A stretch of 64,000 nucleotides of DNA from assembly GCA_965222225.1 (NCBI GenBank), contig CBDCTK010000002.1, forward strand, positions 4,992,001 through 5,056,000, in the 5' to 3' direction. A program made the translations under genes and the position numbers. The notes under the pieces were generated by a model. That model had not been told where the DNA came from. It saw nothing but the letters and a program-made list of their open reading frames with translations, and ran no database searches. Shown piece after piece: positions 1 through 64,000 of this stretch. Position 1 is the first letter of the stretch. Every line of letters begins with the position of its first letter. The stretch comes from Candidatus Poribacteria bacterium (GTDB taxonomy: Bacteria; Poribacteria; WGA-4E; JAJDTR01).

Positions 1-1
1 T

Positions 2-277
2 TTTGTCCCGCTTTTGCTTAAAGTTGGGCGAAGGGACTTGTACGTCACTTCCTTCAACGACTCGCGGGAGTTTTTCGATAAATTCTCGCAACGAGTGTGC
101 TGTCTGTGCGATGCGGTCTGGATTCTGTAAGTTATTCAAAGCGTAAAGTGCGCCAAGATACCACTGACTCAGCGGGTATTCCTCAGTTTCTCTGTCTTTT
201 AAGGCTTCCAGTACCCGTTGCTGTTTGGGCGTTAGTCTTGGCAGTTCGTGACTATTGTGATTGTCAATTGCTTGCAT
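2..277 (-). CDS. 5' part of a hypothetical protein running off the window (possible HEPN-like/defence-associated protein)
   Basis: ATG at 277 just after the mod stop; open frame MQAIDNHNSHELPRLTPKQQRVLEALK...NPDRIAQTAHSLREFIEKLP... to the window edge. Confidence 0.6.
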   Translation of the reverse strand, partial: MQAIDNHNSHELPRLTPKQQRVLEALKDRETEEYPLSQWYLGALYALNNLQNPDRIAQTAHSLREFIEKLPRVVEGSDVQVPSPNFKQKRDK

Positions 278-279
278 TG

Positions 280-1783
280 TCATTCTCCGTAGAATTGTTT
301 GTTCAACGCTTTATCGTTCTCGTTGACATCAAAATCTTCGTCGTCGATTTCGGAGAGGTGGACGTATAGTTGGTTTTTATCAAGTAGTTCTGCCAAGAGT
401 TTCTTCTGTTTGTCTAGGCCGTTTTCGGTTTTGCCGATTGCTTTGAAGTCGTCCACCGCAGCCGCGGGCGTTTCCGGATTGACGTAGTAGTTCAGGAAAG
501 AGTTTGAGGCGATATTTTCCCAAAGTGCGACAAGTGCCTCGGACGATTGCGTGGCTTGAATTTTATCCATGTAGGCTTCGTTGTATTTCATCAGTTCGAA
601 ATAGATGAAATCGCCGCCGCCCTGCCAGTTGACGAATTCGGAGATGCCGCCTTCCTCGCCGGAGATAACTTTCTTTAGGCGTTCCACCGGAATCTCTTCG
701 GCGTAATCCATCTGCTCAATGCCGATGTATTGCCTTCCCATTTTGTGAGCGACAGCAGCCGTTGTGCCCGAGCCTAAATGGTAGTCTAGAACAATGTCCC
801 CTTCCTCTGTGGAGTATTCAATTATTCGCTGGAGAAGTCGTTCAATTTTGGGATATGCAAACGCCTCTTGTGTACATCAATATCCAGTCAAAATCTTGGG
901 AAAAGTTATAAGGCACGTTACTACGTCCACTTCGTGTTTTTCTCGGAACAGTTGCAATGAAGTTGTCTCTACCGAATATATCATCGGCAGCAACCTTGAT
1001 ATAGTGCATTTCCTGATCATCAATGTGGATGAAGATAACCCCATCATCCCTTAGCAACTCTCTTGCGACCTCCAGCCGATTTTTCATGAACGTCAGCCAA
1101 CTGGAATGATTGAAGTTGTCGTTGTAACCGAAACTGTCGCTCCCCGTGTTGTAGGGTGGGTCGATGTAGATTAGTTTGACCTTTCCGCGAAACTGATCCT
1201 TGAGCGTATGCAGTGCCACAAGGTTGTTGCTTTTGATAATCAGGTTTTCGCGTATTACGCCGTTTTCATCGCGTTTAATCTCGGTCGGATTCTCCTCACC
1301 TTCCACCGTGTAGCGTTTCCAGTTGGTCAACACCTTCGGGTCGAAGAGGCGGTTAATCTCATCTTGCGCCAGAATCTCGTTGAAGAATATCTCTTTACGT
1401 TTTTCTTCGTCTTTTGTCTGTCCGCCTTCCAGGACGCAAACCTTGTAGGGCCAAACGAGGGATACTTCGCCCCGTTCTCGTAGGAAATTGCCCCCAATGT
1501 TCAAGCCGATTTTGTTGCGGAAGCGGGTGTAAGAGTTGCCGAGGAAATTTTTGTTGGACAGGTATTCGATGAAGGTGTTGGCGTTGAAGATCTAGTGTCC
1601 GTCGATTTCTTCAAAGAATTTGGCTTTGATTTCGTCTTCCGAGAGCAGCAGCCGCACGAGGTCGTGGTCAAGCTGTCTGGCGTGGCGGTGGATGGCAGCG
1701 GTAATGAGTTCGCCACCCTCGTCTAGGAGACGGTCGTCGGTTTTGAGGAGGTCGATTAGTTTTTGGTGGAAGTTGGTTGGCAT
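280..1783 (-). pseudogene. mod: Type III restriction-modification DNA methyltransferase (Mod), disrupted
   Basis: IYIDPPYNTG and DYHLGSGTTAAVAHKMGRQYIGIE motifs; in-frame TAG at 1592-1594; frameshift near 865 where ...WILMYTR joins FAYPKIERLLQRII with the central region missing. Confidence 0.9.
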
Positions 1784-1792
1784 GGTGGATTC

Positions 1793-2800
1793 CTACGTCA
1801 GGTTTTCGTTAGCTTGCGCCAAGAAGAGAATGTTTGATGCGGTCAAATGAAGGGCGTAAGTGGCTATGTGTTCGGGAACTAGAATCTCTTGCGTCCCCTG
1901 GCCGTGTCCGCCTAGTTCATTTCGAAGTGTAGGAACTCCAGCCTCCAATGTGTTCCGCAACGCCGAAAAGTGTGATTGCATGAAATTTGGAATCAGCTTG
2001 TTCTTGAATACGATGTCAACCAGGCGGTTGGCGGTAACTTTAGCACCGTAAACCCAGCCTCGCTTGTCACATATTGCTTTGAGGCAACTCTCGAAAGCCT
2101 TGAGACAATCGTTCAGGCATTCTTTGTATCGCTTTGCCCGGTAGTGCTCGTGGGCACTCAGGAATTCGGCATTCGCGCCTTGGTACATAGAATCGGAAAG
2201 CATACAGAGTGCGGGCCGCATCGCTTCAGAATGAAGGTACTGGGAATCTACTCGGATAATTTGGCCAGATTCGTACTGATAGCCTACACCGTGGTTACGG
2301 AATCGCTGGTTGAGTTCATTGACTGCATTCGTATATTGACTATGTTTCTTAATACTATACAAACGCATTTGCTGATAGTTTTTCTTACCAATTTCATTTG
2401 AAGGTAATGCCTCCAAACTTACTAAAGGAGATTGCTTATCGTAGGGATCAGGTTGGTTGGTCTGCTGAAAGAAGAGTTCAATGACATCAATTGCCTTTTC
2501 CGTCTCATCTATCTGGAGGAAAAAGTTCACGACTGCATCGAAATCGGAGTCTGCGTCTTTATCAAGTTCGAAGAGTCCATATTCGCGACATACCGTCTTA
2601 TGAATGAACGCCCATACCTTGGTTGCTTCCTCGGAACAGATAAGGCCTCTGCTGGTACTGATGTGTTGGCCAAGCACATCTTTCATGATGTGCACGATTT
2701 GAACTCGAAGGGTTTCGGGAATATCCGCGTACTGGTAAAAGTCGGGAACTTCACCCCGATGCTGTTTCTGTCTATTGGAAAATATATCAACGACTGACAT
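1793..2800 (-). CDS. AbiJ-N-like/HEPN protein (STM4504/CBY_0614-like), putative abortive-infection defence
   Basis: N-terminus DIFSNRQK...DFYQY..IPETLRVQIVHI; C-terminal RNELGGHGQG (R-x5-H HEPN-type motif); AAGGAG RBS before ATG 2800. Confidence 0.7.
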   Translation of the reverse strand: MSVVDIFSNRQKQHRGEVPDFYQYADIPETLRVQIVHIMKDVLGQHISTSRGLICSEEATKVWAFIHKTVCREYGLFELDKDADSDFDAVVNFFLQIDETEKAIDVIELFFQQTNQPDPYDKQSPLVSLEALPSNEIGKKNYQQMRLYSIKKHSQYTNAVNELNQRFRNHGVGYQYESGQIIRVDSQYLHSEAMRPALCMLSDSMYQGANAEFLSAHEHYRAKRYKECLNDCLKAFESCLKAICDKRGWVYGAKVTANRLVDIVFKNKLIPNFMQSHFSALRNTLEAGVPTLRNELGGHGQGTQEILVPEHIATYALHLTASNILFLAQANENLT

Positions 2801-3038
2801 GTTTTTCTCCTTGCGGTGCAGGTTTGCTAATGACTGGCGTCCCACCTGCTCTCATGTGCCCTTCAATACTATGACTTAAGTCACAATTACAATATGTGAA
2901 AACTCACAAGCAGAATTCCTTTGTCGACGTGTAGCACAAAGTTATCTGTACGTTGCAGCAAATCCTAGTTGCGCAACAACCATATTTCTATTTTGTACAT
3001 ATGGTTCTCTAGTAAATCGCTCGCAATTATAGCATAAA

Positions 3039-3383
3039 TCACTTTAAATACACAACCAATTTATCTTCATTCTCGTCCCATTCAGCATCATATCGATTGG
3101 TTTTTGTATAGTTTATTCTGTAGTATTCAAAAAACGACCGTGCTGATACGTCTGCGCCAGATGTCCTCTTTCGTAGTTTACATATACCTTCGTTATTTGC
3201 ATCGTTGGTTAGTCCGATTCCTATACGACCACCGTCTTTATCATAATACAATATTGCCCAGTCGTACTGATCTAATTTGAAATGCTTGACGGCACCTTGG
3301 TTAAACCCAATTAAACCGCTCTTTGTAATTGACACCTTGGGCTTATATCCTCTACCAACCTGTGTAAATTTCTCGAATGACAT
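3039..3383 (-). CDS. Hypothetical protein, AT-rich
   Basis: 114-aa ORF with GGAGG RBS; AT-rich relative to neighbours. Confidence 0.65.
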   Translation of the reverse strand: MSFEKFTQVGRGYKPKVSITKSGLIGFNQGAVKHFKLDQYDWAILYYDKDGGRIGIGLTNDANNEGICKLRKRTSGADVSARSFFEYYRINYTKTNRYDAEWDENEDKLVVYLK

Positions 3384-3629
3384 TGCTCAATTTAACCTCC
3401 CTCACACGAAAATGATTTAACTATCCTTCATTGTATCACAATATATCACATCGTGTCAAATGAATTATGTGCCCTAATTTCAAGACAGTGAAACACGTCT
3501 CAATACGGACATAGATATACACAGTTAATCACGAGCGTCTATAATTGATACTGAATGCACAATTACACATATTAACTAACCTTGCTACACGCAACATATT
3601 TCATATCAAAATATCATCTTATATGTTTT

Positions 3630-3812
3630 TTAGTCGATGGGGATATGGATGGGATCGAGCATCGAATTGATTAGATGACCTTTTGTTTCCTGTTTGTGAT
3701 GATGCCGGTGATATCTTGATGGAGTTCTGGCTTGTGTTGTTTTGGGATGAGAGGTTGCCTCGCTTTGGCGGCAAAGACGATATGTACGTAGAGTTGGATG
3801 CAGGTGTTTGCC
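3630..3812 (-). pseudogene. IS200/IS605-like (Y1 HUH) transposase remnant
   Basis: ANTCIQLYVHIVFAAKARQPLIPKQHKPELHQDITGII...KVI, then stop/frameshift and INSMLDPIHI (degenerate MPDHIH HUH motif). Confidence 0.75.
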
Positions 3813-3848
3813 AGAGAGACGGCTGTTATTGGTGAGGACAGAATATGC

Positions 3849-3914
3849 CGCTCCGCTGGAGCGGGAGAAACTACCAACTTTTTTCTACAGACATTTCACT
3901 CCGCTGGAGTGAAA
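3849..3914. repeat. Pair of short palindromes next to the transposase remnant
   Basis: CCGCTCCGCTGGAGCGG and TTTCACTCCGCTGGAGTGAAA share a CTCC-GCT-GGAG hairpin core. Confidence 0.6.
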
Positions 3915-3954
3915 ACCATTCTACGAAGGGAAACTTTCTCAAAGCCAGTTAAAG

Positions 3955-4180
3955 TAGCAATTCTCATTTTGGAACTAAGACCCTATGGAGCCAAGCCAGT
4001 TCTGAGTTGTTTCAGCATGAAATCAAGTAATCGATTCGCTGAGAACGTCCATTTAGGTGCCAATTCTTACACAATCAAATGATTTTGGCCCAAGAATGAC
4101 AAAAAATGAACTTGAGACCCACTGTTCAGACAAGTTCTAATCGGTACAATCGCTCGGCAAATTCAAAATGAGAATTGCTG
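3955..4180. mobile_element. MITE with 16-bp terminal inverted repeats and 9-bp target-site duplication
   Basis: AGCAATTCTCATTTTG (3956-3971) / CAAAATGAGAATTGCT (4164-4179); flanking direct repeat CAGTTAAAG at 3946-3954 and 4181-4189. Confidence 0.85.
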
Positions 4181-4423
4181 CAGTTAAAGAGCGAAAAACG
4201 AGTGTTACTTGAAGAGGGAATAATTCCGTCGGGGATAATGGTGTGCCATATACGTTCAAACCAATGATTCAACCATAATACAAGCTGGCAATTCAAAACC
4301 TGCCAAGTGTCAGTCTATGTTACAATCATAACACAAGCAGACGCAACTTGCGTATCACGCCACAGTGAACGGGTTACGGAAATATCTCAACATAAGCTTG
4401 AGCGTGGGTGTTGTTCGATGTAT

Positions 4424-4625
4424 CTACAGGTCCTTAAGCGTGCTTTTTTATTTGGCTTCAAGCGCTTCCGCGATTAAGAAATCCAACTTCCCGCTTGCTG
4501 AATCTTATTCAATATGGCGATCCCACTTTGCCCAGTCCAACTCGTTGAACCATCGTCTAAATTGAAGGTATTCGGCTTCAGGGAGCGCAAGAATCGCTTT
4601 GCTGAATTTCCGTAATGTTTGACAT
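4424..4625 (-). pseudogene. Degraded small antitoxin-like gene
   Basis: MSNITEIQQ/AILALPEAEYLQFRRWFNELDWAKWDRHIE*DSASGKLDFLIAEALEAK*KSTLKDL with one frameshift and two stops. Confidence 0.55.
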
Positions 4626-4690
4626 TTTGCTTTCTCCCTGTTTGTCGCGCAAAATCAATCTGATTTTCATAGAAACGGTAAACTACCTTC

Positions 4691-5053
4691 TCAGGCTGAT
4701 TCCCGCTTTAGTGTTGATGGCGAAATCCTTTCATACATTGTTATCCCAACGCGCCGAATGTGCTCGGTTACATCGGGGTCGGTGATGTCGCGGAAGACGG
4801 AGAGGTCGAATGTATAGGGTAAAAGCAGGTCGTCCAAGTCGTTAGCGATGCGGAGCAGGACGTTCAGCGTCAGATCTGTTCCACCATGGAGGGTCAGGTC
4901 GATATCGGAACCAGTTTTGTGTGCCGCTTTAGCGCGTGAACCGTATAGGACCGCTTTCTCCACCTGTGGATAGCGTCTGAAGACATCGCATATTTTCCGG
5001 ATGACAGGTTCTGGCAAACCACAGTCGGATTGGTGCAGGGGGTGGGCACTCAT
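4691..5053 (-). CDS. Minimal nucleotidyltransferase (MNT) antitoxin
   Basis: LYGSRAKAAHKTGSDIDL (GS-x10-DxD); overlaps the HEPN gene stop (ATGA). Confidence 0.85.
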   Translation of the reverse strand: MSAHPLHQSDCGLPEPVIRKICDVFRRYPQVEKAVLYGSRAKAAHKTGSDIDLTLHGGTDLTLNVLLRIANDLDDLLLPYTFDLSVFRDITDPDVTEHIRRVGITMYERISPSTLKRESA

Positions 5054-5475
5054 GCCGATTCCTCCTTTTTCAGGCGTTGGAGTTTCACTTGGAGCGCCTG
5101 AAATTCTGCAAAATACACTTCTAGAATCGCTTTAACAATCTGGGCGGCGGTGGACTCGTTGTAGGTGTGTGTAGTCAGGTTGCGACTTTGAATCATCGCC
5201 ATCCATATCTCGCCGTTTTCAATCAAACCCGCTCTGAACGCGGCGCGCGTGGTGTCCTTAGATCCGTATAGGATTTGTGCCCCGTGTTTTTCGAGGAAGT
5301 CCTTTAGCGTATTCCACCCCAATTCGTGTGTGTATTTGAAACGCTGTATTAAACCCAGTGCTTCCAGCTTTGAGAGTTGGCGGCGGCGTGCCAGTTCGAC
5401 AGCGTCCTTCAATTGGGAGAACACCTTGTCAAAGTTATTGGCTCTCTGAATCCAGCGGATGTCTTGGTTGTTCAT
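5050..5475 (-). CDS. HEPN / nucleotidyltransferase substrate-binding protein (HI0074-like)
   Basis: DIRWIQR, GLIQRFKYTHELGW, RNLTTHTY (R-x4-H) motifs. Confidence 0.85.
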   Translation of the reverse strand: MNNQDIRWIQRANNFDKVFSQLKDAVELARRRQLSKLEALGLIQRFKYTHELGWNTLKDFLEKHGAQILYGSKDTTRAAFRAGLIENGEIWMAMIQSRNLTTHTYNESTAAQIVKAILEVYFAEFQALQVKLQRLKKEESA

Positions 5476-5500
5476 AAGGGAATCTTTAGTAAGTCTTTAG

Positions 5501-5690
5501 TAGGACTTACGTAGTTCGGTCTGTAGAATCGATTATCCGTCGCAGTCTATTGTCGAGAATCGGAATGGATCTCTATCGCACGGGATTTTCTATCGCATTC
5601 ACTATCCGTTCACTTGATCGTTATTCATTCGGTCGATCCCTCCTACAGACACACACGTAGGAGCGATCTCCTGTTGCTGTGTAAGTCCTA
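5501..5690. mobile_element. MITE-like element with TAGGACTTAC terminal inverted repeats carrying REP and micro-element cargo
   Basis: TAGGACTTAC (5501-5510) / GTAAGTCCTA (5681-5690); related left end GGACTTACGCAATTCAGTTTGTAG at 53130. Confidence 0.6.
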
Positions 5691-5788
5691 ATTTAGGTTT
5701 GCAGCGAGATTCTTGATTCGAGATTTCAAGGCTGGTGCGCAGAGGATCTCTATCGCAGTCATTATTCATTCCTTTGATCGCACCCTAC
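5566..5788. repeat. Cluster of 37-38 nt covarying hairpin micro-elements (nested and REP-inserted)
   Basis: Copies at 5582-5619 (inside an outer copy 5566-5638) and 5743-5779 (inside GGTGCGCAG...GCACCCTAC). Confidence 0.8.
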
Positions 5789-5822
5789 GAACGCAATCGT
5801 AAAATTTTTTGCTAACGGATAT

Positions 5823-5857
5823 AAAAAAAGCCATATAGTGTCAGTTCTATATGGCTT
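5823..5857 (-). terminator. Rho-independent terminator of tRNA-Leu(CAA)
   Basis: AAGCCATATAG / CTATATGGCTT stem followed by a T-run on the minus strand. Confidence 0.75.
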
Positions 5858-5862
5858 ACGGA

Positions 5863-5947
5863 TGCCGGAGGTCGGACTCGAACCGACATGGACCCAAGGC
5901 CCGCTGGATTTTGAATCCAGTGCGTCTACCGATTTCACCACTCCGGC
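5863..5947 (-). tRNA. tRNA-Leu(CAA)
   Basis: GCCGGAG/CTCCGGC acceptor, CTGGA-TTCAAAA-TCCAG anticodon arm, long variable arm, GGTTCGAGTCC T arm. Confidence 0.97.
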
Positions 5948-6185
5948 TAAAGACGGTGTATTTTAGCACATTCTCGGTGTGGGAATCAAGCGCAAAATGG
6001 GCACATGCGAGGGACGATTGCACCTTCAATGACCTACGCCGTCAAGATCCCCTCTGCGATTTGATGATTGTCGATTGTGTGCGATAAAGTGTTGGGTTTC
6101 ACTCGCGTTTCGGTTCTTTCGGGCGGAATGAAACCTCGAAAGTCTTCTTTACTGTGCGCGATACTCTGCGCGATTTCTTTCGGAC

Positions 6186-6303
6186 TTCCGTTCAACCCAA
6201 CCTACGCGCTGCTATGGCACTCCACCGGAGGCAGGACAGGTCGCGATTCGGAGATCGCTCCTACAGTGATTTCCGATGGATTTCCGTTCAACCCAACCTA
6301 CGC
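6186..6303. repeat. GTAG-family REP-like direct repeats
   Basis: TTCCGTTCAACCCAACCTACGC at 6186-6207 and 6282-6303, with GGAGATCGCTCCTAC between them. Confidence 0.7.
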
Positions 6304-6418
6304 ATTGGTAAGTTGTACCTGCGGCTGGGCAAAAAGTTGCGTTGACGGAAAAAAGGGACTGTGCTAATATACTTTAGGATTCGCGACATCATCACTTCAT
6401 CTTCAGAAGGAGCGAGAA

Positions 6419-6880
6419 ATGCAGATAGAGAAACGGCTTGAGGAGCTTGGTATTACGCTGCCCCCGGCGGCAACACCGGTGGCGAATTATGTGACAACCG
6501 TCCAAACGGGGAATTTGGTGTTTACGTCGGGGCACGGTCCGGGGAATGGAGAGGGCAAGATTTATAAGAGTCAACTCGGTACCGATGCGGAGATTAAGGA
6601 CGGGTATCAATCGGCACGACAGGTGGCAATCAACCTAATCGGCACACTCAAACAGGCTCTTGGCGATTTGGATCGGATTCAACGTATTGTGAAGGTGGTC
6701 GGCTTTGTCAACTCCGCGCCGACGTTTACGGATCAGCCCGCCGTCGTCAACGGGGTGTCCGACCTCTTTGTCGAAGTGTTTGGCGACAGAGGGAAGCACA
6801 CACGCTCGGCGGTTGGAATGTCGCAATTGCCCGGGGGAATTCCGGTTGAGGTTGAGATGGTGGTTGAGATTGACGCATAG
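6419..6880 (+). CDS. Rid (YjgF/YER057c/UK114) family protein
   Basis: LGITLP...PVANYV, GKHTRSAVG, LPGGIPVEVEMVVEI; GAAGGAG RBS. Confidence 0.9.
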   Translation: MQIEKRLEELGITLPPAATPVANYVTTVQTGNLVFTSGHGPGNGEGKIYKSQLGTDAEIKDGYQSARQVAINLIGTLKQALGDLDRIQRIVKVVGFVNSAPTFTDQPAVVNGVSDLFVEVFGDRGKHTRSAVGMSQLPGGIPVEVEMVVEIDA

Positions 6881-6901
6881 GGTTACCGGGGGAGGATTGT
6901 C

Positions 6902-8092
6902 ATGTCGGTTCAAGTCGTAAAACCGCGTATTCGGGGATTCATCTGCACCAATGCGCATCCCGTTGGTTGCGAGAGAATTGTGCAAGAGCAGGTTGACTAT
7001 ATCAAATCGGTAGGGGCGCCGAAATCCGCCAATCTCAACGCTCTTGTTGTTGGCGCGTCGGCGGGATACGGACTGGCGTCGCGCATCGCATTGACGTGGC
7101 TATACGGCGCAAAGTCGATCGGCGTTTATTATGAACGACCCGCAGACGGTAGACGGACAGCTACCGCAGGCTATTATAACTCGTTTGCTTTGCGGCGGCT
7201 GGCTCGGGCGGATGGTTTCTTCGCAAGCGATTTGAATGGCGATGCGTTTTCCGATGATTTGAAACGGGAGACAATCGGTCGGATTAAACAGGAATTGGGA
7301 AAGGTCGATGTGTTGGTCTACAGTCTCGCCTCGCCTCGGCGCAATCATCCGCGAACGGGCGCAGAGCATCAGTCCGTGCTGAAACCGATTGGCGAGCCGT
7401 ACAAAGGCAAGACAGTAGACCTTAACCGTGAAGTCATCACAGACGTTCTCATTGAACCGGCAACAGAGGCGGAAGTCGAAGATACGGTCGCAGTCATGGG
7501 CGGCGAGGATTTGGAAATGTGGGTGGAGGCACTGCTGGCGGAGGATTTGTTGGCGACCGAGTCAACGGTTGTCACCTATACGTACATCGGGCATGAACTC
7601 ACATGGCCGATATATCGTGACGGCACGATAGGGAAAGCCAAGGAGGACCTTGAGGCACGCATAAATGCCCTAGACGCGAAACTCTCGTCCGAGTTGGGCG
7701 GACATGCGTATCTTTCGGTCAATAAAGCCGTGATTACGCAGGCGTCATCGGCGATTCCGGTTGTTCCGCTTTACATCAGCGTGCTTTATGACATTATGGA
7801 TGCACAAGGAACGAACGAAGATCCGATTCACCAGATGGGCAGGTTATTCAGTGAACATTTGGGACCTGGTTTGACGCCTACGTTGGATGCTGATCGTCGG
7901 CTAAGACTTGATGACCGTGAACTTCGATCCGATATCATGGTAGAGGTGGCGAGGCGTTGGGAGGAAGTGAACACGGAGAACTTTCTTGATTTGTCCGATT
8001 ACGCCGGATTTAAGCGCGGTTTCCGCAACCTGTTCGGCTTTGAAGTGAATGGCGTTGATTATGATGAGCCGGTGGAAACCGAATTGGTTTGA
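6902..8092 (+). CDS. fabV: Enoyl-ACP reductase FabV / trans-2-enoyl-CoA reductase
   Basis: PRIRGFICTNAHPVGC, GASAGYGLASRI, YSLASPRR, VMGGED, TQASSAIPVVPLY. Confidence 0.93.
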   Translation: MSVQVVKPRIRGFICTNAHPVGCERIVQEQVDYIKSVGAPKSANLNALVVGASAGYGLASRIALTWLYGAKSIGVYYERPADGRRTATAGYYNSFALRRLARADGFFASDLNGDAFSDDLKRETIGRIKQELGKVDVLVYSLASPRRNHPRTGAEHQSVLKPIGEPYKGKTVDLNREVITDVLIEPATEAEVEDTVAVMGGEDLEMWVEALLAEDLLATESTVVTYTYIGHELTWPIYRDGTIGKAKEDLEARINALDAKLSSELGGHAYLSVNKAVITQASSAIPVVPLYISVLYDIMDAQGTNEDPIHQMGRLFSEHLGPGLTPTLDADRRLRLDDRELRSDIMVEVARRWEEVNTENFLDLSDYAGFKRGFRNLFGFEVNGVDYDEPVETELV

Positions 8093-8152
8093 GAGCCTGT
8101 TTGAATAACAGGTGGCGTTGCCGTTTTTAGGCATTTGAATATTATTACGTGT

Positions 8153-8607
8153 GGGAGCTCTATCGCACTCCTTATTCAGTCGCTTGATCGCAGTGCGCAC
8201 CCTACGAAATGGTGCATGATTTTAAGCCTGATTTGATGATTGAAGAGAAAATCCCTATCGCGCACGCTAACCGCTTGCCTGATTCTATTCGGTCATTTGA
8301 TCCGTTCAAGAAATGGTGGGCAGTGCCCACCCTACAAAAAATGAATGAAGTCGAGTTAAGAGCTTGTTTGGATAATGGGCGACGAAGCCATCTCTGGTAA
8401 TTTGAAAAAGGCATATTCGTTTTGTTGCCTCAGCTGGTATACGCCTGTTCAGATTCTATCTTCGATTTGATGATCGGAAATCGCACGCTAGTGCTTTCAA
8501 TGGCTAGTGGGATTTCTGTGGGAGTTCTATCGCACGGGATTTACTATAAGATCTCTATCGCCTTCGCTATTCGCTCAGTTGATCGCTCCTTGTCCAGTCG
8601 CTTGATC
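8153..8607. repeat. Micro-element copies and GTAG-REP
   Basis: Copies at 8153-8189 and 8548-8584 (nested); REP GGTGGGCAGTGCCCACCCTAC at 8315-8335. Confidence 0.75.
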
Positions 8608-9008
8608 CCTCGCGAAACAGAGAGACTCCTTCCTCAACTGTCGGACAAAGACTTCCCTCCATCAGTAGCATTGGACGATTGCAATGGGGGAGATGTGGTT
8701 ATGTCGAGACAATGGCTGTGGTTCTGTGCACGCAGTGTAGGTTCTCGGGCAGACAACTATTTCCCTTAGTCACTACTGCGAATCAGGTTACATCTCTTCT
8801 CATACCCGGCAATTGCACCTCTTTGTTTTCGATTGGCACTGTAATTGCTCAACCTTACCTAGAACTGATATGAGCGGCATGAATCTGACGCTAACGGATT
8901 ATAAAACGTGCCATCTACTCAGTGAATCGAATCTCAATCCGCAATTTTATCCAATAAATCATTCACGGTTCGTCAAGAAAGAGATATTGAACGGAGGAGG
9001 TATCTATC

Positions 9009-12000
9009 ATGAAACTGAACCCCAGCCATTTGCTGATAATCATTGCCATGCTTTGCGTGATAATAGTAGCAGGCGCAGTTTACATCGCCATTCAGAATGT
9101 GAAAGACACGACTCGCTTTACGGTAGAATCGATCTTGCCCGAAGGAACGGTTTCGCAGCGTGAGAACCTCACGTTCGCGTTTTCCGATCCGGTTGTCGAA
9201 GAGCGCTTACTCGATAAGGACCTGGACTATTCTCCGATTGAGTTTTCGCCTGCGATTCCGGGAAAATTTCGTTGGGTAGACACGGATAGGCTTCGGTTTT
9301 TTCCGGAAGTTACGTTTGCTCCTTCTACCGTATACACAGCGAAAGTGTTTCCAACTGTTAGCCACTCGCCGGATCGAGTTCTGAGCGGAAAGCGGACACT
9401 TTCCTTCGCTACCGAGCGGTTCAAGGTCAAAGAATCAAGACTGTCGTTTGAGCAAGGGGCGGGCAGAAAGAGCCGAGCAAAGATCCGTGCGGCGGTTGAA
9501 TTCAACTATCCCGTCGATCCTGCCGCACTGAAGGAAAGACTCACGATATCGTATGAGGACGGAAAGACGATTTCGTATCAACCTGTGACCGAGGAAGCAT
9601 CAGATATAATCGATCTAGAAACTGTCGAGATTGAGCGTAGCGAGGATAAACAGCGCTTTGCACTTAGGCTTGAGAAAGAATTCACATGTGTCAATGGAGG
9701 GGTTGGTCTCAAGAGCGCTTACATCAACAAAACCGCATTGGAAGGACGCGGGCACTTGATTGTCGAAAATGCAGGTGTGCGGGATAGTGGTGGCGGGCAC
9801 TATCTGGAGGTTCGGTTCAATTCAAAGGTCGCCCCTGACCAAGCACAACTGTTCCTGACCGTCGAGCCGGAGGAAAATTATCAATTGGTTTCTCACCGAC
9901 GTTATTTGCGGATTGAAGGCAAATTCGAGCCTGGCGACCAACGTACTGTAAAAATAGGTCGAGGTCTATCTGCCCAAGATGGGACAACTTTAAAGCGGAA
10001 CTTTTCAACAACGCTTACGATTCCGAACCTTCAACCGAACCTGAGATTCGTCGTCGGCGGGTTATATCTTCCTAGGGATGGTAATCTGAACCTCGGTTTA
10101 GCCACGGTTAACGTGAACAAGGTGAAGGTTGGTATTGAGAAAGTGTATGCCAACAATCTTGTTTTTCTGGCGAGTTCCCAAGGTTGGTCGCGGTGGGCGA
10201 GCAACCTTGGGAAGTCTTTACACAGCGAAGAGATTAGGATAGAGTCGGTGTTAAATGAGGAGGTCACGACACCAATCTCCTTGGCAGAATATCTGGAGGG
10301 TGACCGAATCGGTATCTTCAAAGTGACTGCCCGCGAATCGGAGAGGCGGTGGCGTTACGCAACTCAGTGGGTCATGGTAACCGACCTTGGCATAATGGCG
10401 AAGAAGACGGCAGACGAATTGTGGGTGTGGGTCAATTCACTGTCCACGTTGAAAGGAGTTGAGGACGCGGTCATTGAGGTTATCAGCGACAATAATCAGA
10501 TCCTGCTGAGCGGTACTACCAATTCCGACGGTGTTGTGAAATTCTCTTCAGTATCTGAAAAGATTGAAGGATTCGTCCCATTCATGATTACCGCGGCGAA
10601 AGGCAAAGACCTTTCCTTTATTGAGTTAAATCGCCGTAAACTGTCAACCACCAACTTTGGGGTTGCCGGTGCACCATATCTGGATAGCGGTTATGAAGCA
10701 TTCGTATACACTGATCGAGGAGTTTATCGACCTGGCGAGACTGCGAACCTAGTGAATATTGTGCGTGGAAAGGGCAACCTGACTCCACCTTCACTTCCGG
10801 TGCTGATACAGGTGTTGGCGCCCGACAAACGCATCTTTCGAGAATTTCGTTCGCAGACAGGCAGGGGAGGCGCTTTCGAGCTAAGCGTGAAATTCCCTGA
10901 ATACGCCAAGACGGGGCGGTACACTGCCAAGATTCATGTTGCAGACAACGAAATCGGGCGTGCCAGCTTTCAGGTCGAGGAGTTCATGCCCGACCGGATT
11001 AAGGTCACTCTAACGACGGATAAACCGGTTTATGCGGTGGGCGACGAGATTGCAGTTGACGTTGAGGCGGTAAACCTTTTTGGGCCACCAGCGGCCAATC
11101 GGAAAGTTATAGCTAGTTGCGATATTGAGGCAAGCGAGTTTGCACCCGAGAAGTGGAGTTCGTTTACGTTTTCTAATGCTACGTTAAAGTTCAAGAAGCG
11201 TCATATTAATCTTGGCGAGTCACGTACGGATGAATTTGGAAAGACAGTCTATCACCTTCCGATACCCTCGGAATTAAAGCCGCAATCCGCGCTGAGCGGT
11301 GTATTTGTTGCCACCGTCAGCGAACCTGGAGGACGAGCAGTCAGCGCCTACAGAGGGGTGACCATTCATCCTTATACCCATTATGTTGGAATTCGTCGGT
11401 CGCCGGAAGGTTATGCAAAGCTTAATGAGGAGACGACTATCGAATATATTTCTGTCGACAAAGATGGCATCCTGTCCGGCGGGCGAAATTTGAAGCTGAC
11501 GACTTACAAAATCCGTTGGAACTCCATTTTACGCCGAAATAGTAGTGGAAATTATCAGTATGTGTCGGAAAAACAAGCAGAAATACTTCGATCGATTCCG
11601 CTTACTTCGGTAGAAGGGATTGGCAGGTATGCGTTCGCACCGGCAGAATATGGCGAATACCGGATAGAGGTTCGGGATTTGGACTCCGGGGCGTCCGCTA
11701 CGACGGAATTTTACACCGCCGGTTGGGGTTACACGCCTTGGGCAATGGAAAATCCGGACCGGCTTGAGATTGACCTGGATAAAGCGAGCTATCAGCCCGG
11801 CGAAATTGCGAAAGCGCAGATTAAAGCCCCATTTGCCGGCAAACTCATCTTGACGATAGAGCGGGAGAAGGTATTGAGTTACCGAACGGTAACGATGCAG
11901 GAGAACACTGCTGTCATTGACATACCGATTCGGGCTGAATACAAGCCCAACGTCTACCTGTCCGCCAGTCTTATTCGCTCAACCACTTCATTGGAGAAGC

Positions 12001-14393
12001 ATTCCCCTGCCCGTGCCTTCGGTGTCGTTCCGCTTAAGTTGAACGATGACGTCAATCGATTGGCAGTCGAGATTGACGCGGTGGAGAAGTCCCGTCCGAA
12101 TCAAGAACTAGAGGTTGTCGTCCGTGTAGAGGGGCCGTCTCCAGCCAAGAGGGGAGTATACCGACTCACGGTTGCAGCGGTTGACGAAGGTATCCTTCAG
12201 TTGACAAACTTCCAGACTCCGGACGCCCACGGCTTTTTCTTTCGACGAAGGGGTTTGAATACCGACACGTTGGATCTCTATTCAGCGGTATTACCGGAAA
12301 TCGAGTCAGCAACGGGTAAGTCTAGCACTGGCGGCGGCGATGGGGTTGATGCGGGGCGAAAAAAGCGGTTGAGCACCGTCAGCGTGACGCGAGTGAAGCC
12401 TGTCTCGCTTTGGTCGGGTATTGTTACGACTGATGACATGGGCACAAGTGTCGTTCGATTCAGTATACCACAGTTCAACGGCACACTACGTTTGATGGCG
12501 GTTGCGTTCGCAGGCGATCGGTTCGGAAAGGCTCAGGAATCCGTCATCGTCCGCGATCCAATTGTTCTGACACCTACCTTTCCCCGGTTTGTATCGAGCG
12601 GCGACCGGTTCAAAGTTCCCGTGAGCGTGTTCAACGGAACGGTGGAGGACGGTGACTTTGACATCGCGCTGAGTCGGGAAGGAGCCGTTGAGATTCTGGG
12701 GGACAGCACGCAATCAATTCGTCTCAACACCGGTGAAGAGAGGCAAGTGTTGTTTGAACTTGCCGCCCAAGATGCGATGGGTAAGGTCACGTTCAACCTC
12801 TCGGCAAAGGGCAATCGCGAAAGTACACGGATGATTACAGATGTTCCAATTCGCCCGGCGACACCTCCCGTGACACAATCGGGCTACGGTGTGGTTAAGG
12901 CTGAACGCACGGCAGATTTTACTTTTCCGTCGAACTACATTGCGGGAACTGAGGAATTCGGGCTGACGCTGTCATCGTTTCCGGCAGTAAAGTTTGCCGG
13001 TGGAATCTCGTATCTTCTGCGGTATCCTTACGGGTGAGTTGAACAGGTCACGGCGGGGGTCTTCCCGCTGTTAGCTTTTGATAACATTGCCCAAACAATT
13101 GCTCCGGATCTCTTTGCGAAAGGCAGCGCGGATTATTTCATTAACGAGGGTATCGCCAAGCTAGAAAGCATGATGATGCCGGACAACTATTTCGCTTATT
13201 GGCCAGGCGGCAACTACGCGAACTACTGGAGTAGCATATTTGCCGCGCACTTCCTCGTTGAAGCGCGAAAAGCCGGCTATCAGGTTTCCGACCGCATTTA
13301 TCAGATGATGCTGGAGGCGCTGAAACGGGAAGCCAAGCACGGGGCGCGGGGGCGTAATGAACTTGAACGGATTGCCTATGCGGTTTACGTCTTGGCAGCA
13401 GCGGGTCAACCAGAGAAGAGCACCATGCTCTACTTGAAGAACAACCGATTGGAGGACCTCAGCGATTACAGCGAGTTTCAACTAGCCGGCGCGTTCGCGC
13501 TATCTGGCGACCTTGATACCGCGGTTTCAATGCTCCCAAGAGACATTTCACCCACAAGCGACGAGATGCGAGAATCGGGCGGGAATTTCAACTCTCCGGT
13601 TCGGGCTCAGGCTATCATGCTTGATGTACTGGCGGAAGTGCATCCCGACCACCCGACGGTGTCACAGCTTGTAAAGAGTTTGACTGACGCAGCATCTGGC
13701 AAAGGTCGGTGGCAAACGACTCAGGAAAACGCGTTTGCGTTCCTCGCGCTCGGAAAGATACTGAAGCAAGATATTGGAGCACAGTATACGGGCACAATCA
13801 CTATTGACGGGGAACACCTTGCGGAGTTTGGGCCAAGCGATCAACAGTATTCAAGCAAAGAGTGGGGCGGCAAGCGTGTACGGTTGAGCCTTGAGGGCAC
13901 AGGAAACAGCTACTACCAATGGCGGTCTTTTGGCGTCGAGACGGGTTCGTCTATTGAAGAGTTCGATAGGGAATTGCAGGTTAGACGCCGGTATATGTCG
14001 GAGGCTGGCGAGCCGATTGAGGACGGTGTTTTCAAGCACGGCGATATGGTTGTAGCGGAGATTTCAGTCAAGGCGCTGACCGCCAATCTGGAGAATGTGG
14101 TCGTTGTGGATATGCTTCCCGCAGGATTCGAGATTGAAAACCCGCGCTTGGAATCTCGCGCAGGTATTTCATGGCTGTCCAGAAAGCGTTTCAAGCCGGA
14201 CTACGTGGATATCCGCGATGATCGTCTCCTTTTCTTCGGCAAATTCCCGCGAAGGAAAGAGCAGAAGTTCTACTACGCGTTGAGAGCCGTTACACAGGGC
14301 GAATTCATACTGCCACCTGTCACGGCTGAAGCCATGTACGATCCGTCGAAGTCATCGGTGGCATCGGGAGGACGAATCAGTGTTGCACCGTGA
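9009..14393 (+). CDS. Bacterial alpha-2-macroglobulin, 1794 aa when read through TGA; predicted selenocysteine at residue 1343 in the thioester motif
   Basis: TDLG, YTDRGVYRPGE, FQVEEFMP, AAVDEGIL, DMLPAGFEIENP, IRDDR motifs; ORFs 9009-13037 and 13170-14393 are in frame, separated only by TGA 13035-13037 in YPYG*VEQ (canonical YPYGCxEQ); N-terminal membrane anchor. Confidence 0.9.
13050..13071 (+). promoter_or_regulatory. Putative bacterial SECIS element
   Basis: A-CGGCGGG-[GGTCTT]-CCCGCTG-T hairpin; loop starts with G, 20 nt after the TGA. Confidence 0.75.
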
Positions 14394-14553
14394 TGCGATG
14401 AAGGTTTCATTGACTGAATTCCGGCAACCAAATGCTAACTACCTTTATGCTCGATCTGGATTGTCAACTGCAGTGCTACAAAACCATTTGGCAATCCACC
14501 AGAGGCAAAAGCACAGCTCAATAAACCCGTTAGACGATATGGAGGAAAGGAAA

Positions 14554-15498
14554 ATGAAAAGGCAATTCTGCACGCTGAGTATGTGTTTGATCATGTTTAC
14601 AGTTACGAGTTCAATTCAAGGGAATGAGTTAAGCGACGTTGACATGGCGGAGCAGGCGAAGCATCTTATTGCTTGCTATAGGGAAGGCCATATTGATGCC
14701 TATTATACCTTGAATGCTACAGGCGGCGAGGGGTTAGTTCCAGTGTTTCTCGAAGCGCTGCGTGATTCTGACGCGAACGTTAGGATTCTCGCCGTAAATC
14801 AACTCACAAACTATAGGAAGGTAGAGACGATTGGACCGATTTCGGATGTGCTCAAGCACGACAGTCATGAAGGGGTGCGTGCAGCGGCGGCAACAAGTTT
14901 GGGGCAGCTTGGATATCGTGAGTCGAGTCCTTACTTGCTTGATGCCTTGAATGACAAATCGGCTAGCGTGGTGGAAGCGGCGATACGAGGTTTGGGATGG
15001 CTGAAATCTCGTGAAGCCGTACAACCATTGAAAGACAAACTGCGCGGCGACAACGAAAAGGACTGGGTAATTCAGCGCGCTGCCTCGGACGCCTTACAAG
15101 ACATTACTGGCGAGGACTGGGGTCAAGGTATACACGAATTCCCCCCGGAACTCAGAGTGCGTGATGCTGATATCACGCTTGAAGCCTATCAACGCGCGAT
15201 GGAATATCTCGGAGAGAGGCCTCCAGAGATGATTGATACCACCATCACTACGGAGGAGTTAACTTCGGCGGAGGGGTTTTACGTCGGGTATTGGAATCGC
15301 CTGACGATTATTGAGGGGTATCATTTGAAACAGAACCTACAAGTTTGCAAAGGTGCGCTGCAGCAAACATTGCAATCGAGGAAATTGAACGAAGTGATAG
15401 AGGATATAGAGGATGATGTCATGAACGCGCAGAAGGAGTATGATGAGGCGTGACAGAAATACGAGGATTTCTTGGCTAATAGTGTTTGGGCGGATTGA
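14554..15498 (+). CDS. Secreted HEAT-repeat protein, paralogue 1 (in-frame TGA at 15451-15453 just before the conserved tail)
   Basis: Signal-peptide-like N-terminus, EALRDSDANVR / VRAAAATSLG HEAT repeats; after the TGA the frame reads QKYEDFLANSVWAD, as in the paralogues. Confidence 0.8.
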
Positions 15499-15571
15499 TG
15501 TACCCCCGGTAGGAAAGTATTGTAATTCATGTTGTTCCGATTTTAAGATCCTGCAGTAAACGGAACTATGC

Positions 15572-15599
15572 GTAGGGAACACAGATCTGCGTTCCCTAC
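15572..15599. repeat. GTAG REP-like palindrome
   Basis: GTAGGGAAC-ACAGATCTGC-GTTCCCTAC. Confidence 0.65.
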
Positions 15600-15655
15600 A
15601 GATACAATTGTAAAACGAAAAACATAACGTGTTGTATGCGCAAATGGAGGCAACT

Positions 15656-16594
15656 ATGATGAAACAGCTACTAACGTTGATGAGCGCGTGCTTTATATTC
15701 TCTCTAATGGTACTCTCGGTTCGGGGGAGTGGGCGACCCGACGATGACATGAAGAATCATGTGAAAGAGCTTATTGGCCGCTATAAGCAGGGGGATCGTG
15801 AAGCCTACGACCTACTGATTGTAAACATTGATGAAAAATTGTTTCCGGTGTATCTTGAGGCGCTCAAGGATGCTGACGCCAAAGTTAGAAGGCTTGCGAT
15901 TAGGCAACTCGCGAGGTATAAGAAAAAGGAAGCTATCGCACCGATAGGACAGTTGCTTGAGAGCGACGCCAGCGAAGGCGTGCGTCGGGAGGCAGCTTCA
16001 AGATTGGGGCATTTGACCTACCCAGAGTCTAGTCGACTTCTGATTGATGCGCTGGACGACGACTCACAGCGTGTGGTGGAAGCAGTGATACGAGCGTTAG
16101 GTAGGTTGAAGTCTAAGGAAGCGATTGAGTCGTTGAAGGAGAAGCTGAAAGGCGACAATGAAAAAGACTGGGAAATTCAACGCGCTGCTGCTTACGCGCT
16201 GCGAGTCATCACTGGTATGGATTGGAGTGAAGGTATACATGAAGTTCCGCCGGAATACCGGACGCGTGATGAAGAGTTTACATTTGAAGCATACGAACGC
16301 GCAATTCGCTACTTTTCTAGATCTGTGCCTACTATGATTGACACGACAATCATAATTGATGAGTTGATCCACAGCGAGATGTTCTATATCGGCGGTCCAA
16401 ATCGTTTTACCATTCTTCAGGGATTCCACCTAAAGCAAAATGGACAACTACAGGAAAAAAACCTTAATCAGGCTCTGTTAGCACAGAAGTTAGGTACAAT
16501 GACGGACGATGATGTGACCAAAGCTAATGCCGCGTACGATCAAGCGCAGAAAAAGTACAAAGATTTCTTGGGGAAAAGTGGATGGGCGGATTGA
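15656..16594 (+). CDS. Secreted HEAT-repeat protein, paralogue 2
   Basis: GGAGG RBS, signal peptide, HEAT repeats, DNEKDW and C-terminal DFLGKSGWAD. Confidence 0.85.
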   Translation: MMKQLLTLMSACFIFSLMVLSVRGSGRPDDDMKNHVKELIGRYKQGDREAYDLLIVNIDEKLFPVYLEALKDADAKVRRLAIRQLARYKKKEAIAPIGQLLESDASEGVRREAASRLGHLTYPESSRLLIDALDDDSQRVVEAVIRALGRLKSKEAIESLKEKLKGDNEKDWEIQRAAAYALRVITGMDWSEGIHEVPPEYRTRDEEFTFEAYERAIRYFSRSVPTMIDTTIIIDELIHSEMFYIGGPNRFTILQGFHLKQNGQLQEKNLNQALLAQKLGTMTDDDVTKANAAYDQAQKKYKDFLGKSGWAD

Positions 16595-16741
16595 TTCCCA
16601 TACTCCGAATGGCAAGGCATTGTCATTATGAGATTATTTTAACAATAAACTAGCGGGGGCGATGACCGCAGTCCCGGGAGGGTTACAAATTCAATCGCAT
16701 CAGGTGGGAAAATATTCATACGCCGAAAACTGGAGGAAATA

Positions 16742-17680
16742 ATGTCAGAAAAACTGTTGATTTTCTTGGGCACATGCTTGTTAAGCTTTTCTATTACGTC
16801 TTCAATCCAAGGAAACGGGGCGCTGAAAGGTGAAGACATTGCGGCACAGGCAAGAGAGCTAATCGTGCGTTATGGGCAGGGGGATTCGGGAGTCTATTAC
16901 AGGATGGCAAACACTAGAGATGATAGGTTGGTTCCGGTGTTTCTTGAAGCACTCAAAAATTCCAACTCCAGGATAAAGATTCTTGCGATAAGTCAGCTTC
17001 GAAAATACGGAAAAAAAGAAACTATCGTCCCCATGGTGGAATTGCTCAAACACGACGAAAATGCCGACGTACGTGCGGCAGCCGCTGCCAGTTTAGCTCG
17101 GTTTCGCACCGCGGAGTCAAGCCAAGATCTCCTCAATGCTCTACATGATGAGTCCCCCAGGGTAGTAAGGGCTGCGATAAGGGTATTGGGACACCTAAAG
17201 TCAAAGGAAGCGGTTGTACCGCTGAAGGCGAGATTGTCCATAGATAACGAAAAGAATTGGGCAGTTCGGCGGGCCGCTAAAGACGCATTGGAATCCATCA
17301 TTGGTGCTGACTGGAAGCGAAGCATGCGCGAGATTCCGCCCCAGTTTCGAGCACGAAATGAAGATATCACGCATCAAGCCTATGAGGCCGCGATGGAGAA
17401 TCTGGGTAGCGCGCTTGGTAAAATTAACAGAGCTGGCTCAATAAGGGAACTAAGTGTAGATGAGGAATTCTTACGCGACTATGGAAAGACGGTAATTGTT
17501 ATTGAAGGATACTACCTGAAACAGAACGCAGAGATTTACAGAAAGGCGCTTGAAAACGCACGGCTTTCAGTGGAATTAGGTGAGATGACGAATGATGATG
17601 TGACAAAAGCCGAAGCCACTTACAATCAAGCCCAGTCTAGGTACGAGGATTTTCTGGCAAACAGTGTTTGGGCGGATTGA
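16742..17680 (+). CDS. Secreted HEAT-repeat protein, paralogue 3
   Basis: GGAGG RBS, signal peptide, HEAT repeats, DNEKNW and C-terminal DFLANSVWAD. Confidence 0.85.
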   Translation: MSEKLLIFLGTCLLSFSITSSIQGNGALKGEDIAAQARELIVRYGQGDSGVYYRMANTRDDRLVPVFLEALKNSNSRIKILAISQLRKYGKKETIVPMVELLKHDENADVRAAAAASLARFRTAESSQDLLNALHDESPRVVRAAIRVLGHLKSKEAVVPLKARLSIDNEKNWAVRRAAKDALESIIGADWKRSMREIPPQFRARNEDITHQAYEAAMENLGSALGKINRAGSIRELSVDEEFLRDYGKTVIVIEGYYLKQNAEIYRKALENARLSVELGEMTNDDVTKAEATYNQAQSRYEDFLANSVWAD

Positions 17681-17717
17681 ATTAAGAAGATGTGAGGAAT
17701 CTCTGGCACATCTCAAT

Positions 17718-17738
17718 GGTGGGCAGTGACCACCCTAC
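17718..17738. repeat. GTAG REP-like palindrome between convergent genes
   Basis: GGTGGGCAGTGACCACCCTAC, one mismatch to 8315-8335. Confidence 0.65.
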
Positions 17739-17747
17739 AAGTGTTTT

Positions 17748-18749
17748 CTATAGGGAATAGCCATCCACGGCTCGACGGAATGCTTTGATATGCGCCGGTG
17801 TTGTCCCGCAGCATCCACCAATGAGATAGGCGCCCTCTTCGATTAACTCGGGCACGTAGCTTTCCATTTCTTCCGGCGCTTGTGAATAGTAGGTGCGGTG
17901 ATTTTCGTCAAGCTGCGGCATGCCGGCATTGGGATAAGCCATTATGTGTTTTGGCTCCACTCCACCCTCCTCCATGGCGATTCGTGCCTGTCGCACGCCG
18001 TTGATGGCATACGGCATCCCAGAGTGTTCGCTCCTCCTCGTTTCAGCGCCGCAGTTTAGTCCAAGCAGGTGAACATCATCAAGTAGGTTGTTTCCGTCGG
18101 AATACTCGCCGCTCGACAGAATATTGAGTAGGTCGGTAGCGGAATGTCCCCAGTCCGTTTTATAGATTATCTCACCGGTGCGCCGATCTTTGGTATACTT
18201 GTAGGTCAGATTTACCGCAATCGGGATCCCTACTCCCCTAGCCAAATCGACTGCAACTGCTGCCTCTTTCGCAGAGAACATCGTCTCAATACAGAAAAAA
18301 TCCACCCCGCCTTCCGCTAACGCGGAGATAACCCTCTCGTGGGCGTTCCTGACATCCTTGTTTGGAATTCCGAAGTCGGTGCCGCCGCTGTCGGCTTCGA
18401 TTGCTCCGGGAGAGGGACCAACCGATCCCGCAATATATACATGTTTGCCGCTTTCTTCAACCGCGGCTCTAGCGTGTTTAACGGCAGCCGTTACCAGTTG
18501 TTCGGCTTCAGCCGCGCTTTTTCCCGCCATTTCCAAATGCAGCGGTGACACGACAAAGGTATTCGTGCCAACCACGTCAGCTCCTGCGTTAATGTACGAC
18601 AAATGGATGTCAACGACGGCTTGCGGGTACAGTTCGTTGGCTAACGCACTGTTCACTAGCTCTATACCCTTGGCGAATAGTTGAGAACCGAAGCCGCCGT
18701 CATAAATCATTGGCTTAGGTTCTTCGAGTCGTTCCAGAAAGGTTTTCAT
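17748..18749 (-). CDS. Homocysteine S-methyltransferase family protein (stand-alone HMT domain)
   Basis: YDGGFGSQL, AGADVVGTNTF, GLNC, YPNAGMP, IGGCCGTTPAHI zinc-binding motif. Confidence 0.88.
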   Translation of the reverse strand: MKTFLERLEEPKPMIYDGGFGSQLFAKGIELVNSALANELYPQAVVDIHLSYINAGADVVGTNTFVVSPLHLEMAGKSAAEAEQLVTAAVKHARAAVEESGKHVYIAGSVGPSPGAIEADSGGTDFGIPNKDVRNAHERVISALAEGGVDFFCIETMFSAKEAAVAVDLARGVGIPIAVNLTYKYTKDRRTGEIIYKTDWGHSATDLLNILSSGEYSDGNNLLDDVHLLGLNCGAETRRSEHSGMPYAINGVRQARIAMEEGGVEPKHIMAYPNAGMPQLDENHRTYYSQAPEEMESYVPELIEEGAYLIGGCCGTTPAHIKAFRRAVDGYSL

Positions 18750-19005
18750 GAGCGATTTAGGTGGATAGTTCTGTTGGATTGTGTTTTTTGACTATTGAGG
18801 CATGGAGTTTGGTTTTGACAGGAAATTGGAGCAAAGTTGTTGGTGAATACATTCGCTGGCCAAAATTAGTCACAATTATTTTATCAGACTCAATGGAGTA
18901 GTTTCAATCCATTCTTCAGAATCTGCCAGGGGATGGTGTCTGATTTTGATGTATGGTGGTGTCTCTACACACTCCCGAAGTCGCGATGCGGAGAGGAATC
19001 TTTAT

Positions 19006-19042
19006 GGGATTTCTATTGCACTCCTTGTTCAGTCGCTTGATC
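19006..19042. repeat. 37-nt covarying hairpin micro-element copy
   Basis: GGGATTTCTATTGC-AC-TC-CT-TGTTC-AG-TC-GC-TTGATC. Confidence 0.7.
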
Positions 19043-19077
19043 GGGTGAGATCGGTCTCTTAACCTAGTCAAATTCGC

Positions 19078-19106
19078 TTGACGGAATAAGAAAAATGGTG
19101 TACACT
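19078..19106 (+). promoter_or_regulatory. Sigma70-type promoter of tRNA-Leu(CAG)
   Basis: TTGACG-17 bp-TACACT. Confidence 0.7.
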
Positions 19107-19136
19107 CTATATGTCTCTAGAGCGGAGTTTTTGTGT

Positions 19137-19222
19137 GCCGGGATGTCGGAATTGGTAGACGAGCTAGATTCAGGATCTAGTGGGCATTATTGCCCGTAGG
19201 GGTTCAAATCCCCTTCCCGGCA
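19137..19222 (+). tRNA. tRNA-Leu(CAG)
   Basis: GCCGGGA/TCCCGGC acceptor, CTAGA-TTCAGGA-TCTAG anticodon arm, long variable arm. Confidence 0.96.
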
Positions 19223-19308
19223 TTCGCAGTGAGACGCTACGAGCGTCAACTGTTTCGTTGATAGTCGTTGAGTTAATTCGTACGAGGTTGGCAACCTTGC
19301 TACCCAGT

Positions 19309-20499
19309 TCACCGTTCAGCATTCAAGGTTTCCGGCACTACACGAAGAAAAAGCATTACTGCGATATAGCCGATTCCCGCTAAAACAAAACTAGAGGCGC
19401 CCAACCCCCACAGATCAGCGACATTTCCAACAAGGAGATGTCCCGCAGCCCCACCAAAGTCTCCTAGCAATCGCCACACACCGAGGAATTCCCCAGTACC
19501 ATCCTTTGGGGCAAGATCAGCCCCGAGCGTCATCATGATGCCCGATCCGACACCGTTGCCAAATCCGATTAGAATGGCTGTCCCCAGGAGGGTGCCAAAA
19601 CGTTCGGTGAACGGCATCAATACCATGCCTGTAGCAAAGATAAAGAAACATGGGACAGCCGAATATCTCCTACCAAATCGGTCCATAAGAAATCCTGCCA
19701 GCGGAAACAACGACATATCCACAGCCGAAGAAATCATGACGATTAGTCTGACGGTACGCGCCGGCAATTCGACATATTCACTGGCATACAAGGGGATTAC
19801 AACCCACCGTCCTTGGCGAAGTGTTTGAACGCAGATTTGGGCGAGACCGGCTGTTAGTAAAGTTCGGTGATGTGTTTTCAGCAGCCTTGGCAAGCGTCCT
19901 AAATTCAGAGAAAGAGGACTAGCAGAAGGATTTCTAGTTTCCGAGATAAAGAGTATACAAAAAATAGATGTCAACCCGCCGACAGCGAAGTATACAAAAA
20001 ATGGGGTGCGTAGGCTCGCGCCGAGGAAGATTGCAATCAGTTGCCCTCCGAAAGCGCCAATGCGGTTGATGCCTCCAAAGAGAGCAATTGATCGTCCCCT
20101 CTCACTTCTCGGAATAACATCTGTCATGTAGGCATGCCGGGAGAGCGACCATAAAGCCCCGCCTATTCCTCCAATTAGTCGATAAATGATGAGTTGAAAA
20201 ACATTGGTGGCGAGTCCTACACCGAGCATGGACAGAGCATCGAGCATGGCGCCGACAATCATTGAAGGTCTTCGACCAATTCGCTCAACCAAAATACCGG
20301 CGGGTAGGTTGCCGACGACTGCAACGGCAATGACGAACGTAGTCAGCCCATACGAAAGAGAAAAAGACTTCACATAAATTGCAAATGTCGGAGTGACGAC
20401 GCCTTGTCCGAAGGCGAGTAGAAGGGCTGGCAGATAAACGGGTAAGATTAACGAACGGCGGGAGAATTTTTCCTTGTCCAAATTTATGCTCAGTACCAC
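19309..20499 (-). CDS. MFS transporter
   Basis: About 12 hydrophobic segments; GILVERIGRR and GFLMDRFGRR motif A copies. Confidence 0.88.
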   Translation of the reverse strand: MVLSINLDKEKFSRRSLILPVYLPALLLAFGQGVVTPTFAIYVKSFSLSYGLTTFVIAVAVVGNLPAGILVERIGRRPSMIVGAMLDALSMLGVGLATNVFQLIIYRLIGGIGGALWSLSRHAYMTDVIPRSERGRSIALFGGINRIGAFGGQLIAIFLGASLRTPFFVYFAVGGLTSIFCILFISETRNPSASPLSLNLGRLPRLLKTHHRTLLTAGLAQICVQTLRQGRWVVIPLYASEYVELPARTVRLIVMISSAVDMSLFPLAGFLMDRFGRRYSAVPCFFIFATGMVLMPFTERFGTLLGTAILIGFGNGVGSGIMMTLGADLAPKDGTGEFLGVWRLLGDFGGAAGHLLVGNVADLWGLGASSFVLAGIGYIAVMLFLRVVPETLNAER

Positions 20500-20726
20500 G
20501 GTATCTGCGTTCGTGCTAAGATGTATTGCCGAAAATGTAGATAAATCTTCTGATATTCGGAGTTATTGCTAAGTGATGGCGGCTCCTTCGCTCGTAACGA
20601 CCATATCTCATGTAGAGAATTTGTGCTTTGGTCAGATAGAAGTCATAACGCACAACGTCAAGGCTGGCAACCGGGTTCTTGGAATGCCCCGGAGTGTTGA
20701 TGGTAATGGACGATTGCCTCGTCAAA

Positions 20727-21272
20727 CTAGGTTTCCAAGTTGGAGAGGGCATCCTTAAAGCATTGATAAGTGACATCGTCAAAAAGAACGAATCGTACTT
20801 CCTCTATTCCCTGATGTGTGCCCACAAACTCTTTCACCGCGTTTAAGCCAATGGCAGCGGCTTTGGGAGTTGGGTAGCCGTAGATTCCCGTGCTGATTGA
20901 AGGAAAGGCGACTGTGCCTAGACCGTGCCGAAGCGCCAAAGCTAAACTTTCATAATAGCAGCTTGCGAGCAATGCGGGTTCATTTGAATTTCCGCCGCGC
21001 CAAATCGGTCCCACGGTGTGGATGACATACCGTGCAGGGAGATTACCTCCTGTCGTAATCACTGCTTGTCCCGTGGGGCATCCGCCCTGTCGAGAGCGAA
21101 TTTCGTTGCACTCCTCCATAATCTTTGGACCGCCGGCGCGGTGGATTGCCCCATCGACCCCGCCACCTCCCGCAAGCCGCTCATTGGCGGCGTTCGTGAT
21201 GGCATCGACTTTCTCTTTGGTGATGTCTCCTTGGACAAGCTTGATTCGTGTTTGGTTAATCGGTTTTTCCAT
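20727..21272 (-). CDS. Macrodomain O-acetyl-ADP-ribose deacetylase (YmdB-like)
   Basis: GDIT, NAAN..LAGGGGVDGAIH, HTVGP, FPSISTGIYGYP. Confidence 0.92.
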   Translation of the reverse strand: MEKPINQTRIKLVQGDITKEKVDAITNAANERLAGGGGVDGAIHRAGGPKIMEECNEIRSRQGGCPTGQAVITTGGNLPARYVIHTVGPIWRGGNSNEPALLASCYYESLALALRHGLGTVAFPSISTGIYGYPTPKAAAIGLNAVKEFVGTHQGIEEVRFVLFDDVTYQCFKDALSNLET

Positions 21273-21346
21273 TTCCTCCGCCTCCAAGGCATCAACCATG
21301 CGATATCGGTCTGAATCCACGGACGTTAAGATAATGGCATTGCTAA

Positions 21347-22297
21347 CTACGTGATGTTCTTCACCGCGCTTGCCAGAATTTCGAAGATTAACTCTTCATA
21401 AGTGATTCCGTCTGTCTCTGCTTGGGCCGGGAGATCGCTCAATTCTGTTAAACCGGGAAGCGTGTTCAGTTCCATTACGTACGGCGAGCCATCCGTATCA
21501 ACCAACATATCCACTCTTGACGCCCCCCAACAACCGATTGCTCTATGTGTATTGACGGCAATTTCTTGCACGCTCCTTGTTAGACGGTCTGATAGTCTGG
21601 CTGGTAGGATGAATTCTGTCATCCCCTCGGTGTATTTTGCTTCGTAATCGTAGAACTCACGCTTAGGTACCAATTCAAGCACTGGTAGGGCGCGAAGATT
21701 CTCTTTCATCCCCAATAGTCCAACCGTGATTTCTTGGCCTTCAATATATTGTTCGAAAAAGATCCCTCCAAACTCGAATTGGGTCTTGTGGGCGATTCGT
21801 TTCAATTCCGGTACTTCTTTAACAATTGATACACCAATGCTTGAGCCTTCCGAGGTTGGTTTAATCACGAGTGGCAAGCCTAATCTGCCAACCGCTTCGT
21901 CGCATTGCTTGAGCAGATCGGCCTCCGGGTCCACAGCAAGATAGCCTGGCGTAGGGACATTGGTCGTGGACAATACACGCTTCGTCATAATCTTGTTCAT
22001 GGCAAGAGCGCTCGCAAGCACCCCCGAACCGGTATAGGCAATTTCAAAGGCGTCCAAAACTCCTTGAATCGTGCCATCTTCACACCCTTTTCCATGCAGC
22101 GCAAGGAACGCAATCTCGACGGCTTCTGATCGTATTTTGTCAATCCAGTCATCCGAGATTGGATCGATTGCGATTGGATTTGCGCCGAGATTTTGGAGCG
22201 CTGATATTACGCGAGCCCCAGACCGCAATGACACCTCTCTTTCGCTGGACTTTCCACCTAGTAAGACAGCGATTCGCTTGCTCAATAATCCTTCCAT
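21347..22297 (-). CDS. ddl: D-alanine--D-alanine ligase
   Basis: GGKSSEREVSL, LHGKGCEDG, EGSSIG, FYDYEAKY, ELNTLPGLT. Confidence 0.95.
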   Translation of the reverse strand: MEGLLSKRIAVLLGGKSSEREVSLRSGARVISALQNLGANPIAIDPISDDWIDKIRSEAVEIAFLALHGKGCEDGTIQGVLDAFEIAYTGSGVLASALAMNKIMTKRVLSTTNVPTPGYLAVDPEADLLKQCDEAVGRLGLPLVIKPTSEGSSIGVSIVKEVPELKRIAHKTQFEFGGIFFEQYIEGQEITVGLLGMKENLRALPVLELVPKREFYDYEAKYTEGMTEFILPARLSDRLTRSVQEIAVNTHRAIGCWGASRVDMLVDTDGSPYVMELNTLPGLTELSDLPAQAETDGITYEELIFEILASAVKNIT

Positions 22298-22324
22298 TTC
22301 CGTATCTATAATGTTCCTTGGCAC

Positions 22325-22475
22325 TTGATGTTCCCGGGATGCTGTTGGTGAAACTCTGAAGGACATTATTCCTACCCCCAACATGGGTTGTGTTGGCTTC
22401 ACCTGTCGAACCGCTGCTCGATCGGTTCTGATAGAGGTCGGGGCCTTGGAGAGGCATCGGCATCACGAGATCACG
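22325..22475 (+). ncRNA. Structured RNA, 6S RNA-like candidate
   Basis: Closing stem CCCGGGATGCTG / CGGCATCACGAG; internal TTCACCTGTCGAACC...GGTTC resembles E. coli 6S TTCACCTTGAACC...GGTTC; TATAAT at 22307-22312. Confidence 0.45.
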
Positions 22476-22606
22476 GCAATTATGCCATCTCGCCAAAAAC
22501 CAATATTTCGGTTCAACGCGCGGCTGCCAATTCGACTTGGATTCGACTGAGGTGTTCACACAAGCACGGTTATGCTTTTAACGCTTCACAACTGTGACCC
22601 TACTGC

Positions 22607-23485
22607 TCAACGCTGTACAAACCCGATTTCCTGCAAATCTTTATGTACAACCTGCTCTATTGGCGTCTGATTGGTAATACGCAAATAATTCGCCCCACGA
22701 TTCACACAAAATTGTCGCAAGTGGTTACAGAAGGTATCAAGTCGCCGTTTGTATTCGGTGTGTGTACCTTCATCAATCGTAATTTCTTTAGCGTTCCCAG
22801 TCTCTGAGTCTTCCAACCGCCATTCGCCCAAGAGTTGCGGATTTATTTCAGCATCTGCCAGAATTTGAATTAATGTCAAATCGAACTTGCGAGCCAGTAG
22901 CTGTTTAAGACCTGATGCGTAGTCGTTCATGTCAAGAAAATCGGAAATAATTACCACTACCCCAGCTTGCCGTGAATTCGTGATTAGATATCTCAGGCAT
23001 GTCGCCAAATCCGTTTTTCCCCCAACGTGGACGGCTTCAAGCGCTTTTGACATCTTAAGGAATTGGGATTTTCCATACGTTGGGGGAACTATCGGATGTG
23101 CGCGATTCGAGAAGACATGAATAGCAACTCGATCCAATCCAGTTAAACCGATGTAACCTAGGGCAGCAGCAACCTGCTTTGCCTGCGAGAACTTGGTTGG
23201 CTCGCCAAAGTCCATTGACTTGCTATTGTCCAACAAGATACTTACCGGCAGGTCCTCCTCTGCACGGAACAGTTTGATGAAAAGCCGATCCAATCGAGCG
23301 TATACGTTCCAGTCAACATTGCGCAAATCATTTCCTTGCTCGTAGACGCGGTAATCAGCGAATTCTACACCACTTCCTTTGTTGGCGCTACGTCGTTCCC
23401 CTTTGAATTTGCCTCGAAATACCCCGCGAGAATGAATATGTAACCGATCAATTCGCCTGCGAAATTCAACGCTCAAAAGTGTCAT
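22607..23485 (-). CDS. DUF58 domain protein (vWA-like, MoxR-associated)
   Basis: GSGVEFADYRVYEQGNDLRNVDW, LDNSKSM, IISDF. Confidence 0.88.
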   Translation of the reverse strand: MTLLSVEFRRRIDRLHIHSRGVFRGKFKGERRSANKGSGVEFADYRVYEQGNDLRNVDWNVYARLDRLFIKLFRAEEDLPVSILLDNSKSMDFGEPTKFSQAKQVAAALGYIGLTGLDRVAIHVFSNRAHPIVPPTYGKSQFLKMSKALEAVHVGGKTDLATCLRYLITNSRQAGVVVIISDFLDMNDYASGLKQLLARKFDLTLIQILADAEINPQLLGEWRLEDSETGNAKEITIDEGTHTEYKRRLDTFCNHLRQFCVNRGANYLRITNQTPIEQVVHKDLQEIGFVQR

Positions 23486-23725
23486 AGCTCAGTAATCCGG
23501 TTGGTGTCAAACTTAACTCGTGTCATCTATTTTAACAGACTATCGCCGAGTGTGCAATATCAACCTGACATCGAATTTACGTCGCAATTTCCCCCTCCTA
23601 GTACAACCTTCCGGTACGAATGATTTCAGTTTGAAATCTATCCATTGTACAATAATTAACACCTGATTTAAGAATGTTGGCATTAGCATTTGACCATCGG
23701 ATAGCGAACCTGTTGGAATTTTCGC

Positions 23726-23754
23726 TTGCAACCCCGCCTCAAATATGGTATATT
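23726..23754 (+). promoter_or_regulatory. Sigma70-type promoter of the tRNA cluster
   Basis: TTGCAA-17 bp-TATATT with extended -10 TG. Confidence 0.65.
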
Positions 23755-23783
23755 TGGCGTGCTTTTTCTTGGGGCTGTATCGA

Positions 23784-23858
23784 CGGGGCGTAGCGCAGTC
23801 CGGTTAGCGCATCTGCTTTGGGAGCAGAGGGTCGGAGGTTCGAATCCTCTCGCCCCGA
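23784..23858 (+). tRNA. tRNA-Pro(TGG)
   Basis: CGGGGCG/CGCCCCG acceptor; TCTGC-TTTGGGA-GCAGA anticodon arm. Confidence 0.97.
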
Positions 23859-23878
23859 TTCTTAAATTGATTGCTGAC

Positions 23879-23952
23879 GCGCCCGTAGCTCAGTTGGATA
23901 GAGCAACTGACTTCTAATCAGTAGGCCGCGGGTTCAAATCCTGCCGGGCGTA
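23879..23952 (+). tRNA. tRNA-Arg(TCT)
   Basis: ACTGA-CTTCTAA-TCAGT anticodon arm; TAGCTCAGTTGGATAGAGC D arm. Confidence 0.96.
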
Positions 23953-23966
23953 TATCCTTCCCCAAT

Positions 23967-24043
23967 GGTGGGTGTAGCTCAGGCGGTAGAGCGCTTGACT
24001 GTGGATCAAGTGGTCGTGGGTTCAAATCCCATCACCCACCCCA
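23967..24043 (+). tRNA. tRNA-His(GTG)
   Basis: G-1, CTTGA-CTGTGGA-TCAAG anticodon arm, encoded CCA. Confidence 0.97.
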
Positions 24044-24177
24044 TTTCTTATGAGAATATCGAATATGGCGCTAAGGAACCGGATGGCTACCGTTATTGGG
24101 GCGCAAGCTTAACGTGACGACTCCAAAAATGAATCCGGGCAATTCGTTACTCTTTCGTGAACAGTATTCCGTCGTAT

Positions 24178-24251
24178 GCGTCCGTGGTTCAATTGGATAG
24201 AGCAATAGACTTCGGATCTATAAGTTGGGGGTTCGAGTCCCTCCGGACGCA
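24178..24251 (+). tRNA. tRNA-Arg(TCG)
   Basis: GCGTCCG/CGGACGC acceptor; ATAGA-CTTCGGA-TCTAT anticodon arm. Confidence 0.94.
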
Positions 24252-24261
24252 TGTTTCTGAT

Positions 24262-24334
24262 GCGTCGTTAGCTCAATTGGCAGAGCATCTGACTCTTAAT
24301 CAGGTGGTTGAAGGTTCGATTCCTTCACGGCGCA
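24262..24334 (+). tRNA. tRNA-Lys(CTT)
   Basis: CTGA-CTCTTAA-TCAG anticodon arm; GGTTCGATTCC T arm. Confidence 0.95.
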
Positions 24335-24348
24335 CTAAATTCCTTTGT

Positions 24349-24433
24349 GGGCGGGTGTTGGAATTGGTAGACAAGATAGATTTAGGATCTATTGGGGTTA
24401 TTCCTCGTGAGGGTTCGAGTCCCTTCTCGCCCA
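24349..24433 (+). tRNA. tRNA-Leu(TAG)
   Basis: ATAGA-TTTAGGA-TCTAT anticodon arm; long variable arm. Confidence 0.95.
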
Positions 24434-24467
24434 TCATTCCGGATTCGCACGTAAACAGGAGGTCTAC

Positions 24468-25772
24468 TTGAACGTTGAACTTGAACGCCTAGAAAATGGT
24501 CGCGTTCGCTTAAAGATTGAAATCCCTGTTGAGGCCGTTAACGAAGAGCTCGAACGCAACTATCGGGCATTAAGAACGCAGGTTTCCGTGCCTGGTTTTC
24601 GAAGGGGTAAAGTTCCAATCGGTATGATCAGAGCACGATTTGGAGATCATATCAACTCGGAAGCCATCCATAATCTTGTCCTACCCGCTTACGAGGAGGC
24701 ATTGACATCTGAACTACTCCTCCCACTGAGTAATCCTGACTTTTCCCCTCCACTGAATCAGATTAGGGTCAAAGCGGGCAATCCTCTTGTCTTTGAAGCA
24801 AGTGTCGATGTCAAACCTAGTTTCAATCTCCCGAAATACAAGGATTTAGTTGTCGACAAAACTCCCGCCAATATTCCGCGCGAGCAGGTTGACAAGTACG
24901 TTCGAGTGTTGCAAGATCAACATGCAACTTATAATCCGGTTGAAGAAGAACGACCGGTTGGAGAAGGAGATTGTGTGCGAGTTGATGTAGAATGCTTCGT
25001 AGATAGTCAGTTTATAGAAGATTGGTCAAAACAGGATGCGGACATAGAGCTAGGTAAAGGCGACCTAAATGCAAAGGTCGAGGCGGAAATCGTGGGGATG
25101 CATCCCGGTGATACCAAAGAGATTGAAATAATCTTTGATGCAAGTGATTCACCTCCAGCTATCGCGGATAGACATGCGTTATTTAATGTGGTTCTACATG
25201 CAATTACTGAGAAGCAGGTTCCCGATCTTGACGACGAATTCTCTAAGGATTTGGGATATGAAAATTATGGGCAACTTTTCGGTGTCATCTGGAACAACTT
25301 AGTCGAAGAGGAGAAAGCCGTCAGCTACATACGTCAGAGGGAGGAAGTTTCACAACAGTTGATTGAAAAAACCGACATCAAGCTGTCGGAATCGCTCGTC
25401 GATCAATATGTAGAACAGAACATTCAAAATTTTCAACAAAAACTGAAACAGGACAATCAAACACCGGAAGAAGCGGGCGTTGACATGGAAACGTTGCCTT
25501 CACAACTTCGCGAAGATGTGATAAGACAAACAAAACTGTCGTGGATATTCGACGAAATCGCCAAAAATGAGGGCATTCGGGTTACGGATGATGAGTTGGA
25601 TTTGGAAATCCGTCGGGTTGCTGAACAACAGAATAGGGACGTACAGAAGTACACAAGTGCGCTTAAAGCAAGCAACCGGTTAGAAGAGTTTAGAGGACAG
25701 ATACGATCCGAGAAGATTTATCGGTTCTTGATTGATAAGTTCTCTGAAAAGGAATCTTTGATAATTACTTAA
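24468..25772 (+). CDS. tig: Trigger factor
   Basis: PGFRRGKVP ribosome-binding signature; AGGAGG RBS, TTG start; synteny with clpP-clpX-lon. Confidence 0.93.
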
Positions 25773-25782
25773 GGCTGTTGCC

Positions 25783-26400
25783 ATGAATCTTGTTCCTATT
25801 GTTGTTGAACAAACGAGCCGTGGAGAGCGATCCTACGACATCTACTCACGGTTGCTTGAAGACCGCATTGTTATGATAGGCTCAGCAATTGATGATGCTG
25901 TTGCTAGCAATGTAATGGCTCAGATTCTGTTCTTGGAGGGGAAAGACCCTGACGCGGACATCGTGATCTACATAAATTCGTTAGGCGGGTCGGTTCCAGC
26001 TGGACTAGCGATTTATGACACTATGCAATATATCAAACCAGATGTGCAAACGTGGTGTCTTGGGCAGGCCTACAGCATGGGGGCAATCTTGCTTGCCGGA
26101 GGTACGGCTGGAAAACGATACGCTCTACCTCACTCGACGGCTCTAATTCACCAGCCGATTACCACAGGGATTAGTGGTCAGGCTTCCGACATTAGTATCC
26201 ACGCTACAGAGATTCTGCGGATACGGGAGGAATTATATTCAATTTTAGCAACCCATACCGGTCAACCGATGGAAAAGATTCAAGCTGACGCGGACCGTGA
26301 TTACTACATGACTTCCCATGAAGCACTTCAGTACGGTGTCGTTGATCATGTTGTATCGGAGCGTGGCGCGGTAACAGAGGAAAAGACCAAAGCTACTTAA
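25783..26400 (+). CDS. clpP: ATP-dependent Clp protease proteolytic subunit
   Basis: [18 protein letters not shown] (catalytic Ser), IHQP, DRD. Confidence 0.96.
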
Positions 26401-26601
26401 GCTTGGCTGTCTCAATAGTCGTATAGAACGGAAATTTTACTCTAACTTAATTTTCAGTTTAACGCCTACATGACGGGAATGACTCTAGCGCTCTCACGAT
26501 TGTTGCGAGCAGCAATTCCCGTTTTGCAACATATACATCCTTGACAGTCGAGTTTAGTTGTTTCACCTAAAGAATACTTAGTACCCATTTAGAGATTGTT
26601 T

Positions 26602-27882
26602 ATGTCAAGTGGCATTGATGATAAAATTCGATGTTCCTTCTGCAATACGAGCAAGGAAGAGGTGCGGAGAAAACTCTTCTCGGCGCCCGGATCCTCTGGC
26701 GTTAGCATCTGCGATGAATGTGTAGACGTCTGTAATGAAATCCTTGCGGAAGAATATGAAGAGTACAATCAGGAAAAGAAGGAATCTCTTTCCAATTTCT
26801 CCGATCAATTGCCACTCGCTAGTCCTGTCGAAATCAAAGCCAAACTCGACGAGTACGTAATCGGACAGGATCAGGCAAAGAAGAATCTCTCAGTTGCAGT
26901 CTATAATCATTACAAGCGGTTAAAACACCAAAAGAACTCAGATATTGAATTAGACAAGAGCAACATTTTACTGATTGGCCCAACAGGCACAGGGAAAACA
27001 CTCCTCGCGCAAACGTTGGCGAAAATTCTTAATGTCCCATTTGCAATCACTGATGCGACGACACTAACTGAAGCCGGGTACGTAGGGGAAGATGTCGAGA
27101 ATATCATACTAAAATTAGTGCAAGCGGCGGATGGCGATGTCAAGCGTGCGGAAACCGGAATAATCTATATAGATGAAATTGACAAGGTCAGCCGCAAATC
27201 CGAGAACCCATCCATTACAAGGGATGTCTCCGGCGAAGGGGTACAGCAAGCACTGCTGAAAATTCTTGAGGGTAAAATGGCAAGTGTTCCACCACAGGGT
27301 GGCCGCAAACATCCCCATCAGGAATTCATCGAAGTTGATACAACCAAGATATTATTTATTTGTGGCGGAACGTTCATTGGTCTAGAAAAGATTATCCAGG
27401 AGCGGCTTGGGAAGCAGACCGTGGGATTTGGGTCCCCAATCCAAGCCAAGCACGAAAAGAAACTCCACGAGATTCTTGAACAGGTTATTTCCAAGGATTT
27501 GATTAAATACGGATTTATTCCGGAGTTTGTCGGTCGTTTGCCGGTCGTTGCGACGTTACACGAGCTTGACGAAGATGCGCTGATTCGTATTTTAACAGAA
27601 CCCAAGAATGCGCTTGTCAAGCAGTACACTCAGCTATTAGCCTATGAAGATGTTAAATTCCATGCGACGGATGAGGCGTTGAGCGCAATCGCCGGAAAGG
27701 TAATTGAGCGAGAGGCTGGAGCCAGAGGATTAAGAGCAATCTTGGAGAAAATCATGTTGGATCCGATGTATGAGATTCCATCATTAGAAGGTGTGCGAGA
27801 GTGTATAATTACCGCGGATTGCGTGTTGAACAGTAAACCGCCTGATTTGGTTCATGAAGATCGAGAAGCTATTAGCGCCTAA
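26602..27882 (+). CDS. clpX: ATP-dependent Clp protease ATP-binding subunit
   Basis: CSFC...CDEC zinc finger, [33 protein letters not shown]. Confidence 0.97.
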
Positions 27883-27909
27883 TTCAAACTAGTCCAAAAG
27901 GAGACTACC

Positions 27910-30390
27910 ATGGATCCTGATTCAGTTAACACCCGTCAGGACGATCAAAGCACCGTATTGCCCGTGATCGCGTTGCCCGGTAAAGTCATCTTCCCCCGAG
28001 TACGGCAGCCATTGATTGTGGCTCGCAGTATGGGAGTATTGGCGACGAAATATGCCATAAACACGAACCATATTGTACTGTTGGTGAATCAAAAAGAAAA
28101 AGACGTAGAAAACGCTGGGCCGGAAGACCTTCATCGCGTTGGGACTGTAGCAAATATCATTGAATCGTTCGACCCAAACGACGGAACCATTCGTATAGCC
28201 ATTGAAGCGAAGGCTCGCGCAATACTCCTGCGCTGCTTCGAAGAGGATGGCTTTTTGCAAGCGGAAGTAAAAAGAATCGACGAAGAGTCGGATCAATCAA
28301 AGCAAGCAGCGTCGCTTATGAAAAAGGCGCTTGCGAACTTCGAGAAATACATGAAAGCCCATAAACAGATGTCTCCTGATGCAGCAATTGTTGCACAAAA
28401 AGAGAAGGAGCCCGGGCTGCTTGCAGATACAATGATAGACTTCACAAATATCGACTCTGAAAAGAGGCAGGCTGTTTTGGATGAAATTAATCCAATCAAA
28501 CGCCTACAATTGGTCATTGACGATCTGTCTCAAGAGTTGGATCTCGTAGCAATCAAGGAAAAAATCAATACACAAGTCCGTGAATCTGTTCAGAAAACGC
28601 ATCGTGAGTTTTATCTCCAGGAGCAGATGAAGGTAATCCAAAATGAGCTTGGCAGGGGCGATGATGTTGCCGAGATAGATGAACTCCGTGAACAAATTAA
28701 GGCTGCAGGAATGACGGAGGAAGCTGAAGAGAAGGCTCTAAAGGAAGTCGATCGCCTACAGCAGATGCCGCCGATGTCTGCCGAGTCAGGTGTTATTCGC
28801 ACCTATATTGATTGGCTCCTCGCGGTGCCGTGGCAAGATCGGACCGAGAATAAGATTGACATTAATGAGGCGGAGAAAATTCTTGACGACGATCACTATG
28901 GACTGGAAAAGCCGAAGGAGCGAATTCTTGAGTATTTGGCAGTATTGAAATTGGTCGAAAAGCTGAAGGGTCCAATTCTTTGTCTAGCCGGTCCGCCGGG
29001 TGTTGGAAAAACTTCGTTGGGCAAGTCTGTCGCGCGGGCTACAGGGCGGAATTTTGTAAGAATGTCGCTCGGCGGCGTCCGGGACGAAGCTGAGATCCGA
29101 GGACATCGCCGGACATATATCGGGGCGTTACCTGGGCGGATTATTCAGGGGCTCCGGGACGCCAAGTCGAAGAATCCACTTTTTCTCTTAGACGAAATTG
29201 ACAAGATGAGCTCCGATTTTCGCGGCGATCCCGCCTCCGCGTTACTTGAAGTTCTTGATCCCGAGCAGAATGATACTTTCCGAGATCACTATTTGGACGT
29301 GCAATACGATTTATCAGAGGTAATGTTTATTACAACTGCAAACACGCGCGTTACAATCCCGCCCGCGTTGCAGGACAGAATGGAAATTATTGAGTTGCCC
29401 GGGTATACGGAATATGAGAAGCACAAGATTGCCAATCTGTTCCTGATTTCCAAACAGCTCAAGGAGCATGGGCTTGCAGATCGATCGATAGAAATTTCGG
29501 ACGAGGCAATCTCCGAAATTATCCAGCGGTATACTCGCGAAGCCGGCGTCCGAAATCTCGAACGTGAGATTACGAGTATCTGTCGAAAAGTTGCCAAGCG
29601 GATTGTAAAGAATCTGGCGACAGATGGTGAAGGAGATGGCGAGGATAAGCAGATCCATGTCAATACCGAGAACCTTAGCGAATACCTTGGTCCCCCCAAG
29701 TTTACCCGGACCAAAGCTGAAGAACAGGATGAAGTTGGTGTTGCCACCGGCATGGTCTGGACACAAGCAGGCGGGGATATTGTGGCGGTTGAAGCTACGA
29801 CTATGCCGGGAGAGGGGAAGTTGTCAATGACGGGCCTACTGCAAGAGATTATGCGCGAGTCCGTGCAGACGGCTGTCGCCTATATACGCTCTCGTGCAGA
29901 GCTGTTTAAAATCCCTCCGGATTTCTTCGAGAAACATGACGTACACATACACGTTCCTGAAGGTGCAGTGCCGAAAGATGGCCCCTCCGCGGGCATCACC
30001 CTTGCCACAGCCATCGTGTCGGTGCTAACAGGTCAGAAGGTCCGCAAGGACGTTGCCATGACAGGCGAAATTACCCTGCGCGGTCATGTGCTTGCCATCG
30101 GCGGCTTAAAGGAGAAGGTCTTGGCGGCGTACCGAAACGGCATAAAGACCATCATCATTCCTGAAGACAATGACAAAGATCTTCCCGAGATTCCCGACGA
30201 AATTCGCGACAATATCTGTTTCCATAAGGTCGCCGACATCACCGAAGTTTTAGCTTTGGCTTTGAAGGATGTTCAGACAATTGAAGGGGATCTGACCGAG
30301 GACGACGAGGTCGCCGAAGCGCTTGAAGATCTCGCTTTAAGGACGCCCAATGCGATTGGACAAGTTCCTACAGGTGAGTCGAATCGTTAA
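27910..30390 (+). CDS. lon: Lon protease
   Basis: GPPGVGKTS, RGHRRTYIGALPG, PKDGPSAG, IGGLKEK. Confidence 0.97.
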   Translation: MDPDSVNTRQDDQSTVLPVIALPGKVIFPRVRQPLIVARSMGVLATKYAINTNHIVLLVNQKEKDVENAGPEDLHRVGTVANIIESFDPNDGTIRIAIEAKARAILLRCFEEDGFLQAEVKRIDEESDQSKQAASLMKKALANFEKYMKAHKQMSPDAAIVAQKEKEPGLLADTMIDFTNIDSEKRQAVLDEINPIKRLQLVIDDLSQELDLVAIKEKINTQVRESVQKTHREFYLQEQMKVIQNELGRGDDVAEIDELREQIKAAGMTEEAEEKALKEVDRLQQMPPMSAESGVIRTYIDWLLAVPWQDRTENKIDINEAEKILDDDHYGLEKPKERILEYLAVLKLVEKLKGPILCLAGPPGVGKTSLGKSVARATGRNFVRMSLGGVRDEAEIRGHRRTYIGALPGRIIQGLRDAKSKNPLFLLDEIDKMSSDFRGDPASALLEVLDPEQNDTFRDHYLDVQYDLSEVMFITTANTRVTIPPALQDRMEIIELPGYTEYEKHKIANLFLISKQLKEHGLADRSIEISDEAISEIIQRYTREAGVRNLEREITSICRKVAKRIVKNLATDGEGDGEDKQIHVNTENLSEYLGPPKFTRTKAEEQDEVGVATGMVWTQAGGDIVAVEATTMPGEGKLSMTGLLQEIMRESVQTAVAYIRSRAELFKIPPDFFEKHDVHIHVPEGAVPKDGPSAGITLATAIVSVLTGQKVRKDVAMTGEITLRGHVLAIGGLKEKVLAAYRNGIKTIIIPEDNDKDLPEIPDEIRDNICFHKVADITEVLALALKDVQTIEGDLTEDDEVAEALEDLALRTPNAIGQVPTGESNR

Positions 30391-30598
30391 GCAGCGAACC
30401 GTTGCCAATGCTGTGTGTAGTGGTGGGAAGATTTTGGTCAATGGGCAGAGAGCCAAAGCGGGCAAGGAGCTTGCTGTTGGTGATGTCTTGACCGTTACCT
30501 TCAGCGAAGATACTGAGCAGGTGTTTGAGATTGTAGAAATTCCCTCCGGTAATGTCTCAAGAGACAAGGCGCCTACCCTTTATCGTGTGCTCCGGTAA
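30350..30598 (+). CDS. S4-domain RNA-binding protein (Hsp15/RqcP-like)
   Basis: MRLDKFLQVSRIVKQRTVA...VNGQRAK; overlaps lon by 41 nt. Confidence 0.88.
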   Translation: MRLDKFLQVSRIVKQRTVANAVCSGGKILVNGQRAKAGKELAVGDVLTVTFSEDTEQVFEIVEIPSGNVSRDKAPTLYRVLR

Positions 30599-30753
30599 AA
30601 ACTCCCTCTGCACGGGATAGGCACAATCAGCGGAGTGAAATTGTCTCGGATAGTGTCTATTTTTACGCTATCCGCGGGAAATTTCACCACAGCCGAAATA
30701 TGGTGGCAAACAAGTTCGTGTTGAAAGTCAGGGGCTCAAGTGGTCATGTGAAA

Positions 30754-33700
30754 CTACTTCAATATTGCCATTCTCCGCATAGCAACAAAGTCACCTGCCG
30801 AAATCTGATAGAAATATGTTCCGCTTGAAATCGACTCACCCAGTTCATTCTTGCCATCCCAATATGCCGCGTTTGCCTGTGTGACGTATTCTCCAGCCTT
30901 TTGCTGTCCGATATCAAGATGGCGAACCAATGAGCCGCTAGTGTCAAAGATTCGAATCATCACTGAAGTATCTGATTCAATCTCGTAAGGTATCCACGTT
31001 TCAGGATTGAACGGATTTGGGAAGTTCTGTCCAAGTCGATTGGTGTAAAGCGGAATGGAAGTTTTTGCCACGCTTGGCGGTTTGCGAAATACGGTGGGAT
31101 CTTCTACTGAAAGTTCAAAGAGGTACTCGTTTATTTTGAACATGCGCAAGTCGTAGCGATCTGTAACATAAACGGTATCACCGATAACAATCAGGTCAGA
31201 CGGGAATCGTAACGCTGCTTGAAAGTTGGGACGTGAGACTAGATTGCGATTTCGGACATCCACAATCTGCAATCGTTTCTGATCCAGCAGGAAGAGGTGG
31301 TCTCCACGAATTTGTGCGGCGATTGGCAGCGCGTCGGTTTGATATTCGGCTATGGAATCGGGGCGTCTAGGATTGCTCAAGTCCAAGATTTGTACGCCTG
31401 CTAGCGTATCCAACAGATAACCCCTATTTCCAAAGACAGTGATATTTGTCGCATTCCCCTGTGATTCATAGCTTCCGATTGCTCGAGGGTTGGCAGGGTC
31501 GTCCAAGTCGAAAATTTGCAATCCACCGTTGAGAGCCGCCACGTATCCGAGGTTGTCGACGATTGTTATTCGATAAGCACTTCCCGGCATAGAGCGCCGG
31601 GCGACGACGCGGCTGTTCATCGGTTCGCGGCTATCGACTACGATTAACTCGTCCGCACACAAAAAAACATATCCTTCGTTGACTTCGATTCCCCAAGCAG
31701 GCGCGGTGGTCCGAATGTGTGAGACCATACGCGGATTGTTGGGATTGCTTAGATTTATAACAATTAAACCGCTGTCGGCTGCGGCAACGAAGGCGTGGGC
31801 GTTCTCGACCCGAACATCCACTGCAGTGCCCATAAGTGGTATGCGATGCCTAAAAACGGCATCAGACGCGCGCTCAATTTCAACTATCTTGAGCCCACCT
31901 GTCCCACATGCGATGTAGGCAATTCGATTTCCCTCCTCCGTTTCTAGAATGTCCATACCGTGAGCCTCGCCGGAGGCATCGTAACGATGTAGCCACTCTG
32001 GGCGGTTGGGTATGCTGAGGTCAATCACCTGTAGACCGCGATTTCCGTCAGCGATGTACCCGAACGTTTCATTCACATCGGATTTGAATAGGTCCAATCC
32101 CATTGCGTCTCCCGATGTTGGCTGAATCGCAACAGTTTGCGGCTGTTGACGATTTCGAACGTCGACCACATAAAGACCCGATTGGATGTCGGTGAGATAC
32201 AGGTACCCGTCTAGAAATTTAATAGCTGTTGCAATTCCTGGCGTTTGAATGCTTGAGATTGCTTTCGGTTTAAGGCGATTTCGCACGTCAACAATCTGCA
32301 TATTACCCGAAGCGACGTATGCGTATCCATCTACAACTTCGAAATCAAGGGCAAGTATATCAACAATGCCTGCAAATGCCGGGATGTTAATAAATTCAAA
32401 GTCGAGAATCTGGAATCCCTGGTTATCATCGCTAAAATAAACCGTGTCGCCGTCCACCACGATATCCAGAGCAAATCCGCTTGTTTGGAAGGTACCAATT
32501 GGCTGTGGGTTTGTCTGATTGTGCATTTCGTTAAGGTCATAGATTTGGAGTCCTTTGTTGATGTCTACTACGTATGCCTTCTCATTAGCAATCTTGATTC
32601 GGCGGACACTCTCGAAATTTCCGATGGTCCTAACCAATCTTGGATTATCGGGGCGCCGCACGTCAATGAGCGTTGCACCTGCAGCGCCATCCGCAACGTA
32701 AATCGTTTCTCTATCGATTGCGACACCTTGCGCATTTCCTGGCGTTGCGATCTGGCCAACCAATCGCGGGTGGCTTGGAGTCTCCAAATCGAAAACCTCT
32801 AATCCCCAGTCGCTTACTGCATAAACCAGTCCTTCACCGACAACTAAATCTTGATAGTAACTTGATAAATGTATTTGTGATACCGGCTCCAGTTTGAAGT
32901 CTACATAGGTCCGTTTGTGGCTTGGTTGAGATTGATTGCCGATTGCATGGGTAGTTGCTTTTGGGAGCGCAATTGATGAATCCATCTGGCGAGGGGGGCC
33001 AACAACGATACCAGACGTACCATCTGTAGTAGCGGCGTAACGGAACGATTGAGCAGCGGTAGAGGTCACCATGAGAACAACTCGGTCACTCGGGTTCAGG
33101 CTTTTCAACTCGATTCGTCCATTGTTGCCCTCATCAAAATTGATTGAATGAACGGAAGCGGTGCCGTTGCTGGGTAAAAGGGCAAGCTGGGCATGTAGGC
33201 TGCCATCGCCGGTGCCATCCAAAGCGATTTCAATCCGGTTCGGTAAATTACGAAACACGACGTATCGCACGCCCCAGTTCTCTACGTCGCCGGAGCGGAC
33301 AATCGGATAACTCGATACCTGCTGGACAGGAGCAACTACCCGTCGATTCTGTAGGTTTCTGTAACCTAACGATTTTCCGCGCGAGATATTGTTAACAAAA
33401 TTCGCAAGCGCCCAATTTTGAAAAACATCGGCGAAACGCTCCGGTCGACCCAATGATGTTAAAGTTGCGTCAATACCACGTATGCCGAGGAAATCTTGCC
33501 GAGCGAACTCACGAATAAACTTTTCGCCGCCATGCTGTTCAAACAGATATAACAGGAGTATAAATGATGCGCCATAGTATGTTTCAAACGTATTCCCCGA
33601 GGTCAGGGAGATTCCCGGGTCTTCAAAGTAGCCGTCAATGAAGATGCCGTGGACATTTCTGTAAATTGCCCATTCGACGAACGACGCGATTCCTTCCTCT

Positions 33701-34386
33701 ATCCAGCGTTCATCTGACGTTCCACCGTTCTGATACCAGTTGACAAGATGTGCGAATTCATGGGCTAAACTGTTATAAAATGTGAATCGCGATCGTTCTC
33801 TAAACTGGAAAATGTCCATGTAGACTATTTCCTTGCGGTTGCTGTTAAGCGCAGTGGGATCTTGATCTGTGGACGAAAAGTATCCGCCGAATTCCTTGCC
33901 TGAGTTATTTGCACCAACATCGTGCATTAGCAAAGTTATTCTCGTATCAAGATCCAATCCTGGCCGCCATTCGAATCCAACCCAACGATGAACTTGCGGA
34001 TAAATTCGAGAATCAAACTCAGCGACAATCTCGCGCGCCTCGGCGGCGGTCATCATGTCTAAGAAGGGATTCTCAACATAGAGATAAATGTTCTCACTGA
34101 TGGCGAGACAGGTGGCTTCGACCAACTGTTCCGGGATGTGCGTGAAGAATCGTTCGATATTTCCTACGTGGACTTCGGGGGGAGGGGCAGCGGGGAGGTG
34201 CGGCAACTGCGGGGCTCCGGCAACAGGTGGTCGCGAGGTTTCCTCACGCCAGAGCATAGGAGTACCACAACCCCAGTGAGCACCGGCAGCTGAATCTTCT
34301 TCATCAAGTGCAGCCTGGGTTAGGTTGGCGATGGCATAAAGTAAGCAGAGCAGCAGATTACGGTACACTAATATATTGACCTCCAC
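30754..34386 (-). CDS. Secreted zinc metallopeptidase (M6/M30-like) with LVIVD repeats and a C-terminal FlgD-Ig/sorting-like domain
   Basis: Signal peptide, CGTP, LAHEFAH...WIEEGIA; repeated AYVA..GGLQI.D.S.P units; QNFPNPFNPETWIPY tail. Confidence 0.82.
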   Translation of the reverse strand: MEVNILVYRNLLLCLLYAIANLTQAALDEEDSAAGAHWGCGTPMLWREETSRPPVAGAPQLPHLPAAPPPEVHVGNIERFFTHIPEQLVEATCLAISENIYLYVENPFLDMMTAAEAREIVAEFDSRIYPQVHRWVGFEWRPGLDLDTRITLLMHDVGANNSGKEFGGYFSSTDQDPTALNSNRKEIVYMDIFQFRERSRFTFYNSLAHEFAHLVNWYQNGGTSDERWIEEGIASFVEWAIYRNVHGIFIDGYFEDPGISLTSGNTFETYYGASFILLLYLFEQHGGEKFIREFARQDFLGIRGIDATLTSLGRPERFADVFQNWALANFVNNISRGKSLGYRNLQNRRVVAPVQQVSSYPIVRSGDVENWGVRYVVFRNLPNRIEIALDGTGDGSLHAQLALLPSNGTASVHSINFDEGNNGRIELKSLNPSDRVVLMVTSTAAQSFRYAATTDGTSGIVVGPPRQMDSSIALPKATTHAIGNQSQPSHKRTYVDFKLEPVSQIHLSSYYQDLVVGEGLVYAVSDWGLEVFDLETPSHPRLVGQIATPGNAQGVAIDRETIYVADGAAGATLIDVRRPDNPRLVRTIGNFESVRRIKIANEKAYVVDINKGLQIYDLNEMHNQTNPQPIGTFQTSGFALDIVVDGDTVYFSDDNQGFQILDFEFINIPAFAGIVDILALDFEVVDGYAYVASGNMQIVDVRNRLKPKAISSIQTPGIATAIKFLDGYLYLTDIQSGLYVVDVRNRQQPQTVAIQPTSGDAMGLDLFKSDVNETFGYIADGNRGLQVIDLSIPNRPEWLHRYDASGEAHGMDILETEEGNRIAYIACGTGGLKIVEIERASDAVFRHRIPLMGTAVDVRVENAHAFVAAADSGLIVINLSNPNNPRMVSHIRTTAPAWGIEVNEGYVFLCADELIVVDSREPMNSRVVARRSMPGSAYRITIVDNLGYVAALNGGLQIFDLDDPANPRAIGSYESQGNATNITVFGNRGYLLDTLAGVQILDLSNPRRPDSIAEYQTDALPIAAQIRGDHLFLLDQKRLQIVDVRNRNLVSRPNFQAALRFPSDLIVIGDTVYVTDRYDLRMFKINEYLFELSVEDPTVFRKPPSVAKTSIPLYTNRLGQNFPNPFNPETWIPYEIESDTSVMIRIFDTSGSLVRHLDIGQQKAGEYVTQANAAYWDGKNELGESISSGTYFYQISAGDFVAMRRMAILK

Positions 34387-34904
34387 GCCTACAACATTAA
34401 CAAGATCTTGGTCGTTGAAGAAGGTAAGTGTTTTCAGACCGTTTCAAGGTACATGGCGGTGCAGTTTCTACAGAGTAAAAGCGAAGATTTCATGTTATTA
34501 CGTCAGGATGAATCCGTTCTAGGCCGTATTTGGTTGTCTCTCGTGATTTGGGATTTTACTACAACACTACACAGATGTCAATTTTAGACGTGTTTAATAG
34601 CGTACTGAGAACCGAAATGTTCCACGGTTCAATGGTGTTATCAACAATTGGGAGTAGAATGAACGGGGCACCCGTTTTAAGGAGACAGACTCTTATTTAA
34701 CATGTGGGATAGAGAAAGAATTTGATCTTTGCCAAAAAATCGAATATACTTGATATCCAACTTCAAGACGCCGAGTTTAGGATTCATTCGACATAAACGA
34801 CAATATACACATTTTTGTTTGCAGACGGGTTACGAATAATTTAATGACAGGTTACCTCATATCATTACTGAAGTATAGCTCGTCGGGATTCCACTAAGAA
34901 CTTG

Positions 34905-37900
34905 ATGAACCAACAGAAACTCAAACGCACGCTTGCCTTTGTGCTGTTCACGATTTCACTTTGCTACATCTCCGATTCGTCGGCAGCCCCGCCCCTTCCA
35001 CATACGTATTACGGCAAAGACTACCCAGACAATTCCGAATTTATCTCATTTCTCCAGAAGTTTCCGAGTTACGCCAAGTCGCTTTGGAAAGGCAACTATC
35101 GTGGGGATTCGCAGATTGGGTACTTCGGCAGCGGTGGACACGACCACAACCAAATGCGATCTCACGCGAACTTTATTTTTGTGTGTGCGCTTCTCAAAGC
35201 AGACGCGAATTACGATTCGTCCGTCTCTGGAATAGACCGAGATTGGCTTCTTACCCAAGCACGAGCTGCCCTTCGCTATCTTACGGAGACTCATGTCACC
35301 GGGAATAATGTCTGCGTTGATGGACGGAAATGGGGCAAACAACCGAATCAGTGGATAGCACCATGGGTGATTTCCAAAGCGGTAGCGGGGGCACGCCTTA
35401 TTTGGGAGGATTTGACCCGGGACGAACAGAATGCTATTCGGCGCGTCGTGGTTCATGAAGCGAACTACCAACTAAAGCAGCGCGCTGCATCCCGAGCGTA
35501 TGGAGATACGCATGCTGAATTCAATGCCTTGAACGCCGAGGTGCTTGCTTGGGCAGCCAGTCTATATCCAACTCATCCGAACGCGAGACACTGGTTGCTT
35601 AAGGCACAAGAGATGTTCATGAACACGTTTTCAGTGGCTCAGGACAAAAGAGACATAACTATTGTTGATCGTAGACGCGTCAATGAATGGGTCTATACAG
35701 CTAATGCCCATCCAGATTTCACGCTTGAGGGACACGGTGGTTACCACTTCGATTATATTGCTGTTCCTTTGCATTCTCTTGCTTGGGCGTATTACGCGTT
35801 TGTTAGCAATGGACAGCCCGTACCCCAGTCTCTATTTCATCATGTGTTAGATGTTTGGAATAGTCTGAAGAAAACCCATCTCTACTCGGGGCGTTTTGCT
35901 TACCTACAAGGAAAAGATTGGGCTCGACATGTCTATGGACCTTACTTTATCGTGCCCATGTTGGCGTTGCTTCAAAATGAATTTGGCGATGCGGACGCTC
36001 GATTTATTGAGCAACTTCGATTCGGGGCACTTCAATGGGAACAACAGCAGAACAGCAGAGGAAGCGTTTTCGATAGAAGATTCGGGTATCAGCGTACGGG
36101 CTGGCCAGTGATATATGAAACCGATTGTTATGCGAATCTAGGACTTGCATACCTGCTTCATCAATTCGCACCATCAATTCATGCGGAAAGCGCTTATGAC
36201 TTTCAAGAAAAGGTTGAAGGCAACTTTTACAGCAGATATTGCGATTTTCTTTATGCTCGCAATAAAGATGTGTTTGCATCATTCAGTTGGAAACATCTAT
36301 CCAGAAGGTATCCGATGGCTTTGTTTGTACCGGGAGACGATTATATGGTGGAGTGGGCAGACGGCAATCTGATGGGGACTCTAAGTGTTGAAAACACTGA
36401 TATGGCTCGAACGACCATACGCCATAACAACCGTTTGCTCAAGGATGGCTTCGTTACCACTGGACACATTCAAGAAGGAAAATCGAAGGGCGGTTTCGGA
36501 ATCGATCACTACATTAGTTTTACTGCGTTGCCAAAAAACAAAATGGCTGTAATGATGGAACTCTTGGTGGCAAAGACGCCGATACATGTAGCAGGCCAGT
36601 CAGGATTATCGTATTATTTGCCAAACGATATTTTTAACAATGGTGTAAGACAGGTACATTGGGAGGCAGGCAACGCTCGCTTACGAGGCGCTAGGGGGGT
36701 GATCGCAAATCCCATAACCATAGATTCCAAATGGGTCAATATAGACAATAAACTGGGAATTATCAGCGTACCGGATAACGGTCAATTTCAGATCTTACCC
36801 GGAAGTAGGAATCTTTGGAATGGGCAGATTAGCGAACGAATTGACTACGTGACCGGATCGAGACGGCGGCAATATAAACAGAATGATGTTATCCGATCGC
36901 AGGGCTATTTTCTTACCAATACTGATATTCAATCGACGCGAAAGATTGCGGAGACTGAAGTTCACTGGCTGAAGGCAGACGACGATTTCGTTAAGGCGGT
37001 CACATTCAGGGACGGCGGTTCAAATCGTATAATCGTCGCAAATTTCAGACATACTCCAATAGATACCACGATTCAATTGCATACCGGTGAAAGGGTGGAG
37101 GTGCGACTTCAGAGGCTTAATACTGTGATATTAGGAGAGGTCGCCGGTGCCGAAGTCACGCACTCGAAGGATAATGGAAAGATGGTGCTGGTGCCAGCAG
37201 GAGAGTTCATCATGGGAACAAGCCAAGCACAACTTCAGAGAATCGTGCAGGGACGAAGGGATGCCGACGCCCTCAGGGAAGTCTTTGCACATGAACAGCC
37301 GCAGCACCGTGTTTATATCGACTCGTTTTACATCGACAAATACGAGGTCACAAATAAGCAATTCAAGAAATTCGTTGATTCCACCGGATATGTCACAGAT
37401 GCCGAGAAACAGGGCTGGGGATATCTGTGGGAAGGATCGAATGAATGGCCTCGCCCAGAAGGCGCGTCCTGGCGCGCCCCTCATGGCCATGGCAGCTCAA
37501 TTCGGCGTAAGGACAACTATCCTGTCGTGCAAGTTAGCTACAATGACGCATTGGCGTACCTAGAATGGGCAGAGAAACGATTACCGACTGAAGCAGAGTG
37601 GGAAAAGGCTGCCAGAGGCATAGATGATCGCCTGTATCCGTGGGGCAATCAATGGGACCCAACCCGCCTGAACTCATGGGAGGCAGGACCACACAAAACA
37701 ACACCCGTTGGAAGTTATCCCAAGGGAGTCAGCCCATATGGCGCATACGACATGGTGGGAAATGTGTGGGAGTGGGTATTCGACTGGTATCACCCGAAAT
37801 ACTACCGTACTTCGCAGGAATGGTCAAATCCCACAGGACCAGCAGAAGGAAAACATCGTGTACTGCGGGGGGCTTGTTGGTTGAATGAAAAGCATGTTAC

Positions 37901-38642
37901 ACGGTGTGCTCATCGCGACAATTATGTAACTGTTCCCGATTTTCGAATCCACCTAGGCGGGTTTCGAGGTGTGGTGTCCGCAAACCGATTTGAGGGCGAA
38001 TCAAGATTTCGGAATCTTGAAGATGTGAATTCGGATGGTGCAGTTGATGTTCTTGATTTTATTATCGTGGCTAGTGAATTTGGTCAAACCTTGCCTAGTC
38101 AATCCGCTGCAGATGTCAACTTTGATGGGCTAGTGGACGTTTCGGATCTGACTCTTGTTGCTTCGCACCTTGACGAAGGCACCGCATCGTCAGCTGCACC
38201 TAGTATCGCGCAGCGTTTTTCTCAACAGCAACTTTCTAACATGCGCGAGGCGCTTAATAGTTTGGAAGTCCTTGCCAATCCGCCGTCGGGGGTAGAGATT
38301 GCGCGACAGTTTCTAAGGAGGTGGTTGCGACATGTGCCCACAATTGTCGAGGAGACGAAACTGTTGCCCAACTACCCTAATCCCTTTAATCCGGAAACTT
38401 GGATTCCCTATCAGCTTGCAGTTGATACCGAGGTTAAGATTTCGATCTATGATATTGCGGGGACTCTCGTGCGGCACTTGGATTTAGGACATCAGAAAGC
38501 AGGGATTTATGAACTGAAATCCACGGCGGCGTATTGGGATGGAAAGTCGGCTAACGGAGAACCGGTTTCGAGTGGTCTGTACTTTTATCAACTCCGGGCG
38601 GGCAACTTCACCTCGGTAAAGCGTATGGCAGTTATCAAGTAA
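34905..38642 (+). CDS. Secreted multidomain protein: lyase-like N-terminus, FGE-sulfatase (SUMF1) domain, dockerin-like repeats, FlgD-Ig/sorting-like domain
   Basis: GEFIMG, DKYEVTN, PVVQVSY, RLPTEAEWEKAARG, DMVGNVWEW; DVNSDGAVDVLD and DVNFDGLVDVSD; NYPNPFNPETWIPYQL. Confidence 0.8.
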   Translation: MNQQKLKRTLAFVLFTISLCYISDSSAAPPLPHTYYGKDYPDNSEFISFLQKFPSYAKSLWKGNYRGDSQIGYFGSGGHDHNQMRSHANFIFVCALLKADANYDSSVSGIDRDWLLTQARAALRYLTETHVTGNNVCVDGRKWGKQPNQWIAPWVISKAVAGARLIWEDLTRDEQNAIRRVVVHEANYQLKQRAASRAYGDTHAEFNALNAEVLAWAASLYPTHPNARHWLLKAQEMFMNTFSVAQDKRDITIVDRRRVNEWVYTANAHPDFTLEGHGGYHFDYIAVPLHSLAWAYYAFVSNGQPVPQSLFHHVLDVWNSLKKTHLYSGRFAYLQGKDWARHVYGPYFIVPMLALLQNEFGDADARFIEQLRFGALQWEQQQNSRGSVFDRRFGYQRTGWPVIYETDCYANLGLAYLLHQFAPSIHAESAYDFQEKVEGNFYSRYCDFLYARNKDVFASFSWKHLSRRYPMALFVPGDDYMVEWADGNLMGTLSVENTDMARTTIRHNNRLLKDGFVTTGHIQEGKSKGGFGIDHYISFTALPKNKMAVMMELLVAKTPIHVAGQSGLSYYLPNDIFNNGVRQVHWEAGNARLRGARGVIANPITIDSKWVNIDNKLGIISVPDNGQFQILPGSRNLWNGQISERIDYVTGSRRRQYKQNDVIRSQGYFLTNTDIQSTRKIAETEVHWLKADDDFVKAVTFRDGGSNRIIVANFRHTPIDTTIQLHTGERVEVRLQRLNTVILGEVAGAEVTHSKDNGKMVLVPAGEFIMGTSQAQLQRIVQGRRDADALREVFAHEQPQHRVYIDSFYIDKYEVTNKQFKKFVDSTGYVTDAEKQGWGYLWEGSNEWPRPEGASWRAPHGHGSSIRRKDNYPVVQVSYNDALAYLEWAEKRLPTEAEWEKAARGIDDRLYPWGNQWDPTRLNSWEAGPHKTTPVGSYPKGVSPYGAYDMVGNVWEWVFDWYHPKYYRTSQEWSNPTGPAEGKHRVLRGACWLNEKHVTRCAHRDNYVTVPDFRIHLGGFRGVVSANRFEGESRFRNLEDVNSDGAVDVLDFIIVASEFGQTLPSQSAADVNFDGLVDVSDLTLVASHLDEGTASSAAPSIAQRFSQQQLSNMREALNSLEVLANPPSGVEIARQFLRRWLRHVPTIVEETKLLPNYPNPFNPETWIPYQLAVDTEVKISIYDIAGTLVRHLDLGHQKAGIYELKSTAAYWDGKSANGEPVSSGLYFYQLRAGNFTSVKRMAVIK

Positions 38643-39072
38643 ACTGAGACACCAAGCGGGCATCTGCTATAGTAAAAAAATCGGAAACATGCGAAACCAA
38701 ATTCAGCCAAATTCATCGCTGCGCTTAGGAAGGTTTGATTTCACAACCTTCAGTCTATGGAATTCACCGATAGATGAGAAGTTAATCGGGATGATTTAAA
38801 GGGAGCATCTTTAACTGTGGATTTGCATGGCACACAAATTAGCTGGCTTGCTAAGATTGATGTGTGTGCATTGATAATGTTAAATGAAGCGCCAAGTAAG
38901 ATGACCTATATGATGCTCTTCTTCCGTGATGATATTTATTCTGATTAACTGTGCCGGTACATTCGCTGTCTCATTCACCTTTTCTATCATCGTGAGAAGT
39001 TGAGTCAGTGATACTGTTACGCTCGAAATACGATAAAATAGGGTGCGTCCAGTGTACAACTCGCAGGAGTCC

Positions 39073-42000
39073 ATGTTCAGGTCGCTTCGCGTCCAACTCA
39101 CAATATTTCGCTTACTCTATCCATTAATATTCCTCCTCTGTTTTAACGTACCAACTTGGGCGGAGCCGATCGTCCGCACAGTCTACGCGGACTCGGTGAG
39201 CCTCGTCGTTGAATTCAAGCTGCCCGAGCTACGGTTTAGCGACGAGAATAGTGGCGGGCAAACCTACTCTCTAATATCCTTTAATGGCGCCCAACACACG
39301 CTGGAAGCTGGATATCCTAAACTTCCTACTTATTCACAGTTAATTGGCATACCGGTCCGTGAGATTCCTCACGCCACTATTATCAATTCCCGATTTGAGA
39401 TTCGCCCTACCAAGAAAGTCCTGCCTGTTCAGTCCGATTTTGTCCGCCAATCTGAGGATTCGCCTGTCCCGTCCACGGTTCGGTATGAGACAAACACAGA
39501 TTTCTATCGCCAAAACCGTTTTTATCCGACACATTTGGCCGAGGTTGTACCGGTCGGATTTATCCGAGATCAACGTGTCGCGCAACTCAAGATTCATCCT
39601 ATTCAATATAATCCCCGGTTGTCGAAACTCAAAATTTATCGAGAATTACAGATCCGAATAGATTTCAATCAACCAGCTTCCTCCGTATCTCAAGCGTTTA
39701 CCACCTACCAGCCATCAAGACCGTTTGAGGAATTGTTCCAAACGAGGCTGCTCAATTACAACCAAGCCAAGGCATGGCGGTTGGTACGACAGTCTCAAGC
39801 TCAACTTGCCTCTGCGTTTGCAGAAGGAAACATGGAGCAAAGATACAAACTCACGATTACGCGTACAGGTATGTATCGAGTTACCTACAGTAGGCTTGAG
39901 CGGACCGGTGCAGACGCATCGAAAATCGATTTAAATACATTAAAGATGGAAACTGAGGGGCGTTTAGTCGGCGTGTACGTCATTGATAAAGCCGAAGACG
40001 GAAAATTCGATCGTGATGACTCTATTGTCTTCTATGGACAAGAACTTGTTGGGAACAAATTTACCGATACAAATGTATACTGGCTCTCTTGGAATAGCCC
40101 TGGAAGTTCGCGCGTAGGGGTTGTAGACGCCCAACAAAAAACACGCAGTGCACGTATTCCGGTTGCATTCCTGAAGACTGAACGCTTTGAAAGAGACATC
40201 TTTCATAATTCTTTAGAGGCGGATGATGTCCGTTCAGAACTTGCAGATCACTACTTTTGGGCTAGTTTTAAAGGAGGCGACAGCAAGCCGTTTCCGATCA
40301 ACATCCCGGGCGCCATCCCTCGCCAATTGATAAATCGTCTTGCAACAATTCGTGTCAAACTTCAAGGTGCCTCCCTGTATACTCATAAAGCGCGGTTTCT
40401 CCTCAACAACAAGTCGATCGGCAGAACTCAGGACTGGAGAAGACAAGCCGATATTTTGACGATTCATGAATTTCAACAGCGGCAGTTTCTCCTCCATGAT
40501 GCGACCAATGAATTAACTGTGATTGCTGAAGATAACGCTCGTTTGTCTTCAGACAAGGCAGAGTTTTACGTTGATTGGTTTGAAGTCGATTATTGGCATA
40601 GTTTTAAGGCCTTATCTGGAGCGCTAGAGTTTAACTCCACTACCGAACCTGAATCTAATGGAATAGTGCGATATCGTGTCGACAATTTACGTGCCAGCGA
40701 AGTGGATGTCTATAAGATTGACAACGGCAGCATCGTCGCAAAACTGGTTAACGGCAGAATTGATGGTAGTTCCAGCCCAAATTTTCGGATTACGTTTGAG
40801 GATATGGTCACGCAACCATTAAGTTATTTTGTGCTCGATGACCGTGCTTACCATAGTGTCACTAGAATCGTGCCAGCGAAACCTCCGACACTCAGAGACC
40901 CTGCCAATCAAGCCGATTACATTGTAATCAGCCACAAAGATTTCATCAATAGCATACAACCTTTGGTCAAGTTTCGACGTTCTCAGGGGTATTCTGTCAT
41001 TGTTGTAGACATTGACGATGTGTATGAGCAGTTCAATCACGGCGTCTTCAGCCCGTTTGCAATCCAACAGTTCTTACGCTACGCATACACAAGTTGGCAA
41101 CAACCGGCTCCTTCTTATGTCCTGCTCGTTGGTGATGCGCATTACGATTATAAGAGGGCAACTGTCGCACTCTATCGACTGGACAACAGGACCTTTAATC
41201 TTTATCCGATTTATGTCCCCACAATTCACGGATGGGCACCGGTAAGTGGTGAAACGGCAATGGATCATCGATTTGTCACCGTCAGCGGGGAGGATACACT
41301 GCCAGACATGTTCATTGGACGATTATCCGTTCAATACGCACATGAGCTAGACGCTATGGTGAAGAAGCTGATTGATTATGAGCAGAATCCAAAGTTTGGG
41401 GTATGGCAACGTACACTCGCCCAAGTTGCAGATGACGAAAAGAGTAACAGCATTGACTGGATTTTTGAAGAAAGTCGCGATCGCCTCATTAAGGAATTTA
41501 TTCCAGTTGCCTACGATACGCGTGAAATCTACCTTAGAAAAATAGAGAGCCCTGACCGGACAAACGGGCTAATTTTTAAAGCTATTGAAGAGGGTTCGCT
41601 GATACTTGAGTACTCAGGGCACGGTGGGTCCGACACATGGGCAGATGAAGGTATCTTCCGCATTGAAAATATCAAACGATTAAGAAACCAACGCCTTCCT
41701 TTTGTTGTGACGACAACCTGTCTCAATGGTCAATTTGACAAGCCTCTCCAGTTTGGCCAGCGCTGTTTGAGTGAAGAATTCATGATGGGAAGATATGGAG
41801 CACTTGGAACGTTGAGTGCCACACGCCTGACCTTTGCTACTGCCAATGCAGTGTTTGATGAAGATCTGTTTAACTCCATTTTCAACGTGAAACCATCAAC
41901 CCTTGGCGCTATAACTGCCGATGCGAAAATCAAGTTTATTGGAAGCGCAGTAAGCAATAACAGGCTGAGTTGGATTCCCGGAGCCGAACAGTACACCTTA

Positions 42001-45000
42001 TTCGGAGATCCGGCGACACGATTGGCACTACCAGATCTGGAAATTAAGGTCGAATTGGATGACTTTTCGTTGAATTCTAGAAAGCAACTAGTTGTTAAGC
42101 AGAATGTAATTGGACATAATGGGATTGTCCTAACAACGGGTAAGAGTAGATTCCTAAAAGCCACTGACTTCAGTACAGATCGGTTGTCGGCGGCAGTGCT
42201 ATTCGCAAATAATTTTGACGAAGATCCAAACAACGATCTATCCAGGCGGCAGGACGATCTCGATGTTTGGAAAGGCGACTTTGGCACCATTCGCTTTGAC
42301 GTGCCGCTTGGCGTGACAGCGGGGCGCGGGATTGTCCGACTCTTCGCTAGCGATGGCGAGCACACGGCTATAGGTGGCACGGAATTTTGGACGGAACAGC
42401 CGATTATTCATGACGTGCGAGAAGAATTGGGCACAGAAGCAGCCAATGCTCTAAATCTCCATGTGCAGATTGTGGATGATGCGGGGCAGGCTGGTATCAA
42501 GTCCGTTGATGTGGTCTGGAACGATACCGTTGAGTACAAAACGCGTACGACACCGATGGTACCCGATCCGCAATTCGCGATTCCCGTAATCAACGGAGGA
42601 CAGTGGTGGCGACTACAAACCCCAATTCCACTACCGCAGGATGAGCGGTCCGTCATCTACCAGATTCTCGCAACCGACCAAGACAAAAATATTGTTTTTT
42701 ACCCGTCGGAAACAGAGCGAAAAACTGTCAAGGTAGCGGCGAATGCCAATCTCGCCATTGCTCCGAATCCACCTGACGCTACTTCTATTCGCTATGTACG
42801 TTTGGAGGACGGCAACGTACCGGTCTTGATGGTCGATCTAATTAACGATGGAGGTAATGACGTTCCAGTAGATGTTGAGGTCTGGTTCACGGAGGGAAAT
42901 CCTGACCGAAATGTGGATTACCAAATTGACCGGGACGCAAAGGTAATCGGGAAAGTAGTGGTCAATACAAATGACTGGGAGCCAGGAGACACAGCCCATC
43001 AGAAAGTAACAGCTGTTTCAACTTTGAAGGAACCACTATCACGAGGGCACCACGAAATACATGTTTTTGTCGATCCTACACCGCCCGATCGCAATCCGGA
43101 GAATGGGGTTTTTGGAGCCCTTGATGAAACGCGTTCTGCGGACAACAGGGGGTCTCTTTCCTTTGATGTTAACGAGTTTACTTTGCAACCGGCGAGTGAA
43201 CTCACATGCGCCAGTTTAGACCGAGTATTTGAAGCTTTTTTCACAGTTGGTTCATTAAAGCCTACAACTCTCTCTGTTGATTCACTAGAGGCACCAATCT
43301 CCTCTCAGCCAGGCCTCAGATTTGTGGCTATTCCCCAGCCGGCCGGTGTGCAAGACATACTCATACGTCAAGGGGCCGGTGCCTCCCAGGCTTATGAAAT
43401 CAGCCTGCCGTCAACCGTTATGCAACTTGATCTGCCTATTGAAGTTAGATTTCGATTCGAAAGCGATTACCTTCATGACCAACTTAGCTTGCAACCCGAC
43501 GATGCCAACAACCAAGACGAGGTCATAAGCAAAATGGGAATCTATGCTTGGAAGGAACAGACAAAGACTTGGAAGCGCTTGCCATCAAAAACCCACTATC
43601 AGGAGAACGGGAATCTATTGAAGGAGAGATTTCTGACGCCAGCGCAAAAAAGAAACAGAAATCTTTACGAATTGCAGGTTACACAGATTCGGATCGATTC
43701 GCAGCGTACTCCCTTAGGGAAGTGGATCATACTCTTTATAGATTCGGATAGTTACATGGTTCTGCTACGTCAAACGGGTAGCACGAACATCAATCAGGTA
43801 GGTACGTTAGGGAAACCGGGTCAAATCTTCGTTAATAGCGACTTCGGTATTCAGCTAGAAATCAAAAGGGTGGAGGCGATTGAAAATAGTAGACAGTTTG
43901 AATTTGGGGATGTGCTAACTTTTGAAACCAAACTAGATCGGTTTGATCGTCTGATTGCGTCCGAAACAAGGAATAGCAATCGCGGTAATGGGTTTCCAGA
44001 ATTAAATTTAACGATTGAATCTGAGGATAATTTTCGATCCGGGAATTGGCTGATTCTTTTTAGAGACAACCAAACGTTTGAGATTCATGATAGCTCAACC
44101 CTTTCTGATGGCAAGCTTAGCGAGAACGTCGTACTCGGATCAATCAATGAGCCACTTTTCATGAGCGATCCTGGCATTGAGGCACTGATTACCCCCGGTG
44201 ACGAACCGTTTGCGCTTGGAGACAAATTCAAGTTCAGCACTAAAACGGTCAGCATAGTATCCACCGAGGTATCCGATCTCAATCCGTTCGCGCTTATGGC
44301 AAGTTCGGACACACGTTCACCCAGACTTAAGTTGTGGGTTGATGGCGAATCGTTGCATTCAGGTAGTGTTATTTCATCTCGGCCACAAATCTCCATGATT
44401 CTTGAAGATTTGAACGGGATTGATATGGACGCTTTCCGGTTTGTAGTTAGCAAGAATGGGGGACCATTTAAGGAAATCACCGAATTCACAATAACTAACC
44501 CGAAGCAAGCCACGGCAGTTACGATTTTCTATGCACCTGTTCTTTCTGTAGGTCGCTATCTCTATCGAATCTGGGCAAAGGATTTGAACGGGAATGAGCT
44601 TGGAAACGACGGCGGATATAGTGAGTTCCTTCTCTTTGTGGAGGAGCCACCCGATATAGAACCGCCAGAGGTTGAAATCCGCTTAAATCAAGAAATCTTA
44701 ACGGATGGGATGATTGTGCAAGAACAGCCCGAGATTGAGGTTCGATTTGCCGATAATTACGGAATAGATTCTACCACCATACAATTCTCGTTTGGCAAGG
44801 TGGGCGACGAACTTGTCTCGCTTCCGCGTGAGGCGTACGACTTGGTGTTTGATGAAGCACAGCCCGAGCACGGCACCATTGTCTATACACCAAGTCTGGC
44901 TAACGGCGAGTACCAGATTCAAATCTTCGCCAGTGACACGAGTGAAAATACCCACGAAGGAGAGGTAATCCGCTTTCAGCTAAACGAAGCCGTAGAGATT

Positions 45001-45285
45001 GAAGAGGTACGGAATGTTCCCAATCCAATACGTACCAATACCTTCTTTACCTACAATTTCGTGCAGAGACCGGAGCATGTTACCATCAAGATATACTCTG
45101 TCGCCGGCAAACTAGTTCGCACGATTGCAGACGCGTCGGCAAGACGGGGTTACAATGAGATGTACTGGGATGGGCGTGATGAAGATGGTAGGCGCTTGGC
45201 AAACGGCACCTATTTTTACAAGGTTACCGTTGGGGCGGAAAACCGGGAAATCGAAAGGATCGGCAGGCTCGCAATCTTGCGCTGA
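39073..45285 (+). CDS. Peptidase C25 (gingipain/PorU-like) giant secreted protein
   Basis: Propeptide-C25-like N-terminus; DYIVIS, YVLLVGD, PDMFIGRL, YSGHG (His), TTCLNG (Cys), LFGDP; C-terminal NVPNP...YWDGRD...LANGTYFY. Confidence 0.85.
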   Translation: MFRSLRVQLTIFRLLYPLIFLLCFNVPTWAEPIVRTVYADSVSLVVEFKLPELRFSDENSGGQTYSLISFNGAQHTLEAGYPKLPTYSQLIGIPVREIPHATIINSRFEIRPTKKVLPVQSDFVRQSEDSPVPSTVRYETNTDFYRQNRFYPTHLAEVVPVGFIRDQRVAQLKIHPIQYNPRLSKLKIYRELQIRIDFNQPASSVSQAFTTYQPSRPFEELFQTRLLNYNQAKAWRLVRQSQAQLASAFAEGNMEQRYKLTITRTGMYRVTYSRLERTGADASKIDLNTLKMETEGRLVGVYVIDKAEDGKFDRDDSIVFYGQELVGNKFTDTNVYWLSWNSPGSSRVGVVDAQQKTRSARIPVAFLKTERFERDIFHNSLEADDVRSELADHYFWASFKGGDSKPFPINIPGAIPRQLINRLATIRVKLQGASLYTHKARFLLNNKSIGRTQDWRRQADILTIHEFQQRQFLLHDATNELTVIAEDNARLSSDKAEFYVDWFEVDYWHSFKALSGALEFNSTTEPESNGIVRYRVDNLRASEVDVYKIDNGSIVAKLVNGRIDGSSSPNFRITFEDMVTQPLSYFVLDDRAYHSVTRIVPAKPPTLRDPANQADYIVISHKDFINSIQPLVKFRRSQGYSVIVVDIDDVYEQFNHGVFSPFAIQQFLRYAYTSWQQPAPSYVLLVGDAHYDYKRATVALYRLDNRTFNLYPIYVPTIHGWAPVSGETAMDHRFVTVSGEDTLPDMFIGRLSVQYAHELDAMVKKLIDYEQNPKFGVWQRTLAQVADDEKSNSIDWIFEESRDRLIKEFIPVAYDTREIYLRKIESPDRTNGLIFKAIEEGSLILEYSGHGGSDTWADEGIFRIENIKRLRNQRLPFVVTTTCLNGQFDKPLQFGQRCLSEEFMMGRYGALGTLSATRLTFATANAVFDEDLFNSIFNVKPSTLGAITADAKIKFIGSAVSNNRLSWIPGAEQYTLFGDPATRLALPDLEIKVELDDFSLNSRKQLVVKQNVIGHNGIVLTTGKSRFLKATDFSTDRLSAAVLFANNFDEDPNNDLSRRQDDLDVWKGDFGTIRFDVPLGVTAGRGIVRLFASDGEHTAIGGTEFWTEQPIIHDVREELGTEAANALNLHVQIVDDAGQAGIKSVDVVWNDTVEYKTRTTPMVPDPQFAIPVINGGQWWRLQTPIPLPQDERSVIYQILATDQDKNIVFYPSETERKTVKVAANANLAIAPNPPDATSIRYVRLEDGNVPVLMVDLINDGGNDVPVDVEVWFTEGNPDRNVDYQIDRDAKVIGKVVVNTNDWEPGDTAHQKVTAVSTLKEPLSRGHHEIHVFVDPTPPDRNPENGVFGALDETRSADNRGSLSFDVNEFTLQPASELTCASLDRVFEAFFTVGSLKPTTLSVDSLEAPISSQPGLRFVAIPQPAGVQDILIRQGAGASQAYEISLPSTVMQLDLPIEVRFRFESDYLHDQLSLQPDDANNQDEVISKMGIYAWKEQTKTWKRLPSKTHYQENGNLLKERFLTPAQKRNRNLYELQVTQIRIDSQRTPLGKWIILFIDSDSYMVLLRQTGSTNINQVGTLGKPGQIFVNSDFGIQLEIKRVEAIENSRQFEFGDVLTFETKLDRFDRLIASETRNSNRGNGFPELNLTIESEDNFRSGNWLILFRDNQTFEIHDSSTLSDGKLSENVVLGSINEPLFMSDPGIEALITPGDEPFALGDKFKFSTKTVSIVSTEVSDLNPFALMASSDTRSPRLKLWVDGESLHSGSVISSRPQISMILEDLNGIDMDAFRFVVSKNGGPFKEITEFTITNPKQATAVTIFYAPVLSVGRYLYRIWAKDLNGNELGNDGGYSEFLLFVEEPPDIEPPEVEIRLNQEILTDGMIVQEQPEIEVRFADNYGIDSTTIQFSFGKVGDELVSLPREAYDLVFDEAQPEHGTIVYTPSLANGEYQIQIFASDTSENTHEGEVIRFQLNEAVEIEEVRNVPNPIRTNTFFTYNFVQRPEHVTIKIYSVAGKLVRTIADASARRGYNEMYWDGRDEDGRRLANGTYFYKVTVGAENREIERIGRLAILR

Positions 45286-45349
45286 GAAATTGTCAATTAG
45301 AAAGTGTACACTAGATATTAATCGAATTATCCCTATTGGTTTTCCACAC

Positions 45350-46042
45350 ATGTCAAACCAAAACCATAAACCCCATGTCTTCTTGAACATGGCGATGAGT
45401 CTTGATGGAAAGATTTCGACGCGCGATGACACGGGCCCTCGCTTTACGAGCAGTGCCGACAAAGTTCGACTAAGAGAAATCCGAACTCGATCGGATGCCA
45501 TCCTTGTGGGTGCAAGAACGATTGTTGTCGACAATCCAACATTCACGGAACATGGAATCTACAAGGATGAACGTGTCCAACGTGGCATTTCACCCCAGCC
45601 AATCAAAGTGGTAGTTAGCGGTACCGGGAGTGTGCCGGAATCTGCTCGTATGTTCCAGCCAAATGGCGCGCCAGCGCTCGTCTTTACTACGAAACGCACC
45701 GTCTCAAATCGCCTAAAAATCTTGGGCAGTGTGGCAGATGCAGTACATATTGTAGGGGACGAGGAAGTTGATTTCCTACAAATCGTTGATATTCTGGCCC
45801 GGACATACGGCGTGAAGAAATTGCTGATTGAAGGGGGCGGGCAAGTCAACTTCGCTATGTTTCGCGCACAACTCATCAACGAAGTCTATCTCACCCTTTC
45901 TCCGCGAGTAATCGGTGGACGTAATGTTCCAACGCCTGTTGGGGGGGCAGGATTCAACTTTATCAACTTAGTCGAGCTTGAACTGTTGGACCATCAAGTT
46001 GTCAACAACGAGATTTTTCTCCATTATCGTGTTCGTTCATAA
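45350..46042 (+). CDS. RibD C-terminal reductase domain protein
   Basis: AMSLDGKI, DAILVGART, LIEGGG. Confidence 0.85.
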   Translation: MSNQNHKPHVFLNMAMSLDGKISTRDDTGPRFTSSADKVRLREIRTRSDAILVGARTIVVDNPTFTEHGIYKDERVQRGISPQPIKVVVSGTGSVPESARMFQPNGAPALVFTTKRTVSNRLKILGSVADAVHIVGDEEVDFLQIVDILARTYGVKKLLIEGGGQVNFAMFRAQLINEVYLTLSPRVIGGRNVPTPVGGAGFNFINLVELELLDHQVVNNEIFLHYRVRS

Positions 46043-46113
46043 CAATCGAGAAAACGCCTAAAGTTGTGTGTACTAGGGTGAACGCTTCGTTTAGGATTCA
46101 ATTTCTGCATCAC

Positions 46114-46689
46114 CTACAGGTACCGCTGAATCTGATGAAAACTGTTGGGATCCAGTTTCCGATAGTCCGGGAGATCATAACGATTTCCTCGAACATCCGT
46201 TACGAGAATCCGTGCTGGCGGGACCTGTTTGATATTTTGGTGCAGCCCTCGGACAGAAAAGGTGGTTTTCCCCCGTGAAGTCTCCGTCTCCCATGCATGG
46301 ACGCCAAATCGCTCTTTAACTCGGTGAATCTTGGTTATGACGGGCGTGAAATATCGCTTATCCAGCTCCTCACGAACAATTTTGCGGCTTTCGAAATTTA
46401 GCTCTGAGGGGTCCACGACGATACCAATTTCCATTTCGTCTCCGACGCCAAACGAAATATAATGTTCAGGGTCACTGAGTGGGAGAATTCGCCGGAACGC
46501 TACACGCGGATAGCATACCTCGTCCCGAATTTCAAGGCGCGGCGATCCCATCGGTGAACGAAACAACAGTATTTTATCAGGGTTTAAGTATTTCGGCGTG
46601 AAGTCGTCGTCATCAAAATCAGGCACGAGCACCGATTTTGAGTCTCCGCTGGGAATGGCCCTTTGCTTGTCCTGTTTTTCACTGTCCAT
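46114..46689 (-). CDS. DUF1854 family protein
   Basis: RILPLSDPEHYISF, ELDKRYFTPVI, WETETSRG, DVRGNRY; directly downstream of the ABC transporter. Confidence 0.78.
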   Translation of the reverse strand: MDSEKQDKQRAIPSGDSKSVLVPDFDDDDFTPKYLNPDKILLFRSPMGSPRLEIRDEVCYPRVAFRRILPLSDPEHYISFGVGDEMEIGIVVDPSELNFESRKIVREELDKRYFTPVITKIHRVKERFGVHAWETETSRGKTTFSVRGLHQNIKQVPPARILVTDVRGNRYDLPDYRKLDPNSFHQIQRYL

Positions 46690-46813
46690 AGATTACTCCC
46701 AAATCTATTCAATCATCGGCGGGCGATTTCGGACACTGAGGCAGTAATTGGTGGCGGTGGCGGAAAAATGTTATCGCCACTGTCATCAGTCGTTGCTTCG
46801 AATGCCATACCGG

Positions 46814-49135
46814 TTACCGCTCGACTAACTGTGCCTCCGAGCGGATTTCAGAAGCCTGTCGTTGCGTTTCGACAAGCTTAAAATATATCCCTTTCTTTTC
46901 CATTAGCTCTTCGTGCGAACCACATTCAGCGCCTCGCCCCTTTTCGATGACAAAGAGACGGTCGGCGCTACGCAAAGTCGAGAGGCGATGGGCAATTGCG
47001 AAAGTGGTTCGGTTTTGAACGAGCCGGTCGATTGCTTGTTGAATCTTCTTCTCCGTCTGTACATCAACTGATGAAGTTGCCTCGTCCAGAATCAGGATGC
47101 GCGGATTGTGCAGGATCGCCCGCGCAATGGAGATGCGCTGGCGTTCGCCTCCCGAAAGTTGTCCTCCCCGCTCGCCGACTTCTGCATCGTAGCCGTCGGG
47201 AAATTTCACGATGAATTCGTGTGCATTTGCAGCCTTCGACGCCGAGATGATTTCCTCCATCGTCGCGTCCGGTTTTGCGTAGGCAATGTTTTCTGCTATC
47301 GTGCCGCTGAAGAGAAACGGTTCCTGAAGGACAACTCCGATCTGGCGCCGCAAATCTTCAAGCCGAATCTTCGTAACATCGTCTCCATCAATGTAGATTC
47401 TGCCAGAATCGGGTGTATAAAACCGGCAGATTAGATTGATCATTGTTGACTTGCCTGCACCAGAATGTCCAACCAATCCGATCATTTCACCGCTCTTCAC
47501 ATGGAGGTTGATGTTCCGGAGTACGGGGTTATGTGAATCGTAGCCAAAGGTCATGTTTCGAAATTCGACTTCGCCTTTAAGTTCGGGCAAAGTGATGAGC
47601 GTACCATCGTCGACTTGCTCCGGTTCGGAGTCGATGACTTCAAAGACGCGTTCCGCTGCGGTCATTGACCGTGATGCCCAATTGATTATCGGGCTAATAT
47701 GTCGCAGCGGGCCGTAAAACATTGCCAAATATGAGTTAAATGCGAAGAGTGTACCTAGGGTCATATCACCTGCAATCACCTGAAGTCCGCCAGCGAACCA
47801 AGCGATAAGTGAACCCAGATGCACGACAAATGCCAGAGGAGGGTAATATGTCGCCCAAACGGTCTCCGCGTAGGTGTCGTAACTCCGGGCGTCTTCATTC
47901 GCGACCGAGAACCGCCCAATCTCGCCCGTCTGCCGACCAAATGCGCGAACAACACGAATCCCGGAAATGGAGTCGTTCACAATGTCATACAACTTGGATC
48001 TCCGGCGCCAAGCCCGGTGCCACAGATGGTGTACCTTCTTCCAGAACCAGCGCGCGCCGATGACAATCAGCGGGATTGGTATGAGGATAAAACATGAGAG
48101 CCGCCAGTTCATCCAGAAGAGCATAACGCCAATCCCAAAAATCATCAAGAGATCGACAGCCACGAACTGAAGAAATTCTAACAGAAACCATTGGAGGCGC
48201 TGACTATCTTCAGTGATGTGGGAGATCACAGTCCCAGTCTTACGCTTGTCGAAGAATCGAATGGCGAGACTCTGAAGTCGAGTATATATTTGGCTTCGAA
48301 TGTCTGCTGTCATGCGTAGCGTAAGCCACGCACTCAAGCGTCCCAGCAGAATCTCAAAGAGGGAATTGATAATGTGGACTATCATGAGACACCCGACAGC
48401 GACTGCGAGGGCGATCGAAGCTGTTCGTATCTGGCGGAAAACCTGGCCTAGCCAAGTTTCCGAAACCCCCTGCGCCGCTGTTGCCGGATTATTCAATGCA
48501 AGCACATCATCAACGAGGATGCGTTGTAATTGGGGCGGCACAAGCTGAAGGGTCATTGAACCAAGCACACACACAATTACCACCGTCGCTGGCAACTTGT
48601 ACGGCTTCAAATAACTTAGTATGCGCAGCAGCACGCGATGCTTCTTCGTGCATGCGGGGCAAGGTGAAAACTCATCGCGTAGTGGCAAGCCACATGATTG
48701 GCAGAATTTCTTTTCTTCTTTATAGTTCCAAACTGGAGCTTCGTCTCGTTTCCCTTGGCGATATTCGATTTCTTCACTCAGGAATTGTGCGATGTATCCC
48801 AGCTTAGGCGCAAGTCCGTTGGAATATCGGAGGAAATCAACAGCGTCCGCCTCCTTCTCCAGAACAAGGATACCCCCATCAACAACCGCTTCTGCCCGTA
48901 TTCCGGTTACCTCTTTATACGGGACACGATGCAGGATATTTCCTGTTGCGTCGAGTGCTAACACGTCCATCCCAGTCAGTACAAACCAGCTTTCACCAAA
49001 GGATCCGCCCGGTTCAAGGTCGCTCCTTGCGGCAAAGCGCACGGTTTCGATGCCAATGCCTTTGTCCGGAAGAGCTTTCTCAATTACGTCGGGTAAGGTG
49101 TCTAACGTCGGCGTTCCATTTTCTGTTGTTGACAT
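46814..49135 (-). CDS. ABC transporter (fused permease-ATPase) with N-terminal extension and zinc ribbon
   Basis: GHSGAGKST, LSGGERQR, ILDEATS; CQSC...CPAC ribbon before the membrane domain. Confidence 0.92.
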   Translation of the reverse strand: MSTTENGTPTLDTLPDVIEKALPDKGIGIETVRFAARSDLEPGGSFGESWFVLTGMDVLALDATGNILHRVPYKEVTGIRAEAVVDGGILVLEKEADAVDFLRYSNGLAPKLGYIAQFLSEEIEYRQGKRDEAPVWNYKEEKKFCQSCGLPLRDEFSPCPACTKKHRVLLRILSYLKPYKLPATVVIVCVLGSMTLQLVPPQLQRILVDDVLALNNPATAAQGVSETWLGQVFRQIRTASIALAVAVGCLMIVHIINSLFEILLGRLSAWLTLRMTADIRSQIYTRLQSLAIRFFDKRKTGTVISHITEDSQRLQWFLLEFLQFVAVDLLMIFGIGVMLFWMNWRLSCFILIPIPLIVIGARWFWKKVHHLWHRAWRRRSKLYDIVNDSISGIRVVRAFGRQTGEIGRFSVANEDARSYDTYAETVWATYYPPLAFVVHLGSLIAWFAGGLQVIAGDMTLGTLFAFNSYLAMFYGPLRHISPIINWASRSMTAAERVFEVIDSEPEQVDDGTLITLPELKGEVEFRNMTFGYDSHNPVLRNINLHVKSGEMIGLVGHSGAGKSTMINLICRFYTPDSGRIYIDGDDVTKIRLEDLRRQIGVVLQEPFLFSGTIAENIAYAKPDATMEEIISASKAANAHEFIVKFPDGYDAEVGERGGQLSGGERQRISIARAILHNPRILILDEATSSVDVQTEKKIQQAIDRLVQNRTTFAIAHRLSTLRSADRLFVIEKGRGAECGSHEELMEKKGIYFKLVETQRQASEIRSEAQLVER

Positions 49136-49359
49136 TAAAATTTCCTACAGTAAAAGATACTTGGAGATAGGAGGTCAAATTACTAGCCTCGTTCTTGGGA
49201 TGGAGATGCTTGTGATTGGTCGTCCCAATGCCTTCCCTTGTTTTTTCCGAAAAAGTGTAGTATTATCCTGTCGGAATTATGGTCAATACCAGCCGGGCTG
49301 TGGCCAATGTACCTCCGTAATAAACAGGTCCAAGCTACCAATCATTGAAAGACATCAAA

Positions 49360-49884
49360 ATGGTTGATGCCGTTGAAAATGACAGAAATCAGATTGTCGA
49401 AAACCTGAGAGTTTTTGGCATCTGTTACCTAGCTTCAGATGAAATAATACAGGGAACTAGAGATCGCATTCCTGTGCAAGTCTTAATCAAGCGAATCGCA
49501 GAAAGCTCTGACCCGCGCCTTCGGCTAGCTCTTATCGCTTTGTTTATTCGGCATCCAAGAAAGTCTTCAGTTGTGCCAGACGTTGAAGAACTGCTAGACG
49601 AACCGGCGTGTACAGAGCTGAAAACGTCCTATATGGCGGCAGTATGCCTACAGCGGTTTTTGATCCCTCGATTAAAACTCTACATGAAAGACTTTCCTCT
49701 CCTACCGGACCTGTATTCCAAGGAACTTTCCCTTCCTGAACCTGAAGACCGACACGGCAAGAACGATCTATATGCACTCACAGATTGGCATGCGAGCCGA
49801 TCGTCGTATCACTTCAACTGGCGTGCCTCTTGTCTCAAAGTGATGGACTTGCTATTTGCCCAGTTAAGAATAGGAGGAAAGTAA
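49360..49884 (+). CDS. Hypothetical protein (partner of the nucleotidyltransferase pseudogene)
   Basis: ORF with DPRLRLALIALF; stop overlaps the next ATG (TAATG). Confidence 0.6.
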   Translation: MVDAVENDRNQIVENLRVFGICYLASDEIIQGTRDRIPVQVLIKRIAESSDPRLRLALIALFIRHPRKSSVVPDVEELLDEPACTELKTSYMAAVCLQRFLIPRLKLYMKDFPLLPDLYSKELSLPEPEDRHGKNDLYALTDWHASRSSYHFNWRASCLKVMDLLFAQLRIGGK

Positions 49885-50427
49885 TGAGTTTTCGCGACTC
49901 GGTGGATCGCCACCGGGTTGAGGAGTTCCTCAACCAACTTGGAAAGCGTTTTAGGGGTGCAGGGCAAGTTATCTCGTTGGCGGGACAACGATGGTTTATG
50001 AAGGATTCTCAAAACAGATACTGGACATTGAGTAAACTTTTGATTTGCATCCTGCAGACCACTCTGATTTTATCCGGATCTGCGCGAACTCAAGGAGGAG
50101 TTACATGTGAATGTAGAGGAAGCGTCACCAGATCGCTTTATCTCACTGCCGTCCGGCTACGAGACGCGTTGCCAGCTCCTGGCCCAGTATGGCAAACTTG
50201 AGGTTTTCCATTTCGATCCCTACAGCATGGCGCTCACCAAATTGAACGTGCTACTGCAGAAGATTTCTCAGACGTGTTGGCACTCCTCGAACATAATTGG
50301 ATAAAGATTGAGATGCTTGAAGAAACCTTCCGAGAGATTGTTCCGCGTTATGCCACTGAGAGTTTAAGGGGCGATTCTCGTGAGTTTGAGCGGAAGTTCT
50401 AAGCGCTGGAAAAATGTGGGGCACTGA
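49884..50427 (+). pseudogene. DUF6036-like nucleotidyltransferase, frameshifted
   Basis: Reading across frames gives YLVGGTTMV...LDIE*, VNVEEASP..FI.LP.G, FHFDPYSMALTK/IER...D; several frameshifts and stops. Confidence 0.7.
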
Positions 50428-50477
50428 ATAGTCCGTTGGCTATTTGCCCGGGCCTCGCAGTTTCGCTCAAAATCTAT

Positions 50478-52319
50478 CTAGTTGTCATCCTCACGCTCAC
50501 TGAGCAACTCACCGCGCGCTAGTCGCTCCGCGTTCTCTGTTGACCACAGAATACCCTTCATCAGTTTTTGCGCTGTGATGTATCGGGTAGCTGCCATAAG
50601 GTGCATTCGTTTTTCTATCGGGTCATCTGACAAGTCGTAGTGTCTAAACGCAACTTCTAGCACTTGGAACATGTGAAGTTCGGCATCTTCACGAAGCAGG
50701 ATGTGCGCCAGTGTGCGTCGGAGTTTACGTATATCGTGCCCCTCTTCAAGATACTGGCTAACTAAAATCTCGGCTTCATAGACCTTCTGAAAATCCGCGA
50801 ACTCTTGGAGGCGTTCCAGCATTTTATCCACAGAGGCGAATTCTTCATCGAGTCGTTGTCCCAGCCTTGGAATACGGGCAGCAGGCATGTTTAACCAGCG
50901 GACGTACGCAAGGAAGACCGCACCGTGAAAGATACCTCGCAACAGTTCTTTGCTTGGCGCATAGTGGAAGGCACAGTAGAGCGCGTGGGCGTATGAATAA
51001 ATATTCGCGACATCGTGCCAATCACCCTCGTTCTTCAGGTGGAAACGCGCAGTGCGGATAGCAGATGCGTAGGTCATTGCGCGGCAAATCTCAACCGGAT
51101 TTACGCCCGCACGTAATGTTCGCTCGATTTCCTCGACAATTGGCACGAAATCGCTGGCAAGCATCGTCTGCGCAAACTCTGAAGTGTCAAGGGAAGCGTG
51201 GCTGGACTGATTCTCGGTCCATATATCATCTAGTCGCTCGAAAATTGGTTCCAAGACGGGCACTGCGTCCGCCCAACGCGATGTCTCCTCATGCCGTGTC
51301 CGACTGGCGAGATCAACGACGATTGGACGCAGCATTTCGTGGGCGCCCTCCCATTCGATATAATCCAACGCCTCGAACATTTTGTTAGCGAAATCAAGTG
51401 CGTGGCCATCGCCTGTGAAGTAGAAGTCCGTTGCCGCTGTAAACACAAAATCGGCAATCACTGATTTGTCATAGCCACGATCTCGGAGTGTCAACAGAAT
51501 GCGTTCTGCCGCCCCGGCATGGCGCTTATCGACAAAATACCGGAACCACCGCTTCAAAGTGCCGAGATCGTGTTTCTCGTCCGTGCGTGGGAACGGTGCG
51601 CGATAGGGACGTGAACTTCCCGTTGTTCGATTACTAATCTGAGTCAGCCCATGTACCAAAAATAGGTTGTGATCCTTGTCGTTTACCTCATCCCAAAGGT
51701 TTGCTGCAAGTGTCAATATTGTGACGCCAGACGACCAGCCCTCGCTGCTCTTGTTCGCCCCGTAGTATAGACCTTGTTGAATAATCTCTTGTGGAGTTGC
51801 TTCTGCATCGTTAAGCGCTGTGACCGCCTTCGCAATAAAGAACGAACTTCGATCTTTAAGCCCACGCTCAAGTGCACGTTTGCCTCGGTCTATCACGCGA
51901 CGTTTTGCCGCCTCTTTCTCCCACCCCGCTAATCCGACGTACACATTGCCGTCGTCTCGCAACTCAACGGGAAATGCTTTCAAGTCGTCACCGGACGCCA
52001 AAAAACATCCGCCAGATTTCAGATCAAATTCCCAGTGGTGCCAGTGACAGATTAGTACGCCGTCTCTGATACTGCCTTCCGACATGGGATAGCCCATGTG
52101 CGGACAACGGTTGTCAACAGCATAAAATTTGCTTCCATATCGGAAAACAGCAAGATGTGTACCGTTCACATGAAACGGTTTACCTTCGCCCTGTTCAAAC
52201 GATTGGGCGGCGCATAGTTTGTGATACACGAGATTGGTTTGGTCTACATAGTCAATTGACGGATCCTCAATATGGATTGAACCAGCAACGGTCTCTTGTG
52301 GTACGACAGTTGAAGCCAT
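50478..52319 (-). CDS. Rieske [2Fe-2S] domain fused to a large helical His-rich domain
   Basis: CPH...CHWH Rieske motif; GGAGG RBS before ATG 52319. Confidence 0.82.
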   Translation of the reverse strand: MASTVVPQETVAGSIHIEDPSIDYVDQTNLVYHKLCAAQSFEQGEGKPFHVNGTHLAVFRYGSKFYAVDNRCPHMGYPMSEGSIRDGVLICHWHHWEFDLKSGGCFLASGDDLKAFPVELRDDGNVYVGLAGWEKEAAKRRVIDRGKRALERGLKDRSSFFIAKAVTALNDAEATPQEIIQQGLYYGANKSSEGWSSGVTILTLAANLWDEVNDKDHNLFLVHGLTQISNRTTGSSRPYRAPFPRTDEKHDLGTLKRWFRYFVDKRHAGAAERILLTLRDRGYDKSVIADFVFTAATDFYFTGDGHALDFANKMFEALDYIEWEGAHEMLRPIVVDLASRTRHEETSRWADAVPVLEPIFERLDDIWTENQSSHASLDTSEFAQTMLASDFVPIVEEIERTLRAGVNPVEICRAMTYASAIRTARFHLKNEGDWHDVANIYSYAHALYCAFHYAPSKELLRGIFHGAVFLAYVRWLNMPAARIPRLGQRLDEEFASVDKMLERLQEFADFQKVYEAEILVSQYLEEGHDIRKLRRTLAHILLREDAELHMFQVLEVAFRHYDLSDDPIEKRMHLMAATRYITAQKLMKGILWSTENAERLARGELLSEREDDN

Positions 52320-52494
52320 GACGCAACCTCCTTGTCGTGCAGCGGTTGACAACTTTTTCACAGGCACCACTCCGTGCAATCAGGAGTATAGAAAAGAGTC
52401 GTATTGATTGCCAAGGTTTCTGACTTGTATAAGTACGGCAGTTGATGTTTAAACGGAGTTTGTCCTTAAAACAGAACTGCCAGGTAAACGAGTG

Positions 52495-52830
52495 TCATGT
52501 TTCTACCTTCGCGTATACAGGCGAGTTGATATCAACTAGAATATTATCTCCTTCTACTTTCACGGGATAAGTTGCGATGCATGTTTGCCCAGGCCAAACG
52601 CATTTCCCGGTTTTTACATCAAACTCCCACATGTGGAGTGGGCAGGTAATTACACTATCACTCAGGAACCCATAACTTAAAACTCCTCCGAAATGCGGGC
52701 AAATGTTGTTCATCGCATGATATTCACCGGAGACGTTGTAGATGCCGACAAAAACACCCTCAACCTTGACACCAATGCAGCGGCCCGCCTGAATTTCATC
52801 AGTTTTCGCTGCTATCACAAATTGACCCAT
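52495..52830 (-). CDS. Rieske-type ferredoxin
   Basis: CPH...CPLH motif, FDVKTG. Confidence 0.88.
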   Translation of the reverse strand: MGQFVIAAKTDEIQAGRCIGVKVEGVFVGIYNVSGEYHAMNNICPHFGGVLSYGFLSDSVITCPLHMWEFDVKTGKCVWPGQTCIATYPVKVEGDNILVDINSPVYAKVET

Positions 52831-53157
52831 TCCACGGTTTCCTTTCCGTTAGTGCCTATGTCTTACCCTTGATGATTGTATCACGTCTTTCTCGCATACC
52901 TCAACCAAATTCCAGATTTTTTCCGTATGATTCTAGTCGTCGCGTGTACAAAAATGTTCAACACATTCACTATCCATGCGTACACTGCGAGAATGTTGTA
53001 TAAGTCACCCAAGGCAATTACCGGGCCGTTGTGCATGCACCTGTCCTGCACTAGAGGAGCCTACCATTTAAGTGAGTTTCGAGGAGTGAAGCTGTTATTA
53101 TAGTCATTGCAACTAAGATTATACATTTGGGACTTACGCAATTCAGTTTGTAGTAGC

Positions 53158-53194
53158 GATCAAGGGAGCGAATAGCGACTGCGATAGAGATCCC
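53158..53194. repeat. 37-nt covarying hairpin micro-element, reverse orientation
   Basis: GATCAA-GG-GA-GC-GAATA-GC-GA-CT-GCGATAGAGATCCC. Confidence 0.78.
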
Positions 53195-53660
53195 TTTACT
53201 GCGCGTCTTCTGTAGGAGCGAGCTTTGCTCGTGAGAGGAAATCTCGATCTGGAGATTGGATCTCTATTGTACTTGTTGCCCCCTCGATTAATCTCCTACA
53301 GTAGGTTTGTCGCAACAATCTCCAATTGTCAAATCGAGCAATATATAATTCATATCTGTGTAAATATGAATGTAAATAACTGTAGCAGGGAGTCGCCGGC
53401 TGACTGCAAAAGAGCGAGTGGTGTGCCGATTAGGATGAGGTCACAGAACATTATTGAAGCATGACCGTGAAATAGGGGCGTTGGGCCTGAAACTTCTCCT
53501 CGCTGCGTGTTCATTGGAGGTAGTATTGGCACGCAACCGGATATTCAGCGGGTTCGAGATTATCGATTGGGGTATTGAAAATTAAGGACAAATCTTCAGA
53601 AAGATGTGGAGATTGACCTGCGAAAGTACGCAAAGGGAAAGGATTTGCATCCCGAATGGT

Positions 53661-54908
53661 TTAAACAGATTCCTGAAGTTTCGGATGATTGCCTAGTACC
53701 TTGATTAAAGTACGCGCAAGTTTTTCGGGGTCATGACGAATCACATTCAGTTGCACCCCATTCTCAACAACGACTGTATCGCGAATGAGATCCGCTTCGA
53801 CAACATGGCCTTCCTCGAAATTATCATGCTCTAGATCGTATAGGACCTGCACCTTGGAAGTGTCAGCCATCTGTTCCCGAGTTTCATCGGATAGTTGAGA
53901 AATATAATTCGTCAAACTCATGACCAAATCTGTTGGACGTACCTTATTATCTTCGAGCAGTGAGAGCCCTTCTTCGGCACGTGATTGAATCCTTGTCAGG
54001 AGTTCTGATAGTTCTTTCTGGACGTACCTTTTTATTAGGTCGTCGGGCGCCGGTTGATTGTTAACTACAATATAGTCTAGTGGAACATCCGCGTGATCGT
54101 AGATTGCCTGGACGTGGTCAGTCACGGAATACCCGTCCGTCTCTCCAGGTTGAGTCATGACGTTGCAGATGTAGATTTTCATTGCATTTGATCCCTGAAT
54201 TGCATCTACAATGCCTTTGACAACAAGGTTCGGCATAATACTGGTGTATAAGCTCCCGGGGCCGATGATTATCACATCGGCATTTACGATGGTTTCGATA
54301 GCCTCCTGATGGGCGACACATTGATAGGAATCTGTTGACGAGTGTTGATGGGTCTTGCCATTATCGCGCGGTGCGAGGAATACTCGTCGAATCGGTTCAC
54401 GGTTCCGACGGTTTGGAATCTGTGATTCCCCGCTAACCACTTCGCCGTCCGCCAGTTCCGCGCATAGCATTGTATAATCTAGGCTCACGGGAATGATTCT
54501 TCCACGTACGGCGAGGAGTTCTGAGGCCGCCTGAATCGCTTTCGGAAAACTGCCTTCACTCAGTTCGGTTAATGCAATCAAGAGCAGATTTCCGACTGTA
54601 TGTCCGCCCAAGTCGCCGTTGCTGGAAAAACGGTACTCAAATAACCGTGCGAGCAATTCGTCCGCGTCAGAAAGCGCATATAGTAACTTGCGGGTATCTC
54701 CTGGCGGAAGTACATCAAATTCTTCAATCAGTCTTCCGGTACTACCGCCGTCATCAAAGACAGAAACAATAGCGGCTAATTTGTTCATGTCAATAATCTC
54801 TGACCAATCGTGTTTTGCGCTTGTATATTTCTTAATGCCGCTTAGCAAAGACGACAAACCAGTTCCGCCGCCGATACAAGCGAGTTTCAAGGCACTTTTT
54901 TCCGTCAT
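53661..54908 (-). CDS. yvcK: YvcK/CofD-like gluconeogenesis factor
   Basis: IGGGTGL, DDGGSTG, PPGD, GHTVGNL, GPGSLYTSI.PNL, TQPGET, RHDP. Confidence 0.9.
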   Translation of the reverse strand: MTEKSALKLACIGGGTGLSSLLSGIKKYTSAKHDWSEIIDMNKLAAIVSVFDDGGSTGRLIEEFDVLPPGDTRKLLYALSDADELLARLFEYRFSSNGDLGGHTVGNLLLIALTELSEGSFPKAIQAASELLAVRGRIIPVSLDYTMLCAELADGEVVSGESQIPNRRNREPIRRVFLAPRDNGKTHQHSSTDSYQCVAHQEAIETIVNADVIIIGPGSLYTSIMPNLVVKGIVDAIQGSNAMKIYICNVMTQPGETDGYSVTDHVQAIYDHADVPLDYIVVNNQPAPDDLIKRYVQKELSELLTRIQSRAEEGLSLLEDNKVRPTDLVMSLTNYISQLSDETREQMADTSKVQVLYDLEHDNFEEGHVVEADLIRDTVVVENGVQLNVIRHDPEKLARTLIKVLGNHPKLQESV

Positions 54909-55078
54909 GAATTTCTCCGCAAATTATCAATGCCAAAAGGAACTTAGCGCAAACTCGAAGTCCTGTGATGATGACTTCAGTTGTCGCGATAAATCTGGAA
55001 GAGGATTTAATTTACACGAGTCACTTGTAGATTTCAAACGCATCTAAATAGTGGCAATCTTTGAGGTTATGTTCTTGT

Positions 55079-56515
55079 TCAGCTTTCGTATGTCATTAGT
55101 TGCTTTAAGGTTTCAACTGTTTCATTACAGAGTATTTCAGCTCGGTCAGAAGTTCGAGCCTCACTGAACACCCGAATTACCGGCTCAGTGCCTGACTTTC
55201 GAATGTTGACCCAGCTATCTCTCCAGACGCGCTTCACACCGTCTGTTAAGTCGAGTGACACTTCCTCCGCCAATTTCCCTTTTTCCGCGTAAATCTCCGC
55301 GGCACGTTGCACTACTGCTTCAGAAACCGACTGCGAAGGGCTCTCCAGCTTTTTCTGAAACATTGCATAACTCGGTATTGAGTTAACCAACGCTGAAATT
55401 GTCGTGTTAGATTCAGCGAGTTGATGAACGATGGCGGCGATAGATGCGAGACCGTCTGTTGTATATTGAATTTCAGGGAAAACCACTCCTCCAGTGCCCT
55501 CGCCACCGATAACTGCGTTAGTTTTTCGCATTTTTTCAACAACATAGCCTACGCCAACCGGCGTACGGTGCACTTGAGCGCGATGTCGAGCAGCAATATC
55601 GTCAATCATGAGACTCGTAGAGACCGTGCTAACCACATCGCCCTTTCTTCTGTTAAGGATAAAATCGGCAGAAAGTGCAATTGTGTACTCGCTACTCAGT
55701 GGGGCACCGTCTTCAGAGACAACAACAAGTCGATCCGCGTCTCCGTCATGTGCAAACCCGACATCCGCACTGTTCGCAAGGACAGCTTTGCAAAGTTGGT
55801 TTAGCGCGTCCGGGGTTGGCTCTGCCGAGCGTGGAAAATGGCCGTCCGGAACACAGTTTACTTCAACTACTTGACATCCGAGTTGCCTAAGCAAGTGTGG
55901 ACTTGCGATGCTACCTGCGCCGTTGCCACAATCGATTGCAACTCTAAGAGCGCGTTCGCGCAGCAACTCAAGGTTTACCCAGTCGCAATCTAGGATCTTT
56001 TCTATATGTCGCTTGATGGCGCCTTCATAGATTTCAACCGACCCTTGTTGATTCCACTTGGCGAGGTGAAAATCCTTGGATTGGTAGATTTCCATGAATT
56101 GTTCTCGCTCTTGCCGATTTAACAGTCGTCCTGATTCAAGCGCAAATTCCAAGCCATTCCACTCCACGGGGTTGTGGCTTGCGGTGATGGCGATGCTGCC
56201 GCTCGCATTTAATTCTTTCGTCATCAACAGAATCGTTGGCGTTGGACACATACCGACATCAATCACTCTGCAACCGGTCGAAATGAGTCCAGCTAGAATC
56301 GCATGGCGGGCCATCTCACCCGATACGCGCGAATCTCTACCAACCACCACAGTTTTGGAAGGATTCGAATTATTCTGTTCGCCATAGTGACGTTGACGCT
56401 TCGCCGTGTTCACCATAATGCCAAAAGCGGTTGCAAACTGTGTCAACATAGCCGCATTCAGAGAATTGCCGACGATACCACGGATACCTGACACACTGAC
56501 GATGGGAGTGTCCAT
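55079..56515 (-). CDS. glmM: Phosphoglucosamine mutase (phosphohexomutase family)
   Basis: SVSGIRG, TASHNP, DGDADR, GGEGTGG, RKSGTEP. Confidence 0.85.
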   Translation of the reverse strand: MDTPIVSVSGIRGIVGNSLNAAMLTQFATAFGIMVNTAKRQRHYGEQNNSNPSKTVVVGRDSRVSGEMARHAILAGLISTGCRVIDVGMCPTPTILLMTKELNASGSIAITASHNPVEWNGLEFALESGRLLNRQEREQFMEIYQSKDFHLAKWNQQGSVEIYEGAIKRHIEKILDCDWVNLELLRERALRVAIDCGNGAGSIASPHLLRQLGCQVVEVNCVPDGHFPRSAEPTPDALNQLCKAVLANSADVGFAHDGDADRLVVVSEDGAPLSSEYTIALSADFILNRRKGDVVSTVSTSLMIDDIAARHRAQVHRTPVGVGYVVEKMRKTNAVIGGEGTGGVVFPEIQYTTDGLASIAAIVHQLAESNTTISALVNSIPSYAMFQKKLESPSQSVSEAVVQRAAEIYAEKGKLAEEVSLDLTDGVKRVWRDSWVNIRKSGTEPVIRVFSEARTSDRAEILCNETVETLKQLMTYES

Positions 56516-56520
56516 AAATT

Positions 56521-57390
56521 CTAAGCCTTGTCGTGGTGAAAATCCTTGATAAAACCAAGCCTCGATACCATAAAGAGACAGCAAAGCCCGACCAAAACTT
56601 GAAAACCGCACACGGCATACCATTTTGGATAAACAAACAGGTAAGACGGGAGCGGGGTCAGTTCGTACAAGTGTGGTGCTCTGAATATATCAATTTCAAG
56701 TAGCTGACACACAGCGATTAGTGGATTCATAAAAAGGAACACCGGTATAATTGAAAACTGGTCAGCAATCAATAAAGTTCCGATGTAGCGATTCAGCGGT
56801 GAAAGAAGAAAAACTCCACCAATCAACAACAGTGATGCGGCATATGCAAACTGGACAGCATGAATCTCATGGCAAAAAATCCGCCAGCCCAACATTCCGA
56901 TAAATGCACTCGAAAAAACAGTAGCAAGAAGCACCAAGTGATAGGAAAATAGCGTTGCATACGACACATCGTGGCTCGATTCATTGACAAGCACAAAGGC
57001 CGACGCCGACAAGACAGCAAAACAGACAAGTGGGACTTGGCTGCTAATCGCAATGGCACCAAGAGTGCTCCCGGGGCGTATCCGGCTTAGTACCAGAAGT
57101 TTATCTGATGTAGCTTCACGGAATTGATTGGCGAGTGCGCGACTTGAAAAGCAAGGAGATACAATCAGGACCAAGAAGATCTCTGATAGGAATTTTGTGC
57201 CCAAACTGTGGGTAAGCCTAAGATGCGATAGGAGCTGATTAACCGCCAACAGAAGAAGACCGAGTATAGTAATCGTGATAAGGATTCGCCTCATTGTCCA
57301 TTGACCCATCAGTAGGCTCAATCTGTCCGCATAGTAACGCCTATCCTCTAACATACTGAAGCGTATCAATCCATTCATCTCAAGAATCAC
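56521..57390 (-). CDS. Hypothetical integral membrane protein
   Basis: Several hydrophobic segments; start codon uncertain. Confidence 0.6.
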   Translation of the reverse strand: MILEMNGLIRFSMLEDRRYYADRLSLLMGQWTMRRILITITILGLLLLAVNQLLSHLRLTHSLGTKFLSEIFLVLIVSPCFSSRALANQFREATSDKLLVLSRIRPGSTLGAIAISSQVPLVCFAVLSASAFVLVNESSHDVSYATLFSYHLVLLATVFSSAFIGMLGWRIFCHEIHAVQFAYAASLLLIGGVFLLSPLNRYIGTLLIADQFSIIPVFLFMNPLIAVCQLLEIDIFRAPHLYELTPLPSYLFVYPKWYAVCGFQVLVGLCCLFMVSRLGFIKDFHHDKA

Positions 57391-57413
57391 ATGTGAACCA
57401 AGACGACTTGAAT

Positions 57414-58079
57414 CTATTCTTCTCCGAAATGCTGCTGCAACATACTTTGAATCTCTAGGATAATACGCTCAATTGCGTAGAGGTTCGGATTAATTTCCAA
57501 AGCTCGCTGAAAAGCGTCCATTGCTGCCGCAAGGTCGCCAAGTTTCAAGTAGCACTGTCCCATTCCCGCGAGCGCGCCAAAATGAAAGGGATTGAGTTCA
57601 ACTGTCTTCTTGCAATCTTCGATCGATTTACTCAACTCGTCGCTCATGAAATATGCGATTGCGCGTTGATTGTATCCCTCTGCAAAGTTAGCGGCTATCC
57701 GTATGACCTCTGAGAACACTTGAATCGCCTCTCCGTATTGTTGCTTTTTTATGTGATTTGTGCCTTTTTGCATCATGGCGCTAACCGATTCATCGTCAGA
57801 CCGAAACCAGATCGACCACAATGCCTGTTCAGCATTGGCGCGCGTCCCCGGATCTTCATGCGTGAGCGCTGCAACCAAAGATGGGATGGCGTCTTCGTTA
57901 GCAATCTCACCCAGCGCATACGCCGCAGCCCGGCATGTGAGCGGTTTCCGGTTTTCTAAGGATTCTATGAGCGTTTCCTGTGAATATTTCTCCTCCAAGG
58001 CACGCTTTAGCGCATGCTTCTGATTCGGATGCTGATGCATTAACCTAGCTAGTTCGGAGAATCCATTTTGCTCTGGCAT
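57414..58079 (-). CDS. HEAT + TPR repeat protein
   Basis: RAAAYALGEI, AEQALWSIW, AEGYNQRA, HFGALAGMG. Confidence 0.85.
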   Translation of the reverse strand: MPEQNGFSELARLMHQHPNQKHALKRALEEKYSQETLIESLENRKPLTCRAAAYALGEIANEDAIPSLVAALTHEDPGTRANAEQALWSIWFRSDDESVSAMMQKGTNHIKKQQYGEAIQVFSEVIRIAANFAEGYNQRAIAYFMSDELSKSIEDCKKTVELNPFHFGALAGMGQCYLKLGDLAAAMDAFQRALEINPNLYAIERIILEIQSMLQQHFGEE

Positions 58080-58605
58080 ATATAATTCCTTGAATTTTCA
58101 GGTCAACTACGCATGACTAGTGTTGACCTAACACTTATAATTTATCAATCCGAAATCACGATTGAATCATATCACACCTTGACAATCTGCTCAAGAGAAA
58201 AGTATGAGACGTGTTTGAGAACTCTAGACACAACTTGAAAAACGGCACTTGGGAATCTTGGGAACTTTCATACTTTTCATACCAAATGAGGGATTCCAGT
58301 AGAGACAGAAAACCGTAAGAACTCTTGCTATCACTGGATTCTAGGTAGTTTCAACATTCGAACTTCCAAGGGTTGGTATGAAACAGCGGGAGCTACCCAA
58401 AACATTTTCAAATCTCGGATTGACGTTCTGTCGTAGAAGAAGATTGTTTTTCAAAAATTTCTTAACCCGACTTTGTACATTTAAGCGGGATAACAGACGG
58501 TGTCAATCAAGCGTTGAAGAAAAGCGGGGAAGATTTTAACCATTTGGTCTTTTTGGTTGACCATTGAAAAAGTCGTCAGCGGTTTCTGATATTGTGCAAC
58601 CTGTC

Positions 58606-58891
58606 GGGATCTCTATCGCACTCACTATAGGATTTACTATCGCCTTCGTTATCCACTCAGTTGATCGTTCGTTTGATCTCGCGCTGGGGGGCTGATGTAA
58701 ATAACTCGCTGGCGCTATACACCTGAAGATCTCTATCGCACGGGATTGTCTATCACCCTCCCTATCCGGTCGGTTGATCGTCGCTGGCGCTTTCAAAGGC
58801 TGGTAGGATCTCTATGGGATTTCTATCGCACTCGTTATCCACTCGTTTGATCGCTCATTATTCATTCGCTTGATCGCAGTGCGCACCCTAC
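58606..58891. repeat. Array of nested 37-38 nt micro-elements ending in a REP half
   Basis: Inner copies 58629-58666, 58742-58779, 58816-58852, two of them splitting complete outer copies; ends in GCAGTGCGCACCCTAC. Confidence 0.82.
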
Positions 58892-59272
58892 AAGATGGCA
58901 ATTCAGAATTGTACTTTTGTACAAAGTCGAGCCTAAGTCAGGCATTTGCACTTCAAGTCTCTGACGTGGGTAGCGGAGATTGGGAAGGATGCAGTCAAAT
59001 TACCACAGTGAATAGTGCACACAAGCATAGGAGACGTTGGGTGCGCAATGCCGGCAGCGCGTTCGGGGATGATGGACCTTTGCCACCCTGAAAGAACTAG
59101 ATGTACTTGCAGAACGCCCAAGTGTCAGATATAATGCTTGCAGTCGGGTGGATTAAGGAGTCATGTGAAGAACCACACCTGCTAGGATAACCACAGAATC
59201 TGTAATGTAGGAGTCCGAGGCCTATCGGGTGGATTGTGTGTTACGATCGAAGGACTACAGCAACTGTTAAAA

Positions 59273-59427
59273 AACCCAAGTTGCCACCTTTGTCCGACAG
59301 GGGCACAGAAACCGAGTTTTTTCCGACGTGGAAACACGAGATTGACGATAATCAGACCAATTTACCTATAATTTAGCGAACGTGAACCAAAAAATCGGGT
59401 TCTCTTTTATAGGTAGCAACTTGGGTT
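59273..59427. mobile_element. MITE-like element with 17-bp terminal inverted repeats
   Basis: AACCCAAGTTGCCACCT / AGGTAGCAACTTGGGTT (one mismatch). Confidence 0.6.
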
Positions 59428-59437
59428 AAAAATAAGC

Positions 59438-60478
59438 ATGTATATATTTGAACCGTTGAATTGTCAGTGTGAGGACTCGTGGGATGAGGTTCTAAAACAG
59501 TGTCCGGGTAGCAATGCATTTCACTCAACCGCATGGAGAGTCGCCCTTGACCAAGCGTTTGCTCAACTGTCGCCAATGTACTACCTAATTAAAGAGAATT
59601 GTACGTTGGTTGGCGGGTTTCCTGCATTCGTTTTCAAGCCAATTCCCGGTATCAAGATGTTACATTCGATGCCGTGGCATCTATTCGGAGGTATCCAACT
59701 CGTCACTGATGCAGAGGTGGATATCAAGGCGTTACTTGAATTGACGGAAAAACACCTTTCAAATGCGGCACACAATCAGAATATTTGCGAGGCTATTTTT
59801 ACCCTTTCTCCTGCCCAAACCGCGGAATATGGTCATAGGTTTACCGAAATCGGTTATCAGAAACATAAGACGCTTTCCACCCATCTTCTCAGAACGTCAG
59901 AGGACTATGACGTGCTATGGAAAGCGTATAACAAGCGTGTTCGAGGTGCGGTGCGGAAGGCAGCAAAAGCAGGTGTGAGGGTTTCCGACGCGCATACCGA
60001 CGGTGATTTGGAAGCGTTCTATAGTATCTATCTAGCAACGGTCAAACGCTTGGGTGGCACGCCCAAGCCGCGAGCCCTGATTCAATCTCTTTACCGAAGT
60101 CGAATCGGAAAACTGGCAATCGCAAAGCGTGATGGGATTGTAATTGCCGGATTGTTGTATCTTTATTTCAATCGAACTGTAACGCTATGGTGTGAAGCGT
60201 CCGACCCGCAATATTTAGAATATCGTCCGAACAATGCCATCTTCCACCACATCATTCAGTGGGCTTGCGCAAGGGGATATGAGTGGGTAGATTTTGGTGC
60301 CTCTCCGCCCGAACATCACGGCTTAATTGCTCACAAAGAGCAGTATAAGGCACAGAGGTTTAACTTCTGCAGTTACATAAAGATTCATTCGCCATTGAGA
60401 CGGGAAGTTTGGCAGATAGCAGAACCTTCGCTTCGTAAATTATACACGTGGATTCAACACGCTCGCAGCCGAGATTAG
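59438..60478 (+). CDS. GNAT/FemAB-like acyltransferase
   Basis: FHSTAW, RVRGAVRKAAKAGV, RPNNAIF, WVDFGAS. Confidence 0.82.
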   Translation: MYIFEPLNCQCEDSWDEVLKQCPGSNAFHSTAWRVALDQAFAQLSPMYYLIKENCTLVGGFPAFVFKPIPGIKMLHSMPWHLFGGIQLVTDAEVDIKALLELTEKHLSNAAHNQNICEAIFTLSPAQTAEYGHRFTEIGYQKHKTLSTHLLRTSEDYDVLWKAYNKRVRGAVRKAAKAGVRVSDAHTDGDLEAFYSIYLATVKRLGGTPKPRALIQSLYRSRIGKLAIAKRDGIVIAGLLYLYFNRTVTLWCEASDPQYLEYRPNNAIFHHIIQWACARGYEWVDFGASPPEHHGLIAHKEQYKAQRFNFCSYIKIHSPLRREVWQIAEPSLRKLYTWIQHARSRD

Positions 60479-60576
60479 CTTGGACAAGCATGAGATTTAC
60501 CAACTTTTATTCGACAATCAATTCCCGGGTTGTACAATAGAGGGCGCTCAAAATTCCCACAGCGCGAATTTGTCTA

Positions 60577-61488
60577 TCATCCTGCGGGCACAAGTACCGT
60601 AAGTCCGCGTTCGACGAGTTCTACCGTAGCAGGGGTATAGCCCACTTTCTCGCCATCCGCGTAAAGAAGGGTTGGTGGATCTGTGTGAATAGTCAGCGAT
60701 TTTGTGCGTTGGATACTGACTGCGGGATGGGCTGTATGTCCGCCCCAAAACAACTTTACAAGCATACTCAATACTGTTAGGCGAGACACGGGCTTGATGA
60801 TGCAAACATCAAATAGGCCGTCGTTCATAACAGCGTTCGGCACGATTTTGAAACCGCCGCCATAATGAGGGGTAATACCGGTTGCCGCCAAGAGAATATC
60901 CCCCTCATACACGCCGAAATCACCTTCAAGCCGCACTGCAGGGGTGTTGTAAGAAAAAAGTGTTGTAATTGCCGTATATACGTAGGTTGCCGTGCCGGAG
61001 AAGGGGACATTCGCCTCCGAAGCCCGTCGACTAACTTCGGCATCGTACCCACACGTGACTATCGTGTCAAAATAAAAATCTCCAATTCTGCCAACGTCAA
61101 CTTCAAAAGGTTTGCCGCTCAATAGTACCTGGATAGCCTGATCCGGGTCTTTCGGAATCTTGAGCGCCCTAGCGAAGTCGTTTCCCCTTCCACAAGGTAT
61201 TAGTCCCAATACTATATGTGGTCTTGCTGCGATCGCGTTAACAATTTCGTGGATTGTGCCATCCCCGCCACATGCAATCAGCCACCGACATCCATTCTGA
61301 ATGGCTTCTTGTGCCAGACGACGTGCGTCGCCTCGCCGGGTTGTCAGTGCGAGTCTACCCCTTCGTCCGTTGCTTGTGAGTCGCTTAAGAGCTCTCTCGG
61401 CAATTACCTTGCTCTTGCCTTTTCCGGAGATTGGGTTCGCAATTATTAGAAAATCTTCGGAGATTGATGTTTCAATCCGGTTTTGCAT
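60577..61488 (-). CDS. Diacylglycerol kinase family lipid kinase (YegS/DagK-like)
   Basis: NPISG, GGDGTIHE, PCGRGNDFAR, YGGG, ADGE. Confidence 0.9.
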   Translation of the reverse strand: MQNRIETSISEDFLIIANPISGKGKSKVIAERALKRLTSNGRRGRLALTTRRGDARRLAQEAIQNGCRWLIACGGDGTIHEIVNAIAARPHIVLGLIPCGRGNDFARALKIPKDPDQAIQVLLSGKPFEVDVGRIGDFYFDTIVTCGYDAEVSRRASEANVPFSGTATYVYTAITTLFSYNTPAVRLEGDFGVYEGDILLAATGITPHYGGGFKIVPNAVMNDGLFDVCIIKPVSRLTVLSMLVKLFWGGHTAHPAVSIQRTKSLTIHTDPPTLLYADGEKVGYTPATVELVERGLTVLVPAG

Positions 61489-61616
61489 GATAACTTTGAC
61501 GTGGTTGGTGATTGAGGATTGATGGTTGGTAAATGGTGGGCTGTAACTGTCGAGAAAAGATAATAGCAGACTTACTCAAATGCGTCAATCCGAAATAATA
61601 TGTCAACACTTGAATC

Positions 61617-61645
61617 TTGACAGTGAAGTGTCAGACACGTATAAT
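61617..61645 (+). promoter_or_regulatory. Perfect sigma70 consensus promoter of the peroxiredoxin gene
   Basis: TTGACA-17 bp-TATAAT; AAGGAGGA RBS before ATG 61686. Confidence 0.85.
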
Positions 61646-61685
61646 TCGCAGAGGTTTACAGCGAGAGTCCTCAAGGAGGATTGAT

Positions 61686-62687
61686 ATGTATAGCGCTTCA
61701 TTAAACGCAGTTGTCCTAACTTTAGCTACGTTCGTGTTACTTACTGTGCATGCATATTCGGAGGAGGAGTTTATGAAGGAATTCAAATCAATGCAGGTTG
61801 GCATGGTAGCACCAGACTTCACGCTAATGGATGACGATGGTGTTGAACGCAACCTGTCCGATTATCTCGGTAGCAAGAACGTCATATTGGCGTTTTATCC
61901 CAAGGATTTTACCGGTGGCTGAACAACGGAGTTGCGCTCGCTCCGGGATGAGTTGAGCCGCATTGAAGCTACTGACACCGTGGTGTTTGGCATTAGCGTT
62001 GATGGCGTACAATCGCATAAAAAATTCCAAAAGGCTGAGAAGTTTGGTTTTTCGCTGCTTGCAGACACTGAATTTGCGGTCAGCAAAATTTATAGTGGGA
62101 TAATGGAACGATTCAACGCCTCTAATCGCGTTACGTTCATTATCGACAAAGCCGGATATATCAGAGTCATCGATGAGAACGTAGACGTTGCGAATCATGG
62201 CGTAAATGTCGTCAAGTTCATTGAGGAAAATGTGTCTAGCGAACTGGAGATCGGGCACCCTTCACCAGACTTTATCGCCGCCGACCAAGATGGCGCAATA
62301 CATCAACTCAGTCAGTTCAAAGGGAAACAGAGCGTGGTGTTAGCGTTTTATCCGAAGGATTTTACCGGCGGCTGAACGGCAGAGGTTTGCTCGCTCCGGG
62401 ATGAGTCGAGCGTTTTTACTGTGCATGATGCCCAGATTTTCGGTATCAGTGTCCAGGATGCCGAGTCGCACAAGAAATTCGTGCAAGAGCATAGCCTGAA
62501 TTTCCCACTACTTGTGGACACGGGGCGTAACCTGAGCTTGCTTTTCGGCGCTGCCGATAGTCCAAGCGACCTGAGCAAGCGCATTACGATTGTTGTTGAC
62601 AAAGCAGGAAAGATTTCCAAGATTGACACCAATGTCAATGCGAGAACGCACGGAAAGGATCTGGGTGATTTCTTCGGGGGAATGTAG
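61686..62687 (+). CDS. Tandem two-domain BCP/PrxQ-type peroxiredoxin with two predicted selenocysteines and a signal peptide
   Basis: Three consecutive ORFs share one frame; FYPKDFTGG*TTE (TGA 61920-61922) and FYPKDFTGG*TAEVC (TGA 62373-62375) place TGA at the PxxxTxxC peroxidatic position. Confidence 0.88.
61933..61962 (+). promoter_or_regulatory. Putative SECIS element 1
   Basis: CTCG-CTC-[CGGGAT]-GAG-T-TGAG hairpin; loop 21 nt after TGA. Confidence 0.7.
62388..62412 (+). promoter_or_regulatory. Putative SECIS element 2
   Basis: GCTCG-CTC-[CGGGAT]-GAG-T-CGAGC hairpin; loop 21 nt after TGA. Confidence 0.7.
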
Positions 62688-63003
62688 CACTTGCCTAAAG
62701 GTAAATGTGGGAGATAGGATTACTTGCCGTTGACTTCGCTTTGATCTCTAAAACGGAAGGTTTTGATGACAGCCGCAAGCACGAGATTCCAACGGGCATC
62801 AGCCGGGACAATAGCGTTAATTATCTTTGTTATCATGTTGGTGGCACTAATGTTCGGGAGCGGTTTCGCAAATTGAGTTTCTGCGGAAAACCCCCCTCTA
62901 TTTGCGAAAGAATTGCCTGAAATGGGAGTTGAAACGAGACAAATGAAGGTATTCTGTTTCAGAGTCAAATCACGGAATGTAGATGCCAAGCGATCTTAGA
63001 TCG

Positions 63004-63040
63004 GTTGCAGCCTATGCCCCGATGAAAAGGGGACTGAAAG
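63004..63040 (+). CRISPR. Solitary CRISPR-like repeat (no array in the window)
   Basis: GTTGCAGCCTATGCCCCGATGAAAAGGGGACTGAAAG: 37 nt, GTT...GAAAG ends, CCCC/GGGG hairpin; leader-like inverted repeat upstream. Confidence 0.55.
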
Positions 63041-63150
63041 TCTATCACCAACAGGGCAAACCCCAGTTGCCTGTTCATTTGAGTGCCACGGTCGATTGTC
63101 AATTCTTCTGCGGAAGGTATAATGAATCAACTTTTTCTATGGAGGGAATA

Positions 63151-63426
63151 ATGAACGAACATAAAGTGGTGTGTCGACAATTGATAATTGAAGATGAGAA
63201 TGGCGAAGGAAAGATTTTCATGTCAACGGACAATGCCAAAAATCCCACATTTCAAATGTCGGGAGATTCTGGTAATGTTCATATAAACTTCACGACAGAC
63301 GGAGTGACTCTTAGCCTATCAGACAAGCAAGGACAAGAAAAAGCCACCCTTTATGTAAAGGATGGCGAGGGATGGTGTAGGTTTCTTAGGTCAGATGGAA
63401 GTGAAATACAATGGTGGACAGTTTAG
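63151..63426 (+). CDS. Hypothetical protein
   Basis: TTGTCA-16 bp-TATAAT promoter (63096-63123), GGAGG RBS, 91-aa ORF. Confidence 0.6.
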   Translation: MNEHKVVCRQLIIEDENGEGKIFMSTDNAKNPTFQMSGDSGNVHINFTTDGVTLSLSDKQGQEKATLYVKDGEGWCRFLRSDGSEIQWWTV

Positions 63427-63541
63427 GAGACTTTCTGGCTTTCATCTCAGCATGACGCTTGTCTATCTGCTTCTGCACATGGCCCTTTTCTCTTAACTCA
63501 ATCACAGCCTACAGTATACTGAACACCATTGGAGGTCTATC

Positions 63542-63997
63542 ATGGCTGACGTACTCACCCGGCTATTCCAACAGGTAGAACCGGAACACACCGAACCGAA
63601 ACAGATAGTGGAACAAATAGCACAACTCGAAACATCTGAACTCGCTGATGCCTTCCTAATCGCCCTGCAACACTGCGAGGGAATCTATCCTTCCCAGATT
63701 ATAAACGCCGAAGCCGTACTATTGGAACTCGGCTACGACTCTCGCACGTATCCCTCCTCTCCGTCTCCAATAAGCGATTCCGATGGCGACACACTTCTCA
63801 TCGCGCTAATGGCGGCGTGGCAGTGGCTCATACGCGAGATTTACCTTGTTCCACGCCCCGATCATCTTTTTAGCGGCACACTGGCGGGCCCGGGCGAAAA
63901 ACCTCACTTCATCACCCAACGCGGCCGCAACCGCATCGCCGAGCTTGTCAAGATGAGTGTATCCTCAGATTATCACAACCTGATTAAAGAGAGGTGA
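63542..63997 (+). CDS. Hypothetical protein
   Basis: GGAGG RBS, 151-aa ORF. Confidence 0.6.
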   Translation: MADVLTRLFQQVEPEHTEPKQIVEQIAQLETSELADAFLIALQHCEGIYPSQIINAEAVLLELGYDSRTYPSSPSPISDSDGDTLLIALMAAWQWLIREIYLVPRPDHLFSGTLAGPGEKPHFITQRGRNRIAELVKMSVSSDYHNLIKER

Positions 63998-64000
63998 GAT

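Follow-up and report, generated by a model that had tools for sequence, protein, structure and literature searches.

A candidate selenoester protease trap: an alpha-2-macroglobulin of Candidatus Poribacteria with an in-frame TGA at the thioester cysteine codon

An alpha-2-macroglobulin (A2M) gene of Candidatus Poribacteria, located in a 64,000-nucleotide stretch of DNA that was analysed as a whole (the window), carries an in-frame TGA in place of the codon for the thioester cysteine, and the comparative data strongly suggest that the gene encodes a genuine selenoprotein, in which we infer selenocysteine (Sec) to be chemically incorporated at residue 1343. To the complete reading, Sec decoding plus formation of a selenoester, we assign a probability of roughly 0.55. 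According to this reading, the UGA would be decoded by SelB and tRNA-Sec under the direction of a hairpin within the coding sequence, yielding a single 1794-residue, membrane-anchored and periplasm-facing A2M of the thioester-bearing (YfhM/ECAM) type with Sec1343 at the position of the thioester cysteine. During folding, the selenol of Sec1343 is proposed to attack the side-chain amide of Gln1346, resulting in an internal gamma-glutamyl selenoester that would be buried under Tyr1339, Tyr1341, Met1776 and Tyr1777. Once a protease cut the bait region, the selenoester would become exposed and acylate one of the protease's lysines, a reaction expected to be faster than with a thioester.

Two open reading frames on the forward strand, 9009-13037 (1342 aa) and 13170-14393 (407 aa), share the same frame, and the sole break between them is the TGA at 13035-13037. 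The sequence at 13020-13049, CGG TAT CCT TAC GGG TGA GTT GAA CAG GTC, translates to R-Y-P-Y-G-[TGA]-V-E-Q-V. When TGA is read as U, the translation comprises 1794 residues with one internal TGA (U1343) and a terminal TGA, and the 44 codons at 13038-13169 contain no stop; translation of the remainder, 13038-14390, requires read-through of the TGA. The initial annotation had proposed this very arrangement, that is, one frame broken only by the TGA within Y-P-Y-G-[TGA]-V-E-Q, 44 stop-free codons up to the next frame and a read-through product of 1794 residues, and sequence and translation agree with it throughout. The hydrophobic segment at the N-terminus is, judging from the translation, likely to be a membrane anchor or signal anchor, and inspection of the translation by eye revealed no canonical lipobox at this end. 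The features of the locus are collected in the table. The host is a sponge-associated bacterium, and relatives of the gene bear the generic JGI label 'YfaS (alpha-2-macroglobulin family)'.

Table. Features of the A2M locus, in positions of the window.
Feature	Position	Strand	Basis
Complete alpha-2-macroglobulin CDS, 1794 aa, predicted Sec at residue 1343	9009..14393	+	terminal TGA 14391-14393
N-terminal hydrophobic segment, approximately residues 8-28, LLIIIAMLCVIIVAGAVYIAI	9030..9092	+	read by eye from translation
Bait-region domain, residues 919-1065	11763..12203	+	Pfam A2M_BRD, E 7.5e-25
Thioester-site motif Y-P-Y-G-U-V-E-Q	13023..13046	+	aligned with ypygCleq of Salmonella A2M 4u48
In-frame TGA, predicted to be read as selenocysteine, U1343	13035..13037	+	sequence, translation, orthologue comparison, database clusters
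Rest of thioester domain and C-terminal MG (bMG10) domain	13038..14390	+	bMG10 E 7.3e-28; dN/dS; AF2/Foldseek
SECIS-like hairpin, 8-bp stem CGGCGGGG / UCCCGCUG, loop GUCU	13051..13070	+	folding, RNAalifold, orthologues
Met1776-Tyr1777 of the C-terminal MG domain	14334..14339	+	alignment of aeaMYdps with vesMYapq of SaA2M

Seven A2M-type domains were identified by Pfam in the read-through protein (bMG3, MG2, bMG5, bMG6, A2M_BRD, A2M and bMG10). A phmmer alignment with Salmonella A2M (SaA2M, 4u48; E 1.9e-51) is continuous over residues 943-1646 of 4u48 and places the TGA codon on the thioester cysteine, with which it aligns in the solved A2Ms of both Salmonella and E. coli. By alignment, Tyr1339 and Tyr1341 take the role of the pocket tyrosines and Gln1346 that of the acyl donor, and Met1776 and Tyr1777 are the counterparts of SaA2M Met1625 and Tyr1626; according to PMC4498604, the latter two residues cover the thioester and form a protective hydrophobic pocket together with Tyr1175 and Tyr1177. 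Similarly, an AF2 model of residues 1101-1794 (pLDDT 82.4) was matched by Foldseek to native ECAM (5a42, TMq 0.70) and SaA2M (4u48, TMq 0.69), and the TGA falls inside the TED fold of this fragment, between helices 225-237 and 244-256 in fragment numbering. The two tyrosines, the glutamate and the glutamine of the motif are invariant in all 11 Sec forms and near-invariant in 98 Cys forms, and the Met and Tyr of the C-terminal MG domain are likewise present in 11 of 11 Sec forms. A CxEQ with a Cys nucleophile is absent from the gene, the codon being TGA and not TGY, and Glu and Gln are kept; decoding of the TGA as Sec would make it UxEQ, an isosteric variant of CxEQ.

We consider formation of a Sec-Gln selenoester somewhat more probable than its absence, the support for it being that Glu, the acyl-donor Gln and all four residues of the pocket are conserved. 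Alternatively, Sec might be inserted without giving a selenoester and persist as a free selenol, as a selenenyl-sulfide or in some other redox state; the protein would then trap proteases non-covalently or have a redox or sensing role. This is a serious possibility, albeit the less likely one: every line pointing to Sec decoding (machinery, conserved TGA, selection and hairpin, described below) fits it equally well, and known selenoproteins are almost all redox enzymes. To our knowledge, a selenoester has been shown in no natural protein, and both making and preserving one should be more difficult: its formation from an amide should be thermodynamically harder than that of a thioester, and its hydrolysis may be too fast for storage. 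In addition, type II bacterial A2Ms that lack a thioester exist (PMC5764988). Against a Sec without a selenoester stands the retention of Gln at +3, Glu at +2, the pocket tyrosines and Met-Tyr in all Sec forms across up to ~33% protein divergence, which matches the needs of a bond-forming site, as well as the lack of a second Cys or Sec near the motif in the translation that could serve as redox partner. In a side-chain Asp ester model in DMSO, aminolysis of the selenoester was ~6x faster than that of an activated thioester (PMC7232547).

Among relatives, all 10 species examined in the genus have TGA at precisely this codon (85-88% amino acid identity; dS ~0.8), each with a single continuous frame of ~1800 aa that contains one TGA, and so do two further Poribacteria genera, represented by G062 (intact) and G041 (a decayed copy); these genomes are mutual relatives, perhaps three lineages, and not independent samples. 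The site is TGT or TGC in 20 Cys-form loci of the first orthologue set, and a Cys codon is also found in 2 loci of the second set, in 10 further motif-bearing loci and in 78 of 78 assessable metagenome loci. Thus, the TGA is not unique to this genome, and among the orthologues examined Cys codons occur only outside the TGA-bearing lineages. Among the best 120 database cluster representatives, 17 end exactly at ...YP[YH]G and the remaining 103 have CxEQ. In a second lineage the frame terminates at this codon too, and its protein shares 83% identity with a Cys form of a different order; the Sec form would probably have originated, or been exchanged, on more than one occasion.

The SECIS-like hairpin is GC-rich, starts 13 nt past the UGA and exposes a G-containing apical loop ~21 nt downstream (5' arm 13051-13058, loop 13059-13062, 3' arm 13063-13070; a ninth pair, A13050-U13071, lengthens the stem in G000). 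Published bacterial SECIS models feature a stem-loop shortly 3' of the UGA with a G in the apical loop. The initial annotation had described a hairpin with its loop 20 nt downstream, and 20 nt indeed separate the TGA from the loop start it assumed (13058). It had further looked to conservation and covariation of the hairpin among TGA-bearing orthologues: the hairpin is kept in 12 of 12 TGA-bearing sequences and absent from 29 of 29 Cys forms tested, and compensatory double changes were found at none of its 8 pairs in the RNAalifold comparison. This comparison recovered the same 8-bp helix, with 96.6% of cells paired. Over 30 nt, the 11 distinct TGA sequences have minimum free energies between -8.7 and -14.6 kcal/mol, whereas those of the 29 Cys forms lie between 0 and -7.8 (mean -3.0), and the 30-nt window of the hairpin ranks in the top 4 for stability among all 1785 windows of this length in the gene. 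When the 61-nt fold alone was shuffled, its stability was not significant (z = -1.15; 21 of 200 shuffles as stable), and Rfam contained no family matching the hairpin. Across the 10 species, codons +6 to +10 show a synonymous diversity of 0, and the window from +5 to +11 ranks fifth lowest of ~722. The codons of the 5' arm encode T-A-G in Sec forms in place of T-S-K/R in Cys forms: position +6 is Ser in all 98 Cys forms but Ala in each of the 11 Sec forms, and Lys/Arg at +7 becomes Gly. The 3' arm encodes F-P-L, which is conserved in all A2Ms for protein reasons. A SECIS element within the coding region would force two substitutions, Ser to Ala and Lys/Arg to Gly, beside the active site, where the residues do not otherwise vary.

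If the TGA were a true stop, the locus would be either a pseudogene or a split gene producing polypeptides of 1342 and ~407-450 aa. It is indeed split by gene callers and in public annotation, where one C-terminal piece is named 'hypothetical protein' and N-terminal pieces are named 'MG2 domain-containing protein, partial', and the copy in G041 is clearly decayed. However, we regard termination at this codon as very unlikely. The stop always coincides exactly with the codon of the thioester Cys and lies well inside the TED fold, not at a domain border; the 44 codons from the TGA to the first ATG are conserved as well as stop-free, the hairpin occurs in TGA forms only, and a split would destroy the CxEQ unit, yet the Glu and Gln just past the TGA are invariant. 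Moreover, the 451 codons 3' of the TGA contain no stop and no frameshift in any of the 10 species. A Nei-Gojobori analysis of 45 pairs yielded a dN/dS of 0.085 at a dS of 0.86 downstream of the TGA and of 0.107 at a dS of 0.77 upstream, so that relaxed selection on the C-terminal part, which the initial annotation had named as evidence against its proposal, was not found; purifying selection there is at least as strong as on the N-terminal part.

The genome possesses the complete pathway for Sec decoding, as the initial annotation had anticipated. selA (601 bits), selB (343 bits) and the gene for tRNA-Sec (76 bits) adjoin each other, and selD carries an in-frame TGA of its own, indicating a Sec-containing SelD. 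All four components score above curated cut-offs, and selA does so in 151 of the 159 genomes of the order. A double-TGA peroxiredoxin, reported earlier from the same window, was confirmed: positions 61686-62684 encode a tandem AhpC/TSA protein, and each of its two F-T-G-G-[U]-T sites has a TGA. These genes also bear on a selenium-free read-through, in which a near-cognate tRNA would insert Trp, Cys or Arg, or TGA would be reassigned throughout the lineage. Stop read-through and TGA reassignment occur in bacteria, and a hairpin 3' of a stop can promote read-through; nevertheless, this explanation is highly improbable given the full Sec pathway, the other TGA-at-Cys genes of the genome (selD and the peroxiredoxin) and the occupation of the position by Cys in all homologues, a classic Sec/Cys pair. 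A reassignment is contradicted by the ordinary use of TGA as a stop: of 25 long frames in the window, 11 end with it, more than with any other stop codon, and the A2M gene itself is among them. Sequencing or assembly error, to which long-read MAGs can be prone and for which nothing specific speaks, has a negligible chance of accounting for a codon that recurs in 10 separately assembled species genomes, G062 and 17 database clusters and is spanned by contigs of four other runs with no indel among the differences listed. In two runs, RNA-library contigs also extend across the TGA, though such contigs may contain DNA.

The preferred reading, a Sec-containing A2M with a selenoester, shares much with the type I bacterial A2Ms (E. 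coli YfhM/ECAM, 5a42, 4ziq and 4rtd; SaA2M, 4u48), to whose solved members the protein is ~25% identical. The domain set is the same, the hydrophobic N-terminal segment would likewise anchor the protein in the membrane, though no canonical lipobox was seen in it, and Y-P-Y-G-x-x-E-Q, the pocket tyrosines and the C-terminal Met-Tyr are common to both (PMC4498604). Type I A2Ms have Cys at the thioester where the Poribacteria gene has TGA, and they differ from it in the hairpin region, codons +5 to +12. According to the same paper, an operon with pbp1C (pbpC) is frequent but not universal among them; pbpC is not among the neighbours here, where RidA-like and enoyl-reductase genes lie upstream and three HEAT-repeat genes follow. 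Type II bacterial A2Ms (Pseudomonas MagD/E. coli YfaS type) are also large MG-domain periplasmic protease-binding proteins, but lack the thioester motif (PMC5764988), whereas the Poribacteria protein keeps x-x-E-Q and the pocket. The TED and MG fold is further shared with human A2M, complement C3/C4 and insect TEP1 (Foldseek E 1e-27 to 1e-32, TMq ~0.6), despite 12-16% identity and differences in domain count and oligomeric state. The CxEQ logic of these eukaryotic proteins, a buried acyl donor exposed by proteolysis, is the same (PMC4498604).

As in bacterial selenoproteins with Cys homologues (the organism's own SelD and peroxiredoxins; E. coli FdhF), the in-frame UGA sits at a Cys position, and its decoding would need selA, selB, selC and selD. 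The hairpins of the organism's own genes are similar, with loop GGG at +21..23 from the U of the UGA in selD (~18 nt after the UGA) and loop CGGGAU at +26..31 in the peroxiredoxin genes (~23 nt after). In contrast to known bacterial selenoproteins, the replaced Cys is neither redox-active nor metal-binding but serves as nucleophile in an internal acyl (thio)ester. Human A2M, C3/C4 and TEP1 are Cys-only as far as we know, and we know of no selenoprotein family in the A2M/complement/TEP superfamily; in line with the initial annotation, full-text literature searches, covering the main texts of papers, found no A2M with Sec described.

Sec is seen almost solely as a residue for redox chemistry, and the only known chemistry of A2M is the storage of an internal acyl ester and its transfer to an amine. 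It is about an even bet that the protein carries a natural Sec-Gln selenoester warhead, adapted to acylate the lysines of proteases more rapidly than any thioester protein does, and that it would be both the first non-redox acyl-carrier Sec and the first selenoprotein among the A2M, complement and TEP proteins. If the selenoester forms, it would widen the known chemistry of the 21st amino acid, provide a natural experiment on the use of sulfur in A2M, C3, C4 and TEPs, and equip protein engineering with a capture group that is genetically encoded and reacts more readily with amines. Even without a selenoester, the gene would represent a new selenoprotein family, at present annotated as two separate genes labelled 'hypothetical' or 'partial'.

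The initial annotation had described the two alpha-2-macroglobulin (A2M) ORFs as one frame interrupted only by the TGA at 13035-13037 and as separated by 44 stop-free codons. Both statements hold in the A2M frame: translation with TGA as U yields 1794 residues with one internal TGA (U1343) and a terminal stop that is also TGA, and zero stops occur in the 44 codons from the internal TGA to the next ATG. Read directly from the sequence, the codons at window positions 13020-13046 are CGG TAT CCT TAC GGG TGA GTT GAA CAG. The read-through protein carries the Pfam domains bMG3, MG2, bMG5, bMG6, A2M_BRD, A2M and bMG10, and a six-frame search with residues 1101-1794 as query revealed one A2M only in the source genome. 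Using phmmer, residues 1109-1793 were aligned to Salmonella A2M (SaA2M, 4u48) with an E value of 1.9e-51, ypygCveq being paired with ypygCleq and aeaMYdps with vesMYapq. The conserved CXEQ motif of the thioester domain (TED) is the place of thioester formation, and the bond in SaA2M is guarded by a pocket of Tyr1175, Tyr1177, Met1625 and Tyr1626 (PMC4498604); these four residues, along with the Glu and Gln, are retained in 11/11 selenocysteine (Sec) forms, i.e. A2Ms with TGA at the thioester codon. Structural modeling of residues 1101-1794 by AF2 from a 20-sequence alignment (pLDDT 82.4, pTM 0.71) gave a fold matching the native structures of E. coli A2M (ECAM, 5a42; TMq 0.70) and SaA2M (4u48; 0.69), while the match to protease-activated forms was poorer (0.45-0.48). 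In this model the TGA position lies between the first two TED helices and, thus, not at a domain border. Judged by alignment and model, the TGA codon can be assigned to the thioester-site Cys position of a type I bacterial A2M.

Positions of the features discussed (window coordinates, except where C1 or C2 is given)
Feature	Position	Strand	Basis
N-terminal A2M ORF	9009..13037	+	ORF listing, frame common with 13170..14393
C-terminal A2M ORF	13170..14393	+	ORF listing, frame common with 9009..13037
SECIS-like hairpin, GUCU loop	13051-13070	+	RNAfold, 9-bp stem in source genome
Three consecutive HEAT-repeat genes after A2M (357, 321, 312 aa)	14380-17680	+	
Six-tRNA cluster (Pro, Arg, His, Arg, Lys, Leu)	23784-24435	+	
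LVIVD-repeat protein	30754-34386	-	
FGE-sulfatase/dockerin protein	34902-38642		
C25 (gingipain-family) peptidase with propeptide, 2080 aa	39043-45285		
Tandem peroxiredoxin, two AhpC/TSA domains, 333 aa, signal-like N-terminal segment	61686-62687	+	
selA, selB and tRNA-Sec, side by side (source genome)	C2:1590238-1593758		gene-model matches, 601, 343 and 76 bits
selD, locus L010, one in-frame TGA (source genome, G000)	C2:2933348-2934274	-	model match, 364 bits
A2M orthologue L054 of another Poribacteria genus (G041), TGA at site	C1:254500-262700		

Comparison with relatives was based on six-frame searches of their genomes with residues 1101-1794, covering 159 genomes of the order (134 with a match at E <= 1e-40; best 150 of 190 matches) and 173 genomes of the class. 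In all ten species of the genus (85-88% identity) the frame stays open over about 1800 aa with exactly one TGA, and in 10/10 it is located between the Y-P-Y-G and V-E-Q codons. Outside the genus, the only stop-bearing orthologues among the matches listed in the order and class searches are those of the two genomes G062 and G041. In the former, the frame is clean, about 1823 aa long and interrupted by one TGA only, that of the site. The latter (L054) is decayed: a frameshift lies close to its start, about 800 nt are inserted, an additional in-frame TGA occurs 184 codons upstream, an early TAG is present and the hairpin is weaker. The 20 Cys-form loci of the orthologue set have TGT or TGC at the site, and the same codons were read in G063 and G064, which have the nearest Cys forms among the matches listed (71-72% identity), and in MAGs of KSB1, Verrucomicrobiota and others. 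Scanning metagenomes with alignment A2 yielded 80 loci of 37-60% identity, two of which were cut at contig ends and left out of the codon count; 78/78 assessable loci have TGT or TGC. A scan with the database protein P0029 as query gave no match. The proposed division between a conserved TGA and TGY at CxEQ is therefore found as TGA in 10/10 genus members, G062 and G041, and as TGT/TGC in all other orthologues read. In a search with the N-terminal half, exact termination at ...YP[YH]G was seen for 17 of the 120 best cluster representatives, and the other 103 have CxEQ; the C-terminal counterparts (405-464 aa) reside on long contigs and are labeled 'hypothetical protein' in one case (NCBI) or bear generic names (JGI). 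Public annotation thus splits the Sec-A2M gene in two. One further candidate split form, P0087 (L145), was rejected as it is truncated at a contig start.

The predicted GC-rich SECIS-type hairpin is present just 3' of the TGA, but on its own it did not stand out in a shuffle test (z = -1.15, 21/200 shuffles equally stable), and it was therefore assessed by comparison. Published bacterial SECIS criteria served as the yardstick. Only 4 of the 1785 30-nt windows in the A2M gene are as stable as, or more stable than, that of the hairpin, and RNAalifold on 12 TGA-bearing sequences returned the same 8-bp helix as drawn by hand, with pairing in 96.6% of cells compared to 41-76% when the 3' partner was slid by 1-3 columns. 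The minimum free energy of the 30 nt is between -8.7 and -14.6 kcal/mol in the TGA forms (11 distinct sequences), as opposed to 0 to -7.8 in the Cys forms (29 sequences, mean -3.0); similarly, 6-8 of the 8 helix pairs are kept in TGA forms and only 2-5 in Cys forms. The 3' arm consists of F-P-L codons common to all A2Ms, while the 5' arm arises from T-A-G where Cys forms have T-S-K/R: position +6 after the TGA is Ser in 98/98 Cys forms and Ala in 11/11 intact Sec forms, and position +7 is Gly in 11/11 Sec forms and mostly Lys or Arg in Cys forms. Across the ten species, codons +6 to +10 show no synonymous diversity, and the +5 to +11 window (0.108, gene mean 0.35) ranks fifth from the bottom among about 722 windows. 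Covariation was also examined; three pairs vary on one side (A-U/G-U, G-C/G-U, G-U/A-U) and the helix is kept with the TGA forms, but no compensatory double change was found among the 12 TGA-bearing sequences, so that support for the helix comes from its conservation and its link with the TGA. From the UGA to the apical loop there are about 21 nt, near the distances in selD (about 18 nt) and at the two peroxiredoxin UGAs (about 23 nt) of the same genome. An Rfam scan of the surrounding region (12900-13200) gave chance matches only (E above 3) and no family for the hairpin.

If the TGA acted as a stop, the C-terminal portion would be lost, and relaxed selection might be expected there. In a codon alignment of the ten genus sequences (about 742 codons upstream and 451 downstream, 45 pairs), mean pairwise dN/dS is 0.107 upstream (dS 0.77) and 0.085 downstream (dS 0.86), and 0 stops occur within the 451 downstream codons in 10/10 sequences. 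The portion following the TGA is under constraint at least equal to that on the portion preceding it, and no relaxation is seen. A general reassignment of TGA does not apply to this organism, since TGA terminates 11/25 long stop-to-stop frames in the window as well as the A2M gene. Sec machinery, which the initial annotation had proposed to confirm, is complete: the source genome (5.70 Mb, 2 contigs) possesses selA, selB, tRNA-Sec and selD, the latter with an in-frame TGA (E-C-A-G-[TGA]-A-S-K-L) and, after it, a GGG-loop hairpin. The double-TGA peroxiredoxin reported from the same window was likewise recovered, with both peroxidatic residues encoded by TGA (61920 and 62373, each in F-T-G-G-[U]-T) and a similar hairpin, GCUCGCUC-CGGGAU-GAGxxGAGC, after each; it is probably a two-Sec selenoprotein. 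As selA scores above cut-off in 151/159 genomes of the order, Cys-form genera included, Sec use is general in the order and the machinery was rejected as a marker separating Sec-A2M from Cys-A2M lineages. Poribacteria are among the phyla described as having Sec-containing group 4 hydrogenases (2026 paper, PMC13582414).

The A2M gene is covered at 95-99+% identity by RNA-library contigs from two studies. The TGA is bridged by two of these contigs (X13 record 8, 12987-14393; X15 record 15, 12495-13916) and by one from a run of unrecorded library type (X3, 11474-13684). Among 40 of the 136 differences between the contigs and the window, none falls at 13035-13037. RNA libraries can contain DNA, and the contigs lend weak support to transcription across the TGA; their depth or coverage is no measure of expression level. 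Based on the conserved UGA at the Cys position, the UGA-linked hairpin, the Sec machinery and the downstream constraint, we conclude, with a probability of about 0.9, that Sec is inserted at the UGA and the A2M is produced in full length.

The Sec state is old enough to be shared by genera about 33% different in this region. A further lineage (57-60% identical) is represented by N-terminal halves (P0145, P0147) and C-terminal halves (P0026, P0029, P0031), of which P0145 with P0026 and P0147 with P0031 reside on equally long contigs; as seen from the protein sequences alone, the N-terminal half ends exactly at ...YPYG and the C-terminal half begins 12 residues later. P0026 and the Cys form of G162, a genome of another order, share 83% identity. 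A quick IQ-TREE search on 33 of the available loci (-240 to +445 around the site) recovered a single clade (SH-aLRT 96) that holds all 12 TGA forms. FastTree on the 900 residues upstream joined the clade of the genus to the Cys forms from g4/g14/g15 (support 1.0), other stop-bearing clades being apart. The trees of the two gene parts (loci L021-L054; proteins P0122-P0165) hence disagree on one Sec clade, which may reflect recombination, transfer of the C-terminal part or a tree artefact. It seems likely that the site switched between Sec and Cys at least twice or that the C-terminal part was exchanged.

The first HEAT-repeat gene starts 14 nt before the A2M stop and overlaps it, which suggests that A2M and the HEAT-repeat genes are co-transcribed; pbpC, a frequent operon partner of A2M, was not found among the neighboring genes examined. 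Elsewhere in the window (30754 to 45285), the C25 peptidase, the FGE-sulfatase/dockerin protein and the LVIVD-repeat protein make up a cluster of large proteins that are secreted and bear type IX secretion sorting tails. For long-arm tRNA-Leu genes, matches to the tRNA-Sec model were weak and below threshold.

With regard to function, we modestly favor a mechanism in which Sec1343 and Gln1346 would form a selenoester inside the conserved pocket, which upon bait cleavage would be exposed and would acylate a lysine of the protease. The chemical rationale would be that aminolysis is quicker for selenoesters than for thioesters: in DMSO, with side-chain Asp esters as the model, a phenyl selenoester is described as about 6x faster than an activated p-nitrophenyl thioester, and a plain phenyl thioester as too slow for use (PMC7232547). 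A full-text literature search, with supplementary tables of selenoproteome surveys outside its scope, yielded no report of a Sec-containing A2M, in agreement with the earlier claim that none had been described. Apart from its nucleophile, Sec-A2M is a type I bacterial A2M in all respects tested, and it is a new selenoprotein family.

Follow-up and report, generated by a model that had tools for sequence, protein, structure and literature searches.

A repeat of about 35 nucleotides that is scattered through the genome of a sponge-symbiotic Candidatus Poribacteria bacterium is a mobile element, and is among the smallest mobile elements seen. Its mobility and its target are well supported by filled and empty sites, by nesting and by gains across species, which bears out a guess made in an earlier, sequence-only reading of the same DNA. 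Its structure, a hairpin with compensatory changes, is likewise well supported. We read this micro-element as a non-autonomous mobile element whose mobilisation needs both the hairpin and a set of constant sequence boxes.

The window (the whole 64,000-nt stretch of DNA that was analysed) contains nine copies, of which seven match exactly and two have a single mismatch, against none in 100 dinucleotide-preserving shuffles. All lie where the sequence-only reading had placed them, with plus-strand cores starting at 5590, 5750, 8160, 8555, 19013, 58637, 58750 and 58823 and a single minus-strand core at 53158. The stretch 58606-58891 forms part of an intergenic spacer and holds three intact micro-elements of the form CTATCGC-d1-TC-d2-TRTYC-d3-TC-d4-TTGATC, in which d1 to d4 are variable dinucleotides. 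The presence of these three had been recognised at the outset, but the nesting of several copies inside interrupted ones had been missed. For the outer copy O1, taking out 36 nt rebuilds an intact copy with complementary d1/d4 (AC/GT) and d2/d3 (AC/GT). The parts of this stretch, and the other copies of the window, are as follows.

58598..58606, plus strand: left part of a REP-A hairpin (AACCTGTCG); the O1/I1 insertion divides the hairpin, the right part of which lies at about 58678-58692
58607..58628, plus strand: 5′ part of outer copy O1 (GGATCT CTATCGC AC TC AC TAT), split by I1
58629..58665, plus strand: inner intact micro-element I1 (core 58637-58666; C2 5050636), within the loop of O1; the minus strand folds
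58666..58678, plus strand: 3′ part of outer copy O1 (C GT TC GT TTGATC)
58726..58741, plus strand: 5′ fragment of a micro-element (AAGATCTCTATCGCAC; 5′ arm at 58728), directly 5′ of I2 and without a matching 3′ part
58742..58778, plus strand: intact micro-element I2 (core 58750-58779), with one mismatch
58779-58793, plus strand: right half of a REP-A hairpin (CGTCGCTGGCGCTTT), directly after I2
58790..58804, plus strand: left part of a REP-C scaffold (CTTTCAAAGGCTGGT); the rest (CGCAGTGCGCACCCTACAAG) is at 58875-58894
58805..58815, plus strand: 5′ part of outer copy O3 (AGGATCTCTAT), sitting at GGT[G]^CGCA of the REP-C hairpin and split by I3 (82-nt class; C2 5050795)
58816..58851, plus strand: inner intact micro-element I3 (core 58823-58852), which splits O3 at CTAT^CGC
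58852..58874, plus strand: 3′ part of outer copy O3 (CGC TC AT TATTC AT TC GC TTGAT)
5567-5581 and 5619-5638, plus strand: outer copy of a nested pair, around the inner copy at 5582-5618 (core 5590-5619; C2 4997589)
5743..5779, plus strand: intact copy in the second arm of a REP-C hairpin (TGCGCAGAG/GATCT...TTGAT/CGCA, 47-nt class; C2 4997727)
8153..8189, plus strand: intact copy, followed by CGCAGTGCGCACCCTAC (REP-C tail)
8520..8607, plus strand: multiply nested cluster, with 5′ arms at 8522 and 8550, an intact core at 8555-8584 and 3′ arms at 8575 and 8598
19006..19042, plus strand: copy with CTATTGC in place of CTATCGC, the sole copy of the window without the consensus hairpin fold
53158..53194, minus strand: intact copy (core 53158-53187)

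The whole genome from which the window comes (G000; 5.70 Mb in two contigs, GC 0.50) contains 561, 864, 998 and 1087 micro-elements at 0, ≤1, ≤2 and ≤3 substitutions, respectively, and a reversed-pattern control has no match in it at any of these levels. Taking about 1087 copies at about 36 nt each, the family accounts for about 0.7% of the 5.7-Mb genome. On the strand as read the consensus is RR-GATYT-CTATCGC-d1-TC-d2-TRTYC-d3-TC-d4-TTGAT, the core being flanked by G-G-R-A-T-Y-T upstream and S-C downstream. Core positions other than the four dinucleotides are 92-99% conserved, with the exception of the R/Y positions 15-17 in the loop. Combined with the covariation described below, this conservation means that sequence and structure are both constrained, and the initial view that selection acts on structure and not on sequence has to be abandoned. 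Half-motifs are also numerous, 1258 for the 3′ half and 1080 for the 5′ half, against 65 and 52 in the controls. The 749 copies with four acceptable pairs fall into 85 stem haplotypes, fewer than the roughly 131 that free assortment would give, and the mutual information between pairs is 0.05-0.31 bits. As at least 25 of the 85 haplotypes are represented by 12 or more copies, many lineages must have multiplied, without a single master copy.

A scan of named genomes gave at least 125 loci, and all of those among the matches listed are in Candidatus Poribacteria assemblies. When 176 genomes of the phylum were surveyed at ≤1 mismatch, high copy number was found in two Poribacteria genera only: that of the window (g1; 10 of 10 genomes, 576-1253 micro-elements each) and a genus of another family (g4; four of four genomes, 189-213 each). 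Elsewhere in the phylum one genome has 19 copies, six have between one and four, and 155 have none. The copies of the low-copy genomes are on few small contigs and look mis-binned, for which reason these genomes were discarded as clues to a vector; viral contigs gave no micro-element match. A covariance model, a check that had been put forward with the sequence-only reading, leads to the same picture. Built from 103 copies (model R1) and applied to 61 genomes of the order, with about 102 candidates scored per genome, it returns the same distribution as the strict pattern.

Filled and empty forms of other repeats in G000 document the insertions. REP-C is a hairpin of the form AAGGCTGG-TGCGCAGTGCGCA-CCCTAC, the reverse complement of which is a GTAG-type REP, and its scaffold with a 13-nt spacer is present in 106 copies. 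Simple filled forms of REP-C number 27, at two positions that are both GTG^CGCA, and 16 different element sequences occur in them. For REP-A (ACCTGTCGCCCCGCTGGGG) there are 24 filled forms and 17 different elements, and for REP-D (GGAGATCGCTCCTAC) eight filled forms and eight different elements, beside 95 empty copies. The occurrence of different elements at one site indicates independent insertion events. In REP-A, REP-C, REP-D and the micro-element itself the inserted unit is a single copy with the same ends, and this mobile unit measures 34-37 nt, slightly less than the 37-38 nt first proposed. Removal of 36 nt rebuilds an intact outer copy for 87 of the 998 copies, with fewer rebuilt at 34 and 35 nt. 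Sorted by context, the 998 comprise 232 within REP-A or REP-C, 385 that adjoin copies of the same orientation or are nested in them, 41 that abut reverse copies and a remainder of 340, many of these in other GTAG-type REPs.

Orthologous sites also differ between species. Just downstream of the RAYT-A gene, G000, G001 and G005 have an insertion in the REP-A site, which in G002, G004 and G009 is empty. The spacer that holds 58606-58891 is about 1160 nt long in G000 as compared with 238-484 nt in nine sister genomes; the orthologous spacer has no micro-element in G001, G002, G004 and G006, and in G009 it contains an independent, deeply nested cluster at another position. These comparisons bear on the idea that the micro-element is a structured site of benefit to the host, acting in protein binding, RNA stability or termination, which selection would keep locus by locus and which would not transpose. 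Copies are strongly extragenic (with crude gene calls, taken as ORFs of ≥120 aa, 84 of 1084 chromosomal copies fall within called ORFs, which cover 79% of the chromosome), their sequence and structure are highly conserved, and roles of this sort are among those hypothesised for REPs in PMC3733652. However, the copies are not conserved at orthologous sites, so that the filled/empty polymorphisms refute this explanation, and they lie inside one another and inside other repeats, show no orientation preference relative to genes and were not found in most genera of the phylum. We consider such a host function very improbable as the origin of the family, although some copies may have been co-opted by the host secondarily.

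The two junctions of the inserted unit are of different kinds. At the 3′ junction, which is exact, TTGAT is followed by the C of the target, and the three bases after TTGAT are CCC in 235, CGC in 235, CCT in 106 and CGT in 91 of the 998 copies. The 5′ junction is ragged and purine-rich, with one or two bases of the target (CG, TG or G) replaced by GG, AG, GGG, CAG or AA. Part of this raggedness reflects a 5′ arm that comes in two lengths 1 nt apart (GATCT versus GATTTA) and part reflects slippage of the G-run after insertion, one and the same orthologous insertion having GG in G000 and GGG in G001 and G005. Insertion takes place between G or T and C, in the GC-rich stems of ordinary REP hairpins and also at CG steps of the micro-element itself, and a comparison of filled with empty sites reveals no target duplication. 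Classification as a MITE (DDE-type, with terminal inverted repeats and target duplication) was rejected, since nothing is duplicated, one or two target bases are replaced and a GGGATC...GATCCC symmetry is present in part of the copies only. Templating of the left-junction purines by the right flank was also rejected (mutual information ≤0.04 bits).

A spread that needs no dedicated enzyme could be imagined to proceed by template switching or microhomology-mediated repair at stalled forks, with the hairpins kept by intrastrand repair. Hairpin-forming GC-rich repeats are known fork obstacles, and it is in repeats of this kind that the insertions are found. The ragged junction, the link between orientation and replication strand (see below) and the failure to find an enzyme would all suit such a process, which nevertheless does not explain why the unit has the same ends at REP-A, REP-C, REP-D and micro-element targets, nor why the left-junction bases are uninformative on the right flank. 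In addition, fold-back copying would erase the invariant TC/TC (GA/GA) mismatch, and high copy number is seen in two genera only, though g6, a genus without it, has REP targets too. Enzyme-free spread is thus distinctly improbable.

The variable dinucleotides pair as d1/d4 and d2/d3. In the window d2/d3 are exact reverse complements in nine of nine copies, and d1/d4 pair in nine of nine if A.C, equivalent to G.T on the other strand, is allowed, which is necessary in four of the nine; the covariation noticed from the sequence alone is therefore confirmed there, and it persists in two larger sets of copies. Among 568 copies of G000 all four pairs are Watson-Crick in 329, compared with 8-20 in ten shuffles, and the mismatched cells comprise 225 A.C, 20 G.T and 51 others. 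Mismatches thus lean about 11:1 towards G.U/G.T on the complementary strand, on which all four pairs are acceptable in 504 of the 568. From the excess of A.C over G.T it follows that the complementary strand tolerates wobble and is the folding strand. The second set consists of 103 distinct copies, nine from the window and 94 from other Poribacteria assemblies, in which 96.8% of cells pair. Both sides have changed in 193 cells, against 48 +/- 12 in shuffles, none of 500 shuffles reaching 193. Each variable pair occurs in this set as three Watson-Crick types and G.U, and shifting the 3′ partner by 1-3 columns lowers the covariation score from 0.599 to ≤0.113.

The folding strand forms an ATC/GAT stem that leads through an AA/GC loop to two 2-bp helices separated by a GA/GA loop, and a GRAYA loop closes the hairpin. 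The GA/GA loop is invariant and is placed between the covarying pairs. RNA folding returns this structure as the minimum free energy (MFE) form in eight of the nine window cores (-2.6 to -9.9 kcal/mol, ensemble frequency 0.58-0.89), which, with the A.C excess, upholds the fold and the folding strand originally proposed; the exception, 19013, has an outer-stem substitution. Three copies were folded as RNA on both strands, and the motif strand is 3-4 kcal/mol worse than the folding strand. With DNA parameters the proposed structure is the MFE in just one of the nine cores, and 46-nt copies including flanks did not give the hairpin, whereas the 30-nt cores as RNA did. DNA energy parameters may undervalue tandem G.A pairs.

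The hairpin being the dominant MFE as RNA and rarely so with DNA parameters, it is possible that the element spreads through RNA, a short transcript folding into the tandem-G.A hairpin and being copied back to DNA or reverse-spliced into single-stranded DNA at the fork. An RNA route of such kind was reportedly proposed by Elhai et al. in 2008 for the cyanobacterial SDR elements. The strong wobble excess on one strand and the slight excess of 3′ over 5′ half-motifs are consistent with this, and an exact junction combined with a ragged, purine-rich one fits priming at one end and a variable start or untemplated addition at the other. In metatranscriptome contigs from four runs the repeat part of the spacer is covered by many short paralogous contigs, which are strandless and so no proof of RNA, and the unique spacer at 58155-58438 and 58936-59148 is uncovered. 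No promoter or processing signal was identified, and copies between tandem genes show no preferred orientation (309 co-oriented, 356 anti-oriented), the latter being a minor objection if few copies need transcription. Reverse transcriptases are patchy among the 14 genomes with high copy number. G000 has one weak match, RVT_1 was not found in five of the 14 (G006, G007, G009, G012 and G021; with assemblies 88-96% complete this does not prove absence), and the best matches in the other g1 genomes except G008 score 24-29 bits. A reverse transcriptase was accordingly rejected as the partner, and taken together these points make the RNA route possible but on balance unlikely.

Orientation follows the replication strand and not the genes. 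In 100-kb bins it correlates with GC skew with a rho of 0.58 (p 6e-6, n=53) as against 0.12 for local gene orientation. The skew bias holds for copies in recognised REP contexts (p 2e-8) as well as for the rest (p 7e-12), Fisher p-values that overstate the effect because the skew profile of the assembly is irregular and the copies are clustered, so that the bin-wise rho is the safer measure. The folding strand is mostly on the C-rich strand, in agreement with the internal control provided by empty REP-C (GTAG-type), which has the same polarity (47/26 in skew-positive bins and 24/68 in skew-negative bins). Neighbouring copies have the same orientation in 729 cases and different orientations in 354, and at <100 nt in 197 and 45 cases, respectively. 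Retrotransposing group II introns, too, are known to favour one replication strand, so the relationship with GC skew is compatible with an RNA route as well.

The explanation that we favour, as a guess a little short of probable and not as a demonstrated mechanism, is a REP-like route by way of single-stranded DNA with an HUH enzyme supplied in trans. The micro-element would move in the single-stranded form in which replication forks expose it. An HUH/Y1 enzyme of the RAYT type, acting in trans, would recognise the hairpin and the constant flanks, as with REPs, making the micro-element a parasite of the REP/RAYT systems of the genome. Mobilisation would be open only to copies that have kept the hairpin and the constant boxes, and this would account for the covariation as well as for the large number of stem haplotypes that exist side by side. 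By whichever route, repeated integration into REPs and into the element itself builds nested 'Russian-doll' clusters such as 58606-58891. We rank the HUH route above the RNA route because the micro-element shares its polarity with a real REP, and because Y1 genes are universal and reverse transcriptases patchy. Three results argue against this preference: the hairpin folds better as RNA, one junction is ragged and no cognate RAYT was found. HUH transposases cut precisely, so that a ragged 5′ junction is unexpected.

Genes for Y1/HUH proteins were found in 34 of 41 relatives, including all 14 genomes with high copy number (10 of 10 in g1, four of four in g4), and no Y1 gene is specifically tied to the micro-element. 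G000 has five Y1 matches. One is the intact gene RAYT-A (C2:3080258-3080728), which lies between facing micro-elements but was rejected as forming a REPtron with them: in g1, g4 and g6 the repeat beside its orthologues is REP-A, inside which the micro-element lies, and orthologues are also found in genera without the micro-element (seven of seven genomes in g6, five of 10 in g3). RAYT-B, a truncated and bracketed fragment in G000 (C2:3560268-3560543), was dismissed because its full-length orthologues carry their own GTAG REP-B. The micro-elements beside the RAYT genes of G000 are either insertions into REP-A or REP-B, or not conserved. Two further Y1 paralogues were also dismissed, one (C2:3727643-3728014) having orthologues in just four other genomes and the other (C2:2563965-2564705) being confined to G000, G005 and a fragment in G009. 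The fifth match is a Y1 pseudogene at C2:3088937 with one micro-element downstream, the profiling across relatives having covered the other four.

Genes between facing copies provided no better candidate. The 36 tightly bracketed ORFs are, by Pfam, ordinary metabolic genes and a few IS or integrase fragments with no recurrent nuclease, and at spacings of 300-3000 nt the '-+' arrangement (41 pairs) is not commoner than '+-' (56 pairs). The search for a co-occurring transposase, HUH nuclease or reverse transcriptase, which the sequence-only reading had recommended, therefore ended without a specific partner among the Y1 families, RVT_1 and the bracketed ORFs. Integron attC sites and hammerhead-type cores, compared by eye only, were rejected as their defining boxes are missing. 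It is conceivable, if quite unlikely, that the tandem-G.A hairpin of about 35 nt is itself active or guiding, either inserting itself as a nucleic acid or guiding a nuclease or ligase of the host other than an HUH transposase or a reverse transcriptase. If true, no smaller self-targeting mobile unit would be known, and the element would be a hyperparasite of REPs with a mechanism new for mobile DNA.

On the best reading the micro-element resembles REPs and the cyanobacterial SDRs in kind and is a member of neither. REPs and REPINs are described as being mobilised by RAYT (Y1/HUH) transposases (PMC2817692, PMC3733652). A REP is described as having an unpaired GTAG or CGTC tag at one end (PMC3733652), a RAYT gene as being flanked by two inverted REP copies, conserved among relatives (PMC2817692), and a REPIN as a replicating unit of two inverted REPs at fixed short spacing (PMC3337134). 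Like REPs of about 20-40 nt, the micro-element is a non-autonomous, extragenic imperfect palindrome with hundreds of copies and compensatory hairpin changes, it clusters with other repeats in mosaic intergenic regions, and it shares its replication-strand polarity with the GTAG-type REP of G000. Unlike them, it has GTAG or CGTC on neither strand, its ends being GATCAA... and ...GCGATAGAGATCC, and its units insert into other REPs and into themselves, with a stem of 2+2 bp that has the invariant GA/GA loop in between. The orthologues of RAYT-A and RAYT-B are flanked by REP-A and REP-B and not conservedly by the micro-element; RAYT-A occurs in genera that lack the micro-element, and the two other Y1 paralogues are in just 3-5 genomes. 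A REPIN differs again, as the inserted unit here is single and adjacent copies mostly have the same orientation.

To our knowledge the cyanobacterial SDRs are the only comparable case, and their mechanism is still unknown. Elhai et al. in 2008 are said to have described SDR1-8 in Nostocaceae as self-nesting repeats of 21-27 nt that form hairpins with compensatory changes, SDR5 inserting into HIP1. SDRs and the micro-element have in common that they are tiny, nest in themselves, form compensatory hairpins, insert into another short repeat and are confined to a narrow lineage. The micro-element differs from them, on a comparison by description, in its length of 34-37 nt, its occurrence in Poribacteria, the tandem GA/GA and its REP-stem targets. 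Small dispersed repeat (SDR) families are also recorded from Nostocaceae in PMC5861425. HIP1 is rare in G000, with 120 copies.

Ton-Hoang and colleagues have reportedly established for the IS200/IS605 family, which has hairpin-ended miniature derivatives, a single-strand mechanism that recognises a hairpin on one strand, inserts 3′ of a fixed short target with precise ends and no duplication, and ties orientation to replication. The micro-element is similar in lying 3′ of a short target (..SG^) on the folding strand, in causing no duplication and in its replication-linked orientation. It differs in having a single hairpin, no identifiable left and right ends with guide sequences, one ragged junction, a target that is loosely (G/T)^C and no cognate TnpA that could be found. 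Its polarity with respect to GC skew is apparently opposite as well, the strand polarity said to be described for IS608 being the reverse of a folding strand on the C-rich strand.

In Thermomicrobium roseum a GTAG-23 REP lies inside a CCGSSCC(n3,4)GGSSCGG palindrome, according to PMC3733652. This is a similar arrangement in that a small palindromic repeat is found within a short GC-rich palindrome of which many copies are empty. There, however, GTAG REPs are inserted, whereas here an untagged element is inserted into REPs and multi-level self-nesting is common.

The description of the motif as undescribed holds in part. Rfam at gathering thresholds finds only tRNAs in the window, and a permissive scan of 58450-58950 has no match on the micro-element and two chance-level ones (E 0.23 and 0.95) on a neighbouring module, so that the comparison with Rfam suggested at the outset yields no matching family. 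Literature searches on palindromic repeats of Poribacteria turned up no description of the micro-element family. What is not new is the kind, which is known from nested SDRs and from REPs.

Mobile elements this small are almost unstudied, and the micro-element family offers unusually clean material, with about 1000 copies per genome, filled and empty REP pairs, deep nesting and a strand-asymmetric covariation of four pairs. Its presence and absence across 176 genomes of one phylum make phylogenetic profiling for the enzyme feasible. Given the stray copies on few small contigs in other bins, micro-elements probably affect the assembly and binning of metagenome-assembled genomes of sponge symbionts. 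REPs are themselves genomic parasites, and as the insertions described here show, they can be the preferred landing site for a second layer of parasites.

RAYT genes, which belong to the Y1/HUH transposase class, are found in two families. Their copies in the source genome lie outside the window, on its contig (C2):

C2:3080258-3080728, RAYT-A gene (orthologous loci in relatives, L136-L165)
C2:3560268-3560543, RAYT-B, truncated copy (orthologues L167-L175)

The RAYT-A protein contains the HUH motif as DHIHIL and a tyrosine within VVRYIKNQ. Inverted REP-A hairpins (CACCTGTCGCCCCGCTGGGGCTTT) lie on both sides of the gene in the source genome and at L136-L165, and this layout is kept in three genera, the REP variants differing by lineage. 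RAYT-A with its flanking inverted REP-A is a classic REPtron in Poribacteria. The RAYT-B family is recognized by the signature NRLQxYDYSxxGYYFVTICT...MPNHxHGI...YIKNNP and has a private GTAG-type REP, GTAGGGGACGCAGATCTGCGTCCCCTAC. At least two additional GTAG-type REP families, REP-C and REP-D, are present. REP-C reads GGTGCGC-AGT-GCGCACC, with a compensatory variant GGTGGGC...GCCCACC, and REP-D (GGAGATCGCTCCTAC) has 95 exact copies in the source genome. Within the window they are placed as follows:

8195, 8325 and 58881, REP-C tails
6250 (+), REP-D
5657 (-), REP-D

In G038, a relative from genus g10 whose genome is without the micro-element, 34 Y1_Tnp matches were found, most of them having open frames of ~140-150 aa, and this points to an IS200/IS605-type family that has expanded there.

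The window also contains the following features:

5863-5947 (-), tRNA
19137-19222 (+), tRNA
23784-24433, cluster of six tRNA genes
~59150-59270, leader of ~130 nt preceded by a promoter-like sequence, CTTGCAGAAC...GATATAATGC (orthologous spacers in L187-L195)
59273-59429, MITE-like repeat of 157 nt

The tRNA at 19137-19222 lies ~100 nt away from the micro-element copy at 19013. The promoter-like sequence and its leader are located 5' of the gene starting at 59438 and are kept throughout the genus in the orthologous spacers; Rfam at gathering thresholds gave no match for the leader. The MITE-like repeat has 12 bp terminal inverted repeats (AACCCAAGTTGC...GCAACTTGGGTT) and 14 BLAST matches in the source genome, 10 of them at least 130 nt long, and is numerous in the sister genomes at 86-94% identity.

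The micro-element also forms part of larger repeated units:

58460-58690, composite unit of ~230 nt (scaffold module GACCATTGAAAAAGTC..AGCGGTTTCTG, one REP-A and nested micro-elements)

This composite is found again in the source genome at 81-96% identity, for example at C2:5627818-5628037, and therefore whole composites have been amplified too. Its 5' module has ~34 copies, and in Rfam gave only chance-level matches (CyVA-1, E 0.23; isrJ, E 0.95). Outside the window, a hot spot at C2:1.545-1.556 Mb reaches 63 micro-element copies in a single 100-kb bin, many of them belonging to a recurring composite that carries a 5'-shortened micro-element (..CCAAGA|CTATCGC..) within a reverse-oriented REP-C variant. 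Finally, in the sister genome G009, the spacer orthologous to that of the cluster (L192) holds a multi-level nest:

L192, at least four interrupted 5' arms stacked, then one intact copy, then the matching 3' arms

This several-level nest arose separately from the cluster of the source genome.
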